A stretch of DNA of 64,000 nucleotides from Gammaproteobacteria bacterium (lineage in GTDB: Bacteria > Pseudomonadota > Gammaproteobacteria > Pseudomonadales > Pseudohongiellaceae), in contig JAQWOJ010000024.1 of the NCBI GenBank assembly GCA_029245905.1, positions 6,114 through 70,113 on the forward strand, read 5' to 3'. The notes beneath the pieces are model-generated. The model saw only the letters and a program-made list of their open reading frames with translations. It searched no databases and was not told the DNA's origin. Positions 1-64,000 of the stretch are shown piece by piece; position 1 is the stretch's first letter; every line of letters begins with the position of its first letter. Both the position numbers and the translations under genes were made by a program.

Positions 1-533
1 ATATCGAATAAGAAGCCACATTACGATCTTGGAAGGAATCAGAAAGGATCCCAATTTAGCCAGGCAATCAAAACCGTTTTGACGAGTGCCCACCTCATAA
101 TAAATTGATTCATCTAGTAATTTGGATTACAAGTCCAACTAACAATCAAGAAGACTCACCCTAGTCGCACTGATTTAAAGATGAGTGGGATATAGTTAGA
201 TAGTTTCTCGGCGGAACTCCTTAACCATTTTTTAGCTCCACTTTTTAAAGATATAAAGCATTGTTTTTACTATTAAATATCGAGTATTTAGCGATAGACT
301 ATTCGCAAATCTGATGGCGCAGTCCAACTTTAACTGGTACGATTCAGGCTTGGTTGAGAGCTGAGCCTCCATTAATCGCATTAAATTTGCAGTTGGTCCC
401 TACGAGACGATGCAAACTTTGTGCGCAAGGCCAAATTTCCGGTACAATTTAAGTCAAATTTTGTGGGAGCACCTGTTTAGTAGGATTTTAGAGTCAAACT
501 GGCTTTAAAGTGGACTATCAAAGGAATCAAAAA

Positions 534-1130
534 ATGAAGCGGTTTAACAAACTATTCTTTCCTTGCGCTATGGCTATTTCAGCTCTCACTGCCACAGCCG
601 ACGATTGGCTTCGGTCAATGCCTGAGTTCGAACTTACTGACCATCTTGGAGAGATTCACACCCTAGAGACCTATAGGGACTATGAACTGGCTGTCTTCTA
701 CGTCCAAGGCGTGGGTTGTCCAATTGCCCGTATTGCATTACCCAACTATCGTGAAGTTCGCGACGAATATACGGGCAAAAACGTTGCTTTCACTATGTTC
801 AATTCAAACATCCAAGACAATATTCCGAGAATCGCTAAAGAGGCGCGTGAGTTTGATATAGACTTTCCGATAATGAAAGACGAAGGCCAGCAGCTAGCCA
901 AGGCTCTTGGGGTCGAACGAACCGCTGAAGCTTTTGTCATCAACCCCAAGACAAAAGAAGTTTTATATCGCGGTCCAATCAACGACCAACTCGGGTATGA
1001 AACTCAGAGAAACAACGCTAATCAGTGGTACCTAAAAGACGCTCTAGACAAAATTCTTGCTGGAGAACCGGTTGATATGGACCAAATCCCAGATTCCAAA
1101 GGTTGCCTTGTCGCTATATTTAATACCTAA
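534..1130 (+). CDS. Secreted thioredoxin-fold (AhpC/TSA/redoxin-like) protein lacking a CxxC pair
   Basis: ORF 510-1130. The preferred start is the ATG at 534 (MKRFNKL) with AAGGA upstream. The N-terminus looks like a signal peptide (FFPCAMAISALTATA). The layout is redoxin-like (FELTD..G..HTL, VFYVQGVGCPIAR, FPIMKDE..LAKALGVERTAEAFVI), but only one Cys sits where CxxC is expected. It is colinear with the N-terminal module of the 8136-9824 protein. Confidence 0.6.
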   Translation: MKRFNKLFFPCAMAISALTATADDWLRSMPEFELTDHLGEIHTLETYRDYELAVFYVQGVGCPIARIALPNYREVRDEYTGKNVAFTMFNSNIQDNIPRIAKEAREFDIDFPIMKDEGQQLAKALGVERTAEAFVINPKTKEVLYRGPINDQLGYETQRNNANQWYLKDALDKILAGEPVDMDQIPDSKGCLVAIFNT

Positions 1131-1324
1131 CACAGATGGGAAAGCGGTTTACGAAATCGGGTAAGTTATATAGGCACCCTCTCAAGCAAGGATATTGCTG
1201 CGCACTCGCTCGAAATAATTTGCCGGGAAACCCTAGCAAACAACTAGCTCAAATTCTAACACCGTTGTACGAGCATCCATATAATACTAATAAAGTTAGC
1301 ACGAACAATAAATCGCGCTTAACC

Positions 1325-1356
1325 AAAGACGCTCTCTCTTTTTCGTCGTCTTTTTT
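1325..1356 (+). terminator. Weak terminator-like hairpin in the redoxin/RND intergenic region
   Basis: AAAGACG, a 15-nt loop and CGTCTTT are followed by TTT. The element lies about 200 nt after the stop at 1130. Confidence 0.3.
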
Positions 1357-1484
1357 ATAACACAACAGAAAGCATCGTTCCCGAAGAAATGATAGATCGT
1401 TATGGTTGAGTAGTCTTTCTAGCTAATGATATCGATATTTTTAGAACTGAAAAATTTAGCCTCCAAAGAAATAGTGATAACCCA

Positions 1485-3812
1485 GTGAATTCTAGTAACT
1501 ACAAATCACCTTTATCAAAGAAAATAGCCGAATTTATCGTCAAAAACCGATTTCCTTTAGCAGTGCTAGCAGTAGTTATAACTTGCTCATTTGCCACCGG
1601 CATTCTAAGAACGAATTTTGACGCCTCACTTAGTGCATTACTAACCGAAAGTGATCCGTACCTTGAAGAACTCGATTTGATGCAAAAGGCTTTCCCATCA
1701 AATGGGGAGATACGCTTCGCATTCGTTGCCAATACTGGCAGTACAATTTTTGAGACATCAACGCTAAATGCAATTTCAGACCTTAAAGAGAAATTTGCTG
1801 TAATACCGAAAACACGCGGTATAACTACTATACTTGAATTTATTTCTCCAGAGACTCAGAGACGTTTATTCATCAAGTCACTCGACGAATATACCGACAG
1901 CGAACTAATCGATCTGGGTAACACTGCAACGACTGATCGGCTTCTGACGACCAATCTATTATCTCAGAGTGGGACTCTAACGTTTGCTATTATTAATGTT
2001 GATACACAGAGTGCCTCAAATTCGGAAAGGCTCGAGATCGCGAACGCAATCATCAGCCTGCAAGAAGAACTTAGAATTTCGAACCCCGACGTCAATTTAT
2101 TTGCGAATGCGGAGGTGCTTCTCGAACAATCCAGCCAACAAGACATGCTCGATGACCTTACCCGCTTAATGCCTCTTGTGATTTTACTTTGTGTACTAGT
2201 AATTTGCTTCTGCTTTAGATCCTTTACGATAGGAGCCTGCATCCTTTCCCATGTCGGATTAACAATTGTTAGCACCGTCGGTGCATTGGGTTATCTTGAT
2301 TTCGCTTTCAATAATATATCTGTAATTGCTCCTTTAGTAGTTGTTATTATCTCGGTAGCAAACAGCGTCCACATTATCTCCGTCTTCAAACAAGCTCTTA
2401 ACAAAGGCCTGTCTAAGAAAGAAGCAATTACATTGAGCATGGCCTGCAATCTTCAGCCTATTTCACTTGCAGCATTAACGACGGCAATCGGTTTTTCGTC
2501 TCTCAATATGTCCTCATCTCCCGCGATAGAAGATTTTGGGCAAATTGTTTCACTGGGAATCGTGTTTGCTTACGCACTAACGCTGTTGACGCTCCCCACC
2601 CTATTGACCCTAATAACGAATCAAGGGCGGGAGCGTTCCAAAACCAATGCGTCTTTTTTGCAACCACAATTGGAAAAAGTTATAGACTTTACTAGTCAAC
2701 ATGATAGAAAGATATTTATAAGCTGCTCCTTTTTAGCCATAGTTACGCTTCTTTTACTTCCGCTTAATGAAACCGATTTTAATCGCCTCGACTTCATAGC
2801 CTCCGACTCGGACATTAGCGAATACTACGATGCCGTAAGCGAAAATATGAACCGCGGACTAAGTCTTGCCTATGGGATTGACACTGAAATACAAGAGGGA
2901 GCTCTTAACCCCCTTTTCTTAAAAAAGGTTGATGATTTTACAGGATGGGTTGCAAAGCAACAGAGTGTCGAATCGGTGATTAGTTTGGCAGAAGTACTAA
3001 AAACCATCAACAGGATCGTCAATGACGACAAGAAAAATACATTCCACCTCCCAGAAAATATAGAGACGAATAGAAATTACCTGAATGCCTACCGCACCGT
3101 CGAGGCTAACTATTTGCCGTTATCTAGTTTTGTTAATGAAGATAATTCAATTATTTCTTTTGTAGTAAATGCATCTTCGATGTCTAATCAAGAAATGATA
3201 GATCTCGATAACGTTATCACGGAAAAGTTCTCCAACATATTTAGCTCCGCAAATCTTATTCATGGCAGTGGCGTACTGCTCTTTGCGAGGATGGACGAAC
3301 TTGTTACGATAGAATTGTTACAAGGATATTCGATCAGTTTACTTCTGATAACTCTATGCCTGATCTTTGGATTCAAAAGTATTTATTTTGGTTTTTTGAG
3401 TGTTATTCCAAATTTACTGCCAGCGACAATAGTCTTTGGTTTCTGGGCATTATTAGTTGGCCAACTAGACCCATTTGTCATGATGCTATTTAGTATAAGT
3501 ATTGGGCTAGTGGTAGATGATACGGTCCACATATTGAGCCATTATCTGGAAAGCCGACGTGAAGGTAAGTCTAAAGATACTGCGATAGCATATTCTATTA
3601 AAGTCGCAGGACCAGCTTTAACGATAACAACGCTCGTTCTAGCTTTGGGAACAACGGTCCTAATTTTCGCAAACACGATTTACTTTCAACAATCGGCAAA
3701 GTTGCTTGTTCCAATTGTTATATTGGCTCTAATCCTTGATCTTCTCTACTTGCCTTCAATTCTTAAACGCTTTGATAATAGGTTTAAAACGCAAGAAGTT
3801 ATGACTTCTTAA
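1485..3812 (+). CDS. RND-superfamily / MMPL-type membrane exporter
   Basis: 775-aa ORF with a GTG start. It has two blocks of hydrophobic helices, each preceded by a large soluble loop. A second-half TM segment (SIGLVVDDTVHILSHY) resembles the RND charged-relay helix. The architecture is typical of MMPL/HpnN-like exporters. Confidence 0.7.
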   Translation: MNSSNYKSPLSKKIAEFIVKNRFPLAVLAVVITCSFATGILRTNFDASLSALLTESDPYLEELDLMQKAFPSNGEIRFAFVANTGSTIFETSTLNAISDLKEKFAVIPKTRGITTILEFISPETQRRLFIKSLDEYTDSELIDLGNTATTDRLLTTNLLSQSGTLTFAIINVDTQSASNSERLEIANAIISLQEELRISNPDVNLFANAEVLLEQSSQQDMLDDLTRLMPLVILLCVLVICFCFRSFTIGACILSHVGLTIVSTVGALGYLDFAFNNISVIAPLVVVIISVANSVHIISVFKQALNKGLSKKEAITLSMACNLQPISLAALTTAIGFSSLNMSSSPAIEDFGQIVSLGIVFAYALTLLTLPTLLTLITNQGRERSKTNASFLQPQLEKVIDFTSQHDRKIFISCSFLAIVTLLLLPLNETDFNRLDFIASDSDISEYYDAVSENMNRGLSLAYGIDTEIQEGALNPLFLKKVDDFTGWVAKQQSVESVISLAEVLKTINRIVNDDKKNTFHLPENIETNRNYLNAYRTVEANYLPLSSFVNEDNSIISFVVNASSMSNQEMIDLDNVITEKFSNIFSSANLIHGSGVLLFARMDELVTIELLQGYSISLLLITLCLIFGFKSIYFGFLSVIPNLLPATIVFGFWALLVGQLDPFVMMLFSISIGLVVDDTVHILSHYLESRREGKSKDTAIAYSIKVAGPALTITTLVLALGTTVLIFANTIYFQQSAKLLVPIVILALILDLLYLPSILKRFDNRFKTQEVMTS

Positions 3813-3856
3813 ACAAAAGCATTATTATGCGCAACATTCAAAGAGGGAGAATCGTA

Positions 3857-4348
3857 ATGAAAAAAACTGCCAAAAGACTGACTAAAGCAACACTCGCTTT
3901 AATACTCTTAATATTTGGAGTAATACCTATGACCACTGCTCAATCGCCTGATAGCGATCTAGAATCTGAATTTCTCATGGAACTCTTGTTGGACGTTGAA
4001 CCGCAGCTCGATGCTGGTCACACATCGATTGCGCCCATAACCGGCGGGTCTTTTGCAGGTGCAAAATTAGCCGGTAGCGTTCACGATGGTGGCGCCGACT
4101 GGATTACCCAAGTTTCAGGACATAGTAGTCTAGATGTCAGAATCACCTTAGAGACTGATGATGACGCAATTATCTACATGACTTATAAGGGCGTGGTAGC
4201 TCGTAGCGATGCCGGATTGTATTGGAGGGTAACACCCACGTTTAACACTTCGTCCGAAAAATATGATTGGTTAAATCATAAAGTGTTTGTCGGTAAATCT
4301 AAACAAGTGGAAGGAAAAGTCGCCTATGATATCTTCGAAATATTATAA
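3857..4348 (+). CDS. DUF3237-family secreted beta-barrel protein
   Basis: ORF 3827-4348. The preferred start is the ATG at 3857 (MKKTAKRL), preceded by AGAGGGAGA. A signal peptide is present. The core (ITGGSFAGAKLAGSV..GGADW, IYMTYKGV) resembles DUF3237. It lies 14-44 nt downstream of the RND gene. Confidence 0.6.
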   Translation: MKKTAKRLTKATLALILLIFGVIPMTTAQSPDSDLESEFLMELLLDVEPQLDAGHTSIAPITGGSFAGAKLAGSVHDGGADWITQVSGHSSLDVRITLETDDDAIIYMTYKGVVARSDAGLYWRVTPTFNTSSEKYDWLNHKVFVGKSKQVEGKVAYDIFEIL

Positions 4349-4570
4349 GTAGCTTTTAGCCTGCTAGCGCAAGGATCGATAAGATTCCAAAGACCTTTTA
4401 GGGAAAAAGTTAGTTGTCGGAGAAATTTCCCATGATACAAGCAACTATTTAATCGGCTACTCGATTTTGATTCAAACACTATATTGCAATGATCGCATGA
4501 CGCTCGAGCTAATCGAAAGCTCGGCGCGATAACTTTTAAGACCGAAAACCACGTAAAGCTTTATCTATGA

Positions 4571-6082
4571 CTAAGACTCAGTCTGAGATCTGCGAATTTT
4601 TTCTAGATACAGATGAACATCACGCTTGACCACAGGGGCGAAAAAATATAATCCGATTATATTAGGTACAGAAATAAGGAAGACCATGGCATCGGAAAAA
4701 TCCAATACAGCCGTTAGTTGAATTGTGCTACCAAGCATTACGAAGCCGCAGAACACAACTTTAAAAGCTAGCTGCGCTTTTAGAGAATCGCCAACCAAAT
4801 ATAGCCACCCTTGCAATCCGTAGTAAGACCAAGCGAGGATAGTGGAGAAGGCGAACAATATGCCTGCAAGCGCTAGCGGATAGGGCGCCCAACTTATATG
4901 GTGTTCGAAGGCGGCTGACGTTAACTCTATTCCCTCCAACCCGGTCTCCATTAAGCCAGCAGGATAGGCTGTAGCAACGATGACCAGCGAACTTAGAGAA
5001 CATATCACAACTGTATCAATAAATGGTTCCAATAGAGACACAAGTCCCTCAGAGACAGGCTCGTCAGTTTGCACAGCTGAATGGGCGATGGATGCAGAAC
5101 CAATCCCCGCCTCGTTTGAAAAAACGGCGCGCTGAAATCCAATTATCATCGCGCCAACCATTCCGCCTGTAGCACTTTGCGAAGAGAAAGCATCAGAATT
5201 GATGAGGGCGATAGCCCCAGGTAAATACTCTGCACTCATCATGAGAATCGCCAACGCAGAAACAACGTAGAGAATGCCCATAAAAGGAACTATCTTGCTC
5301 GCTACCTTAGCGATAGAACGTATACCGCCAATAATGACTACACCAATCGTGATGCCCAGAATCAACCCAAAAAGCCAGCCTCGCTCACCAAAAAAACTTT
5401 GATCGCCTCCGGTTACATTTATAAATTGCACATACGCCTGATTTGACTGAAACATATTACCGATTCCGAGACACCCAATTACCAACGCTAGTGCATAGAA
5501 AGCGCCAAGAAGCTTACCAAGCCTTGGATATTGATGCTCAGCTAACAACATCTCCAAATAGTACATTGGGCCACCAGAAACTGAGCCATCTTTATTTATT
5601 CTGCGATACTTTACGCCTAACGTGCACTCCACAAGTTTAGTGGACATTCCCAAGAATCCCGCTAGGAATAACCAAAAAGCCGCACCTGGGCCACCCAGTC
5701 CAATTGCAACAGCGACCCCACCGATGTTGCCTATACCGACCGTCCCTGAAATTGCTGTAGACACCGCCTGAAAATGCGAGATCTCACCGTCGGCATTTGG
5801 ATCTTTATAATCGCCTTTAACAATTCTTAATGCATGACCAAAACCACGGAGATTTATGAATCCCAAATAGACAGTGAAAAATAATGCCGCTACCACAAGC
5901 CAAAGAACAATAACCGGCGCCGTCTGGCCAAGGAAATTAATCTCAAAAAAAACGATAGAAGACAACGTTGCAGCAAGTGGACCAACCCAAAGTTCTACGG
6001 TTTGGTCAAGCGACGCCGCAAACGTTGATCGCGTATTCATTAGTAGAGAAAGACTAAAAATAAAGGGTTGGCTAAATTGCAT
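4571..6082 (-). CDS. Alanine/glycine:cation symporter (AGCS family)
   Basis: 503-aa polytopic membrane ORF with the AGCS signature region FQAVSTAISGTVGIGNIGGVAVAIGLGGPGAAFWLFLAGFLGMSTK. The start is uncertain; an alternative ATG lies at 6040. Confidence 0.85.
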   Translation of the reverse strand: MQFSQPFIFSLSLLMNTRSTFAASLDQTVELWVGPLAATLSSIVFFEINFLGQTAPVIVLWLVVAALFFTVYLGFINLRGFGHALRIVKGDYKDPNADGEISHFQAVSTAISGTVGIGNIGGVAVAIGLGGPGAAFWLFLAGFLGMSTKLVECTLGVKYRRINKDGSVSGGPMYYLEMLLAEHQYPRLGKLLGAFYALALVIGCLGIGNMFQSNQAYVQFINVTGGDQSFFGERGWLFGLILGITIGVVIIGGIRSIAKVASKIVPFMGILYVVSALAILMMSAEYLPGAIALINSDAFSSQSATGGMVGAMIIGFQRAVFSNEAGIGSASIAHSAVQTDEPVSEGLVSLLEPFIDTVVICSLSSLVIVATAYPAGLMETGLEGIELTSAAFEHHISWAPYPLALAGILFAFSTILAWSYYGLQGWLYLVGDSLKAQLAFKVVFCGFVMLGSTIQLTAVLDFSDAMVFLISVPNIIGLYFFAPVVKRDVHLYLEKIRRSQTES

Positions 6083-6343
6083 AAAAATTAACTATTTGGT
6101 TAAAAATATCTCTCTATAACTAAAAAGTAAGATAGATGCTTTAAGATTGGGGATAGTTTACCTTACAATCTCGATATCTGCTGAAAGTTACAGCAATGAT
6201 TAATTATTCGACTGATAACGCCATTCCCTCTTGCAAAGGCTTTTTTCTGATTTAAACTCATTATGGGACAGCATTCATTTTGTAATAGGTCGTTTCGTAG
6301 GCCTTAAGTCAGGTTTAGGCCTTCAGCCGCTAGAGAAAACTTT

Positions 6344-7168
6344 ATGATTACTTCTAAACCAATGTCAGGCGCACTAGGCGCCGAAATCGCAGGCATCGAC
6401 CTAACTCTGCCTCTTTCCAAGCATGACTACAACAAAATCCGAAAATTACTTATCGAGCATGAGGTGATTTTTTTTCGAAACCAAGATATAAGCCCTGCGC
6501 AACAAAAAGCGCTCGCTGGTTCTTTTGGGCCGTTACAAACCCATCCCGCCTACGAAACTGTGGAAGGTTTTCCCGAAATAACAATCCTAGAAAGCACTGA
6601 AAAAAAGCCCACCAAGATTGAGGCTTGGCATAGCGATATGACTTTCCGCCTGCATCCACCCCTCGGCTCACTTCTTCGCTCAAAAATTATTCCAGATCGT
6701 GGCGGAGACACACTTTGGGCAAGTGCAACTGCGGCCTACGATGCCCTATCCAGTCGTATGCAACAATTCTTGGATGGTCTCATTGCAGTACACGACTTCC
6801 GACATGGATTTAAAGAAAGCCTGTCGGAAGAAGGTGGCCCTGAAAGGCTTGCTCAGGCAATTAAGGATAATCCACCTGTTGAACATCCTGTAATTCAAAT
6901 CCACCCAGAGAGCGGGAAGAAGGTTATCTTTGTCAACAGCTTGTTTACTACACATATTCTTGGGATGAAAAAAAATGAAAGCCGAGCGATACTAGACTTT
7001 TTATTCGAGCACCTAGTAACACCTGAATTCACTTGCCGCTTTAGTTGGGGACCAGACTGCGTCGCGCTGTGGGATAATCGCAGCACCCAGCACAAACCCA
7101 TAAATGACTACTTCCCAGCACACCGACAACTACACCGAATTACGATCTTTGGCGACATGCCCTATTAA
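6344..7168 (+). CDS. TauD/TfdA-family Fe(II)/2-oxoglutarate dioxygenase
   Basis: 274 aa. It has the HxD iron motif in WHSDMTF and the C-terminal LWDNRSTQH typical of taurine-dioxygenase-like enzymes. Confidence 0.85.
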   Translation: MITSKPMSGALGAEIAGIDLTLPLSKHDYNKIRKLLIEHEVIFFRNQDISPAQQKALAGSFGPLQTHPAYETVEGFPEITILESTEKKPTKIEAWHSDMTFRLHPPLGSLLRSKIIPDRGGDTLWASATAAYDALSSRMQQFLDGLIAVHDFRHGFKESLSEEGGPERLAQAIKDNPPVEHPVIQIHPESGKKVIFVNSLFTTHILGMKKNESRAILDFLFEHLVTPEFTCRFSWGPDCVALWDNRSTQHKPINDYFPAHRQLHRITIFGDMPY

Positions 7169-7201
7169 ATTGTATTTAGCATGATGTTGAATTGTTCTAT
7201 G

Positions 7202-7912
7202 TTAAGCCAAAGGAGGTGAAATGAAGTCTACTATCCATTTCCCTACCCCATAGGCATCAGTAGGTTGCTTAAGTGATCTTAGACCTTGCTCAAAGCAGCT
7301 CTCACCGACAATATGTCGCCGCAGTTCCAAGAGTGAGCCAGAGAATTCCGGTTTGAATTCCGGGTGTCCCTGCAAGGTCAGAATATGGTCTCCTATTTGT
7401 AACATAGAGTAAGGACAGAAATCACTTTTAGCAAGAATAACACTCTGGGGAGCTGGTACGACTATTTGATCCTGATGACTGCAAACTAGACTAAAGGTAT
7501 TTCCTTTCGCTCCATAGTCACTAGCCTTATTTGTAAATGTAGCTTGGTGTATACCCACCCCCCAACCCTTCTCAGATTTTCCAGTTATACCCCCTAGAAA
7601 ATGAGCTACCATTTGATGCCCAAAACAAATACCCACAAGTTTTTTCTTTTCTCGATGTAATCGCTGTATAAACTCCCCCAATTTTAGGATCCAAGCATCC
7701 GCATCATAGGCACTTGCCTTACTTCCAGTAATGATATAACCATCTACCTCATGAATATCCTCAGGATATTCTCCCAACACAATCTCGTAGGTGCGTAATT
7801 CAACGTCAGGGTCAGCATCAACCAAAACTTCTCGGAACATATCTGGATATTCACCGAATTGCCCTACCAATTCAGGTCGGACATCATCCGCTTTTAGTAT
7901 GCCGATTTTCAT
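7202..7912 (-). CDS. Class I glutamine amidotransferase-like protein
   Basis: ORF 7202-7936. The preferred start is the ATG at 7912 (MKIGILKADD). It has the nucleophile elbow GICFGHQM and GHPEF, as in GATase1/GuaA-like domains. Confidence 0.8.
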   Translation of the reverse strand: MKIGILKADDVRPELVGQFGEYPDMFREVLVDADPDVELRTYEIVLGEYPEDIHEVDGYIITGSKASAYDADAWILKLGEFIQRLHREKKKLVGICFGHQMVAHFLGGITGKSEKGWGVGIHQATFTNKASDYGAKGNTFSLVCSHQDQIVVPAPQSVILAKSDFCPYSMLQIGDHILTLQGHPEFKPEFSGSLLELRRHIVGESCFEQGLRSLKQPTDAYGVGKWIVDFISPPLA

Positions 7913-8118
7913 AAGTATACATTTTAGACTGGTCAAATATCGTTAAGAATCAACTCATAAACAAGCTGAAGGAGAGAGGGTTTGATTATGTTTTCAGGCT
8001 ATTATACCAATCGCGCAGATCTCACTCACAAAGTGACAAACCAAAAAATCTTTTAAAGCGAGCACCTAACAAATTATGGATTACTAGCCGTATAGAAAAC
8101 TATCAATTCAGCACGGGC

Positions 8119-8140
8119 AAAAACTAGCCATATGGCTAGT
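8119..8140 (-). terminator. Putative intrinsic terminator overlapping the stop codon of the 8136-9824 gene
   Basis: On the minus strand the sequence is ACTAGCC-ATAT-GGCTAGT (7-bp stem, 4-nt loop) followed by TTTT. On the plus strand the palindrome is ACTAGCCATATGGCTAGT at 8123-8140. Confidence 0.5.
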
Positions 8141-16463: not shown

Positions 16464-18113
16464 ATGCCGCTTTATCGCAAACGCAAGCTTTTAATTACGA
16501 TCATCTCCATACTTTTCACCAACATTAGCTTTGGTCAGGGTAACGTTAGCGAGGAATCAGCCGCGTGCCAAAAGTTACGACAACTTAATAACCTTAACAT
16601 TACTTCCGCTGAGATAAGAGAGAATGACCAGTCGAACGACCCATATTGTTACATTCGGGGCATAATTTCTCCCGCAATTTATTTCCATGCGCAATTGCCG
16701 CTTCAAAGAAACTGGAATGGACGCTTCCTCCAATGGGGCGACGGAGGAAAAGACGGTGACCTTGATTTCGCAAATCATCGAGTGGCGGAAGGTTACGCTG
16801 TCACCAACAGCAACACTGGGCATGACAACGGAGTAGAACCGGGCGCCTCATTTGCTTTCAACAATAGACAAGCAGAAATAGATTTTGGCTATCGGGCCGT
16901 GCACCTTACGGTCATCGCCGGCAAATTGCTGGTTAACGAGTATTATAATCAAGCTCCTGCATATTCATACTTTGAAGGCTGCTCACAAGGGGGTCGCCAA
17001 GGTCTGATGGAGGCCCAACGCTATCCAAACGATTTTGATGGCATCGTCGCTGGCGCTCCGGCTTTCGCTTACCAAGCTCTAAATGCGTCAGGCGTTTGGA
17101 ATCTACAACAAATGTATCGAAATAACCTTTCCGGAAACCTCGCTGTGGACACGAACGGCAACGGTAGCTATGACAGCCTAAAACTTGTCGACACCCTACA
17201 TAGTCAAGTGCTTAAAAAGTGTGACGCGATTGATGGCATAACCGACGGCGTAATAGACAATCCGATGGTCTGCGACTTTGTGCCCGCTCAAGACCTCAGC
17301 GATTTGATGTGCCCTACTGGTAGAGCATCTGACGAATGCTTTACCGAAGAGCAGATTCAAACAATAACCCAATTCTATAAGGGCCCTGTGGACGATTCGG
17401 GACGGCAAGTTTATCCTGGAAAGGCGCCAGGCTCAGAGCCACGCTGGGTGGGTTTTTACGTCCCTCATAAAGGCAACAATATGGGTCCGTCAAAGTTGAC
17501 TGGAGTTGCAGGTGATCACATGAATTACTTGTTCTACGAAGAAGATCCCGGGATAACGATACCCGATCTTCGTGACTACGAGTATGAAGCAAATACTAGC
17601 GGAGTTTTCCCTGAATTCCATTGGAAAGATTATGACCTTAACGATTTTTACTCAGGGGCCGGCGATCTGATGATGTCCATAACGGACGCCACAGACCCTG
17701 ATTTAGGTCAATTTCTGAGAGACCGCGGGGGAAAACTGATCGTTTACCATGGCTGGGTAGACACGCTAATAGTCGCAGAAGATACCCTAGATTATTTCAA
17801 CGAAATGGTCGACACTACTTTTAGTGGAGACCGAACTGAAGCAAACAATGCAGCGCGACTGTTTATGGCTCCGGGAATGGGTCACTGCGCTGGCGGGCCG
17901 GGACCAAACACTTGGGATAAGTTAGCACCTATAGTGGATTGGGTTGAGAATGGCCTAGCCCCTGATTTTGTGACAGCAGAACATTTAAGCAACGGGCAGG
18001 TTGATAACCAACGACCTCTGTGCCCCTATCCAAAGCAAGCAAGGTATGTGGGGCCGGCGGATGGAAAAGATGATTCGGCCAATTGGATTGAAGCAAATTT
18101 CCAATGCAGATAA
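16464..18113 (+). CDS. Secreted tannase/feruloyl-esterase-family alpha/beta hydrolase
   Basis: 549 aa with a signal peptide. It has the family-typical nucleophile region FEGCSQGGRQG and multiple conserved Cys residues. Confidence 0.8.
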   Translation: MPLYRKRKLLITIISILFTNISFGQGNVSEESAACQKLRQLNNLNITSAEIRENDQSNDPYCYIRGIISPAIYFHAQLPLQRNWNGRFLQWGDGGKDGDLDFANHRVAEGYAVTNSNTGHDNGVEPGASFAFNNRQAEIDFGYRAVHLTVIAGKLLVNEYYNQAPAYSYFEGCSQGGRQGLMEAQRYPNDFDGIVAGAPAFAYQALNASGVWNLQQMYRNNLSGNLAVDTNGNGSYDSLKLVDTLHSQVLKKCDAIDGITDGVIDNPMVCDFVPAQDLSDLMCPTGRASDECFTEEQIQTITQFYKGPVDDSGRQVYPGKAPGSEPRWVGFYVPHKGNNMGPSKLTGVAGDHMNYLFYEEDPGITIPDLRDYEYEANTSGVFPEFHWKDYDLNDFYSGAGDLMMSITDATDPDLGQFLRDRGGKLIVYHGWVDTLIVAEDTLDYFNEMVDTTFSGDRTEANNAARLFMAPGMGHCAGGPGPNTWDKLAPIVDWVENGLAPDFVTAEHLSNGQVDNQRPLCPYPKQARYVGPADGKDDSANWIEANFQCR

Positions 18114-18240
18114 CGGTATAAGGTACAGAATTCGCGACTGCTAGATTCTGCCCTCTAATTATTCTCATTATTGCAATACCGCGCCGTTTGCTGGTAGTTT
18201 TCATAACAGATTTTTAAATAAATAGAGCCAGGAGGTAATT

Positions 18241-18690
18241 ATGAAACTAGGCCTTAAACTTCCTTATTGTTTAGTAATCAGCATTTTCTTTTTAGTAACT
18301 GCTGTGCAAGCTCAAGATATATATCGTGCTCGCCTATCGCCTATGCCGACCACACCCCAAACGGTCAGCACGATTTTGGGCGAGGGTGAGGTCATCCTTA
18401 CTTTGAATGGAAATATACTGACAATAGATGGCTCTTTCACAGGAATGAGCTCTGTCGCAACTGGAGCACATATACATAATGGACCGCCCGCCCAACCCGG
18501 GCCAGTGATTCACACACTTGAAATAACAGAAAATACCAGTGGATCGGTTACCGGAACACTAACTCTTTCAGACGAAGAAATAGAATCGCTAAGAAATAAT
18601 GAGTTTTATATCCAGGTCCATACGGAATCCAACCCACCCGGCGAATTAAGAGGTTGGTTTTTTTTGCGCAGCCACTTTGAAAGAAGTTAA
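18241..18690 (+). CDS. Secreted CHRD-domain protein
   Basis: 149 aa with an AGGAGG RBS and a signal peptide. The CHRD hallmarks GAHIHNGPPAQPGPV and FYIQVHTESNPPGELRG are present. Confidence 0.75.
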   Translation: MKLGLKLPYCLVISIFFLVTAVQAQDIYRARLSPMPTTPQTVSTILGEGEVILTLNGNILTIDGSFTGMSSVATGAHIHNGPPAQPGPVIHTLEITENTSGSVTGTLTLSDEEIESLRNNEFYIQVHTESNPPGELRGWFFLRSHFERS

Positions 18691-18720
18691 CGAACAAACA
18701 CTGCAACAGGGAACCGCAAG

Positions 18721-20865
18721 ATGAAGTTAATTACAGCGCCGAAGAAAAAAAATCTCCTTCTAGTAAATTTAATTGTAATAACCTTGACTGCTTGCGGAGA
18801 TAACAGCCCATCACCTTCTGAAACGACCCCCCTCTCTTCAACAGAGTCAAGTTCCAGCTCCTTCGAAAATCAGGCTAATAAAGGATCTAATTTGTTTGCA
18901 GCAAACTGCGCCTCATGCCATGGAACCAATTTGGAAGGAACTACCTTAGGACCCCTACTATCAGGCCGGTCTTTTGTTCAAAGATGGGGAGCCCAAACTC
19001 CCGCGCTGCTTTTAGGAAATATCCGAGCGAATATGCCGCCAGGAGGAAATGAGGCATTGTCTGACGCAGACTATCTTAACATCGTCGCTCATATCCTCGA
19101 AACAAATGGAGTGGACTCGACGGACGAACCGTTGACCGCCGATACAAATTTTACGATTTCAGAAAATATTTCAGAAATAGTTGCGCAGCGCCAAACGCCT
19201 GCGCCTGAGTCCCCAGAGGGTCTAACTGTAGCCGGTAATACAGAAGAGTTTGCTGATTTCACTCCTCTTACCGCGGAAATGTTGCGAAATCCTGATCCTG
19301 CCGATTGGCCAATGCATCGGCGTAACTTTTATGGGCATAGCTACAGTCCACTGGATGAAATTAATATAGATAATGTTAAAAATTTACGCCTCGAATGGGT
19401 TTGGAACATGCATGAAGGCGATTCAGAACCAGCGCCGTTAGTCTACAACGGCATTATTTATTTAATAAATCCAGGGAATGTAATCCAGGCATTGGATGGA
19501 AAAACAGGCGAACTAATCTGGGAGCATTGGAGCGGTCCCGCAAATCGTCAGGATATGCGCAATATCGCCATGTACGAAGATAAAATAATTCAGGCCACAA
19601 CCGATGCAAGGTTAGTGGCATTGGATGCGCGATCCGGAGAACAGCTTTGGGAAACCATCGTGGCAGACAACACAAAAGGGTTTTCGAATTCATCAGGCCC
19701 TATCGTCGCCGATGGCAAAATCATTCAAGGGCTAGCAGGATGCGCGAGGTATATACCCGAGGATTGCTATGTGAGTGCTTACGATGCTGATACAGGTGCT
19801 CTTTTGTGGCAATTCGAGACCATTGCTGAGGCCGGAGAGCCGGGTGGCGACACATGGGGTGATCTTGATAATATTTTTAGAGCCGGAGGCGAAACGTGGA
19901 TCACGGGAAGTTATGATCCAGATCTCAACCTAACTTATTGGGGTACTGCGCAACAAAAACCATGGGTTCCAGTGTCTCGTCATATGACAATCTTTGATGT
20001 GGGGTTATATACCAACTCAACCATAGCGGTTAACACTAACACGGGTGAGTTGGATTGGTTCTTCCAGCATGTCCCGGCTGAGGCTCTTGACCTTGATGAG
20101 GTTTTTGAACGTGTATTGGTTAATCGAGGCGATGATAAACTTGTGTTTTCTCTTGGCAAATATGGCATTCTGTGGAAGAACGACCGTGTTTCAGGGGAAT
20201 TCAAAGGATACACCGAGACCGTCTTTCAAAACGCTTTCTCGCACATAAACTCAGAAACCGGCGAGGTCACTTATAGACAAGATATTCAAAATGCACAATT
20301 GAATGAATGGACCTCTGCTTGTCCGAGTAGCACTGGAGGGAAAGACTGGCACTCTATGACCTACCATCCACCCTCCGGGTTGATGATTGCCCCGCTTAGT
20401 CAAACATGTCTAGAAAACGCCGCTCGCGAAGTGGCGTTGGTTCAAGGAGGTGGAGGGCTGGCAGCTAGTCGCAAGTTCTTCGAAATGCCGGGTACCGATG
20501 GAAATCTGGGTAAGGTTGGAGCTTACAACGTAGATACCATGGAAGAGGTATGGAGCCATCAACAGCGTGCTTCGCTCCATACGGGAACAATTTCTACGGG
20601 TGGAGATTTAGTTTTTGTTGGCGATCTTGATCGCCGGTTTAAGGCATTAGATGTAAATAACGGTGATGTCGTTTGGGAAACTCGGCTCGGCACTTCTGTT
20701 CAAGGGCACCCAGTCTCATTTGCCATCGATGGAAAGCAATATATTGCCGTTACGACTGCTTTAGGTGGAACGAGCCCACGCGTTGTTCCTGGCGTTATTG
20801 CAACCGAAATTACTTATCCAAGATGGGGAAATGCCATCTACGTTTTTTCGTTACCCGAGAATTAA
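18721..20865 (+). CDS. Lipoprotein: N-terminal cytochrome c domain fused to a PQQ-type 8-bladed beta-propeller (copy 1)
   Basis: 714 aa. It has a lipobox (LTACG), a Ser/Pro-rich linker, CASCHG followed by NMPPGG, a quinoprotein-like entry (YSPLDEINIDNVKNLRLEW) and repeated A-x-D-x-x-T/S/N-G-x-x-x-W motifs ([52 protein letters not shown]). Confidence 0.75.
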   Translation: MKLITAPKKKNLLLVNLIVITLTACGDNSPSPSETTPLSSTESSSSSFENQANKGSNLFAANCASCHGTNLEGTTLGPLLSGRSFVQRWGAQTPALLLGNIRANMPPGGNEALSDADYLNIVAHILETNGVDSTDEPLTADTNFTISENISEIVAQRQTPAPESPEGLTVAGNTEEFADFTPLTAEMLRNPDPADWPMHRRNFYGHSYSPLDEINIDNVKNLRLEWVWNMHEGDSEPAPLVYNGIIYLINPGNVIQALDGKTGELIWEHWSGPANRQDMRNIAMYEDKIIQATTDARLVALDARSGEQLWETIVADNTKGFSNSSGPIVADGKIIQGLAGCARYIPEDCYVSAYDADTGALLWQFETIAEAGEPGGDTWGDLDNIFRAGGETWITGSYDPDLNLTYWGTAQQKPWVPVSRHMTIFDVGLYTNSTIAVNTNTGELDWFFQHVPAEALDLDEVFERVLVNRGDDKLVFSLGKYGILWKNDRVSGEFKGYTETVFQNAFSHINSETGEVTYRQDIQNAQLNEWTSACPSSTGGKDWHSMTYHPPSGLMIAPLSQTCLENAAREVALVQGGGGLAASRKFFEMPGTDGNLGKVGAYNVDTMEEVWSHQQRASLHTGTISTGGDLVFVGDLDRRFKALDVNNGDVVWETRLGTSVQGHPVSFAIDGKQYIAVTTALGGTSPRVVPGVIATEITYPRWGNAIYVFSLPEN

Positions 20866-20895
20866 CTAAATTAGTTTTATGATTAGGCTAAAAAT

Positions 20896-23025
20896 ATGAA
20901 AAAAAATAACTACACGTTTGGAGCAGTAATACTAACTATCCTATTCGCCTGTGGAACCGAAGATGCCAATAATTCTGTGTTAGGTTCTTCGAGTGAAGCC
21001 AATCAAGCGCCAGATATATCTTTTTCTTTACAAGCAGACGCTGGCGTACAGGCCTATACAGCCAACTGCGGGACTTGTCATGGCTCTGATTTGCAAGGTA
21101 CAGCCTTAGGCCCCATTCTGAGTGGGAGCGGTTTTCTCGGAAGTTATGGTAGGCAGACGCCTTATGAGTTTTTTAACTTCCTAAAGGCAAACATGCCGCC
21201 AGGGGGAAATGCAGGCATTACCGATGAGAGCTACTGGTCTATAGTCGCTCATGTCATGCGAATGAACGGAGTCGCTGACACTAACCCGACTCTTGATGCT
21301 TCGGCGAACTATGCCATGGCTGAGAACATTCCAGGTATTAATCCGACACTTACTCAACAGCGTGTCGAACCTGATCGGCCCACTGGAGTTGTCGCAACAG
21401 GTACGGTAGAAAATTTCTCACCAGTAACTAACGCAATGCTTACCAATCCCTCGCCGAATGATTGGCTGATGCTCCGAGGTAACTATCAAGCATGGAGCTA
21501 CTCGGAACTGGAACAAATTAATTCCAATAATGTTGGTGATCTTAAACTTGAGTGGATGTGGAACATGCATGAAGGTGACGGCGAGCCCTCACCTCTAGTC
21601 TATAATGGGATAATTTACCTTATTAACACCAGTAATATAATCCAAGCACTTGATGGAAAAACTGGTGAACTCATTTGGGAGCATCATGCAGGGCCATTTG
21701 ACAGCGAAGACATGCGAAATATCGCTATCTATGACGATAAAATACTCCAAGCAACCACTGATGCGCGGCTACTGGCGCTAGACGCACGGAATGGCGAAAA
21801 AATGTGGGAGGTTGAAATTGCGGATGGCTCCAAAGGCTTTGGTAACTCGAGCGGGCCCATCGTCGCTGACGGAAAGGTAATTCAAGGTCTTCTGGGTTGC
21901 TCTCGATTCATTGAAGACGATTGTTATATCAGTGCCCATGATGCTGTGACGGGTGAGCTTGCTTGGAGATTCAACACGATAGCGGAATCGGACGCTCCAG
22001 GGGGCGATACTTGGGGTGGAATAGACGATTTATTTCGTGCGGGCGGCGAAACATGGATTACTGGTTCCTATGACCCAGAACTCAAACTAACCTACTGGGG
22101 CACAGCACAACAGAAACCCTGGATGCCGGCGAGTCGTTCCCTCTCAATTTTTGACGCTGGTTTATTTACAAACTCTACCGTTGCCATAAACGTAGACAAT
22201 GGAGACCTGGACTGGCACTTCCAGCACGTGCCAGCGGAAGCACTAGATTTGGATGAGGTTTTTGAACGAGTTCTTATCGATAGGGGCGAAGATAAGCTGG
22301 TGTTCTCAATCGGCAAGCATGGAATTTTATGGAAACATGACCGCGTCTCTGGAGATTTTATCGACTATAAGGAAACCATATTTCAGAACGCGTTCACCAA
22401 TATCGACTCAAACACTGGCGAAGTAACTTACCGGCAAGATATACAAAATGCGCAGATAGATCAGTGGATCTCTGTCTGTCCATCCACAGCGGGCGGCAAG
22501 GACTGGCACTCTATGAGTTACCATGAGCCCACAACATCGCTAATAATACCTCTGAGCCAATCCTGCCTTGAAATCGCGGCTCGTGAAGTTCCCCTTGTAC
22601 ATGGCGCTGGAGGAACTGCGGCGAATAGGAGGTGGTTTGAAATGCCTGGGTCAGACGGGAACATGGGGAAACTTGCGGCTTATAATATTGACACTATGGA
22701 AGAAGTCTGGTCTTACGAGCAGCGCGCTGCTCTATTAACAGGAGTTCTTTCAACCGCAGGAAATATCGCTTTCGTGGGAGACCTGGACCGTTACTTTAGA
22801 GCTCATGATGCCAGCACGGGAGAAGTTCTATGGGAGACTCGTTTAGGCACATCGGTACAAGGGCACCCTGCGACCTTCAGTATCGATGGCAAACAATATG
22901 TCGCAGTAACAGCGGCTATGGGCGCGAGAGGCGTTAGTCCAAGGACCGTCCCAAGCGTGGTGGCTCCAGATATAAGACACCCGAGCTCTGGTAACGCGCT
23001 TTATGTCTTCAGTCTTGGCAACTAA
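20896..23025 (+). CDS. Lipoprotein: N-terminal cytochrome c domain fused to a PQQ-type beta-propeller (copy 2, tandem paralog)
   Basis: 709 aa. It has a lipobox (LFACG) and CGTCHG. It is colinear with and highly similar to the 18721-20865 product across the whole length. Confidence 0.75.
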
Positions 23026-23188
23026 CCACCCCGAGGCGGAAATTTTTCTTGTCATAGTGAGAGCAGATCAGAGCCATTGACGTTAGCTAAAACTCCTGAT
23101 CATGCAGTGTTAATAATAACTAAAAGGTGCTGATCCAAGATCAAAGCAGACAGCGCCTATACCGCAAAGAAAATAGCAAGGTTATAAA

Positions 23189-23599
23189 ATGAGCGAAGAA
23201 GCTGAAGAACATGTAGAAACCGAATCCTCAGATGGTCTTGGGAAAATTGAATGGATAGATCTGACCGTGGAAGAAGGTTCGAGAGTTCGTGATTTCTATT
23301 GTTCCGTCGTCGGATGGTCTAGTAGCGAAGAGGATATGGGTAGTTATAGCGACTATAGTATTAATCTCCCTGGAACCAAAGACAGTATTGCGGGGATTTG
23401 TCATGCTCGGGGACCTAATGCAAATCTCCCCGCGCAATGGCTAATGTACGAGAGAGTTAAAAGCGTGTCTGAAAGCGTCGAAAAATGTGAGAGACTAGGA
23501 GGCTCAGTTATTGAAGGACCGCGACGCATGGGAAATCAGCGTTTCTGCGTAATCCAAGATCCTGCCGGGGCGGTACTCGCCTTACTTTCCGACTCGTAA
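23189..23599 (+). CDS. VOC (glyoxalase/bleomycin-resistance fold) family protein
   Basis: 136 aa. It has a beta-alpha-beta-beta-beta-type pattern (IEWIDLTV...FYCSVVGW...FCVIQDPAGAVLAL). Confidence 0.55.
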   Translation: MSEEAEEHVETESSDGLGKIEWIDLTVEEGSRVRDFYCSVVGWSSSEEDMGSYSDYSINLPGTKDSIAGICHARGPNANLPAQWLMYERVKSVSESVEKCERLGGSVIEGPRRMGNQRFCVIQDPAGAVLALLSDS

Positions 23600-23707
23600 A
23601 AAAATGAAGGGCATTTCCGCCAGTTACTAACACCCCCCCAGAAAACTTTTCAGTGTCCCAAACCTGTATGATACAGTTAAATTTGATGGAAAATTCAAGG
23701 CTATATT

Positions 23708-25027
23708 ATGTTGAAATCTCGAGCTGTGAGCCTTCTTTTGAGCACCCTCTGTTGTTCACTCTTAGCGGCGCAAAGCGAAAAACCTAACTTTATTGTTGTC
23801 ATGGCAGATGATCTAGGCTTTGGGGATCTGGGGATTTATGGATCAACCCTTATCGACACACCAAACTTAGATCGAATGGCAAAAGAAGGAATTTATCTCG
23901 ATTCCTTTTACGCCAGCGCTAATGTTTGCACGGCATCCCGGGGGGGGTTGCTTACCGGCCGTTACCCGATTCGACTAAACTTAGTAGATGATGTCGCAAG
24001 ACCGTCAAACCAAATTCACCTGCATGAATCCGAGATTACTATCGCAGAGGCTCTGAGAGAAAATGGATACAGCACCGCTTTGTTTGGTAAGTGGCATTTA
24101 GGATCGCGAGTCGAGTGGTACCCTCTTAACCACGGTTTTGATGAGTTCTATGGAGCTCTTCATTCGAATGACATGGCACCCTTTAAGCTTTACCGTGACG
24201 ACAAAGTAATTGAAGACCCTGTAGATCAGACTACAATAACTCAACGCTATACGACTGAAGCTATCAGATTTATTGAAGAGAATAAGAATAATCCATTTTT
24301 TTTATATTTACCGCATAGCTTTCCCCATGTGCCTCTTTTCGTATCCGAAGAGTTTGAAGGCAGGTCCGCGGCAGGACTTTACGGTGACGTTGTGGAAACA
24401 ATAGATTGGAGTATGGGAAAGATTTTTGAAGCTCTAGAAGACATGGGTTTGGAAGACAACACAATGGTTATCTTTACTTCTGATAACGGCCCTTGGTTCG
24501 AGGGCAGCTCTGGGCAATATCGCGACCGCAAAGGTAGCAGCTGGGAGGGAGGGCTTCGGGTCCCCTTTATCGCGCGCTGGCCCTCCGTAATTGAACCTGG
24601 CCAACGGTCATCTGCGGCCGCTATGAATATCGACGTACTACCAACTATTTTGGACTTCGCCAAGATCTCCCAACCTAAGGATCGGGCAATTGACGGAAAG
24701 AGCCTAAAGGGAATTTTGACTCTTCATGAAAACACCCCGCACGAAGTCTTATACTTGTTCAATAACGACCGGATAGCAGGAGTGCGTAAAGGGAAATGGA
24801 AACTGGTAGTCGAGAGCTTTTATAGATCAGGACTTCCCAGCTTTGACAACACTAACTCTTATTATGGACCCAATGGACTTCTATTTGATTTAGAAAAGGA
24901 CCCGACCGAAACTTATAGTTATACTCGCGAGAACCTGCAAGTAGCAAGAGAGTTACATAAACTGCTGGAGAAAGGTCAAACCGACTTGAAGTCGCACGTT
25001 TTGCCAAATATGTGGAATAGGCCATAG
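23708..25027 (+). CDS. Secreted sulfatase (formylglycine-dependent type) with CTASR instead of CxPxR
   Basis: 439 aa with a signal peptide. It has VMADDLGFGDLG, CTASRGGLLTGRYP, GKWHLG and FTSDNGP. Confidence 0.85.
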   Translation: MLKSRAVSLLLSTLCCSLLAAQSEKPNFIVVMADDLGFGDLGIYGSTLIDTPNLDRMAKEGIYLDSFYASANVCTASRGGLLTGRYPIRLNLVDDVARPSNQIHLHESEITIAEALRENGYSTALFGKWHLGSRVEWYPLNHGFDEFYGALHSNDMAPFKLYRDDKVIEDPVDQTTITQRYTTEAIRFIEENKNNPFFLYLPHSFPHVPLFVSEEFEGRSAAGLYGDVVETIDWSMGKIFEALEDMGLEDNTMVIFTSDNGPWFEGSSGQYRDRKGSSWEGGLRVPFIARWPSVIEPGQRSSAAAMNIDVLPTILDFAKISQPKDRAIDGKSLKGILTLHENTPHEVLYLFNNDRIAGVRKGKWKLVVESFYRSGLPSFDNTNSYYGPNGLLFDLEKDPTETYSYTRENLQVARELHKLLEKGQTDLKSHVLPNMWNRP

Positions 25028-25063
25028 CCCTGCAGAATCGCAAATGTCAGAAAGGTAAAGCTA

Positions 25064-26119
25064 ATGAAAACAATTAAGGGTCCTGGGATTTTCCTAGCAC
25101 AATTCGCTGACGACAAATCGCCGTTTAATTCTCTTGATGAAATAGGGCACTGGGCCTCTGGGCTTGGCTTTAAGGGAGTTCAAATTCCCAGTTGGGACAG
25201 CCGGCTCTTCGACCTAGAAACTGCTGCAGAGAGTCAAGCTTACTGCGATGAAATTAAGGGAACACTTACGCAGCATGGGATAGAACTCACCGAACTTTCT
25301 ACCCACCTGCAGGGTCAACTAGTTGCTGTGCATCCTGCGTATGATTCCATGTTTGATAGCTTTGCGCCCCTTGAAGTGCAAAATAACCCGAAAGCACGTC
25401 AAGTCTGGGCTGCAAATCAGCTTAAGCTAGCTGCCCAAGCCTCCAAAAATCTGGATCTAAAGACTCATGCCAGCTTCCCTGGAGCCTTGGCCTGGCCATA
25501 TTTCTATCCATGGCCCCAAAGACCCACTGGATTGGTAGAACAAGCTTTCGATGAGCTCGCGAAACGCTGGCATCCGATACTGGATGCCTATGATGAGGCA
25601 GGTGTCGATATCGGGTTTGAGATTCACCCTGGCGAAGATTTACACGACGGGGTCACCTTTGAAATGTTCTTGGAAAGAGTAAACAACCATCCTCGGTGTA
25701 ATATCCTTTTCGATCCCAGTCATTTATTTCTGCAACAACTCGACTATCTTGCATTCATGGATGAGTATAAAGATAGAATAAAACTGGTTCACATTAAAGA
25801 TGCGGAATTTAATCCAACAGCCAAACAAGGCGTGTACGGTGGCTACCAATCTTGGGTTAACCGCGCCGCAAGATTTAGGTCACTCGGAGACGGTCAGGTT
25901 GATTTCAAAACCATCTTTTCAAAACTTGCTTCTTATGACTTCGAGGGCTGGGCTGTCTTGGAGTGGGAGTGCTGCTTAAAACACCAAGAAGATGGAGCGG
26001 AAGAGGGCGCTAGATTCATCAATGATCATATTATTCGCGTCACGGACAAAGCTTTCGATGATTTTGCAGGCACTGATGCAGATGAAGAAATGAACAAGAA
26101 AATTCTGGGTATTAATTAG
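25064..26119 (+). CDS. Xylose-isomerase-like TIM-barrel protein (sugar phosphate isomerase/epimerase family)
   Basis: 351 aa with no signal peptide. The family pattern is present: FEIHPGE, HIKDA, LEWE. Confidence 0.75.
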   Translation: MKTIKGPGIFLAQFADDKSPFNSLDEIGHWASGLGFKGVQIPSWDSRLFDLETAAESQAYCDEIKGTLTQHGIELTELSTHLQGQLVAVHPAYDSMFDSFAPLEVQNNPKARQVWAANQLKLAAQASKNLDLKTHASFPGALAWPYFYPWPQRPTGLVEQAFDELAKRWHPILDAYDEAGVDIGFEIHPGEDLHDGVTFEMFLERVNNHPRCNILFDPSHLFLQQLDYLAFMDEYKDRIKLVHIKDAEFNPTAKQGVYGGYQSWVNRAARFRSLGDGQVDFKTIFSKLASYDFEGWAVLEWECCLKHQEDGAEEGARFINDHIIRVTDKAFDDFAGTDADEEMNKKILGIN

Positions 26120-26226
26120 CATAGCTGTAAGCTTTCCTATCTATTAAGCATTATCATAAAGTTGGTGAAAAACAAGTTAATGACAACAACCACTTCAAAG
26201 TTCGATAGAAGAGATCCAAAAAAAGA

Positions 26227-27366
26227 ATGCGAAAAATTAAACTAGGAATGGTTGGAGGTGGCAAGGGCGCCTTTATTGGTGAAATACACCGCATGGCGGC
26301 AAGGCTAGATGATCGATATCAAATAGTGGCCGGCGCCCTTAGCAGTGATCCCAAAATTGCCGCAGCTTCTGCCGAAGAAAACAATATAGAAAAAGGCCGT
26401 AGTTATGATTCTTTTGAAATAATGGCGGAAATGGAAAAAAATCTAGCGAATGGAATAGACGCAGTCGCAATTGTCACCCCCAACCACCTGCATGCTTCAG
26501 TCGCGAAAGCATTTCTAAAAAAAAATATCCATGTTATCTGTGACAAACCAATAACTACAGAGCTCTCTGACGCTGAAGAACTAGAAATCCTAACCAACGA
26601 TTCTGGTTTAATTTTCGCAGTTACCTACAACTACAGCGGTTATCCTATGGTCCGCCAAGCAAAGGAAATGATTGCCGCCGGAAAGCTGGGCAACATACGT
26701 ATTATCCAATTGGAATATGCTCAGGATTGGTTGTCGGAGAGTATTGAGAAAACCGGTCAAAAACAAGCGACGTGGCGGACCAATCCGAAATATGCAGGCA
26801 AGGGAGGAGCAATTGGCGACATCGGTACTCATGCTTTTCATCTGGCGGAATTCATTACAGGGCTGAAAACTAGCGCCCTATTGGCGGACCTCGACTCCTT
26901 TGTGGCTGGCAGAACTTTAGACGATAACGCCAATATACTGATGCAGTACAACAACGGCGCGAAGGGCATGTTATGGGTGAGTCAAGTCGCGAGTGGAAAA
27001 GAAAATGGGCTACAAGTAAGGGTATACGGAGATAAAGCAGGGATAGAGTGGTCACAGGAAGAACCAAATCAATTAAGGTACAGCCCATTGGGGGATTCGA
27101 CGAATATAATTACCCGAGCGGGGTCCGCTGCAGGTCAACTTTCTAACCAGGCGTCTCGGTTACCAAGCGGTCATCCAGAAGGATTTATTGAAGGGTTTGC
27201 AAATATTTATCGGGATACCGCGGATTTAATTGTTGCGCATAACATAGGTCGTCAAATGAATTCTCTAGTCCCTAACATACAAGACGGCGTTCGGGGCATT
27301 CGCTTCATTGAAAAGGTGGTCGCTTCAAATCAGGCAGGGTCTATTTGGTTATCTCTAGAAGACTAG
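26227..27366 (+). CDS. Gfo/Idh/MocA-family NAD(P)-dependent oxidoreductase
   Basis: 379 aa. It has the N-terminal Rossmann segment KLGMVGGGKGAFIGEIH, then VICDKP and a C-terminal alpha/beta domain. Confidence 0.85.
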   Translation: MRKIKLGMVGGGKGAFIGEIHRMAARLDDRYQIVAGALSSDPKIAAASAEENNIEKGRSYDSFEIMAEMEKNLANGIDAVAIVTPNHLHASVAKAFLKKNIHVICDKPITTELSDAEELEILTNDSGLIFAVTYNYSGYPMVRQAKEMIAAGKLGNIRIIQLEYAQDWLSESIEKTGQKQATWRTNPKYAGKGGAIGDIGTHAFHLAEFITGLKTSALLADLDSFVAGRTLDDNANILMQYNNGAKGMLWVSQVASGKENGLQVRVYGDKAGIEWSQEEPNQLRYSPLGDSTNIITRAGSAAGQLSNQASRLPSGHPEGFIEGFANIYRDTADLIVAHNIGRQMNSLVPNIQDGVRGIRFIEKVVASNQAGSIWLSLED

Positions 27367-27432
27367 GATCCAGTCACTGTTACAACTCGGGACAATCAGC
27401 TAAACTAATTTTTCTGGAAAGGAGAACATTGA

Positions 27433-28275
27433 ATGATTACACATTCTGAATCGCGACGCCGTTTTTTGCGGCAATCTTCAGTTGCTGGCTTGTTAGGTTT
27501 ACTATCAGCTTTTTCTTCTCAAGCTCAAGGTCGAAAAATTAGCCGTATCGGCCTCCAGCTATATTCTCTGCGTAACGAAATGGCATCTGATTTTGAAGGT
27601 ACTTTAAGAAAGCTTGCAGAACTTGGCTACAAAGAAGTGCAGTTTGCTGGGTATCATGGAAAGTCGCCCAAGTATGTTAAAAAGTTACTAGACCAACTAG
27701 AGCTGACATCGCCTGCCTCACATGTATCGCTTAACCTCGTAAGAAATGAACTCGATAAACAAATCGATATTGCGAGAGAAGTGGGGCAGAGATACATAGT
27801 TGTTCCGTCTATACCGTCTGACGAGAGGACTCTCGATCATTACCAATTACATGCCGAAACGCTTAATGAGGCAGGAGAAAGGTGCAGAAAAGCAGGGTTA
27901 GCCATTGCTTACCATAACCATAGTTTCGAATTCGAATTGCAGAGCAACATGACTGGTTATGATCATTTGTTAGCCTCTACAGACCCAAGCCTTGTCTCGT
28001 TTGAGTTAGATCTTTATTGGGCAGTTAATGCCGGCGCCGACCCCATTACTCTCTTCAAAAAGCATCCTGGTCGATTTCCTTTGGTCCATGTCAAAGATCA
28101 AAATGCCTCGGGTGAAATGGTCGACGTTGGCAAGGGTGTTATAAATTTTTCCGAGATTTTTAAGCACTCTGACACAGCAGGTATTCATCACTACTTCGTG
28201 GAACACGATTATCCCGACGATGGCATCAATTCGATTGCCGACAGCTATAACGCATTAAGCAATATAAACTTCTAG
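27433..28275 (+). CDS. Tat-exported xylose-isomerase-like TIM-barrel protein
   Basis: 280 aa. It has a twin-arginine signal (SRRRFLRQSSVAGLLGL...AQG), then YHNHSFEF, VHVKD and VEHD. Confidence 0.8.
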   Translation: MITHSESRRRFLRQSSVAGLLGLLSAFSSQAQGRKISRIGLQLYSLRNEMASDFEGTLRKLAELGYKEVQFAGYHGKSPKYVKKLLDQLELTSPASHVSLNLVRNELDKQIDIAREVGQRYIVVPSIPSDERTLDHYQLHAETLNEAGERCRKAGLAIAYHNHSFEFELQSNMTGYDHLLASTDPSLVSFELDLYWAVNAGADPITLFKKHPGRFPLVHVKDQNASGEMVDVGKGVINFSEIFKHSDTAGIHHYFVEHDYPDDGINSIADSYNALSNINF

Positions 28276-28290
28276 CGAGGGCTTCTGTGA

Positions 28291-29052
28291 GTGGGTAAAT
28301 TCAGATTTTTAATTTTATTTGGAGTCTTTTCCAATGACTCTATTGCACAAAATGCCATCCTTGGAGATCCGCTGGAGCCAGTACCTTCAAAAGTAACTGG
28401 TGTTATCGATGGACAACCCCCATCTGACGCCATAATTCTTTTTGACGGATCCAATATGGACAGTTGGGAGCATGTCCGCTCTGGTGAGCCGTCGATGTGG
28501 GCCATAAAAGATGGGGTGCTAACGGTAAATAACGGAACGGGTACTTTAGTCAGCAAACAATCCTTTTCCGATATACAAATGCACATCGAGTGGAGACCAA
28601 ACTCCGAAATTGTAGGGTCGGGACAAAGCCGGGGTAACAGTGGCATTTTTATGCAGTCCTTATTTGAAATACAAATGCTGGACAGTTGGAATAATCCAAC
28701 ATACGTAAACGGCCAAGCCGGTTCGGTGTATCACCAATACCCCCCTCTAGTTAACGCTTCAAACCCTCCAGGCGAGTGGCAGACCTATGATCTGGTTTTT
28801 AAGGCACCGAGATACACACGGAAAGGCCAGTTGGAAAAACCGGCTTTCATCACGCTTTTTCACAATGGGGTTTTAGTGCTTGATCATGTAGAGGTTCTCG
28901 GCAGCACTTTTTCTAAAGTCCCTGAATACCGTGCTATATGCGAGCCCTATGAGATCGCTGAAATCCGAGATTGTAGTGGCGATCTTCCACTGCTCCTGCA
29001 AGACCACGGACAAGTCGTGTCTTTCCGCAATATTTGGCTGAGAGAACTTTAA
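28291..29052 (+). CDS. Secreted DUF1080 (3-keto-disaccharide-hydrolase-like, concanavalin fold) protein
   Basis: 253 aa with a GTG start and a signal peptide. It has LFDGSNMDSWE, NSGIFMQS..EIQMLD, PPGEWQTYDLVF and the C-terminal FRNIWLREL typical of DUF1080. Confidence 0.8.
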   Translation: MGKFRFLILFGVFSNDSIAQNAILGDPLEPVPSKVTGVIDGQPPSDAIILFDGSNMDSWEHVRSGEPSMWAIKDGVLTVNNGTGTLVSKQSFSDIQMHIEWRPNSEIVGSGQSRGNSGIFMQSLFEIQMLDSWNNPTYVNGQAGSVYHQYPPLVNASNPPGEWQTYDLVFKAPRYTRKGQLEKPAFITLFHNGVLVLDHVEVLGSTFSKVPEYRAICEPYEIAEIRDCSGDLPLLLQDHGQVVSFRNIWLREL

Positions 29053-29451
29053 ATATACACAGAGCTCTCCCTCGGAGGCTTAATTTAGCCAATAAGCTGT
29101 TTCAGCTTTCAAATAACTATGGCTGTCGCAGCGGCCCTATCACTACAATATATAGTATAGTAATTACTTTACTATATATGACCAAATCAAAATCCCTGAG
29201 CCATAAGGAAAGAATCTAACGCTCAGACGCTCAACAATTATGGGTTTTCCTAGTGAATGTCTTGTTTTTGGCGTTCAACATGACGACGCAACACTCGCCA
29301 CCTCTTAATAAAGTTTTATTGAACTTAACCCATGACTCTGCGGAGCCACCCTGCATAGGGGTAATTGATAATCTAAAACCTCTCAGCCTTTTTCAAGAAT
29401 GAGGAATGACGTGCCTTCTGATAGATCAGCCTTTCCTCCGAATTTGGAGAC

Positions 29452-29480
29452 AAAAAAAAGGAGGCATCAAGACCTCCTTT
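29452..29480 (-). terminator. Intrinsic terminator after the DUF4920 gene
   Basis: On the minus strand the sequence is AAAGGAGG-TCTTGATG-CCTCCTTT (8-bp stem) followed by TTTTT, starting about 20 nt after the stop at 29500. Confidence 0.6.
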
Positions 29481-29499
29481 CCGCCCTTTTTTCGCAGGA

Positions 29500-29970
29500 C
29501 TAACTTCGATTTTCCAGCTGAACGGCCCGCGCGACGATAGAGTATTCTTTAACTTCCCCGTGCAATTCCAGTGCGGACTGGGAGCCGGCATCTTGAGCAT
29601 AGTGCTCCGCCTGCTTGCCAGAAAGAACGCGCTCGCTCAGTTGACCATAGACAACTGAGCGCTGCATACTGGTCTCTGTAGGAACGAAAAACCCATAGTT
29701 TTCAAACGTCACTCTTGCGTATGTGTCGCCATCGACTAAAATCATCCAGCAACCCTTCGCCTGACAAACTTCAGTGATCTTGCCTTTAATCTTTACAAAT
29801 TCACTTTCTCCTCGCTCAAGACCCGATATAGCTTCAGTAAGTGTTACCGCCACCTCTTCCATAGGAACCTCACCACCAAAAGTTTGGTCGACCCTAAAGG
29901 CATCATCACCTTGCGCAATTGCTGCTATGCTAGCCAGTAAAGAAATTAATACTATGGGCAATTTGTGCAT
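29500..29970 (-). CDS. Secreted DUF4920-family protein
   Basis: 156 aa with a signal peptide. It has the CQAKGCWMILVDGD motif typical of DUF4920. Confidence 0.65.
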   Translation of the reverse strand: MHKLPIVLISLLASIAAIAQGDDAFRVDQTFGGEVPMEEVAVTLTEAISGLERGESEFVKIKGKITEVCQAKGCWMILVDGDTYARVTFENYGFFVPTETSMQRSVVYGQLSERVLSGKQAEHYAQDAGSQSALELHGEVKEYSIVARAVQLENRS

Positions 29971-30224
29971 CTATGTTTTCCTATTTTAGACAACTTATCA
30001 TAATAACGGGCAGTTACTTATTCCGGCTCTCCAAACTTCCTAGGAATAATAATCTTAGGGTTCCCTAGTTTCTTCACCGGATGCAGGAAATCATAAGGTT
30101 AATCAAGATTAGCCGCAACCCATAAATCTTTTAAATGCCATAGTAAATTGCACTCAAATCAGCGGCAGCATATCATCAATCTAAACGCGATTTCTTTCAT
30201 CCTCCTTAACAAGGGATAACAATA

Positions 30225-30599
30225 ATGATTGTGTACGGTGTAGCACTACTTTCAGGATGCTTAATCTTAGGCATGATAATCGGTGAAGCACTTGGCGCAG
30301 CTCTCAACGTTGACGCCAATGTTGGTGGCGTCGGTATAGCCATGATATTTCTCGTGCTCGCCGGCAACTCCGAAAAATTCAGGTCACTGACTCAAGATGC
30401 CGCAGGCAGTGGTATTAAATTTTGGAGTGCAATGTATATCCCCATAGTTGTCGCCATGGCAGCGAGACAAGATGTCGCCGGCGCAACCGAGGGCGGCTTA
30501 CTTGCGATCGTTGCCGGAGTCGCCGCTGTCACGGTTAGCTTTGCCCTGGTACCGATACTCAGCAAAATAGGGAAAAAATCCGCGACGGAAGAGAACTAA
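30225..30599 (+). CDS. madL: Malonate transporter subunit MadL
   Basis: 124-aa, four-helix membrane protein. Its sequence and size match MadL, and it is immediately followed by a MadM-like gene. Confidence 0.8.
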   Translation: MIVYGVALLSGCLILGMIIGEALGAALNVDANVGGVGIAMIFLVLAGNSEKFRSLTQDAAGSGIKFWSAMYIPIVVAMAARQDVAGATEGGLLAIVAGVAAVTVSFALVPILSKIGKKSATEEN

Positions 30600-30614
30600 A
30601 AGGGAGGGGTCGTA

Positions 30615-31373
30615 ATGGACATCATCGAAACAGTTTTTGTTCGGAACAACTTAGTCGTTGCATTCGCAGTAGTCGGTGTAACGATTTGGATTTCCTATTT
30701 ACTTGCAGACAAATTGACCGCCGGCCGAATTCATGGGTCTGCAATAGCAATTGCTTTGGGCCTAATAGCAGCTTACTTTGGTGGTGTGGCAACTGGAGGT
30801 AGAACAGGCGTCGCCGATTTTGCCTTGCTCGGAGGCATTGGCCTTATGGGCGGCGGAATGATGCGTGACTTCGCTATTGTAGCTACCGCATTTGGGGTTC
30901 AATTAAGTGAGCTAAAAAAAGCAGGGCTTGCGGGAATCATCTCTATATTCGCAGGCGTAATCGTGTCTTTTGTCGTTGGGGCTGCCGTAGCAATTCTTTT
31001 TGGCTATACCGATGCTGCAGCCATTACCACCATCGGTTCTGGCGCGGTAACCTATATCGTAGGACCTGTAACCGGAGAAGCAATAGGGGCCTCTGATACA
31101 GTAATCACTCTGAGTGTCGCCGCGGGACTCGTTAAGTCCATATTAGTGATGATCGGAACGCCCTTAGTCGCAAAGTATATTGGTTTAAACAATCCGCAAT
31201 CTGCTATGGTTTTCGGGGGACTTATGGGAACAACAAGCGGTGTTGCGGCAGGATTGGCCGCTACAGATCCAAAGCTCGTTCCATATGGAGCGATGACAGC
31301 CACGTTCTATACTGGCGTCGGATGTTTGCTAGGTCCCTCCGTTTTGTTTTTCTTAGTAAGCACCATCTATTGA
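30615..31373 (+). CDS. madM: Malonate transporter subunit MadM
   Basis: 252-aa polytopic membrane protein, Gly/Ala-rich, with the canonical partner position after madL. Confidence 0.8.
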   Translation: MDIIETVFVRNNLVVAFAVVGVTIWISYLLADKLTAGRIHGSAIAIALGLIAAYFGGVATGGRTGVADFALLGGIGLMGGGMMRDFAIVATAFGVQLSELKKAGLAGIISIFAGVIVSFVVGAAVAILFGYTDAAAITTIGSGAVTYIVGPVTGEAIGASDTVITLSVAAGLVKSILVMIGTPLVAKYIGLNNPQSAMVFGGLMGTTSGVAAGLAATDPKLVPYGAMTATFYTGVGCLLGPSVLFFLVSTIY

Positions 31374-31415
31374 AGCACACCCAAATAAATAAGCGCCCAA
31401 CAAAGGATAACTTAA

Positions 31416-32906
31416 GTGACGATGCCTAAAACTCCCTTCCCATGCCTACAAAACAATAGCACTAGAACCGCTCTGGTAGAGGGAGAAAAAACCTACAATT
31501 ATAAACAAGTTAACGAACGCATTAATCAGTTTGCCGCGGGCCTGCTGCGACAAAAGTCAGACTTAGGAGAAGAGCGTATAGCATTTTTTATGCCTGCTAG
31601 CTTAGACTATGTAACAGCTATGCACGGAGTTTGGCGGGCTGGTGGTATTGCGGTCCCCCTCAACGTTGCGTCGGCAGTATCGGAGCTTGACCACTATTTA
31701 ACTTGCGCCAATGTGACTCGAATGGTGGCTGGAAATGAATACCACGATTCACTTCGTGAGCTATGTCACTCCTTAAATATAGATCTCGTATCTGTTGCTG
31801 ATGTTTTAATAGAAGAAAGCGTCACCTTCCCAGAAATTTCTCCCGATCGAAGAGCTTTAATGCTATTCACGTCCGGGACTACCAACAAACCAAAGGGTGT
31901 CGTAAGCACTCACAGAACGGTAGAAGCCCAAATAACCACCCTCATCGAAGCTTGGGAATGGTCAGAAGATGATGTTATCCCGTTGTTTCTACCCCTCCAC
32001 CATATCCACGGAATAATCAATATTTTAAGTTGTGGGCTATGGGCCGGAGCCACCGTACACTTATTCAGCAAGTTTGATATCCCGAGAATTTCAGAGCAAA
32101 TCATCGCGGGAACTTATAACGTTTTTATGGCAGTACCCACTATATACGTGAAACTGATTCAGTATTTTGAGGGTATAGAGAAAGGAGAAGTTGAGAAAAT
32201 ATGTGCCGGTTTCAATGCAATGCGACTCAATATCTCCGGCTCTGCCGCGTGCCCGGTCAAATTATTCAAACAGTGGAAGGAACTAACCGGACAAGTGCTC
32301 TTGGAAAGATACGGTATGACAGAGATCGGCATGGGTATTTCTAATCCTTACAATGGCGAGCGCAGAGCTGGAGCGGTGGGCCAGCCACTCCCAGGCGTCG
32401 ACTGTAAGCTTTTTGATGATGACGACAATCCTGTTGTTAGCGAAGCCGTGTCGGGGGAAATCCGCATAAAGGGAGACAATGTCTTCCTTGAGTACTGGGA
32501 CAATAAAGAAGCAACAAAAGAATCCTTCAAGGACGGTTGGTTTTGTACCGGAGACGTTGCGGTTGTAGAAGATGGATATTACCGAATCATGGGTCGGTCT
32601 TCGGTCGACATTATCAAGTCTGGGGGTTACAAATTGTCTGCACTAGAGATAGAGGGAGTCCTCCTAACTCATGATGCGATTGCGGAAGTTGCCGTAATCG
32701 GTGTTGAGGACGATACTTGGGGCGAAGCGGTAACAGCAGTCATTGCATTGAAGCAAGGAAAAAACCTAGACTACGATACGCTGAAGTCATGGTGTGATGG
32801 CAAGATGTCATCTTATAAAATACCCAAACACCTAAAAATCATTGAATCACTTCCAAGAAATGCGATGGGCAAGGTCACGAAACCTTCATTAAAGGAAATA
32901 ATCTAG
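31416..32906 (+). CDS. Acyl-CoA synthetase (ANL superfamily), MatB-like candidate malonyl-CoA synthetase
   Basis: 496 aa. It has the AMP-binding motifs FTSGTTNKPKGV, YGMTE and TGD plus the C-terminal lysine region (PRNAMGKVTK). The substrate is inferred only from the madLM context. The start may instead be the ATG at 31422. Confidence 0.7.
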   Translation: MTMPKTPFPCLQNNSTRTALVEGEKTYNYKQVNERINQFAAGLLRQKSDLGEERIAFFMPASLDYVTAMHGVWRAGGIAVPLNVASAVSELDHYLTCANVTRMVAGNEYHDSLRELCHSLNIDLVSVADVLIEESVTFPEISPDRRALMLFTSGTTNKPKGVVSTHRTVEAQITTLIEAWEWSEDDVIPLFLPLHHIHGIINILSCGLWAGATVHLFSKFDIPRISEQIIAGTYNVFMAVPTIYVKLIQYFEGIEKGEVEKICAGFNAMRLNISGSAACPVKLFKQWKELTGQVLLERYGMTEIGMGISNPYNGERRAGAVGQPLPGVDCKLFDDDDNPVVSEAVSGEIRIKGDNVFLEYWDNKEATKESFKDGWFCTGDVAVVEDGYYRIMGRSSVDIIKSGGYKLSALEIEGVLLTHDAIAEVAVIGVEDDTWGEAVTAVIALKQGKNLDYDTLKSWCDGKMSSYKIPKHLKIIESLPRNAMGKVTKPSLKEII

Positions 32907-33057
32907 GTTATTATCAAATCGAAGCCAATCATTCTTGCAGTCAAATTCGTGTTAAGTGAAGTCTATTTCTTCCTTATTAAAACTCAGTTAGTGCGTTCAA
33001 CCCCATTAAGCCTTAAAATACTCGCTTGAGATTATTAATAATCAGAAGCCAAATACA

Positions 33058-34689
33058 GTGAAAACAGAGTTCTTAGGTAAAAAACTTTCTGGTCCTTTTA
33101 CAATACCTTCCGGCATAGTTACCTGCTCTGCAAACATTATCCAACGATTCTTTTCGCTCGTCCCTGAAGTAGGTATTCTAACAACAAAGAGCATTGGCCC
33201 AGAGGCTCGTTTAGGCTATCGGGAACCCATTCTTACTCAATATGAACCCGGTTGTTTCGCCAATGCGGTAGGGCTTACCAACCCGGGTGCAGACCAAGCC
33301 GCTAAATTATTGGCGGACCTTATAATTCCTGAAGACCGTTTTTTACTAATCTCAATTTTCGGCGCAAGCGTCAGCGAGTACGTCGACGTCGCAAAGAAGC
33401 TTGCCCCTTATGGTGATGGCCTGGAGTTAAACCTTTCCTGTCCACATGCAAAAGGCCTCGGCATGGCGATGGGCCAAGACCCTGCGCTGGTTCAAGAAAT
33501 TGTCTCTGCGGTGAAGTCCGCTGTAGATATTCCAGTAGTCCCAAAGCTTACCCCTAATGTTCCAAATATAGGTGAAATTGCTAAAGCGGCAGCTGATGGT
33601 GGAGCAGATGCAATTTGCGCAATTAACACGATGGGACCCGAACAACATGAAGCTCATGGCCACCCGATATTAAGCAACCAAAAAGGAGGCTTATCAGGGA
33701 AAGGTATCTTGCCAAGAGCATTACAGTGCGTCCGAGACATTCGAAATTCCGTTGACTGCGCGATAATCGCTTGCGGGGGAATTAGTAGCGCTGCGGATGT
33801 GCGGAAATTTCAGGGGGCAGGTGCCTCGATAATCGGTGTCGGTTCTGCGCTCATTGGAATGACGACAGACCAGATAGCAGAATATTTCACCGCACTGTCT
33901 AACGACCTTGAAAATGCGGCAGACAATTGTGAAAAATTAGTTCGCTACGATATCGATATGAACTTTAAACCAGTGACTCTGGTTGAAAATATAAAAATAA
34001 CAGAAGATATTTGTATTTTAACTTTTGATTGTAAAATTCAAATTCAGCCAGGACAGTTTATTTTCTTGTGGATTCCTGGCCTGGGAGAAAAACCTTTTTC
34101 AGCTTTAGTCGATGATCCGTTTAGGCTCGCCATTATTAATCTTGGAGATTTTACCGAAAAGTTACTGCACCTGACTCCTGGCACAGAAGCCTACATAAGA
34201 GGGCCTCATGGAGTTCCGATTACGCCACCAGCCGACTCCAAAATAATTGCTGTTGCAGGTGGAACAGGCTTAGCGGCGGTTTACCAGCTCGCCAGAGATT
34301 TTGGAAATACGGACATTTTTTTTGGTGCACGCTCAGAAGATAGACTCTATTTTGTGGAAGAATCGGAGCGAGTAAGCAACCTACATATAGCGACAGATGA
34401 CGGCAGCCGAGGCGCAAGCGGCGTCATTACAGAATTACTCGACAAACATTTAAGTGAAATGTCTGATTATGATTTGAATTCACTCGTATTCTACAACTGC
34501 GGTCCAGCGCCAATGGTCCACGCGGCAGAAGCCATTCAAAAAAAATATTCGTCTCCAGACAGGATATTCAGTGCTATCGATTATCTAACAAAATGTGGTG
34601 TTGGTATTTGCGGCGCCTGCGACTCTCCAGATGGTCGTCGTTTATGCGTTGACGGACCATTTCTCGACGCAGCAGATACCAAGCCCTAA
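33058..34689 (+). CDS. Fusion of a class-1 DHOD/dihydropyrimidine-dehydrogenase-like FMN domain with a PyrK-like FAD/NAD and [2Fe-2S] domain
   Basis: 543 aa with a GTG start. The N-terminal half has GLTNPG, LELNLSCPHAKGLGMAMGQDPALV, KLTPNV, INT, GGLSG and CGGI. The C-terminal half has GEKPFS, AGGTGLA and CGVGICGAC...LCVDGPF. Confidence 0.75.
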   Translation: MKTEFLGKKLSGPFTIPSGIVTCSANIIQRFFSLVPEVGILTTKSIGPEARLGYREPILTQYEPGCFANAVGLTNPGADQAAKLLADLIIPEDRFLLISIFGASVSEYVDVAKKLAPYGDGLELNLSCPHAKGLGMAMGQDPALVQEIVSAVKSAVDIPVVPKLTPNVPNIGEIAKAAADGGADAICAINTMGPEQHEAHGHPILSNQKGGLSGKGILPRALQCVRDIRNSVDCAIIACGGISSAADVRKFQGAGASIIGVGSALIGMTTDQIAEYFTALSNDLENAADNCEKLVRYDIDMNFKPVTLVENIKITEDICILTFDCKIQIQPGQFIFLWIPGLGEKPFSALVDDPFRLAIINLGDFTEKLLHLTPGTEAYIRGPHGVPITPPADSKIIAVAGGTGLAAVYQLARDFGNTDIFFGARSEDRLYFVEESERVSNLHIATDDGSRGASGVITELLDKHLSEMSDYDLNSLVFYNCGPAPMVHAAEAIQKKYSSPDRIFSAIDYLTKCGVGICGACDSPDGRRLCVDGPFLDAADTKP

Positions 34690-34812
34690 CAACATTTTTC
34701 TAAAGTGTGTGCCCCTAGGAGATACCTTCTCGACAAGTCAATCAGCTTCCATTAGCATTATTGACAAGTGGTCAAAAATAAATTTAAAAACAGTTAGTTT
34801 AAAGAGGCTTAA

Positions 34813-35841
34813 ATGAAACGTCGATCCTTCCTAGCGACAGGCGCAGCCGCTATAGCTGTGATACCTAACTTGATTCGGTCACAAGAACTAGAGTCAGCGG
34901 AGGCTCGTGATTGGTCGGGCAATACTCCGCTCCGATATCCGGATCCTGACGTCATCGCCTTGGATGATCGTTTCCGGCGCTACGTGCTTTTTAATACCCC
35001 AATCCGGCGACATTATGTCGGAACTATGTGGGCGGAAGGTCCTGCCTGGAACGGTGTTGGTCGCTACCTAGTCTGGAGCGATATCCCCAATAATCGCCAA
35101 TTAAGATGGATTGAAGAGGACAATAGAGTAACAGAATTTCGCACTCCCTCAGGTAATAGCAACGGCAATACATTCGATTTCCAAGGTAGACAAATTTCTT
35201 GTGAGCATGGTAATCGGCGCGTTGTGCGCTATGAATACGATGGCACCGTGACGGTAATCGCTGATCGCTATGAAGGTCAGCCATTAAACTCTCCTAATGA
35301 TGCCGTAGTTCATCCCGATGGAAGCATCTGGTTTACCGATCCACCCTACGGCATACGAGGAAACTACGAAGGAAATCGCGCAGAGCAATTACACCCCTTA
35401 TCTGTCTATCGCGTGGACTCGAATGGTCAAACCAACAGAGTAACGGATGATATTGATGCCCCTAATGGCTTATGTTTTTCTCCAGACTACTCAACGCTCT
35501 ACGTTGCGAATACAGGCGCAGGTCGAGACATAAAGGCTTGGGATGTAGATGGTTCTCGGTTGAGAAATGGCAGGGTCTTCGCTGAATTAGTGGACCCAAC
35601 GGACGACTCACGAACTTCAGCTGACGGTATTCGTTGTGATCAAGATGGGAATGTTTGGGCCGGCGCCAGACCTGGTGTTCAGATAATCGCTCCCGACGGC
35701 GACGCTATTGGCGTAATCCGGTTGCCAGAGGTTTGTGCGAATGTTTGTTTTGGGGGCACAAAAAGAAATCGCTTATTTATGACCGCCAGCCAATCCCTGT
35801 ATTCTGTCTATGTAGGGGTCAGCGGAGCAGGAGTTGCCTAG
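34813..35841 (+). CDS. Tat-exported SMP-30/gluconolactonase/LRE-family beta-propeller
   Basis: 342 aa. It has the twin-arginine signal MKRRSFLATGAAA, and EGPAWN, NSPNDAVVHPDGSIWFTDP and PNGLCFSPD typical of gluconolactonases. Confidence 0.85.
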   Translation: MKRRSFLATGAAAIAVIPNLIRSQELESAEARDWSGNTPLRYPDPDVIALDDRFRRYVLFNTPIRRHYVGTMWAEGPAWNGVGRYLVWSDIPNNRQLRWIEEDNRVTEFRTPSGNSNGNTFDFQGRQISCEHGNRRVVRYEYDGTVTVIADRYEGQPLNSPNDAVVHPDGSIWFTDPPYGIRGNYEGNRAEQLHPLSVYRVDSNGQTNRVTDDIDAPNGLCFSPDYSTLYVANTGAGRDIKAWDVDGSRLRNGRVFAELVDPTDDSRTSADGIRCDQDGNVWAGARPGVQIIAPDGDAIGVIRLPEVCANVCFGGTKRNRLFMTASQSLYSVYVGVSGAGVA

Positions 35842-35901
35842 AAGAATGCTCCAGCCCGCTTCCAAATAAGAAAACTAATCATATATTCGCGCCATTAAAT
35901 A

Positions 35902-36996
35902 ATGTTTGAGCTGCCCCGTTTCTTGCGCGCCAATATGTGGCCACCGGTATTAAAAATTGCTACTTTTTTATTTCTAGCAACTGATAGCCAATCGATTGTT
36001 GGGCAGACCCAACCGGATCCTACCCGATACGAATCGCAGATTCTTAAGTTCGAAGAACAAGATTTTTCTTCACCTCCGCCCAGCAACGCAATCTTGCTTG
36101 TCGGCAGCTCCAGTATTCGCTTTTGGAGTAACGCAAGCTCCGAACTTTCACCACTCACCATTATCCAAAGGGGCTTTGGAGGCAGCGTGATGAACGATGT
36201 GGTTTACTACTTTGACCGTATTGTCTCTAAATATAATCCGCGCGCAATCGTTTTATATGAGGGAGATAATGACCTTGCGTATGGTCTTTCTCCATCAACC
36301 ATACTGTCACAGTTTGATACTCTGACAACCATGATAAAAACTGAACTGCCAAACACGAGAATTTATATCCTGTCGGTTAAGCCGAGCATCGCCCGCGCTC
36401 ATCTTTGGCATCTAGCAGTAGAGGTTAATGCGGGATTTTCAGAGCGAGCTACCGGCGACGAAAAGATCAGTCATATACCTATCGCTAAATACCTGAACAG
36501 AACTGACGGAAGCTTTCGCAACGATATTTTTGTGTCTGATCAACTTCACTTAAACAACCTTGGTTATGAGATATGGAGTCAGGTTGTTAGGGCGGCTTTG
36601 TCTGTACATGAAGCGCCTGAAGAGGCCGTCTCCCTTGGAACTGTCTATTATCCAAAAACCGAGGATCTGATTTCTGATTGTGTATATGTCACCACTGATA
36701 CGAAAGATTCAACCTTAGCGATGAGCCTACGATTTAGATTAATTAATTCTAATCTCGTAATTCAAGACTTTAAGGTAAGAGATCGACCCAGCAAGAATTG
36801 TGAAGACCAACTTCGCGTTTTGTTTAATCAAGATGGTTCCGTGGCCTCAGCTCGATACGATACAAGAATGGTTTCTATCCATCAAAATGGCACCCAATAC
36901 CAGCTCAGCGCCAATTATTCGGCCGCCCGTAAGCCGTTGTCAAAAAATAACAACGCTTTTCTATTCGATCGAATCAATTTTTCGGCAATAAAATAA
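35902..36996 (+). CDS. Secreted SGNH/GDSL-type hydrolase with an extra C-terminal domain of unknown function
   Basis: 364 aa; an alternative start lies at 35935. The SGNH blocks are GSSSI, GFGGS, YEGDND and DQLHLN. The last roughly 130 aa have no recognisable motif. Confidence 0.7.
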   Translation: MFELPRFLRANMWPPVLKIATFLFLATDSQSIVGQTQPDPTRYESQILKFEEQDFSSPPPSNAILLVGSSSIRFWSNASSELSPLTIIQRGFGGSVMNDVVYYFDRIVSKYNPRAIVLYEGDNDLAYGLSPSTILSQFDTLTTMIKTELPNTRIYILSVKPSIARAHLWHLAVEVNAGFSERATGDEKISHIPIAKYLNRTDGSFRNDIFVSDQLHLNNLGYEIWSQVVRAALSVHEAPEEAVSLGTVYYPKTEDLISDCVYVTTDTKDSTLAMSLRFRLINSNLVIQDFKVRDRPSKNCEDQLRVLFNQDGSVASARYDTRMVSIHQNGTQYQLSANYSAARKPLSKNNNAFLFDRINFSAIK

Positions 36997-37135
36997 CCCA
37001 GCCCGCCTAAATCTTTGGTTTCCAGGCGCTCATGAATGTCCTTGACAGCCCACCAAAGGCAGTTTATTTTGATTCGCTAAGTAGGCCAAACGCGGTAACT
37101 AGCCTGCTCAAAGATCTTAACTTAGCTATAAATAT

Positions 37136-39559
37136 ATGCCTGGAGGGTACATGAGAAAATCAGGCCTTTTTGCCGCGTCAGTCTTAAGCATCTCCCTTTT
37201 TGTTGCCGCCATCGTTGCAATCTCTGCTAATGCGCCCTCTAGTGACCTCAGTGAAGAGCAAAACACGCTAGCGACGACCCAAAATAATGCCGCAATTGTT
37301 GACCAATACTGTGTCGTCTGCCATAACCAAGCACTCAAAACTGGCGGACTTGAACTCGACGCCTATGACGTAAACAACGTAGCGGAGCACCCCGAAATAT
37401 GGGAGAAAGTTCTACGTAAACTGCGAGCTAATGCAATGCCGCCTACTGGCATGCCTAGACCAGATGAAAAGAGATTTGCTCAGTTTGAATCTGACATAGC
37501 AGAAGACTTAAACGCAGCCGCTCTTAAAAATCCAAACCCAGGGCGGACATTAACATTCAGTCGCATTAATCGAACCCAATATCAAAATGCCATCCGCGAC
37601 ATACTTGATCTCGATATAGACGTTTCGGAACTATTGCCTAAAGACGATGCGAGCTTTGGTTTTGACAATGTCAACTTAACCAATCTTTCTCCCACTCTAA
37701 TGGAGCGTTATCTAGCTGCCGCACAAAAAATCAGTCAACTAGCCATAGGCAGTCAGCTTAATAACCCGGCTACACACGTTGAACAAATTACTGCAAGCCT
37801 GACCCAGGAAGATCGACTCGAAGGTTTACCATTTGGCACTAGAGGTGGCGCCTCGTTCACCTATCAGTTCCCCCGCGACGGCGAGTATCGACTCGACGTG
37901 GTGCTAGCGAAAGATCGAAACGAGAATATTGAAGGCCTGACAGAAACTCACGAGATGGAGGTCGCTATAGATGGTGAGCGGGTTGAAGTCTTCGAAATTA
38001 CTCCAAATCGTTCGGAACGATTTGCAACTTTTTATTATTCTGATCAGGGGGCAGGCACAGGGTTGATCACAAATATCTCAGTACCCGCTGGCCCTCATGA
38101 AGTAACAGTCACTTTTTTACGAAAAAACTCCGCGTTAATAGAAAGCACGCGGCAGCCTTACATAGCGCACTTTAACCGCGATCGGACTCCAAGGCAGCAA
38201 CCGGCCGTGCTTTCTGTTTCTATAGCCGGTCCATTTGGGTCTGATGGAATTTCAAAAACCCCGAGCCGAGATCGCATATTTATCTGCGAGCCTAACGAGT
38301 CGATAGGCGCCGAGGCCTGCGCCAATTCTATTTTGTCCTCGCTAGCACGAAGAGCTTTCCGAAGACCGGTGAGTGATGAGGATTTAACTAGACCGCTCAC
38401 TTTTTTCAATCAAGTGTATAGCAAATCGGGTTTTGAGGCAGGAATTGAGATGGCAATACGGGCGATTTTAGTTAGCCCAGAATTCCTCTTTCGCATCGAG
38501 CAGGACCCACCAGATTTTGCGTCAGGGTCTGTTTACGCTCTAAACGATATAGAACTAGCTTCTCGCCTATCTTCCTTCTTGTGGAGCACGGTTCCTGACG
38601 ATGAATTGATGAATCTCGCGATTAATGAAAAACTTAGTGATTCTGACGTCCTAGGGGAACAAGTTGAACGAATGCTGGCAAGCCCAAAAGCAAAGTCGTT
38701 AGCTACAGACTTTGCAAACCAGTGGTTATATTTGCGCAATTTAGACGGCGCCGAGCCCAACTCAAGACTATTCCCAAATTTCGATGATAATCTTCGACAG
38801 TCCATGCGCCAAGAAACCGAACTACTTTTTAGTAATATAATTTCTGAAGATCGCAACGTTCTGGAGTTATTAAGCGCTGATTACACCTTCCTGAACGAGC
38901 GGTTAGCGAAACACTATAATATCCCTCATGTCTATGGAGATCACTTTCGCAAAGTAACTCTTCCAGAAGATAGCCCCCGCTCGGGCCTGTTAGGGCACGG
39001 CAGTATCCTTACCGTTACATCCTATGCCAATCGAACATCGCCCGTAATGCGCGGCAAATGGGTGCTAGATAATATCCTTGGAATTCCACCACCCCCGCCA
39101 CCGGACGATGTGCCGGCATTGCCTGAAAATCAATCCGAAGTTAAGATTTTAACCATGCGAGAAAGGATGGCGAAGCATCGCGCAAATCCGGCTTGCGCTC
39201 AATGTCATGAGATCATGGACCCTATAGGATTAGTATTCGAGAATTTCAATGCGATTGGCCAGATACGCACAGTTAACAGTGATCAGCCCACTATCGACAC
39301 CAAGGGTAACTTGCCTGGCGGCGAGCCATTATATGGTGTGAGTGGCTTGCGCAAGGATTTACTAAACAACCCCGATGCTTTTGTCGGCACGATGAGCGAA
39401 AAGCTGATGACGTATGCGCTTGGTCGTGGCTTGGAGTATTATGACGCACCTGCCATACGCCAGGTGGTCAAGCAGGCAGCTACTCAAGAATTTAGATTTA
39501 GCTCATTAGTAACCGCCATAGTCAACAGTACTCCCTTTCAGATGAGGAGAACATTATGA
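37136..39559 (+). CDS. Large secreted multi-domain protein of the DUF1587/DUF1592/DUF1595/DUF1588/DUF1585 type with two CxxCH motifs
   Basis: 807 aa with a signal or anchor. It has CVVCHN near the N-terminus and CAQCHEIMDPIG near the C-terminus. The internal segments (FLWSTVPDDEL, FANQWLYLRNL, SPVMRGKWVLDNILG) are typical of this planctomycete-type family. Confidence 0.75.
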   Translation: MPGGYMRKSGLFAASVLSISLFVAAIVAISANAPSSDLSEEQNTLATTQNNAAIVDQYCVVCHNQALKTGGLELDAYDVNNVAEHPEIWEKVLRKLRANAMPPTGMPRPDEKRFAQFESDIAEDLNAAALKNPNPGRTLTFSRINRTQYQNAIRDILDLDIDVSELLPKDDASFGFDNVNLTNLSPTLMERYLAAAQKISQLAIGSQLNNPATHVEQITASLTQEDRLEGLPFGTRGGASFTYQFPRDGEYRLDVVLAKDRNENIEGLTETHEMEVAIDGERVEVFEITPNRSERFATFYYSDQGAGTGLITNISVPAGPHEVTVTFLRKNSALIESTRQPYIAHFNRDRTPRQQPAVLSVSIAGPFGSDGISKTPSRDRIFICEPNESIGAEACANSILSSLARRAFRRPVSDEDLTRPLTFFNQVYSKSGFEAGIEMAIRAILVSPEFLFRIEQDPPDFASGSVYALNDIELASRLSSFLWSTVPDDELMNLAINEKLSDSDVLGEQVERMLASPKAKSLATDFANQWLYLRNLDGAEPNSRLFPNFDDNLRQSMRQETELLFSNIISEDRNVLELLSADYTFLNERLAKHYNIPHVYGDHFRKVTLPEDSPRSGLLGHGSILTVTSYANRTSPVMRGKWVLDNILGIPPPPPPDDVPALPENQSEVKILTMRERMAKHRANPACAQCHEIMDPIGLVFENFNAIGQIRTVNSDQPTIDTKGNLPGGEPLYGVSGLRKDLLNNPDAFVGTMSEKLMTYALGRGLEYYDAPAIRQVVKQAATQEFRFSSLVTAIVNSTPFQMRRTL

Positions 39560-40896
39560 TAATTACAAAGAAAGCGCTACCTCGCCGCAGCTTTTTGAGA
39601 GGGCTCGGCGCCGCGGTCGCTATGCCAATGTTAGACGCTATGGTGCCAGCTCTAGCTCAATCAGGTGCTGACTCGCAACCAACCCGTCGACTTGGTTACT
39701 TCTATATTCCCATGGGAATGAATCCAACCCCTTGGGTACCTGATTCAGTTGGCAACATGATTGAGCTATCACCATCTTTATCGTCGCTTGCCCCATTTCT
39801 AGAATCACTTAATGTAATATCTAATCTAGAAATCCGTAACGCTTATACAACCGGCAATCATGCTTCTTCCAATTGCGCTTTCTTAAGCTGCGCTAAAGCT
39901 TTGCGAACGGAAGGAAGCGACTACTATCTTGGAACGACTGTAGACCAAATTGCCGCACAAGCGATCGGTGGAGGCACACCAATTCCTTCACTTGAGCTAG
40001 GTGCAGATTTAATTTCTTTGGTAGGTAATTGTGATAATGGCTACGCGTGCGTTTACCAAAATAGTCTATCTTGGTCATCGGCTACATCCCCATTGCCCAT
40101 AGAAGGCGATCCGCGAATATTATTTGAGCGCTTATTTGGAGATGGCGGGACGCCCGAACAACGCAAGGCAGAATTAGATAAAAATGCTAGTCTTCTCGAT
40201 TGGGTGATGGACGATATCGAACGCTATCAAAACAAATTAGGCCCTGCCGATATGGTTAAAGTCGACGAATATCTAACCACCGTGCGCGAAGTGGAACGCC
40301 GGGTACAGCTTGCCCAAAAACAAACCGACTCCTCACCTCTGCCCGAGCTTTCCCGTCCTACCAGTGTTCCCGAAGACTGGGAAGATCATGTTAAACTTAT
40401 GATCGATCTTCAAACCTTAGCGTTACAAGCGGACTTAACTCGAGTCGTCTCATTTCAACTAGCCAGAGAGGCAAGCACTAGAAGTTATCCACAAATCGGG
40501 GTCAACGAGCCTCATCATCCTGTCTCCCACCATGCCAATGACCCCGTTCAATTAGAGAAATTGGCCAAAATAAATAAGTATCATGTCTCATTTTTTGCGT
40601 ACCTCTTAGAGAAACTTGATTCAGTAGAGGAAGGTAACGGCACACTGCTTGACAACACAACCTATTTGATGGGAAGCGGTATGGGAAACCCTGATGTTCA
40701 CAATCATTCAAATTTGCCTATCGTAGTAGCCAGCGGTAAAAATACCGGTATTTATGGTGGCCGGCACCTAAGCTTCAAAGAGCAACAACCATTAGCCAAT
40801 TTACATCTTAGTTTATTGGACAGCATGGGCGTTCACCTTGAGAATTTTGCGGATAATTCTGGCAGAATGGATGAGTTGTTCCATCGAACTGCTTAA
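39556..40896 (+). CDS. Tat-exported DUF1552-family protein
   Basis: 446 aa. Its start overlaps the upstream stop (ATGA). It has the twin-arginine signal PRRSFLRGLGAAVAM and His-rich segments (HHPVSHHAND, NPDVHNHSNLP). Confidence 0.75.
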   Translation: MIITKKALPRRSFLRGLGAAVAMPMLDAMVPALAQSGADSQPTRRLGYFYIPMGMNPTPWVPDSVGNMIELSPSLSSLAPFLESLNVISNLEIRNAYTTGNHASSNCAFLSCAKALRTEGSDYYLGTTVDQIAAQAIGGGTPIPSLELGADLISLVGNCDNGYACVYQNSLSWSSATSPLPIEGDPRILFERLFGDGGTPEQRKAELDKNASLLDWVMDDIERYQNKLGPADMVKVDEYLTTVREVERRVQLAQKQTDSSPLPELSRPTSVPEDWEDHVKLMIDLQTLALQADLTRVVSFQLAREASTRSYPQIGVNEPHHPVSHHANDPVQLEKLAKINKYHVSFFAYLLEKLDSVEEGNGTLLDNTTYLMGSGMGNPDVHNHSNLPIVVASGKNTGIYGGRHLSFKEQQPLANLHLSLLDSMGVHLENFADNSGRMDELFHRTA

Positions 40897-40960
40897 TAAT
40901 TTGTCTAAAGAAATTATGATACAAGCACACTTAAAACCAATTAAAAACAAACGGGTCAAA

Positions 40961-42484
40961 ATGACTCAATTAGGAACTACTATGAAGTTTGTTGAGGCAT
41001 CTGACCGTGCAGATACAATAAATAGAATAAGTAGACTGGTATTAGTATCTCTTTGTTTTGCGCTATCAGCTATTGCAAATGCCGAAGAAAATATAAGTCT
41101 GATCGACGCAGTCAAAATGCAAGACTTAAACAATGTTCGTTTAATAGTTGATCAGGGTGTGAATGTAAATCAAGAAGAAGCAGACGGAACCCGAGCTCTG
41201 CATTGGGCTGTGCACCATGATAATGTCAATATCACAAAGCAATTGATCGCAGCAGGCGCGAACGTAAATGCAAAGAATCGTTATGAAGTTGCGGCCCTCT
41301 CTTTGGCCGCAAATAACGGTAATAAGGACACGGTCAGCCTTTTGCTTGATTCAGGCGCCGATGTCCATACCACCATGAGCGAAGGTGAATTCGTTATACT
41401 TACCGCGGCGCGAACCGGTGTCGCAGAGGTAGTGGAGCTCCTACTTGATAGAGGGGCCGAGGTTAACGCGACGGAAAGCTGGCGCGGCCAGACGCCACTG
41501 ATGTGGGCGGCTGCAGAAAACAATTTAGCAGTGGTAAATTTATTGTTATCGCGGGGCGCGAACCTAGAAGCTCGGTCCGGCAAAGGGTTTACTGCGCTTT
41601 TATTTGCTGCTCGTGAAGGTCATACAAGAATAGTGGATACGCTGCTAAACCATGGGGCTGATATTACTGAATCATTGCCAGCGCGAGCAGGAATAATTAC
41701 AGAAAACGGAACGGGAACCGCGACTCAAACGGGATTGAACGCCCTACTTTTAGCAACTGGCAGCGCCCACTTCGAAACAGCCAGCCTGCTCCTCGATGCA
41801 GGTGCTGACCCGAACCATAGCCCATTAGGCTGGACTACACTTCATCAGATATCGTGGGTGCGTAAAATGGGGCAATCAGGAAGCAATAATCCAACCCCGG
41901 AGGGATCTGGTGAATTAGGTAGTTTGGATTTCGTTCGAGAGCTAGTCGAGCACGGCGCTAATTTAAACGCATTAGTTAGTGGCCGGCCCCCGGTAGGAGT
42001 AAGCAGCTTAAACATGGAAGGAAGCACGCCGTTTTTACTGGCGTCCAGAAGCGCCGACATCGAACTATTGCGCTTATTAGTTGACCTTGGAGCCGATCCT
42101 GAAGTTCCGAACATCGATAATAGCACTCCTTTAATGGTAGCAGCGGGCCTCGGTACTGAATCCCCGGGAGAGGACCCTGGAACAGAGAGCGAGGTACTAG
42201 AGTCAGTGGAATACATACTCAGTTTAGGCGGTGACATCAATGCCGTTGATGATCGGGGTAACACTGCCATGCATGGCGCCGCATACAAACACTTGCCTTC
42301 TGTGGTAAATTACTTAAATGAGCAAGGTGCTGAGATTTCGATTTGGGATCAAGAAAACGAATTTGGCCACACCCCTTTGCTTATAGCAGAAGGAATTCAT
42401 CGCGGCATGAATATTGTAAGCTCAAAAATTACCGAACAAGCAATACGGGAAATACTCGATCGCTTCCCTCTTCCAAAAAAATAA
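40961..42484 (+). CDS. Secreted ankyrin-repeat protein
   Basis: ORF 40838-42484. The realistic starts are the ATGs at 40916, 40961 or 40982, all after the upstream stop at 40896. It has a signal peptide (LVLVSLCFALSAIANA) and about 10 or more ankyrin repeats (GTRALHWAVHHDNVNITKQLIAAGANVNAKN, TPLMWAAAENNLAVVNLLLSRGANLEAR and others). Confidence 0.85.
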   Translation: MTQLGTTMKFVEASDRADTINRISRLVLVSLCFALSAIANAEENISLIDAVKMQDLNNVRLIVDQGVNVNQEEADGTRALHWAVHHDNVNITKQLIAAGANVNAKNRYEVAALSLAANNGNKDTVSLLLDSGADVHTTMSEGEFVILTAARTGVAEVVELLLDRGAEVNATESWRGQTPLMWAAAENNLAVVNLLLSRGANLEARSGKGFTALLFAAREGHTRIVDTLLNHGADITESLPARAGIITENGTGTATQTGLNALLLATGSAHFETASLLLDAGADPNHSPLGWTTLHQISWVRKMGQSGSNNPTPEGSGELGSLDFVRELVEHGANLNALVSGRPPVGVSSLNMEGSTPFLLASRSADIELLRLLVDLGADPEVPNIDNSTPLMVAAGLGTESPGEDPGTESEVLESVEYILSLGGDINAVDDRGNTAMHGAAYKHLPSVVNYLNEQGAEISIWDQENEFGHTPLLIAEGIHRGMNIVSSKITEQAIREILDRFPLPKK

Positions 42485-42591
42485 CATCGGAAGATTTGCT
42501 AAACGAATGCAGGGCTAACATAAAACTTAAATCGCATACAAGATTTAATATATCGCGCTAATATTAACAACCCAAGTTTAGGAAAAAAATA

Positions 42592-43836
42592 ATGCCTGTT
42601 AATCATTTCAAGGTAAGTGCTATTCGCTTTGTTTTTATAACATTATTCGGCTTGCTTAACTTTTACAGTTTCGCAGAAATCGAACAAGCCCGGTTAGATG
42701 CAATTGAAAAAGATCTCCAAACTCGCATCGATGAGGAGAAATTATCAGGTGCCGTGATAATGATCGCTCAAAATGGCGAAATACAAACGACAAAGGCACT
42801 CGGATATCAAAACGTCGAGGATCAAATTCCCATGCAAGATGACACGATATTCCGTATTTTCTCGATGACCAAGCCTGTCACTGGAACTGCGCTGATGACT
42901 TTGTATGATGAGGGCAGATTTTCACTTGACGACCCTATTGAGAAGCACATGCCGGAACTGACTGGCTTACGTGTCGCAATTTCTGCTAATAATGATGGAA
43001 CCTGGGAGACAGAACCGGCTAATCATCCGATGACTATAAGGGAGTTAATGAGCCATACTGGAGGGCTCCTCTACTTCCCCCCGTTAGGCAATGGAGCAAT
43101 TGCTGAAGCCTATGTCGAGGCTGGGATCGGCGGAAATGCTACTCTAGCAGACAGCATGCCTCAACTAAAAGATATTCCCTTGGACTATCAACCAGGAACG
43201 AAATGGGTCTATAGTATTTCAGTCGATGTTCAGGGTTATTTGATTGAGAGACTGTCGGGGCAGAAACTTGATGAATTTTTCAAGGAAAGAATTTTTGATC
43301 CTTTAGGCATGTCTGACACAGCTTTTTTTGTTTCGTCAGACAAGCTGAACCGTTTTTCTCGGATGTACACGCCTGCGAATGGAACCCTTCTCCGAACCGA
43401 TAATTTAACTTCAGGTCTAGGAGGTTCGTTTACAGAAAAACCGATGTTTCTTGCAGGAGGCCACGGCCTAACTTCTACTGCCTCGGATTATATGAAATTC
43501 GCGCAAATGCATCTTAATCAAGGCACGTTAAATGGCAAACGCATCCTCTCTGAAGCTGCGGTTACTTTGATGCGAAGCAACCAGTTACCAGCGGGTGTGT
43601 CGGAAATAGGACAACCCTATCCCGGCAATGTTTTTGGTCTAGACTTTGCCATTGTAGAAAATCCCGACATCTTTCAAGGAGCTCCAGCTGGAACTCACTG
43701 GTGGTGGGGTATAGCAGGGTCTTGGTTTTGGGTAGATCCTATTAACGAGACTGTCTTTATTGGCATGATACAGAACAACGATATCCTTCTTTCACTGCAA
43801 ATTCATCGTGCAGCGCGCTCTGCTATGTACGAATAA
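42592..43836 (+). CDS. Secreted serine hydrolase of the beta-lactamase/PBP4* (class C-like) family
   Basis: 414 aa with a signal peptide. It has the SxxK motif in FSMTKPVTG, a YSI segment and a GGHGL region. Confidence 0.8.
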   Translation: MPVNHFKVSAIRFVFITLFGLLNFYSFAEIEQARLDAIEKDLQTRIDEEKLSGAVIMIAQNGEIQTTKALGYQNVEDQIPMQDDTIFRIFSMTKPVTGTALMTLYDEGRFSLDDPIEKHMPELTGLRVAISANNDGTWETEPANHPMTIRELMSHTGGLLYFPPLGNGAIAEAYVEAGIGGNATLADSMPQLKDIPLDYQPGTKWVYSISVDVQGYLIERLSGQKLDEFFKERIFDPLGMSDTAFFVSSDKLNRFSRMYTPANGTLLRTDNLTSGLGGSFTEKPMFLAGGHGLTSTASDYMKFAQMHLNQGTLNGKRILSEAAVTLMRSNQLPAGVSEIGQPYPGNVFGLDFAIVENPDIFQGAPAGTHWWWGIAGSWFWVDPINETVFIGMIQNNDILLSLQIHRAARSAMYE

Positions 43837-43858
43837 ATCACGTACTCTAATAATTAAA

Positions 43859-45379
43859 TTATTGAATGGCGCCCTGCAGATATTGCACGGCGTCAGAGAT
43901 AGAGCCTCCATCAACGTCGACAATTTTATTAGCTTCACGCATTTCTTCATCAGAAATATTATCTACAAGAGACTCCATTGTCTGTACAAAGACATCGTTT
44001 TCGGCGGCAGTAGATGATGCGATGATAAACCCATCGTAAGGAAGAAAAGCATTTCTTGGGTCATCTAATATTTTTAAATTGTAAGCTGCAACACGACCGT
44101 CACTTGTATACGCAGCGATAATATCAACTTGTTGATCGTCGACTGCGGTGTACATCAATGCCGGATCGAACGTTAGCTTTTGAGCAAAATCGATATCATA
44201 CATTTCGCGCAACGCAACCCACTCTGGTCGACCAAAGAACTCGAGGTCACCTGCTGCGGTTAAACTTCGCGCTATTGGAACAATATCTTCAATAGTGTCT
44301 ACGCCGAGTTCCTCTGCACGATCTTTCTTCATGGCTAACGCATACAAATTTTGAAAGCCCAAGGTTCCAACTCCAACCATGCCATCTTTATTTTCAATAT
44401 AATTAAAGACTTCCTTCTTTATTAATTCCCTACCTGGGTTTCCAGACTCATTCATTCGGTTAGCCCAGACGGTACCAGTATACTCTAAGTATACGTCAAC
44501 AGCGCCATTGGCAGTCGCTGAATAAATTACCTCTGAGCCGAGGCCTAGTCGCTGATCAACCTCGAATCCTGCATTTTCCAACTCTGCCGCAAATAAGCCG
44601 GCAATAATATGTTGCTCCGTAAAACCTTTACTTCCTATTATGAAGTCTGTCTTAGCGGCAGGCAAAAAGCTGTATATCGAGAAACTGATGAAAGCCATAG
44701 AAGCGACAGTCACCGCCGTTTTAATTTGATTATATTTTTTAATATCACCTGGCTGGTTTCGGTTCTCAACAAGCCATTGGACACTGGCAATAAGAGAATC
44801 TAGGAGTATCGCCATTAACGCCGCCGCCAGGGAGCCAACGGTTACCGCAACTAAATTTCGTATTTGTAGCCCGGTGAATATATAGTTGCCGAAACTTGTC
44901 GCGCCAACAAGTGTTGATAACGTTGCAAGTCCTACCGTCCACACAGCAGCTATTCTGATGCCGGCTATAATTACAGGCAATGCTAATGGTAATCGTACCC
45001 TCATGAGAATTTGAGATGAACTCATACCAATTCCCTTAGCTGCCTCAACAACCTCAGTGGGAACTGTTTCTAATCCTGTTACTGTGTTGCGGACAATTGG
45101 AAGCATGGAGTAGAGGACCAAAGCGATTACCGCAGGTACCATTCCGATCTGGCCTCCAAGCATCGCCACAACCAACGCAAGAATTGCTACGCTTGGAAAG
45201 GTCTGAATAATGCTCACTAACACAAGTAACGGTCTTTTTACCCTTGGGGATTGCGCTGCCCATATCCCTAGAGGGAGGCTAGTTATTATGCCAAGAGAAA
45301 GCGCAATCATCGTTAGAATTAAGTGGCCTTGAAAATAGTCTGGCAATAACAACAACTGCTCCCGCAAATTCTCGCTCAT
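43859..45379 (-). CDS. ABC importer fused permease and substrate-binding protein (glycine betaine/choline/carnitine OpuC/ProWX type)
   Basis: 506 aa. The N-terminal permease has an EAA-type loop region (EAAKGIGMSSSQILMRVRLPLA), followed by an extra TM helix and an OpuAC-like binding domain (IGSKGFTEQHIIAGLFA...YLEYTGT). Confidence 0.85.
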   Translation of the reverse strand: MSENLREQLLLLPDYFQGHLILTMIALSLGIITSLPLGIWAAQSPRVKRPLLVLVSIIQTFPSVAILALVVAMLGGQIGMVPAVIALVLYSMLPIVRNTVTGLETVPTEVVEAAKGIGMSSSQILMRVRLPLALPVIIAGIRIAAVWTVGLATLSTLVGATSFGNYIFTGLQIRNLVAVTVGSLAAALMAILLDSLIASVQWLVENRNQPGDIKKYNQIKTAVTVASMAFISFSIYSFLPAAKTDFIIGSKGFTEQHIIAGLFAAELENAGFEVDQRLGLGSEVIYSATANGAVDVYLEYTGTVWANRMNESGNPGRELIKKEVFNYIENKDGMVGVGTLGFQNLYALAMKKDRAEELGVDTIEDIVPIARSLTAAGDLEFFGRPEWVALREMYDIDFAQKLTFDPALMYTAVDDQQVDIIAAYTSDGRVAAYNLKILDDPRNAFLPYDGFIIASSTAAENDVFVQTMESLVDNISDEEMREANKIVDVDGGSISDAVQYLQGAIQ

Positions 45380-46143
45380 GATGGCAGCATCAATTGCTCA
45401 AGGCGATCGGCTCGTTTCTTTGGCATCTCAACGATCTTCCTTACGTATTCGTGACTGGGATAATTCAATAACTCATTAGGAGTACCGATCTGGAGTATTT
45501 CCCCATTTTTCATGACTGCTATCCTGTCCGCCATAAGCAGAGCCTCAGTCATATCATGGGTAACCATAATAATAGTAAGATTTAATTGTTGGTGGATATT
45601 TCTCATTTCTTCTTGAAGATCAGCACGTGTAATAGGGTCAAGTGCCCCAAAAGGTTCATCCATGAGAATTACTTCGGGCTTGGCAGCGAGCGCGCGCGCA
45701 ACGCCAACTCGCTGTTGTTGGCCACCTGAAAGCTGAGAGGGATAACGGGAACCGTAAGATTCAATGGGTAGCCCAACCATTCTTAATGTTTCTTTACAGC
45801 AAGAGCGAATTCGATCCTCCTCCCAATTTAATAATTTAGGAACCGCAGAAACATTTTCCATAACCGTATAATGAGGAAAAAGACCTATTCCTTGGAATAC
45901 ATAGCCAATGTTACGGCGCAATTCTTCCTCGTTGCTCTCTTGTATATTCCTACCATTGACTCTAATTTCGCCCGAAGTAGGCTCCTCTAAACGATTAATC
46001 ATTTTCAATGTAGTTGTTTTACCACTCCCTGACTCCCCGATAAGCCCAAGAAATTCACCTTTCTTAGCGGTAAGGGAAACATTAGAGACTGCGACTACAG
46101 AATCATCATCGAATGATTTTTTTATATTTATCAATTCAATCAA
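45376..46143 (-). CDS. ABC transporter ATP-binding protein (osmolyte-type) without CBS domains
   Basis: 255 aa. It has Walker A (GESGSGKTT), the signature LSGGQQQRV and Walker B (ILMDEPFGALD). A 4-nt overlap joins it to the downstream permease gene. Confidence 0.9.
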   Translation of the reverse strand: MIELINIKKSFDDDSVVAVSNVSLTAKKGEFLGLIGESGSGKTTTLKMINRLEEPTSGEIRVNGRNIQESNEEELRRNIGYVFQGIGLFPHYTVMENVSAVPKLLNWEEDRIRSCCKETLRMVGLPIESYGSRYPSQLSGGQQQRVGVARALAAKPEVILMDEPFGALDPITRADLQEEMRNIHQQLNLTIIMVTHDMTEALLMADRIAVMKNGEILQIGTPNELLNYPSHEYVRKIVEMPKKRADRLEQLMLPS

Positions 46144-46309
46144 AAAAATTCCGATCTAGACGATAGCTAGATGAATAAAGTGGCACGAATGTCTGAACGG
46201 GTTAAAAATTTAATGCCAGCGAAAATACTAATTAAAATTACTAATAACAGAGTCGTAGGTGAAACTTCACGACTGCATAGCGTAGTTTAGAGAAGCCTCT
46301 ATCGAAATT

Positions 46310-47245
46310 TTAATCTCTACCTCCCGCTTCACGGCCCAATCGCAAGGCAGTGGCCGCGTTCGAATTTAATCCTCCGTCGGCCCCAACAGTAACAAAACTA
46401 AAACCTTGTTCTATCCGCTGCTCGACTGATCCTGCACCGGTAGTGATAGCGCATGGCACATCATTGTCTAGACAAGCCTGCAAAACTAGTTGAATGGCCT
46501 CTTCGACTTGGGGTGCCGCTGGACTAGTGTAACCCATTGAAGTGCTCAGATCTGACGGGCCAATAAAAATACCTCCAAGCCCAGGAACGTCAATAATCTC
46601 ATGAATATTCTCAACGCCTTCAGCCGACTCAATAAACATCATCGCCAGAAGTTCTCCTTGAGGATCTAAAGGCCAGACATCCGCCTTAGCATGATAATCA
46701 TTTATGCCCCAGTACCAAGCTGCATTGGACGGGTTACGACCACGAAGACCCTGTGGTTCATAATCAGGCACACCATTGTACTGTGGGTATCTCGTAGCCC
46801 TTACAGCCAGCTCAGCCTGTTCACGTGTGTGAATCGCAGGGAAGAAAATACCGAAGACACCCAAATCCAAGACTTGTTTCGCTTGAGCGATAAGTTCTTC
46901 GGCGCCACCCGCTGCAGGTATGCGTACAAAGGGAACCACATCGGGCTGTAAACTACCTTTTTCTAGAATCAAACGCTTGTTAGTCATACCCAATAAAAAC
47001 TCTCTCAAACGTTCTTCATCAAACGGCGCATGCTCCATGTCAATAAAAACGAAATCTAGGCCAGAGGTGGCCAATGATCTTGCGTTATTTAACGAGTAGT
47101 CAAATGACAAAATACCGAATGCAGGCTCATCATTCTCAAAAAGTTCAATGAGCTTATTTACTCGCTGACCCAAAGCAGCTCCGGCAAAACTTAAAAAGAG
47201 GAGCGACAGTAAAGAATTACATATAGTTTTTCCTGCAATCGTCAT
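46310..47245 (-). CDS. HpcH/HpaI-family aldolase-like protein with an N-terminal signal-peptide-like segment
   Basis: 311 aa. It has FVFIDMEHAP, VRIP, RATRYP...GLRG and ESAEGVENIHEIIDVPGLGGIFIGPSDLSTSMG. The N-terminus is MTIAGKTICNSLLSLLFLSFAGAALGQ, and there is no internal Met before the catalytic core. Confidence 0.75.
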   Translation of the reverse strand: MTIAGKTICNSLLSLLFLSFAGAALGQRVNKLIELFENDEPAFGILSFDYSLNNARSLATSGLDFVFIDMEHAPFDEERLREFLLGMTNKRLILEKGSLQPDVVPFVRIPAAGGAEELIAQAKQVLDLGVFGIFFPAIHTREQAELAVRATRYPQYNGVPDYEPQGLRGRNPSNAAWYWGINDYHAKADVWPLDPQGELLAMMFIESAEGVENIHEIIDVPGLGGIFIGPSDLSTSMGYTSPAAPQVEEAIQLVLQACLDNDVPCAITTGAGSVEQRIEQGFSFVTVGADGGLNSNAATALRLGREAGGRD

Positions 47246-47260
47246 CGATGCATCCCTTAA

Positions 47261-48382
47261 TTATGGTCCAACCCAAGGTGGCTCTATTAGCAATTCAGGA
47301 TCAGCGCCCGGCTTGGGTACAAATTTCTGCGAACGGCCATACTGATTATCGCCACCGATCATGTTTCCCTCTGGGTCAACGGTAAAAGTATGAACTTCAA
47401 TATAGCCATCAGGTAGCTCCAACGGCACCAACCATGTGTACTTTAAATTCCCCTCAAAGTCGAAATTCAAAAAGCGCAATGGTCCTAAATCGGTTATCCA
47501 AAAATCATTCTCATTAACGATAATGTCTAGAGGCAGAGTAAGGGGCGAGCCAATGGATCTTTCAAATTCTATTACTGCTGGATCGTTAGTTGTGCGGAAC
47601 AAATTAATTTCTCCTCCCGATCTATCGAGGACAAATACACGCCCTTCCGGGCCTACACCAATCGCATGAATCGTATTGAATTGTCCGGGCCCGTCACCAT
47701 AACCGCCAAACTCACCGAGATAGTTCATGTCATTATCCATAATCATGACACGATGGTTATCCAGCCCATCAGCAATTAATATCCTGCCATCCGGTAAGAA
47801 AGCTACATCCTGAGGACGCCCAAAGTGAGTCTCATCATCACCAGGAACCAATTTCTCACCGTATGTCGCTAAAACCTCTGAGCCATCATTAGAAATCACA
47901 TAAATTTGGTGGAAAGTTTCGTTCACCAGCCAAATACGCTTCTCAGGATCATAAGGGCTAATGCGAACCCGATGAGGACCCGGTCCTTCAGATCCCTCAC
48001 ACAAATAATCCAAGTGATCCCATACTTCAATGGGCTCGCCCTCTCCATTGACGACATAAAGGCAATTTTGCCAAGTTCGCCGGTTAGTTTCTCTCAAAAC
48101 GTTTATGCCAAATACACCCGCATAACCAGGAAAATCAGCTGGCACCGGGTGAGGTAAAACAGTCTCCCCACGTTGGGCAATAATAATTCTATCCGCAGAT
48201 TCAGCCCATACCCCGGAATTACCTCCAAATCCAAAGCCATCTTCTTGGAAAGGGACAGCCCAATGCCTGACTACATTATAAGGGCTTTCGCCGATTGTTC
48301 CCCGAGCGTTGCCCTGCGCAAAGATTTGAGCGGTTAAAAACAATGCCAGAGCAAAAATGACCGGCTTTAAAATATTTTGCAT
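47261..48382 (-). CDS. Secreted NHL-repeat six-bladed beta-propeller protein
   Basis: 373 aa with a signal peptide. It has NHL-type blades (PQDVAFLPDGRILIADGLDNHRVMIMD, IHAIGVGPEGRVFVLDRSGGEINLF). It lies 15 nt upstream of the aldolase-like gene on the same strand. Confidence 0.6.
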   Translation of the reverse strand: MQNILKPVIFALALFLTAQIFAQGNARGTIGESPYNVVRHWAVPFQEDGFGFGGNSGVWAESADRIIIAQRGETVLPHPVPADFPGYAGVFGINVLRETNRRTWQNCLYVVNGEGEPIEVWDHLDYLCEGSEGPGPHRVRISPYDPEKRIWLVNETFHQIYVISNDGSEVLATYGEKLVPGDDETHFGRPQDVAFLPDGRILIADGLDNHRVMIMDNDMNYLGEFGGYGDGPGQFNTIHAIGVGPEGRVFVLDRSGGEINLFRTTNDPAVIEFERSIGSPLTLPLDIIVNENDFWITDLGPLRFLNFDFEGNLKYTWLVPLELPDGYIEVHTFTVDPEGNMIGGDNQYGRSQKFVPKPGADPELLIEPPWVGP

Positions 48383-48678
48383 GGTTTAACGACCTCTATG
48401 TATAAGCCCGAAGGCATCCTACCTCAAAGGTATCACATCTGCTCTTCATGACAAACAAATGGGCAAACGTTACAGTTTTCCGGTTAAATCACAAAATGTC
48501 GCAAAATACCGACTTATGAAGAGTGTTAATGTATTACTCGAATTGGCTCATAATCTTTGAATATTATGCTAACATTTAGTAGCACTTTTAAAATTTCCAG
48601 CAATTTCAAAAAAAATTGATCGGCACGCTGAAACATCGAGTTAAACCACAAGTTATCGAAGAGCAAAAGAGAAGAACA

Positions 48679-49683
48679 ATGAATATTAAAGCTGCTTTTT
48701 CACTCATACTATCCCTAGTCGCTAGCTCAAGCATAGCGCAAAATTATGAAGTACCTCGAACCGAGTGGGGAGCTCCAGATCTGCAAGCTGTTTGGAAGCA
48801 CAGCTCAATAATTCCTTTTAAAAGGCCCAGAGAACTGGGAGACAAGCGTTTCTATACTGAAGAAGAAGCGCTAGAAATTGAGCAAGCAGAGCAACAACGC
48901 TTCGACGATGATAATGAGCCGTTGGATCCAAATCGGCCTCCTCCAGTGGCTACTGAATCTCTTCCGCCTATTGGAAACTATGACCTATTTTGGCGCGAAG
49001 ACGCGCAATTCATTCCAACAATTGATGGCGAAATGAGGACATCAGCGATAACCGACCCAGCAAATGGGCGAATGCCGGAGGTCCTTCCGGGTGTGATGAA
49101 TCGATTACAAGAGCTACGCGCAAACACACCGGACCGCAATGATGGACCGGAAGGCCGAGGACTGGGAGAAAGGTGCTTAGTAGGTTTTGGCCCGACATCA
49201 GGCCCTGTGATGATGCCTGTAATCTACAATAGCAACCATCAAATCGTTCAATCGCCTGGATACGTTACTATCGTAACTGAGATGGTACATGATGCTAGAA
49301 TCATTAAAATTGTCAACGAACGGAATCCCGCGGCAGAGTCGCAAAAAAAATGGCTAGGAGACTCTATCGGACGCTGGGAAGGAGACACCTTAATTGTCGA
49401 AACTAAACACTTTAATGATTGGCACAAGCTAAGAGGATACCCTGTCGATAATTTAACGTTGACAGAGACATTCCGGCGCGAAGCGGACAATAAATTAATT
49501 TACGGATTTAAAGTAAATGATCCAAGTATTTTCCAGTCAGAATTTTCCGGCGAATTCCCACTTTCGCGTTTAGATGGCAACCTATACGAATATGCCTGTC
49601 ATGAGGGAAACCATGGCATGGTCGGTATTTTAGCAGGCGCTCGCGCTGTCGAAAAAATGCAAAGTGATGAAAGTGGGCGCTAA
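48679..49683 (+). CDS. Secreted hypothetical protein
   Basis: ORF 48616-49683. The preferred start is the ATG at 48679 (MNIKAAFSLILSLVASSSIAQ). I recognise no catalytic family. A distinctive C-terminal YEYACHEGNHGM segment is present. Confidence 0.5.
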   Translation: MNIKAAFSLILSLVASSSIAQNYEVPRTEWGAPDLQAVWKHSSIIPFKRPRELGDKRFYTEEEALEIEQAEQQRFDDDNEPLDPNRPPPVATESLPPIGNYDLFWREDAQFIPTIDGEMRTSAITDPANGRMPEVLPGVMNRLQELRANTPDRNDGPEGRGLGERCLVGFGPTSGPVMMPVIYNSNHQIVQSPGYVTIVTEMVHDARIIKIVNERNPAAESQKKWLGDSIGRWEGDTLIVETKHFNDWHKLRGYPVDNLTLTETFRREADNKLIYGFKVNDPSIFQSEFSGEFPLSRLDGNLYEYACHEGNHGMVGILAGARAVEKMQSDESGR

Positions 49684-49726
49684 AACAGTCCAGAATAATT
49701 GAGCTTTTTAAAGATTTATTCATGGA

Positions 49727-51910
49727 TTAAATTGATTCGCTTTTCTTTTGTAGACGCCCGCCATGCAATATTGGTTCAGTGTAGCCACTAGGCTGGCTTA
49801 AACCATCGTAAATTAAGTCACACGCAGCCTTAAAAGCAGCCGAACTGGCAAGATCATCAGTCATAGCTTTATAGAGCGGGTCTTCTTTATTTTGCGCATC
49901 AACCACTCCCGCCATCCGCTCCATAGTCTCGCGTACTTGCTCTTCAGAACAAATTCCGTGATGTAACCAATTAGCAATATGCTGACTGGAAATCCTAAGT
50001 GTCGCCCTGTCTTCCATTAAACCGACGTTATTTATGTCCGGAACCTTAGAGCACCCAATACCCTGATCGATCCAACGAACAACATACCCAAGAATTCCTT
50101 GGGCATTATTGTCTAACTCATTTTGTATCTCATGCTCAGCTAGGCTATTCGAATCCTCCAGTAGTGGAATCCTGAGGATTTCATCAATTTCTGCACATGG
50201 TCTAGTTTTTATTTCATCCTGACGACCAAATACGTGCAACTGGTGATAATGTAAAGCGTGCAAAACAGCAGCTGTTGGTGATGGGACCCAAGCGGTATTT
50301 GCGCCCGCTGTCGGATGGCCAATTTTTTGTTCCACCATCGCAGCCATTAGATCAGGCATCGCCCACATGCCCTTACCAATTTGCGCTTTGCCTTTAAGCC
50401 CACACGCAAGTCCGATGTCTACATTCCTGTCCTCGTAGGCAGCAATCCAGGCTGACTCTTTCATTTTAGTTTTAGGAATCATTGGGCCAGCTTCCATACT
50501 GGTATGAATTTCGTCTCCTGTTCGGTCTAAAAATCCTGTGTTAATAAACATGACTCGGTCACTGGCAGCCCGAATGCATGCTTTTAAGTTAAGTGTCGTT
50601 CTTCTCTCCTCATCCATTATTCCAACTTTAATGGTGTTTCTAGCCAAGCCCAAGAGATTCTCAACGGCAGCAAAAAGATCACACGTAAACGCCACTTCTT
50701 TCGGCCCGTGCATTTTTGGTTTGACAATATACACGCTACCAGCTCGAGAGTTAGTAAGTCGATTTTTATGTTCTATATCAAGAACGGCAGCTGCACTAGT
50801 AATCACAGCGTCCATTATACCCTCAAAGACATCGTCTCCATTACTATCCGCAATGGCATTGTTTCTCATCAAGTGACCAACGTTTCTCACAAGCAACATG
50901 CTTCGGCCTGGCAAGGTAAAAACTTCTCCGGTCGGTGACGTGAATTCTCTGTCCTCTCGAAGATTACGAGTTACCTGCGCCCCTCCTTTCAGAAACGTAT
51001 CGCTTAGATCACCGTTTATAAGTCCTAACCAGTTTCTGTAAATTTCGACCTTGTCCGATCCGTCCACCGCTGCGACAGAGTCCTCACAGTCTTGAATAGT
51101 AGTTATCGCTGACTCTAAAACTAAATCTTTGACGCCTGCCAGATCGCTAGAGCCTATCTCTGAGTTTTGATCTATTTGTATATCGATATGCAAATCATTA
51201 TTTGATAGCAGTACATTGGACGGCTGTGCCGTGTCACCAACATAACCCTTTAACGCGGACGCGTTTACTAACCCACTAGTACGTTCGCCTAATCGCGCCT
51301 TTAAAATACCATTCTCGATTTGATAGGCTGTCACCTCTTTATGCGACCCCTCCAATAACGGACAACTGTGGTCGAGAAAGTCTTTTGCAAACTCAATTAC
51401 TTTATCGCCGCGGAGCGGGTTGTACCCGCCCGATCTCTCGCATCCGCCTTCCTCAGATATAGCATCTGTACCGTAAAGAGCATCATACAAACTACCCCAT
51501 CTCGCGTTAGCGGCATTAAGCGCAAACCTAGCGTTCTTCACGGGGACCACTAACTGCGGACCAGCCTGTTTTGCGATTTCTGTATCAACGTTAGTTGTCG
51601 AGATTTCAAAATCACCGCCTTCGTCTTCAAGATAGCCTATATCAATTAAGAACTGCTTGTACTCTGCCGCATTATGCTTTTCAGCGCGACGCTCACGATG
51701 CCAGTTATCAATCTTTTCTTGCAGCTGCTCCCGCTCTACAAGTAATTTAGAATTCCGAGGTGAAAATTCAAAAATAATTTCCTCAAACCCAGACCAAAAT
51801 TCAGCCTCGTCTCTGCTAATTTTTGTTAGAAGTTCCCGATTAACGAAGTCAGCAAGTTCCGCATCAACCTGAAGGTTTCCAATCTTTATAACGTTAGTCA
51901 TATTTCCCAT
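49727..51910 (-). CDS. glcB: Malate synthase G
   Basis: 727 aa. It has long colinear matches to GlcB hallmarks: [55 protein letters not shown] and [18 protein letters not shown]. Confidence 0.9.
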
Positions 51911-51993
51911 TTCTCTTATTGTAAATAGCTCAGCTTTGTAGTTAGGCTCAAAAAACGATTTAGCTTAAAAATTAATAATGAATCGCTGGAATT

Positions 51994-53295
51994 TTAGTCA
52001 TTTACCCTGAGGTTAAGCTCAGCAGTAAACAGCATGGACCTATCTTTATCTATGCTTGCCCAGCTGAGCAAAGTATTAGCATTTTGCATAACACGTTCCT
52101 GATGAATTTTTTCTCCATTTACAGTCACACCAACCGGCAAGGCAAAATTCACCTCATCAGGATTCAAAAGAAGTGTAAATGCTGATACGCCTCTCGCAAT
52201 AACGTCAAAATCGTTTCCTTCACGCGTTACTTCTATAAGTCCTGGACTCTGAGACAACTCATCAACTTGAACCCATAAGTTTCTGTTAAATTTATCGGTC
52301 CGGTCAGCTACCCATTTCACAGATTCTGGCAAAGGGTCACGTGGGTTTTTTTGTTTAAATTCTTCTATGAATGGCATTTCTTGCGACAACCAACTTGTAT
52401 CGTGTCCCCCGTCTGGGATCACCTTCCATATGTGATTTACACCAACATCTACCAATATATCAATAAATGGCGCTACTGAAGAGGAAGGATATAACCTGTC
52501 ATTTTCACCGTTTACGATATACAAGGGTTTTGACATTAGGTTTTCGAAGTAAAGCTTATATCCACCGCCACTTTGTGGATTTCGCAATACCCCCGGGTGA
52601 CCGATATAAGGCAGAAAAGCAGCCCAAGCGGTTGGCTGCTTAAACGCGAAAAAATAAGCACCGGTCCCCCCATCAGAAATACCAGTCAAAGTGACTCGAT
52701 CTTCATCAAGATTATAACTTCCTTTTAATATGTTAAGAATTAGTGGTAAGTTTTCTGCTTGGTTTTCATGCCACCAGAATGCATCATTCCATGACGCCGG
52801 AACGACGACGATTCGATCCTCCCGCTTTAAAGAGTCAAATCCTCGACGCCACCATGCTCCACCAGGCTCCCACTCTGGCCGACTTACACCACCATGTAAT
52901 AAAAATTCAACAGGATACTTATGCCCAGGATCATACCCTTCCGGAATCAAGAAGACGTAGGGGAAGCGAGTGCCATCATCTGCGATTCGCACTCGCTCTT
53001 GCTGTCCTTTAGGAACATCTGAAGAATATTCCGGCCCTTTTTCTAATAATTCATAAAGTGCTTGTACAGTCGGTTCAGCTTCCCTTAAGGACTCAAATAA
53101 ACCTCTCGAGCCTTCGGGGGACGCAGACCAAAAAGAAGCAATCAATCCCTTTTTTACATTACCAAAATCGTTCTGCGGGTATGCGGGCTGTGCTGCAACA
53201 CCAAATAGAACCAACAACGAAATGAACGAACTGAGAAATAATGATTTCCCCACTAGATTTAAATCCTTGGATTGAGTTTCTGTGGTACCGAGCAT
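51994..53295 (-). CDS. Secreted alpha/beta hydrolase (esterase/peptidase S9-like)
   Basis: 433 aa with a signal peptide. It has the nucleophile elbow LTGISDGGTGAYF, preceded by an HGG-type oxyanion segment (FLLHGG). Confidence 0.6.
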   Translation of the reverse strand: MLGTTETQSKDLNLVGKSLFLSSFISLLVLFGVAAQPAYPQNDFGNVKKGLIASFWSASPEGSRGLFESLREAEPTVQALYELLEKGPEYSSDVPKGQQERVRIADDGTRFPYVFLIPEGYDPGHKYPVEFLLHGGVSRPEWEPGGAWWRRGFDSLKREDRIVVVPASWNDAFWWHENQAENLPLILNILKGSYNLDEDRVTLTGISDGGTGAYFFAFKQPTAWAAFLPYIGHPGVLRNPQSGGGYKLYFENLMSKPLYIVNGENDRLYPSSSVAPFIDILVDVGVNHIWKVIPDGGHDTSWLSQEMPFIEEFKQKNPRDPLPESVKWVADRTDKFNRNLWVQVDELSQSPGLIEVTREGNDFDVIARGVSAFTLLLNPDEVNFALPVGVTVNGEKIHQERVMQNANTLLSWASIDKDRSMLFTAELNLRVND

Positions 53296-53457
53296 ATGTG
53301 CCTCGCTGACTAATGTCTATCCGAGAATTAACCTATCTTTAAGTTAAGAGTATTGACTCTTATGCGTTCCTATTGGAGCATTGATGCTGACTATAGTCGC
53401 TCGATAAGCTTTTTCATCATCAAAGCAAAAGGTTAAACATAAGGGTGACACAAGGTT

Positions 53458-54216
53458 GTGCCAATGACACAAAAATGTAGCACAGACAGAAGTAAGATTT
53501 TACCAACAGTCGTTTCAATCGCGATTGTCAGCGCCGTGCTCTCATTACAGGCAGTTGGTCAGACGATTTCTGACAAACTCCCAGTGCTGGATTTAAATAA
53601 GCCAATTCGGATGAATTTTTCTGGAAACTGGGAAAAAGACTTTGCTCGGAGCGACAAATGGGAAGATGAATTGAACAGGCGGATGACTATCCGCCAGGGA
53701 AATGCGGCTCTGCAAAGGTCAGGAATCGGTTTGCGTGGAGGACCGTCCATTTCTCTAGGCAATATTAGCCTTAATAAACCAAGACGTCGCCAAGCTAATT
53801 TGCTCGATCTAGCTAGACTTTCAGAATACATGAACCGTTTTTCGACTGTCGAAATTTTTCAAGATCGTAATGAGATTCGTGTCGAGCGAAAAGGCGAAGC
53901 TCCGCTCATTTGTTCCATGGAAACAGGACCTACAAAAGTTTTTTCGAGTCAACATGGCGCGGAAATCTGCGGATGGGATCGCCAGCAGCTCTTTTTCGAG
54001 ATAGCCCTTCCAGATGGTCTTTATGTTATCCAGCGTTTAAGTGTCTCGTCAGATAGCCAAAATCTTCGTTTTATCACTAGCGTGAGTAGCAATGGTTCGG
54101 CCCCTTTTAACTTAACTCAGGTATTCAACAAATACCAAGCGCCTATAGATGAATACAATTGTGTTCAGACTATAACTCGGGGAAGATCCTGCAGTCTGCG
54201 AATCCCGTTAAATTAA
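53458..54216 (+). CDS. Secreted hypothetical protein
   Basis: 252 aa with a GTG start at 53458 or an ATG at 53464. It has a signal or anchor segment (VVSIAIVSAVLSLQAVGQ). I recognise no family. Confidence 0.45.
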   Translation: MPMTQKCSTDRSKILPTVVSIAIVSAVLSLQAVGQTISDKLPVLDLNKPIRMNFSGNWEKDFARSDKWEDELNRRMTIRQGNAALQRSGIGLRGGPSISLGNISLNKPRRRQANLLDLARLSEYMNRFSTVEIFQDRNEIRVERKGEAPLICSMETGPTKVFSSQHGAEICGWDRQQLFFEIALPDGLYVIQRLSVSSDSQNLRFITSVSSNGSAPFNLTQVFNKYQAPIDEYNCVQTITRGRSCSLRIPLN

Positions 54217-54222
54217 TAGCCG

Positions 54223-55398
54223 ATGAGTTTATATAAACCCATTCAATATACAACCTTCATAATCTTGATAACTCTCGGTGCCTGCTCACAAACCCGCTTA
54301 CCGACCGTCGAGATCGAACCGGTGCGACCCTCTGTCGGCGACGTCAAGCTAAATCATGTTTCCCAACCTCCTCGTAGCAGTTTACAGATTGATGTGGCAA
54401 TAAATGTATTTGACGTAAGAGTCGATGAAAGCGAAGCATTAGAATTCGGCGAATGGATTTTTACGGAGATACGAGACAACGAAAGCCACTATCTACCTTA
54501 CGTTTTGCGCAACACCCTGTTGGAATCTAACCAATGGGGGGCCGTACGTGTCCTTCCCTCCAACGATCCATCAGTGGATCTTCAAATTAAAGGCTCAGTT
54601 CTGGCTTCCGATGGCAAACAGATTGTGCTTCACGTTATCGCTACTGACAGCGCCGGGCGAGTTTGGTTGAATCAGGAATACGCTGATATCGCAATTGAAT
54701 CGGATTTCCCTGCGGACACCCGATATTCTCGGGGAAGTCCTTTTGACAGCACTACATTTGTCGAACCGTTCCAAGATATTTATAACCAAATCAGTAATAG
54801 CTTAGTGGAATTTCGCCAAAATCTAACAGAACAGCAAATCATAAATTTAAAACGAATTTCTCAAATGGTTTACGCTACCGATTTGGCTCCCGAATCTTTT
54901 CAGCGAAACTTGATCAAAGACGAAGAGAGTCAGTTACTCTCACTAGTTTCTTTGCCTGCAAAAGAAGACCCCATGGTTGAAAGAGTCAACGCTATGCGGG
55001 TAAGACATCATCTATTTATAGACACCGTAGATGAATATTACGCATCGCTTTTCGAAAAGATGCAACCTGCTTACGTCCTGTGGCGGAAATATTCTTTTGA
55101 ACGAATCAATGAAGAACTAGATGCCCGCTCGACACCCTACGATTATCAAGATTATGGTCGGTCGGGTCGTTATCTCACTCTCACTCAGCGCTATGACCGT
55201 TATCGCTGGAGCAAAATATTCGAGATGGAGTACCAAGATATCTCTGCAGGATTTAACGACGAAGTTGCTCCGGCAATCTTAACGCTCAATGAGGAGGTGC
55301 ACGGACTAAGCGGAACCATGGAAGAGCAGTATATACAATGGCGAAGAATTCTTCGGCAACTCTTTGAGTTAGAGGCACAAACTCCTGAACAGATATAA
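54223..55398 (+). CDS. Hypothetical lipoprotein
   Basis: 391 aa starting 6 nt after the previous gene. It has a lipobox (LGACS). I recognise no family. Confidence 0.45.
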   Translation: MSLYKPIQYTTFIILITLGACSQTRLPTVEIEPVRPSVGDVKLNHVSQPPRSSLQIDVAINVFDVRVDESEALEFGEWIFTEIRDNESHYLPYVLRNTLLESNQWGAVRVLPSNDPSVDLQIKGSVLASDGKQIVLHVIATDSAGRVWLNQEYADIAIESDFPADTRYSRGSPFDSTTFVEPFQDIYNQISNSLVEFRQNLTEQQIINLKRISQMVYATDLAPESFQRNLIKDEESQLLSLVSLPAKEDPMVERVNAMRVRHHLFIDTVDEYYASLFEKMQPAYVLWRKYSFERINEELDARSTPYDYQDYGRSGRYLTLTQRYDRYRWSKIFEMEYQDISAGFNDEVAPAILTLNEEVHGLSGTMEEQYIQWRRILRQLFELEAQTPEQI

Positions 55399-55498
55399 CT
55401 AAAGATTATGGCGGAATTATAAAAGATCAATTCGCTTGCAATCTAGCATACCGTCTGAGAAATTTAAGTAAACCGAACACTTGCATGCCAGGTAATAC

Positions 55499-56764
55499 AT
55501 GCCTAGACAAAGAACAACACGAAGAGGGTTTTTGAATCAAGCGGGGTCTTTTATGGCCTTAGCAGCGGCAAACATGGGCGGCGCCCTTCCACTGCAAGCT
55601 CTGAATCAGAATACCCAACTAAAAATACGCTCTGTAGAAGCTTACCCAATTTACATTAATGAGCGATCCGAAGGGCTATTAGAACCACCCTCTTTTGACG
55701 ATGACAACGACCCCGATCGCTGGCGATTCGGCGGCCCTTTTGAACAATTGCCGTCGGCAATAATCTCGATCATAAAAACTAACGAGGGACTCACCGGTTT
55801 CGGAATGGGTGCAGGGGGTAGCGCAGCCGTGGAGATCATAAACGGGCATCTCAGGCACTTGTTAATGAACGCTAATCCTCTTAATGTCGAGCAACTCTGG
55901 GATCAAATGTATACCTCTGGTGTCTTTTACGGTCGCAGAGGTGTTTTCGCGATGGCACTTAGCGCAGTAGATAACGCGCTTTGGGACATTGCTGGCAAAT
56001 ATTCTGGATTACCTGTCCACGAGCTAATTGGTGGTGCTGGTCGAGACCGTATTGAGATCTACCAGACAAACGGTAACTTTTTAGAGGGAAAAGCTCGCGG
56101 CGTGAAGAATTTTAAAAGGACAACCTACGGAGGACCAAGGACCCCCAAACCGGTACTAGATAACTTTGTAAATTCCGTGCTTGAAGCGAGAGACCAACTT
56201 GGGGCGAACGTTCGAATTATGACGGATTGCGTTTCCCGGGACGGTACTGTTGAGTGGGCGTTACCTTTTTGTGAACGTCTAAAAGAAGCAAATCTCTATT
56301 TTATGGAAGAACTTTTATCTCCCGATGATGTATTTGGCTATGCAGAACTAGTTAATCGAGTAGGCAAAAAAGGCGAAGGGTGGACTCGTATTGCATGTGG
56401 CGAACATGAATACACAGAACACGGATTTAAAGTCCTAGTTGGACTTGGGTCGGCGGACATACTTCAACCAGATATTACCTGGTGCGGTGGCACCACAGCG
56501 GGAAGAAGAATTTCCGCGATAGTCGAAGAGGCGGGCCTGGAATTAATACCTCACAGAGGGGCCAGCTGCTGGGGATTCCCTATTGCTTTAACCTCCCTGA
56601 GCTGTAGTATGGCGGAAAGTTTTCCTGAAGGTTCCGCGATTTTAGATGCCATGTCCTGCAGAGTTGAAGACGGCTACGTGCTAGCTCCGAGCGAACCGGG
56701 ATTTGGACATTCTCTTACTGAAGAGATGGTATTTGATTCCCGGCTAAAGCCTGAAAATAAATAA
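55499..56764 (+). CDS. Enolase-superfamily (mandelate racemase/muconate-lactonizing/acid-sugar dehydratase) protein with a twin-arginine signal
   Basis: 421 aa. It has TTRRGFLNQAGSFMALAAA, then an MR/MLE-like N-domain and a barrel with metal-ligand-like D/E/E positions (IMTDC, FMEEL, ACGEHE) and DILQPDITWCGG. Confidence 0.75.
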   Translation: MPRQRTTRRGFLNQAGSFMALAAANMGGALPLQALNQNTQLKIRSVEAYPIYINERSEGLLEPPSFDDDNDPDRWRFGGPFEQLPSAIISIIKTNEGLTGFGMGAGGSAAVEIINGHLRHLLMNANPLNVEQLWDQMYTSGVFYGRRGVFAMALSAVDNALWDIAGKYSGLPVHELIGGAGRDRIEIYQTNGNFLEGKARGVKNFKRTTYGGPRTPKPVLDNFVNSVLEARDQLGANVRIMTDCVSRDGTVEWALPFCERLKEANLYFMEELLSPDDVFGYAELVNRVGKKGEGWTRIACGEHEYTEHGFKVLVGLGSADILQPDITWCGGTTAGRRISAIVEEAGLELIPHRGASCWGFPIALTSLSCSMAESFPEGSAILDAMSCRVEDGYVLAPSEPGFGHSLTEEMVFDSRLKPENK

Positions 56765-56788
56765 TTGATAATAATGAAAGGAGATACT

Positions 56789-57331
56789 ATGTCGGAAGAA
56801 CTTACGGTAGCTACCGAATCAAAAACAAAGATTTTAATTGGTGGATCGATTGCCGCGATATTAGCCATGGGTATCGTCGGCTTTATAATTTTCTCTGTAG
56901 TTTGTCCTTGCGAAAGAACCCCGGGTGGATTCTTGTTTGGTCCAAGCTATGACGAACCCGTTTCTGACTGGTCGTTCGCTAATCAAGTACCCCTTTGTCA
57001 ATTACAGATATACGCTGGCGTTCGACCTCATTCAATTAATTTAAATTGTATGTCTACACAAGAAGGTGAGATGTACTTAAGTTGTTCCTTCTGCGATACA
57101 AAGTATTGGGCCAGCAAAGTGGGTAAAGATGAAATAGGTGTTATGCGGTTAGACGGTACGACATATCCGATCCATGTGAATCGTATCACCGATCCAACAA
57201 CAATGGACCGGGCATGGCGCGCGCGCGTCGCTAAACTTCAAAATTTCGCCTCCCCTTACAACCCTGCTCCTGATCCAAACGCGGAACGCCCAGACAGATG
57301 GTGGACGTTCCAAATTACATCGCGATCCTAG
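56789..57331 (+). CDS. Membrane-anchored hypothetical protein (paralog family A, member 1)
   Basis: ORF 56765-57331. The preferred start is the ATG at 56789 (MSEELTV), preceded by AAAGGAGA. It has one N-terminal TM helix and is related to the 62269-62784 product (shared G-x-F-x-G...SDWS...R-x-D...Y...RI pattern). Confidence 0.5.
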   Translation: MSEELTVATESKTKILIGGSIAAILAMGIVGFIIFSVVCPCERTPGGFLFGPSYDEPVSDWSFANQVPLCQLQIYAGVRPHSINLNCMSTQEGEMYLSCSFCDTKYWASKVGKDEIGVMRLDGTTYPIHVNRITDPTTMDRAWRARVAKLQNFASPYNPAPDPNAERPDRWWTFQITSRS

Positions 57332-57353
57332 AGTATCAACGAGGCCTACAATT

Positions 57354-58298
57354 ATGCGAATTTTTAGAAATCTGCCGTTAGGATTGCTTTTATTAGGTAC
57401 ATTGTCTGCACAAGCTCAAGAACGCAGTTGGGTTGATTTAGCGGTTCATAATTTTGGGGCTCCTATCAACACGATGTGGGCTGAAGGGGAGCTATCTTTC
57501 GCAGCAGACGGTACGATGGTTTATTGCAGCGCCCGCCAAGACATGGCAGTCGCACCAGGCGACCCCAAAGACCTTTATATCTCAACTTTTAATGAAGAAA
57601 CCGGCGGCTGGAATCAGCCGATTAATATGGGATTGCCAATCAATGCCGCTCCGGCGACAGATGTCGATCCGCTCAGACTTGGTGATGATCGCGAGCCATG
57701 GATTACCGCAGACGGCAATACCATTTACTTCAAGTCTGATCGTCTCGCGACCTCTAGCCCAAACAATGCGACCGACCTTTTTGTAACACATAAGATAGAC
57801 GGTGTGTGGTCAACACCGGAGCTCATACCTTATCCAATAAGCACTGATGAAGGAAACGAGCACTGCCCGGCTATTTTGCAGGACGGGGAAACATTGTGCT
57901 TTGCTTCGCGCAGGCCGGGCGGATTCGGCGGATCGGATATCTATTGTTCGCAGCAGGACGATGCCGGAACTTGGATGGAACCAGTAAATCAAGGGCCAAA
58001 CATCAATACGGCAGGGGAAGAATTTCACTTTACTCAAGATACAGATGGTATGGTGTATTTTACTTCGAATAGGCCTGGTGGTTACGGAGGGATGGATATT
58101 TACGGATCGATGCAGCAAGGGCAAAACAGCTGGGGCTCAGCGTATAATCTAGGCCCGCAAGTGAATACGGCTTCTGCCGATATGTGCCCAGCACTACCGC
58201 CTGGAACGGGCACCATTTCATGGTTCTCTTCGCGGGAAGACAACAGCCTAGGAAATATAGATATATTCTGGACGAATAAATTGAATACCGCGCGCTAG
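57354..58298 (+). CDS. Secreted PD40/TolB-like beta-propeller repeat protein
   Basis: 314 aa with a signal peptide. It has repeated PD40-type blades (YFKSDRL, CFASRRPGGFGGSDIY, YFTSNRPGGYGGMDIY, SWFSSRED). Confidence 0.7.
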   Translation: MRIFRNLPLGLLLLGTLSAQAQERSWVDLAVHNFGAPINTMWAEGELSFAADGTMVYCSARQDMAVAPGDPKDLYISTFNEETGGWNQPINMGLPINAAPATDVDPLRLGDDREPWITADGNTIYFKSDRLATSSPNNATDLFVTHKIDGVWSTPELIPYPISTDEGNEHCPAILQDGETLCFASRRPGGFGGSDIYCSQQDDAGTWMEPVNQGPNINTAGEEFHFTQDTDGMVYFTSNRPGGYGGMDIYGSMQQGQNSWGSAYNLGPQVNTASADMCPALPPGTGTISWFSSREDNSLGNIDIFWTNKLNTAR

Positions 58299-58307
58299 GA
58301 ATTCAAA

Positions 58308-58344
58308 GATTAAGGCTGCGACGAACAAAGTCGTAGCCTTAATC
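58308..58344. terminator. Strong hairpin between convergent genes (candidate bidirectional terminator)
   Basis: GATTAAGGCTGCGAC-GAACAAA-GTCGTAGCCTTAATC forms a 15-bp stem with one G-T position. Only a short T run follows, on the minus strand. Confidence 0.5.
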
Positions 58345-58352
58345 TACTCGGA

Positions 58353-59231
58353 TTAGACTAAAGCCCTATCGAACAAATTTAATAACCTGCCCCAAGCCCG
58401 TTCCGCTTGGGTTTGATGATAAACCTGAGAATCGATAGCACACCAGCCATGCATCGCATCCTGATAGACCTCGATCTCTGCTCTTATTCCCGCATCCGCG
58501 TATGTTTCTCGCAAAGTTTCCTTGGCCTGCGGGTCGTTATCGTCGTCATTTTGGGCGACGCAATGCAGCATCTGGGCGCGCGTATCTTCAATAAGCAGGT
58601 GAGGGCTATCAGGATTGCTAGTCGCTAGCCCGCCCCCATGAAAAGTAGCGCCAGCCGCCATTCTCTCTGGCACCGCTGCCACAGTCCGCATGACCATCGC
58701 CCCCCCCATGCAATAACCGGTGGTACCTATCCCTTTATTTGTATCAACCTCAGGCTGTTCATCAAGCCAACTAATGAAGGCTCTCGCATCAGAAAAATGG
58801 GTTTCCGCATTTAAATTCTGAGCCATGGGGAGAACGATCTCTCGTGTTTCAGGTTGACTAAAACTGGCGCCAAAACCAACGACAGGAGCATGCGCATCCC
58901 GATAAAAAGGGTTCACCGTTAGCACCGCATAACCTGCGCGAGCGAGCCTTTTACCCATTTCTCGAAAAGCCGGCCGGAGAGCAAGGATATCTGGCCATAC
59001 TAGAACTGCCGCGTGGGCACCCTGTGAGGGATACACAAAATAACAATCAGCGACACCATCAGGTGTCCTGATTTCGATATCCCGTTCAGACACCGACTGC
59101 GCATTTACCATTGGTGGGAACATCATCGCCAAGCCTGCGCCAGTCGCTATTTTTGTAAAGTCACGGCGAGTCATTTCTGGATGTCGACGCAAGTACTCTT
59201 CCACGTCTTTTTGAGTATCGTTATCGCACAT
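58353..59231 (-). CDS. Tat-exported dienelactone hydrolase family protein
   Basis: 292 aa. It has the twin-arginine signal MTRRDFTKIATGAGLAM and a Cys nucleophile elbow (TGYCMGGAM), as in dienelactone hydrolases. Confidence 0.8.
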   Translation of the reverse strand: MCDNDTQKDVEEYLRRHPEMTRRDFTKIATGAGLAMMFPPMVNAQSVSERDIEIRTPDGVADCYFVYPSQGAHAAVLVWPDILALRPAFREMGKRLARAGYAVLTVNPFYRDAHAPVVGFGASFSQPETREIVLPMAQNLNAETHFSDARAFISWLDEQPEVDTNKGIGTTGYCMGGAMVMRTVAAVPERMAAGATFHGGGLATSNPDSPHLLIEDTRAQMLHCVAQNDDDNDPQAKETLRETYADAGIRAEIEVYQDAMHGWCAIDSQVYHQTQAERAWGRLLNLFDRALV

Positions 59232-59543
59232 GTAATTTCTCCTTTATCTCTTTTGACTCACCATTTATCTTATGATTGGAGCCAATTTTAACGATTTTAG
59301 CGAGCGTTGTTTATATCCTGAGCCTTTTTTTAATGTGAGTAGAGTATTTGGGACTAACTCAAAACTCAAGCTTCCAAGGAAAGAAAGTCTTTTTTTATTG
59401 AATTTCGTCGCGCATACGGGTAAAAATTCACCTGAACTGCGCTACTCCTTTGAATTCAGTGATTAGTAAAATGTTTGCTATAAACCGAACCGAAAGCACT
59501 GCCAACCAGAGTTAAGCGATATATAAAAAATAAAGGCGCTTTT

Positions 59544-60671
59544 ATGAATCATCCTACCAGACGCTCGTTCCTAAAAAAGATCGCGGTCGCTAGTGGCACG
59601 TTTGTGATCCCCCGTATGAGTCTCGCGCAACAGAACTGGCAAGTAAGAACAATAGCTGGAACAGGGATCGCGGGTTATGAATTCGAGGGTTCTGATGGAC
59701 TCATTGCAACCGAGACGCCCATTAATAACCCCTATGGAGTAGTTATTGGCCCAGGCAATGACCTGTATTTTTGCGAGGTTGACACAGGCCGAACCAGGCG
59801 ACTCAATCTTTCAAATAATCGGCTAACTACAATCGCGGGTAATGGCGAAAAAGGCTTTGTGACCGAATCTCGCAGACCTCTTGAGACTTCTTTCAACGCG
59901 CCACATGAGATCCGCTGGGATGAGCAAGGTAATCTTTATATCGTTGAGCGGGATTCCCATAGCGTGCGCCGGATTGCAGCTCAATCGGGGTTGGTGACAA
60001 TTCTAGCCGGGAACGGCGAACCCGGAGATGGAGGCGATGGCGGAACAGCAGTCCTATCACAACTTAACCGCCCCCATAGCATCGCGTTCGATTCAAGTGG
60101 TAATCTTTTGATTTGCGATATTGGAAACCACCGCCTGCGAATAGTCGATCGGGATACCGGGATAATCCGAACTCTAGCAGGTACAGGAGAGCGGGTAGAA
60201 ACGCCAGATACCGGGCAGTTAGAAGGGACACCCCTACTAGGACCACGGTCTATAGATACTGATCCGAATGGAAACGCCTACCTTGTGCTAAGAGAAGGCA
60301 ATGCAATATTTCAGATCGACATACAAGGTAATCGTCTTCAACGCATCGCTGGGACCGGAGAGCAAGGTTATACGGGAGATGGCGGACCGGCGACAAGCTG
60401 CACTTTCAATGGCCCCAAAGGGATCGCCTACTCCAGACAAGATCACTCTCTATACATCGTCGATACGGAAAACCATGTTATTCGTCGCTTGGCCCTAGCA
60501 ACCGGCATTATCGACACAGTTTTAGGGAACGGCGAACGGGGGAACGGGCCCGACGGTAATCCATTAAATTGTAAGACGGACCGCCCCCACGGTGTATGTG
60601 TTCACGAAGGCTTAGTTTACGTAACTGACAGCGAGAGCCATCGCGTTCGTGCTATATCAGGTTTGATGTAA
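59544..60671 (+). CDS. Tat-exported NHL-repeat beta-propeller protein
   Basis: 375 aa. It has the twin-arginine signal PTRRSFLKKIAVASG and six NHL-like blades (VERDSHSVRRI, CDIGNHRLRIVD, VDTENHVIRRL, TDSESHRVRAI). Confidence 0.75.
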   Translation: MNHPTRRSFLKKIAVASGTFVIPRMSLAQQNWQVRTIAGTGIAGYEFEGSDGLIATETPINNPYGVVIGPGNDLYFCEVDTGRTRRLNLSNNRLTTIAGNGEKGFVTESRRPLETSFNAPHEIRWDEQGNLYIVERDSHSVRRIAAQSGLVTILAGNGEPGDGGDGGTAVLSQLNRPHSIAFDSSGNLLICDIGNHRLRIVDRDTGIIRTLAGTGERVETPDTGQLEGTPLLGPRSIDTDPNGNAYLVLREGNAIFQIDIQGNRLQRIAGTGEQGYTGDGGPATSCTFNGPKGIAYSRQDHSLYIVDTENHVIRRLALATGIIDTVLGNGERGNGPDGNPLNCKTDRPHGVCVHEGLVYVTDSESHRVRAISGLM

Positions 60672-60685
60672 CTACCCTCAAACCA

Positions 60686-61492
60686 CTATTCATAATAGTA
60701 AGGCGAAAGGTTTAGAGAATTTGCCAACTCCAAGCTATGTTCTAACCAAAACGTAGCACCACTCTCCTGCCTTATTATCTCAATCTTGTTCATGGACCGA
60801 AGCGTTTCCTCAGAATCCGTATTGAATATCGGGGTTCTTCTCAGCAGCCGGCTAGCCTCAAAGTGATAGAGATCGCCAGAGAGAATCAAAGGTCCAAAAT
60901 TCTCTAACTCGAGTTTTAGAGTTTGATGGCCGGGTGTATGCCCAGGGGCAGAGAGGATCATAACTTTACCATCCCCGAAAACGTCATGATCACCCTGAAG
61001 CAGAATTTTCGTCGAACCAAGCAGATCGCTATAAAGTGGTGGCCGGAAAATTGGATTTGTTTCGGCCTCATGAAATGCCGCGATATATTCGGTTTCCTGA
61101 ATCAACAAAGTTGCATCACTAAATGCGTTCGCAGCACCCGTATGATCATAATGAAAATGAGAATAAGCGGCAAAATCTATATCTTGCGGTTCTACGCCAA
61201 TATCGCCGAGTTGATCAATCAAAGACGTCTCATACCAACTTGTCGCATCCGACTGTCGCGGGCCTACCATATCAAGGGGTAATCCCGCATCCCAAATCAT
61301 TTTACCATCAGGATGATCAATCAAGTAACAGGGAACAAAAAGTTCCCTTACGTCAGTTTCCTCATTGGTTAACCCGAAATTACTTACGTCATCGAAATAT
61401 AGGTGTCCGCAGTCAAATACATAGAGTTTTATGTTAGCTTGTGAAGCTGAAACTAGCGCCGTCATACCCAACGCAAAAACAAATTTTCTCAT
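60686..61492 (-). CDS. Secreted metallo-beta-lactamase-fold hydrolase, N-acyl-homoserine-lactonase-like
   Basis: 268 aa with a signal peptide. It has the HxHxDH motif in SHFHYDHTG, then GHTPGH and a later D/H. Its size and pattern resemble AiiA-type lactonases. Confidence 0.7.
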   Translation of the reverse strand: MRKFVFALGMTALVSASQANIKLYVFDCGHLYFDDVSNFGLTNEETDVRELFVPCYLIDHPDGKMIWDAGLPLDMVGPRQSDATSWYETSLIDQLGDIGVEPQDIDFAAYSHFHYDHTGAANAFSDATLLIQETEYIAAFHEAETNPIFRPPLYSDLLGSTKILLQGDHDVFGDGKVMILSAPGHTPGHQTLKLELENFGPLILSGDLYHFEASRLLRRTPIFNTDSEETLRSMNKIEIIRQESGATFWLEHSLELANSLNLSPYYYE

Positions 61493-61623
61493 TTTTCTCT
61501 CTCTTTTTTATCGGAAGGCTTGAGCGCCTGTATTAAGTTAACATTAGATTGATCCTTACTTGAAAGAGTTTCACTCACATTTCGTAAGGGACTTATTTCA
61601 GCAGGACTTATTCTGATTACAAA

Positions 61624-62025
61624 TTAGTTCGCTAGACGCAGTTCAATCGGAATAGAATTTTCGCGCCCCCCAGTTAATGTCCCAATAAAAGAGTCGCTCC
61701 AACCGTATTTTTCATGCATCAAACGATTTATCTTTTCGCTCTTCTCCTCTCTCAATGCCCACGTGTATTTGTAGCGTCGACCGTTGCGTGTTAATTCAAC
61801 AATCTCCTCTAACTGCATCCGAGCAAACCACTGTGAACCATCCGCACCAACTCTTAAGTATTGGTAACCATCGTCATCCGCAACCCAAAGTCTGGTGGAC
61901 ACCTCTTTGTCTGTCTGATCAACAGTATAAAGTTCCACGACCTCAACCCGTTCGGAGGCAAGAAGCTGGATAATAAAAAGGAGGATTACAACTAGACCTA
62001 AGGTTAAAAAAAACGTCTTAGACAT
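61624..62025 (-). CDS. Membrane-anchored hypothetical protein (distant member of paralog family A)
   Basis: 133 aa with an AAGAGGTG RBS and one N-terminal TM helix. It shares the pattern R-x-W-V/L-A..D..., V-x-L-x-R/T...Y and a C-terminal KY with 62269-62784. Confidence 0.5.
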   Translation of the reverse strand: MSKTFFLTLGLVVILLFIIQLLASERVEVVELYTVDQTDKEVSTRLWVADDDGYQYLRVGADGSQWFARMQLEEIVELTRNGRRYKYTWALREEKSEKINRLMHEKYGWSDSFIGTLTGGRENSIPIELRLAN

Positions 62026-62074
62026 ACACCTCTTACCTTGCTATAAAGGGTGGTTAGGCGAATGATCATAGCAT

Positions 62075-62122
62075 AAAAAAAAAGGAACATTCCCACACGG
62101 AGCTAAAAGGCAGGAATGTTCC
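62075..62122 (-). terminator. Terminator-like hairpin plus T9 lying upstream of, not after, a minus-strand gene
   Basis: On the minus strand the sequence is GGAACATTCC, a 19-nt loop and GGAATGTTCC, followed by TTTTTTTTT. It ends 50 nt upstream of the ATG at 62025. Confidence 0.45.
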
Positions 62123-62268
62123 AAGGGCATCAGAGATAAGCCTTTCAACAGCACGTCAAATATAAGGCTTGAGTCATATAAAACGACATCGCCACAGAAA
62201 CAGATCACTAATTACTGGGCCCCTATTGTGATTATTCCGTTTTTATAAGCGTTTTTTGAGATGACAAT

Positions 62269-62784
62269 ATGAATAAAGTTACTAGAGTGCTTACCTTTTC
62301 GGTCTACGGCGTGCTGGCTACTGTCGCAATATTCGCAGTCGGAACGCGCTTCACAGACGGTCCTTTGGCAGTATTTACTGGCGGTCCTTTTAAGTCTGGT
62401 GAAATAACCGAAGCTCCTAGTGATTGGAGCTACCTTAAGGACCGAGGTGAAATCCAGTTTCAGACGATGGAGCCTGATAGATCCCGGACAGTGTGGCTTG
62501 CTACACATGACCGAAGACTATTTATAGTCAGTGGTTATATGAACACAAGGCAGGGCGGTATTTGGAAGCAATGGCCTCACTATCTTGAAAATGACGATCG
62601 CGTGATTCTTCGAATTGACGATAAACTCTACGAACAGCGGCTCCAACGTATTATGCAGGGACCGGAGGTTATTCCTGTCCTGAACGAGCTGGCCCGAAAA
62701 TATTTTAGTGGCAATGAAGGCCTTGGCACGGAAGAGACTATAACTAGCGGTGATACTTGGATGTTTGAGGTGGTTTCTAGGTAA
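62269..62784 (+). CDS. Membrane-anchored hypothetical protein (paralog family A, member 2)
   Basis: 171 aa with one N-terminal TM helix. See the entry for 56789-57331. Confidence 0.5.
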   Translation: MNKVTRVLTFSVYGVLATVAIFAVGTRFTDGPLAVFTGGPFKSGEITEAPSDWSYLKDRGEIQFQTMEPDRSRTVWLATHDRRLFIVSGYMNTRQGGIWKQWPHYLENDDRVILRIDDKLYEQRLQRIMQGPEVIPVLNELARKYFSGNEGLGTEETITSGDTWMFEVVSR

Positions 62785-62872
62785 GACGACGGGAAGTTAT
62801 GCGCACATAAAGATAAGACTGAACACATAGCATGAAAACCAACAGCCAATCTTGACGGCAAAGAGAAACATA

Positions 62873-64000
62873 ATGAAAAAAATTATCAAATGCTTTATTC
62901 AACTTTTCATACCTGCCTTACTAATAGGTTGTAGCCCTTCCGAGTCTCCTACCACCGACTTACCTGAATTAAGTTTCCAAGAATCTTTTCAAACACAACT
63001 GATAGAGGCTGAACCTGGAAGCATCATAGAAGTTCCCGCTGGCGTTCATAATTTTTCCCGTAGCCTTTCCTTAACGGTGTCCGGTGTCACTATCCGCGGA
63101 GCTGGGATGGATCAATCTATCTTATCCTTCGCAAATCAAGCGCAAGGAGCAGAGGGTTTGTTAGTGACCGCTGATGATTTTGTGATTGAGGACCTAGCCA
63201 TTGAAAATACCATTGGTGATGCTCTCAAAATCAATGAGAGCAAAAATGTAATAATTCGGAGAGTACGGACGGAATGGACTAACGGCCCCGATCCAGAAAA
63301 CGGGGCCTACGGAATCTATCCGGTTCAATCTCAAAATATTTTAATAGAAGGGTCAGTAGCGATTGGTGCTGCAGACGCCGGTATTTATGTTGGGCAATCT
63401 AGTCAAATTATCGTCCGCAATTCGCGAGCGGAATACAACGTCGCTGGTATAGAGATAGAGAATTCAACATTTGCGGATGTTTATGACAACGTCGCTACAA
63501 ACAACACTGGTGGTATTCTTGTTTTTGATCTGCCGAACCTTGAAGTACAAGGCGGTCAATCAACTAGAGTTTTTAATAATGAAGTTTATCGAAACAACAC
63601 CGAAAATTTTGCTCCTGAGGGCGCGATCGTGGGCAATGTGCCCCCCGGGACAGGACTACTGATCTTAGCGAACGACAATATTGAAGTGTTCGAAAATCAG
63701 TTTTGGGATAACAATAATGTCAATATAATGATCTATAGCTACACCCTAGGCGGACGCAAAATTGAAGACCCAAACTACGATCCCTTTCCGGAACAGATTT
63801 ATATACATGACAATGAATATAGAGGTGGCGGTACGATACCAAGGCATCGACTCTTAGTTGCTTGGCACGAGATAGCCCAAGTTAATACGCCAAACATTGT
63901 CTGGGGTGGCTTGGTTAAAGAGGGGAATGATTCAGCAACCATAGTTTGTCTAGGGCTAAATTCTTCCGTCAGCTTCTTAAATCTCAGAGGTGGCCTCGAT
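62873..64000 (+). CDS. Lipoprotein with right-handed parallel beta-helix repeats (NosD/pectate-lyase-like fold), 3' end cut by the window edge
   Basis: This ORF is not in the supplied track because no stop is reached. The ATG at 62873 stays open in frame to 64000 (376 codons). It has a lipobox (LLIGCS) and repeated beta-helix rungs (GVTIRGAG, FVIEDLAIEN, NVIIRRVR, NILIEGSVAIGAADAGIYVGQS, IIVRNSRAEYNVAGIEIENS, ADVYDNVATNNTGGILVF). Confidence 0.7.
   Translation, partial: MKKIIKCFIQLFIPALLIGCSPSESPTTDLPELSFQESFQTQLIEAEPGSIIEVPAGVHNFSRSLSLTVSGVTIRGAGMDQSILSFANQAQGAEGLLVTADDFVIEDLAIENTIGDALKINESKNVIIRRVRTEWTNGPDPENGAYGIYPVQSQNILIEGSVAIGAADAGIYVGQSSQIIVRNSRAEYNVAGIEIENSTFADVYDNVATNNTGGILVFDLPNLEVQGGQSTRVFNNEVYRNNTENFAPEGAIVGNVPPGTGLLILANDNIEVFENQFWDNNNVNIMIYSYTLGGRKIEDPNYDPFPEQIYIHDNEYRGGGTIPRHRLLVAWHEIAQVNTPNIVWGGLVKEGNDSATIVCLGLNSSVSFLNLRGGLD

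What the first reader, a model, noticed from the sequence alone, without database searches (positions are those of the whole stretch)
33058..34689. Single-chain fusion of a dihydropyrimidine-dehydrogenase-like FMN barrel with a PyrK-like FAD/[2Fe-2S] reductase, beside the malonate uptake and activation genes
Seen in sequence:
- The N-terminal half carries LELNLSCPHAKGLGMAMGQDPALV, KLTPNV, GGADAICAINT and GGLSG.
- The C-terminal half carries a ferredoxin-reductase-type FAD/NAD module (GEKPFS, AGGTGLA) and the PyrK cluster motif CGVGICGAC...LCVDGPF.

Established knowledge:
- Class 1B DHOD is a PyrD/PyrK heterotetramer whose catalytic loop, as I recall, reads SCPN.
- The SCPH...GQDP.LV...KLTPNV string is what I recall from the FMN domain of dihydropyrimidine dehydrogenase and PreA.
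- Proteobacteria normally make orotate with a membrane class 2 DHOD.

Inference: this is probably not the housekeeping pyrD. It may be a self-sufficient NAD(P)H-linked dihydrouracil/dihydrothymine or dihydroorotate-like oxidoreductase. Reductive pyrimidine catabolism ends in beta-alanine and malonate semialdehyde, so the adjacency to madL-madM and the MatB-like gene could be functional. No dihydropyrimidinase or ureidopropionase gene is in the window, so that link is speculative.
Basis: partly seen in the sequence, partly recalled or inferred. Interest (0 to 1): 0.65.

Follow-up and report, generated by a model that had tools for sequence, protein, structure and literature searches.

The report
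Single-chain dihydroorotate dehydrogenase replacing class 2 pyrD
This gene most likely encodes the cell's ordinary pyrimidine-building enzyme (dihydroorotate dehydrogenase) in an unusual one-piece, NAD-linked form that in related marine bacteria has physically overwritten the usual membrane-type gene; it is probably not a pyrimidine-degrading enzyme tied to the neighbouring malonate genes.

Summary
Window 33058..34689 (+) encodes a 543-aa fusion of a DHOD/DPD-type FMN barrel and a PyrK-type FAD/NAD/[2Fe-2S] module, and every quoted motif is present.

The catabolic, malonate-linked reading does not hold.
- The orotate-binding loop NAVGLTNPG is DHOD-type, whereas DPD/PreA have NIE[LQ]IS. Only the SCPH His is DPD-like, and it is a trait of the whole fused family.
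- The family forms its own clade (bootstrap 76), apart from canonical class 1B (90) and DPD/PreA (100).
- Eight of 11 non-gammaproteobacterial relatives examined (44-57% identical where measured) are fused to dihydroorotase or lie beside pyrC, pyrE or pyrF.
- In Oceanicoccus the fused gene fills the conserved NAD-GDH - pyrD - rmf - rlmL slot that holds class 2 pyrD in Aeromonas and 18 metagenomic loci. In one Spongiibacteraceae MAG it sits inside a broken class 2 pyrD, with 5' and 3' relics on either side.
- Linkage to madL-madM-acyl-CoA synthetase is confined to Pseudohongiellaceae-like loci, and the gene has its own conserved -10-like element.

Best reading: a self-sufficient NAD(P)-linked DHOD serving as the housekeeping pyrD. 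Two things remain untested: enzyme activity, and whether this genome lacks a class 2 pyrD.

The parts
32990..32997 (+). Conserved AGTGCGTT element in the spacer upstream of the fused gene. It may be a -35 region or an operator; its role is unknown.
   Evidence: At least 80% conserved in the alignment of the spacers from mad-linked loci. The motif GTGCG[TC]T-N10-24-TAWAAT is found in 20 of 39 mad-linked and 5 of 41 other loci. Coordinates.
33014..33019 (+). -10-like hexamer TAAAAT, 44 nt upstream of the GTG start. Proposed as the fused gene's own promoter.
   Evidence: A TAWAAT hexamer lies 37-81 nt upstream of the start (mostly 37-68) in 31 of the 41 loci without mad genes, across several families. 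It is also conserved in the mad-linked spacers. The consensus scan reports an overlapping promoter-like site at 33013-33042. No transcript data.
33058..34689 (+). Complete ORF: 543-aa single-chain PyrD-like/PyrK-like protein, with GTG start and the stop codon included.
   Evidence: More than 120 clusters of 73-97% identical full-length homologues. AlphaFold2 model with mean pLDDT 94.4 and pTM 0.92.
33061..33855 (+). N-terminal FMN-binding TIM barrel (DHO_dh domain, aa 2-266).
   Evidence: Pfam PF01180 2e-50. NCBIfam pyrD_sub1_fam 232.6 bits against PreA 113.9 bits. Foldseek top hit is the Lactococcus DHOD B PyrD chain, E 1.7e-23.
33187..33189 (+). Lys44, equivalent to Lys48 of Lactococcus PyrDb and Lys43 of class 1A (binds FMN and orotate).
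   Evidence: Alignments. At least 90% conserved in the family. The role of Lys43 is taken from PMC12060061.
33262..33288 (+). NAVGLTNPG loop (aa 69-77). This is the DHOD-type N-x-x-G-L-x-N-x-G substrate loop, whose counterpart Met69-Gly70-Leu71 contacts orotate in class 1A.
   Evidence: All DHOD references of classes 1A, 1B and 2 have this pattern, and all four DPD/PreA references have NIE[LQ]IS instead. N69 and N75 are invariant in the family. 92 of 105 family representatives keep the pattern. Contacts are described in PMC12060061.
33421..33492 (+). Catalytic loop LELNLSCPHAKGLGMAMGQDPALV (aa 122-145). It contains Asn125, the catalytic Cys128 (nt 33439-33441) and His130 (nt 33445-33447) where characterised DHODs have Asn.
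   Evidence: C128 is invariant; N125 and H130 are at least 90% conserved. SCPH occurs in 73 of 105 representatives and 119 of 120 close homologues. The loop has DHOD B length and lacks the 2-3-residue DPD/PreA insertion. Residues 132-134 are the only internal low-confidence stretch in the model, which fits a mobile loop.
33544..33561 (+). KLTPNV (aa 163-168). Lys163 is equivalent to Lys170 of PyrDb and Lys164 of class 1A (FMN site).
   Evidence: K163 is invariant; alignment.
33598..33630 (+). GGADAICAINT (aa 181-191). Asn190 and Thr191 are the pyrimidine-ring ligands, equivalent to Asn197/Thr198 of PyrDb.
   Evidence: N190 is invariant and T191 at least 90% conserved; alignment.
33685..33699 (+). 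GGLSG (aa 210-214), the motif that binds the FMN phosphate in this fold.
   Evidence: G210, G211, S213 and G214 are at least 90% conserved. The motif is aligned in all references.
33856..33969 (+). Helical linker between the barrel and the reductase module (aa 267-304).
   Evidence: Model helices at 270-286 and 290-294, with high pLDDT throughout. Lies between the Pfam/NCBIfam domain boundaries.
33970..34668 (+). C-terminal PyrK-like electron-transfer module (aa 305-537): FAD-binding beta-barrel, NAD(P)-binding Rossmann fold and a [2Fe-2S] tail.
   Evidence: NCBIfam 'DHOD electron transfer subunit' 169 bits, with the next family at 79 bits. PDB matches: NfnA-type PyrK homologue 4ylf at 75 bits and Lactococcus PyrK 1ep1_B at 65 bits.
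34084..34101 (+). GEKPFS (aa 343-348), the FAD-binding R-x-[YF]-S-type motif. It aligns with RRPIS of PyrK.
   Evidence: Alignment. E344 and P346 are at least 90% conserved.
34255..34275 (+). AGGTGLA (aa 400-406), the NAD(P)-binding glycine motif. It aligns with GGGIGVP of PyrK.
   Evidence: Alignment. G401, G402 and G404 are at least 90% conserved.
34594..34662 (+). [2Fe-2S] ligand motif CGVGICGAC-x8-CVDGPF, with Cys513, Cys518, Cys521 and Cys530.
   Evidence: Aligns with the CGIGACYAC...C motif of Lactococcus PyrK. C513 and C518 are invariant; C521 and C530 are at least 90% conserved. The 4-Cys pattern is present in 100 of 105 representatives.
30225..32906 (+). Upstream neighbours madL (30225-30599), madM (30615-31373) and an acyl-CoA synthetase (31416-32906). 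They are adjacent but judged not part of the functional unit.
   Evidence: Identities. The madL-madM-ACS-fusion order is seen in 37-39 of 80 loci, all Pseudohongiellaceae-like. It is absent in Halieaceae, Oceanicoccus/Spongiibacteraceae and Porticoccus/SAR92 loci, and in four close relatives with full flanks (L029, L035, L049, L050). The spacer is 151 bp here and at least 106 bp everywhere.

Best explanation
The gene most likely encodes a self-sufficient, single-chain dihydroorotate dehydrogenase of the class 1B type, acting in de novo UMP synthesis as the organism's functional pyrD.

Proposed mechanism, inferred from conserved residues and from Lactococcus DHOD B:
1. Dihydroorotate binds over FMN in the N-terminal barrel. 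It is held by Lys44, Asn69, the backbone of the NAVGL loop, Asn125, His130, Asn190 and Thr191.
2. Cys128, on a mobile loop, abstracts the C5 proton, and hydride passes from C6 to FMN.
3. Electrons move one at a time through the [2Fe-2S] cluster (Cys513/518/521/530) to FAD in the fused PyrK-like module.
4. FAD then reduces NAD(P)+.

The gene belongs to an old, widespread clade of PyrD-to-PyrK fusions. Its lineage entered marine Gammaproteobacteria and took over from the quinone-dependent class 2 pyrD. In Pseudohongiellaceae it now lies next to madL-madM-ACS, but it appears to have its own promoter.
For: Anatomy, shown directly:
- Both modules and all cofactor and catalytic motifs are present, and they are invariant or at least 90% conserved across 77 family members down to 29% identity.
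- The model is compact and confident, with pTM 0.92.

Substrate class:
- The N-x-x-G-L-x-N-x-G loop is found in every DHOD reference and in no DPD/PreA reference. Its counterpart contacts orotate in class 1A (PMC12060061).
- Profile scores strongly favour PyrD subfamily 1 (233 bits) over PreA (114 bits).

Family function, from gene fusions and gene neighbourhoods:
- P0122, 53.6% identical to the query, carries an N-terminal dihydroorotase domain (pyrC_multi 369 bits, cutoff 279). P0123 also carries one (188 bits, below the cutoff, but all its top hits are dihydroorotases). P0341 and P0346 align with P0122 over 94% of its length, which indicates the same extra domain.
- P0123, P0341 and P0346 are also divergent neighbours of a PyrE-PyrF fusion gene.
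- P0124 lies in a pyrE-pyrF-fusion operon.
- P0300 (Diapherotrites, 56.9% identical) lies in a fusion-pyrC-pyrF operon.
- P0396 (Daviesbacteria) lies beside pyrE and pyrF.
- P0318 (56.7% identical) lies beside pyrF and a pur cluster.
- In total, 8 of 11 non-gammaproteobacterial contexts are pyr-linked, and they bracket the gammaproteobacterial clade in the tree.

Displacement of class 2 pyrD:
- The block NAD-GDH - class 2 pyrD - rmf - rlmL is seen in Aeromonas and in 18 of 80 GDH-anchored metagenomic loci. E. coli keeps pyrD, rlmL and rmf together.
- In O. sagamiensis and three Oceanicoccus MAGs the fused gene fills that slot and no class 2 pyrD is there.
- In MAG contig L040 an intact fused gene lies between a 5' relic and a 3' relic of class 2 pyrD, followed by rmf and rlmL. 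The 5' relic covers residues 1 to about 67. The 3' relic covers residues 246-331, is 53% identical (E 3e-16) and has two in-frame stops.

Independent transcription: a conserved TAWAAT hexamer lies about 45 nt upstream of the start in most loci, with or without mad genes.
Against: - No member of this fused clade has been assayed, and I found no paper describing it.
- His130 replaces the Asn found in all characterised DHODs and matches pig DPD. UniRef's automatic name for the Oceanicoccus orthologue is 'dihydrouracil dehydrogenase (NAD...'.
- All curated NCBIfam cutoffs are missed (233 vs 270, 229 vs 269, 169 vs 224 bits).
- The barrel is not inside the canonical 1B clade.
- The slot and relic evidence comes from Oceanicoccus/Spongiibacteraceae, and the relic from a single 5.9-kb MAG contig. 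It does not come from Pseudohongiellaceae, and absence of a class 2 pyrD in the window's genome was not tested.
- The madL-madM-ACS-fusion block survives local rearrangements in 37-39 loci, and no terminator was predicted between ACS and the fusion. Some read-through co-transcription therefore cannot be excluded.
Confidence: 0.75

Rival explanations
1. It is a real dihydroorotate/orotate oxidoreductase but an auxiliary one. The genome would still have a class 2 pyrD elsewhere, and the soluble NAD-linked enzyme would serve special conditions. Examples are low oxygen or quinone limitation, or running in reverse as an orotate reductase for orotate use.
For: Absence of class 2 pyrD in this genome was never shown. 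In Pseudohongiellaceae the gene is not in the ancestral pyrD slot. Class 1B-type enzymes can run reductively, and a Klebsiella plasmid cluster of PyrK-like, DHOD-like, Zn-hydrolase, pyrC and MFS genes looks like such a catabolic module. An Fe-S flavoenzyme is costly in iron-poor seawater (my inference).
Against: In Oceanicoccus the gene fills the pyrD slot, and in L040 it interrupts class 2 pyrD, so the fused gene must supply DHOD there. The gammaproteobacterial copies form one clade at 65-80% identity to the query, a level typical of a gene under steady selection. No catabolic partner such as a ureidosuccinase-like hydrolase lies near it in any of the 80 loci.
Confidence: 0.15
2. One reading: an NAD(P)H-dependent dihydropyrimidine dehydrogenase (uracil/thymine reductase). 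Its pathway would end in malonate semialdehyde or malonate, and it would be functionally linked to madL-madM and the MatB-like synthetase.
For: The string SCPH...GQDPxLV...KLTPNV matches pig DPD. The pairwise PDB score to DPD (105 bits) is close to that for DHOD B (118 bits). UniRef's automatic name is 'dihydrouracil dehydrogenase (NAD...'. The gene order with the mad genes is stable in Pseudohongiellaceae-like loci.
Against: The loop that separates DHOD from DPD/PreA is DHOD-type here. The protein has no DPD/PreA loop insertion, no 4Fe-4S ferredoxin domain and no PreT/GltD-like partner. The PreA profile scores only 114 bits against a cutoff of 335. SCPH also occurs in relatives fused to dihydroorotase or beside pyrE/pyrF. 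No dihydropyrimidinase or beta-ureidopropionase is in the window or in any of the 80 loci. The mad linkage is lineage-specific, and the gene has its own promoter-like element.
Confidence: 0.05
3. In the Pseudohongiellaceae the enzyme has been recruited as an NADH-dependent ene-reductase for some other alpha,beta-unsaturated or cyclic-amide substrate, imported or activated by MadLM and the acyl-CoA synthetase.
For: DHOD-fold enzymes reduce other activated C=C bonds; class 1A uses fumarate, as recorded in PDB entry names. The synthetase is below the malonyl-CoA synthase cutoff, so its substrate is open. The four-gene block is retained.
Against: All pyrimidine-binding residues are invariant or nearly invariant and match the pyr-linked relatives. 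The Pseudohongiellaceae copies show no clade-specific active-site change relative to the Oceanicoccus or Luminiphilus copies in the motif table. The gene has an independent promoter-like element.
Confidence: 0.05

Closest known systems
Lactococcus lactis dihydroorotate dehydrogenase B (PyrDb + PyrK heterotetramer; PDB 1EP1/1EP2/1EP3, 5UE9; EC 1.3.1.14)
   Same: It has the same two modules and the same predicted cofactor chain, FMN - [2Fe-2S] - FAD - NAD. The catalytic Cys, Lys, three of the four ring-binding Asn, the NA[IV]GLxNPG loop, the loop length, the FAD and NAD motifs and the four cluster Cys all align. It is the best sequence and fold match in the PDB.
   Different: The query is one polypeptide in the order PyrD then PyrK, not two subunits. 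It is only about 30% identical. His replaces the Asn two residues after the catalytic Cys. It branches outside the canonical 1B clade and scores below the curated family cutoffs.
Dihydropyrimidine dehydrogenase (pig DPD, PDB 1GT8/1H7X) and bacterial PreA/PreT
   Same: The FMN barrel is homologous. The string LELNLSCPH...GQDPxLV...KLTPNV is nearly identical to pig DPD. The chemistry is the reverse reaction on a closely related ring.
   Different: DPD/PreA have NIE[LQ]IS where the query has NAVGLTNPG. They also carry a 2-3-residue insertion in the catalytic loop and a C-terminal 2x[4Fe-4S] domain, and they use a GltD-like NAD(P)H module instead of PyrK. They form a separate clade with bootstrap 100. 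Their genes sit with dihydropyrimidinase, which is not the case here.
Class 2 quinone-dependent DHOD (E. coli PyrD and relatives)
   Same: It is inferred to catalyse the same metabolic step. In Oceanicoccus and L040 the fused gene occupies the same chromosomal slot.
   Different: Class 2 is a membrane-associated single-domain enzyme with a Ser base, a quinone acceptor and no Fe-S or FAD module. It is only distantly related (24-25% identity to the query's barrel).
Reverse-order PyrK-to-PyrD fusions (e.g. P0243, P0247, P0261, P0265, P0268)
   Same: They are also single-chain proteins that join the two DHOD B modules.
   Different: The domain order is opposite. Most of their barrels group with canonical class 1B (P0249 does not), and P0243 reads SCPN. 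They represent an independent fusion event.
PyrK-like subunits of other enzymes (NfnA/SudB, AsrB, hydrogenase gamma subunits)
   Same: The C-terminal half shares their FAD/NAD/[2Fe-2S] fold, and the best single PDB match is the NfnA-type chain 4ylf.
   Different: At profile level the PyrK equivalog scores 169 bits, against 79 bits or less for those families. Here the module is fused to a DHOD barrel, not paired with a GltD-like or sulfite-reductase partner.

Membership tests
Class 1B dihydroorotate dehydrogenase (PyrD/PyrK type) | FMN-binding DHO_dh TIM barrel with a catalytic Cys on the active-site loop | tested here: met
   PF01180 2e-50. Cys128 aligns with Cys135 of PyrDb and is invariant in the family.
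Class 1B dihydroorotate dehydrogenase (PyrD/PyrK type) | Orotate-binding set: Lys, four conserved Asn and Ser/Thr, including the Asn two residues after the catalytic base | tested here: not met
   Lys44, Asn69, Asn125, Asn190 and Thr191 are present, but the fourth Asn is His130 (SCPH, not SCPN). The His is a trait of the fused clade, including members fused to PyrC.
Class 1B dihydroorotate dehydrogenase (PyrD/PyrK type) | N-x-x-G-[LF]-x-N-x-G substrate loop (equivalent to Met69-Gly70-Leu71) | tested here: met
   NAVGLTNPG. The pattern is present in all DHOD references and absent in all DPD/PreA references.
Class 1B dihydroorotate dehydrogenase (PyrD/PyrK type) | PyrK-type partner with FAD, NAD and a [2Fe-2S] cluster on four Cys | tested here: met
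   Present as the fused C-terminal module. All motifs align with 1EP1_B. PyrK equivalog E-value 1e-49.
Class 1B dihydroorotate dehydrogenase (PyrD/PyrK type) | Two separate subunits forming a heterotetramer | tested here: not met
   It is a single 543-aa chain, and the fusion is conserved in hundreds of clusters. The oligomeric state is unknown.
Class 1B dihydroorotate dehydrogenase (PyrD/PyrK type) | Score above curated NCBIfam cutoffs | tested here: not met
   TIGR01037 232.6 vs 270, NF005574 229.4 vs 269, and PyrK NF000796 169.2 vs 224.
Class 1B dihydroorotate dehydrogenase (PyrD/PyrK type) | Phylogenetic placement inside the clade of characterised 1B enzymes | tested here: not met
   The forward-fused clade (bootstrap 76) is separate from the canonical 1B clade (bootstrap 90). 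The branching order among fused, 1B and DPD/PreA is unresolved. No archaeal split PyrD or class 1S references were available.
Class 1B dihydroorotate dehydrogenase (PyrD/PyrK type) | Dihydroorotate:NAD+ oxidoreductase activity | not testable with these tools
   Inferred only, from fusions and operons with pyrC/pyrE/pyrF and from displacement of class 2 pyrD.
Dihydropyrimidine dehydrogenase / PreA | NIE[LQ]IS-type substrate loop and a 2-3-residue insertion in the catalytic loop | tested here: not met
   The query has NAVGLTNPG and a catalytic loop of DHOD B length.
Dihydropyrimidine dehydrogenase / PreA | C-terminal 2x[4Fe-4S] ferredoxin domain and a GltD/PreT-like NAD(P)H module | tested here: not met
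   No such domain is in the protein, and no PreT-like gene is in the window.
Dihydropyrimidine dehydrogenase / PreA | Score above the curated PreA cutoff, and membership of the DPD/PreA clade | tested here: not met
   NF006183 scores 113.9 against a cutoff of 335. The DPD/PreA clade (bootstrap 100) excludes the query.
Dihydropyrimidine dehydrogenase / PreA | His two residues after the catalytic Cys (SCPH, as in mammalian DPD) | tested here: met
   The query and pig DPD both have SCPH. E. coli and C. butyricum PreA have SCPQ.
Dihydropyrimidine dehydrogenase / PreA | Genomic association with dihydropyrimidinase and beta-ureidopropionase | tested here: not met
   Neither gene is in the window or in the 80 related loci. 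By contrast, C. butyricum preA lies beside hydA.
tRNA-dihydrouridine synthase (Dus), the name NCBI gives many homologues | Full-length match to the Dus catalytic domain | tested here: not met
   PF01207 matches only aa 94-187 (model positions 54-156 of 311) at 33 bits, against 172 bits for DHO_dh. The name appears to be an annotation artefact.

The most novel reading that the evidence does not exclude
The fused gene, with its own promoter, acts as a self-sufficient 'drop-in' DHOD cassette. On this reading it has spread between DPANN archaea, CPR bacteria, other bacteria and marine Gammaproteobacteria. It has overwritten the resident class 2 pyrD at its own locus more than once, switching pyrimidine synthesis from dependence on quinones and the respiratory chain to dependence on NAD. 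The barely decayed pyrD relics in L040 would then record a recent, independent replacement.
Probability: 0.2. Interest if true: 0.6.

Novelty: new variant of a known kind. Interest (0 to 1): 0.42.

Why it matters
If this is right, several abundant families of marine Gammaproteobacteria make pyrimidines with a soluble, NAD-linked Fe-S flavoenzyme. These families include Pseudohongiellaceae/OM182, Spongiibacteraceae, Halieaceae and Porticoccaceae/SAR92. Textbooks assign all Proteobacteria the membrane, quinone-linked enzyme instead.

- **Metabolic models.** This changes how metabolic reconstructions, auxotrophy predictions and iron or redox budgets should treat these organisms.
- **Annotation.** Public names for the family are wrong or inconsistent: 'tRNA-dihydrouridine synthase', 'DUF561 domain-containing protein' and 'dihydrouracil dehydrogenase'.
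- **Enzymology.** The clade gives a natural single-chain version of DHOD B for studying FMN - [2Fe-2S] - FAD electron transfer. It also offers a natural Asn-to-His active-site variant.
- **Evolution.** Contig L040 is a clear example of one enzyme type displacing another inside the resident gene.

Tried and rejected
1. **Class 2 pyrD in the window's genome: not answerable.**
   - The single genome-contig scan went on the fusion's own context.
   - No second DHOD-like ORF lies in any of the 80 loci or the window.
   - The seeds obtainable from the plasmid collection (E. coli, Aeromonas, Acinetobacter and others) are too distant to bring Pseudohongiellaceae proteins into a top-120 list.
   - I therefore left the last large homology search unused, because a negative result would mean nothing.
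2. **Fold comparison did not discriminate.** DHOD B, DPD and class 1A all match the barrel at E around 1e-20 to 1e-23. Model coordinates are not exposed, so distances between cofactor sites could not be measured.
3. **RNA elements.** No Rfam family anywhere in the window or in the leader, and no tRNAs.
4. **Literature.** No description of a PyrD-PyrK single-chain enzyme was found. The X1 and X2 clades of Barba et al. 2013 are PreA-like with other partners, so they are not this family.
5. **Antisense ORFs.** The apparent conserved 'neighbours' c1, c6, c15, c31, c41, c49 and c65 are antisense ORFs inside or overlapping the fused gene and were discarded.
6. **References that failed.** The Nonomuraea reference ORF could not be extracted cleanly and was dropped from the tree. 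No archaeal split PyrD or class 1S reference could be obtained.
7. **GDH-anchored metagenome scan.** It returned no close Oceanicoccus or Pseudohongiella relatives (55% identity at most). It therefore established the canonical class 2 layout but added no further fused-gene slots.
8. **Recent inter-family transfer into L040: not supported.** Its fused gene follows taxonomy, being 77% identical to the Oceanicoccus copies.

Full report
**1. The observation**

Window 33058..34689 (+) is one ORF of 543 aa with a GTG start.

- Pfam finds DHO_dh (aa 2-266, 2e-50), NAD_binding_1 (aa 399-491) and the DHOD B Fe-S domain (aa 512-540).
- The upstream genes are madL, madM and an acyl-CoA synthetase. The synthetase scores below the curated malonyl-CoA synthase cutoff.
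- I scanned all 47 window ORFs of 150 aa or more. None is a dihydropyrimidinase, beta-ureidopropionase, PreT, class 2 pyrD or malonyl-CoA decarboxylase.
- The window has no Rfam matches and no tRNAs.

**2. Anatomy**

Against curated profiles, the N-terminal half scores 233 bits on PyrD subfamily 1 and 229 bits on the DHOD 1B-type model, but only 114 bits on PreA. The C-terminal half scores 169 bits on the PyrK equivalog, and the next family reaches 79 bits. All of these scores are below the curated cutoffs.

Single-sequence comparison with the PDB is less clear-cut. Lactococcus DHOD B PyrD scores 118 bits and pig DPD 105 bits.

Residue-level alignment shows a mixture of features:

| Feature | Query | DHOD references | DPD/PreA references |
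|---|---|---|---|
| Substrate loop | NAVGLTNPG | N-x-x-G-[LF]-x-N-x-G (classes 1A, 1B and 2) | NIE[LQ]IS |
| Residue two after the catalytic base | His (SCPH) | Asn (SCPN; SSPN in class 2) | His (pig DPD, Thalassospira PreA) or Gln (E. coli and C. butyricum PreA) |
| Catalytic loop length | short | short | 2-3 residues longer |

In class 1A DHOD, orotate-type ligands hydrogen-bond to Lys43, Asn67, Met69-Gly70-Leu71, Asn127, Asn132 and Asn194 (PMC12060061). These correspond to the query's Lys44, Asn69, Val71-Gly72-Leu73, Asn125, His130 and Asn190.

The C-terminal half aligns with Lactococcus PyrK at the FAD motif, the NAD motif, ATDDGS and all four cluster cysteines.

Across 77 family members down to 29% identity, N69, N75, C128, K163, N190, C513 and C518 are invariant. 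K44, N125, H130, T191, C521 and C530 are at least 90% conserved.

**3. Structure**

AlphaFold2, run with that alignment, gives mean pLDDT 94.4 and pTM 0.92. That indicates one confident inter-domain arrangement. Apart from the last few C-terminal residues, the only low-confidence stretch is residues 132-134 on the catalytic loop.

Foldseek ranks the DHOD B PyrD chain first, closely followed by DPD and class 1A. The fold therefore does not decide the substrate.

**4. Distribution**

The fusion is not a one-off.

- More than 120 clusters of 73-97% identical proteins of about 543 aa exist in marine metagenomes and MAGs.
- In the reference-genome collection, 496 matched stretches were confirmed as relatives. 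The best 80 loci are Pseudohongiellaceae/OM182 (probably the window's family), Oceanicoccus/Spongiibacteraceae, Halieaceae and Porticoccus/SAR92.
- An exhaustive search of 50%-identity representatives found 385 hits at E <= 1e-30, many of them full-length PyrD-to-PyrK fusions, with identities down to 30%.
- Named members come from DPANN archaea (Diapherotrites, Woese-, Pace- and Nanoarchaeota), CPR bacteria (Daviesbacteria), KSB3 and large-genome bacteria.
- Public names are inconsistent: 'dihydroorotate dehydrogenase', 'tRNA-dihydrouridine synthase', 'DUF561' and, in UniRef for Oceanicoccus sagamiensis, 'dihydrouracil dehydrogenase (NAD...'.
- SCPH is a family trait. It occurs in 73 of 105 full-length representatives and 119 of 120 close homologues.

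**5. Phylogeny of the barrel**

I built a neighbour-joining tree from 290 columns and 122 sequences with 100 bootstraps, rooted on E. coli class 2 PyrD.

- The forward-fused proteins form one clade: 100 of 105 representatives, bootstrap 76. It includes the query.
- Canonical 1B forms another clade (bootstrap 90). It holds Lactococcus PyrDb, S. suis, Bacillus, Parabacteroides and most of the reverse-order fusions.
- DPD/PreA forms a third clade (bootstrap 100).
- The branching order among the three is unresolved (bootstraps 29-55).

The barrel is therefore neither inside canonical 1B nor inside DPD/PreA. I had no archaeal split PyrD or class 1S references.

**6. What the family does elsewhere**

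Eight 90%-identity clusters of 880-968 aa carry an extra N-terminal region, and a ninth (P0334, 740 aa) pairs an amidohydrolase domain with DHO_dh. I scanned two of these directly.

- In P0122 the extra region scores 369 bits on pyrC_multi (cutoff 279) and 472 bits on a dihydroorotase equivalog, against 234 bits for dihydropyrimidinase.
- In P0123 it scores 188 bits on pyrC_multi. That is below the cutoff, but all its top hits are dihydroorotases.
- The other six clusters are inferred from their length and from 94% coverage of P0122.

The genomic contexts of 11 non-gammaproteobacterial members were as follows.

| Member | Identity to query | Context |
|---|---|---|
| P0124 | 46% | pyrE-pyrF-fusion operon |
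| P0123, P0341, P0346 | 47-48% | PyrC fused on; divergent to a PyrE-PyrF fusion gene |
| P0300 (Diapherotrites) | 56.9% | fusion-pyrC-pyrF, overlapping genes |
| P0396 (Daviesbacteria) | 43.8% | pyrE and pyrF within 600 bp |
| P0318 (10-Mb bacterial genome) | 56.7% | followed by pyrF and a pur cluster |
| P0122 | 53.6% | PyrC fused on |
| P0127, P0132, P0145 | not computed | no pyr genes nearby |

Eight of the 11 are pyr-linked, and members with SCPH are among them. In a tree of full-length proteins, these pyr-linked members lie on both sides of the gammaproteobacterial clade. From this I infer that the ancestral and prevailing function of the clade is dihydroorotate oxidation in de novo UMP synthesis.

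**7. What it does in Gammaproteobacteria: the pyrD slot**

In cultured O. sagamiensis (CP019343.1) the fused gene lies between rlmL-rmf and DUF2835-NAD-GDH. The comparison loci are:

- E. coli keeps pyrD, rlmL and rmf within 11 kb.
- Aeromonas caviae has NAD-GDH - class 2 pyrD - zapC - rlmL - uup - rmf.
- In 18 of 80 metagenomic loci anchored on NAD-GDH, class 2 pyrD lies 81-1,561 bp downstream of GDH. In most of them rmf(-) and rlmL(+) follow.
- Four Oceanicoccus loci (L101, L054, L056, L057) have the fused gene in that interval and no class 2 pyrD.

Contig L040, from a Spongiibacteraceae MAG, is the most telling. Its layout is:

1. A 5' relic of class 2 pyrD at 2531-2683. It starts at the initiator Met and runs to AAGLDKN. 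In a 1.5-Mb local database (82 sequences), all six class 2 query sequences hit this region as their top match, at E = 3e-6 to 2e-3.
2. A TAAAAT hexamer at -45 from the fused gene's start.
3. An intact fused gene at 2752-4371.
4. A 3' relic of class 2 pyrD at 4362-4610. It covers residues 246-331 of 331, is 53% identical (E = 3e-16) and has two in-frame stops.
5. rmf(-), then rlmL(+).

The fused gene was therefore inserted into the resident class 2 pyrD and replaced its middle. That is tolerable only if the incoming gene supplies DHOD. No other locus, nor the window, contains a class 2-like fragment.

**8. The malonate neighbours**

- The order madL-madM-ACS-fusion occurs in 37-39 of the 80 loci. 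All of these are Pseudohongiellaceae-like, with 72% or more identity to the query.
- The order is missing in the other families. It is also missing in four close relatives with complete flanks (L029, L035, L049, L050).
- The ACS-to-fusion spacer is at least 106 bp, with a median around 155 bp, and is 151 bp here. It contains a conserved AGTGCGTT...TAaAAT element.
- A TAWAAT hexamer at a similar distance from the start (mostly 37-68 nt) also precedes the gene in most loci that lack mad genes.

The adjacency therefore looks like lineage-specific synteny around an independently promoted gene. Read-through transcription cannot be excluded, because no terminator was predicted after the synthetase gene.

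**9. Mechanism**

What is shown:
- The domain composition and the conserved catalytic and cofactor residues.
- A confident compact model.
- Linkage of the family to pyr genes.
- Displacement of class 2 pyrD in related lineages.

What is inferred:
- Dihydroorotate is oxidised at FMN, with Cys128 as the base.
- Electrons pass through the [2Fe-2S] cluster to FAD and then to NAD(P)+.
- The protein is the working pyrD of this organism.
- His130 is compatible with orotate binding.

**10. Comparison and novelty**

The protein works like DHOD B, but it fails several membership criteria for the characterised family. It is a single chain, it has His in place of Asn, it lies outside the canonical clade, and it scores below the curated cutoffs. 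It fails nearly all DPD/PreA criteria.

I found no paper describing this clade. I therefore rate it a new variant of a known kind: an under-recognised single-chain DHOD clade that has replaced class 2 pyrD in marine Gammaproteobacteria.

**11. Limits**

- Enzyme activity is untested.
- Absence of class 2 pyrD in the window's own genome is untested.
- The relic rests on one 5.9-kb MAG contig.
- The relics are surprisingly undecayed, given that L040's fused gene is only 77% identical to its nearest relatives. That leaves open whether displacement happened once or several times.

Noticed in passing
L040 2531-4610 (MAG Spongiibacteraceae, CBDUPD010000167.1): An intact fused DHOD gene lies between a 5' relic and a 3' relic of a class 2 pyrD, upstream of rmf and rlmL. 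The relics are much less decayed than expected if the replacement were as old as the divergence of the fused genes (77% to the nearest relatives).
   Followed up: partly
L095 1555-5594 (Klebsiella pneumoniae plasmid pKP062-1, NZ_CP089326.1): A plasmid cluster holds an MFS transporter, a PyrK-sized 'hypothetical' protein, a class 1B-like DHOD, a Zn-dependent hydrolase and pyrC. It looks like a possible orotate-catabolic (reductive) module. The same DHOD is found on dozens of Klebsiella plasmids.
   Followed up: no
P0243, P0247, P0249, P0261, P0265, P0268: Reverse-order PyrK-to-PyrD single-chain proteins of about 570-610 aa. Most of their barrels group with canonical class 1B (P0249 does not), and P0243 reads SCPN. 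They are an independent fusion of the same two modules in the opposite order.
   Followed up: partly
P0205/P0288: A 583-aa member of the fused family appears in the transcriptome of the eukaryote Diphylleia rotans (EukProt). It could be a real eukaryotic gene or contamination.
   Followed up: no
L083 2317-5946 (Logan SRR22388259 contig): Next to the PyrC-PyrD-PyrK triple fusion lies a 1,209-aa protein combining adenylosuccinate lyase, adenylosuccinate synthetase and a HAD hydrolase. This points to extensive fusion of nucleotide-synthesis genes in that (probably DPANN archaeal) genome.
   Followed up: no
window 30225-32906: madL and madM plus an acyl-CoA synthetase occur with no malonyl-CoA decarboxylase anywhere in the 64-kb window. 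The synthetase scores 357 bits against the malonyl-CoA synthase cutoff of 558, so both its substrate and the fate of the CoA ester are open.
   Followed up: partly
window 18721-29052: Two tandem PQQ-dependent quinohaemoprotein dehydrogenases (18721-20865 and 20896-23025) are followed by a sulfatase, two xylose-isomerase-like TIM-barrel proteins, a GFO/IDH/MocA oxidoreductase and a 3-keto-disaccharide hydrolase. This may be an oxidative (3-keto) sugar or glycoside utilisation cluster.
   Followed up: no
window 37136-42484: A Planctomycete-type DUF1592/1588/1585/1595/1587 protein (807 aa) and its DUF1552 partner (446 aa) are followed by a 548-aa ankyrin-repeat protein. The pair also recurs downstream of the fused gene in several related loci (clusters c44 and c45).
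   Followed up: no
window 32990-32997 and equivalent positions in related loci: A conserved AGTGCGTT element lies 16 nt upstream of the -10-like TAAAAT. It matches the -35 consensus poorly, so it may be an operator for an unknown regulator.
   Followed up: partly
public annotations of homologues: The same protein family is named 'tRNA-dihydrouridine synthase', 'DUF561 domain-containing protein', 'dihydroorotate dehydrogenase' and 'dihydrouracil dehydrogenase (NAD...' by different sources. The Dus name rests on a partial 33-bit Pfam overlap.
   Followed up: yes
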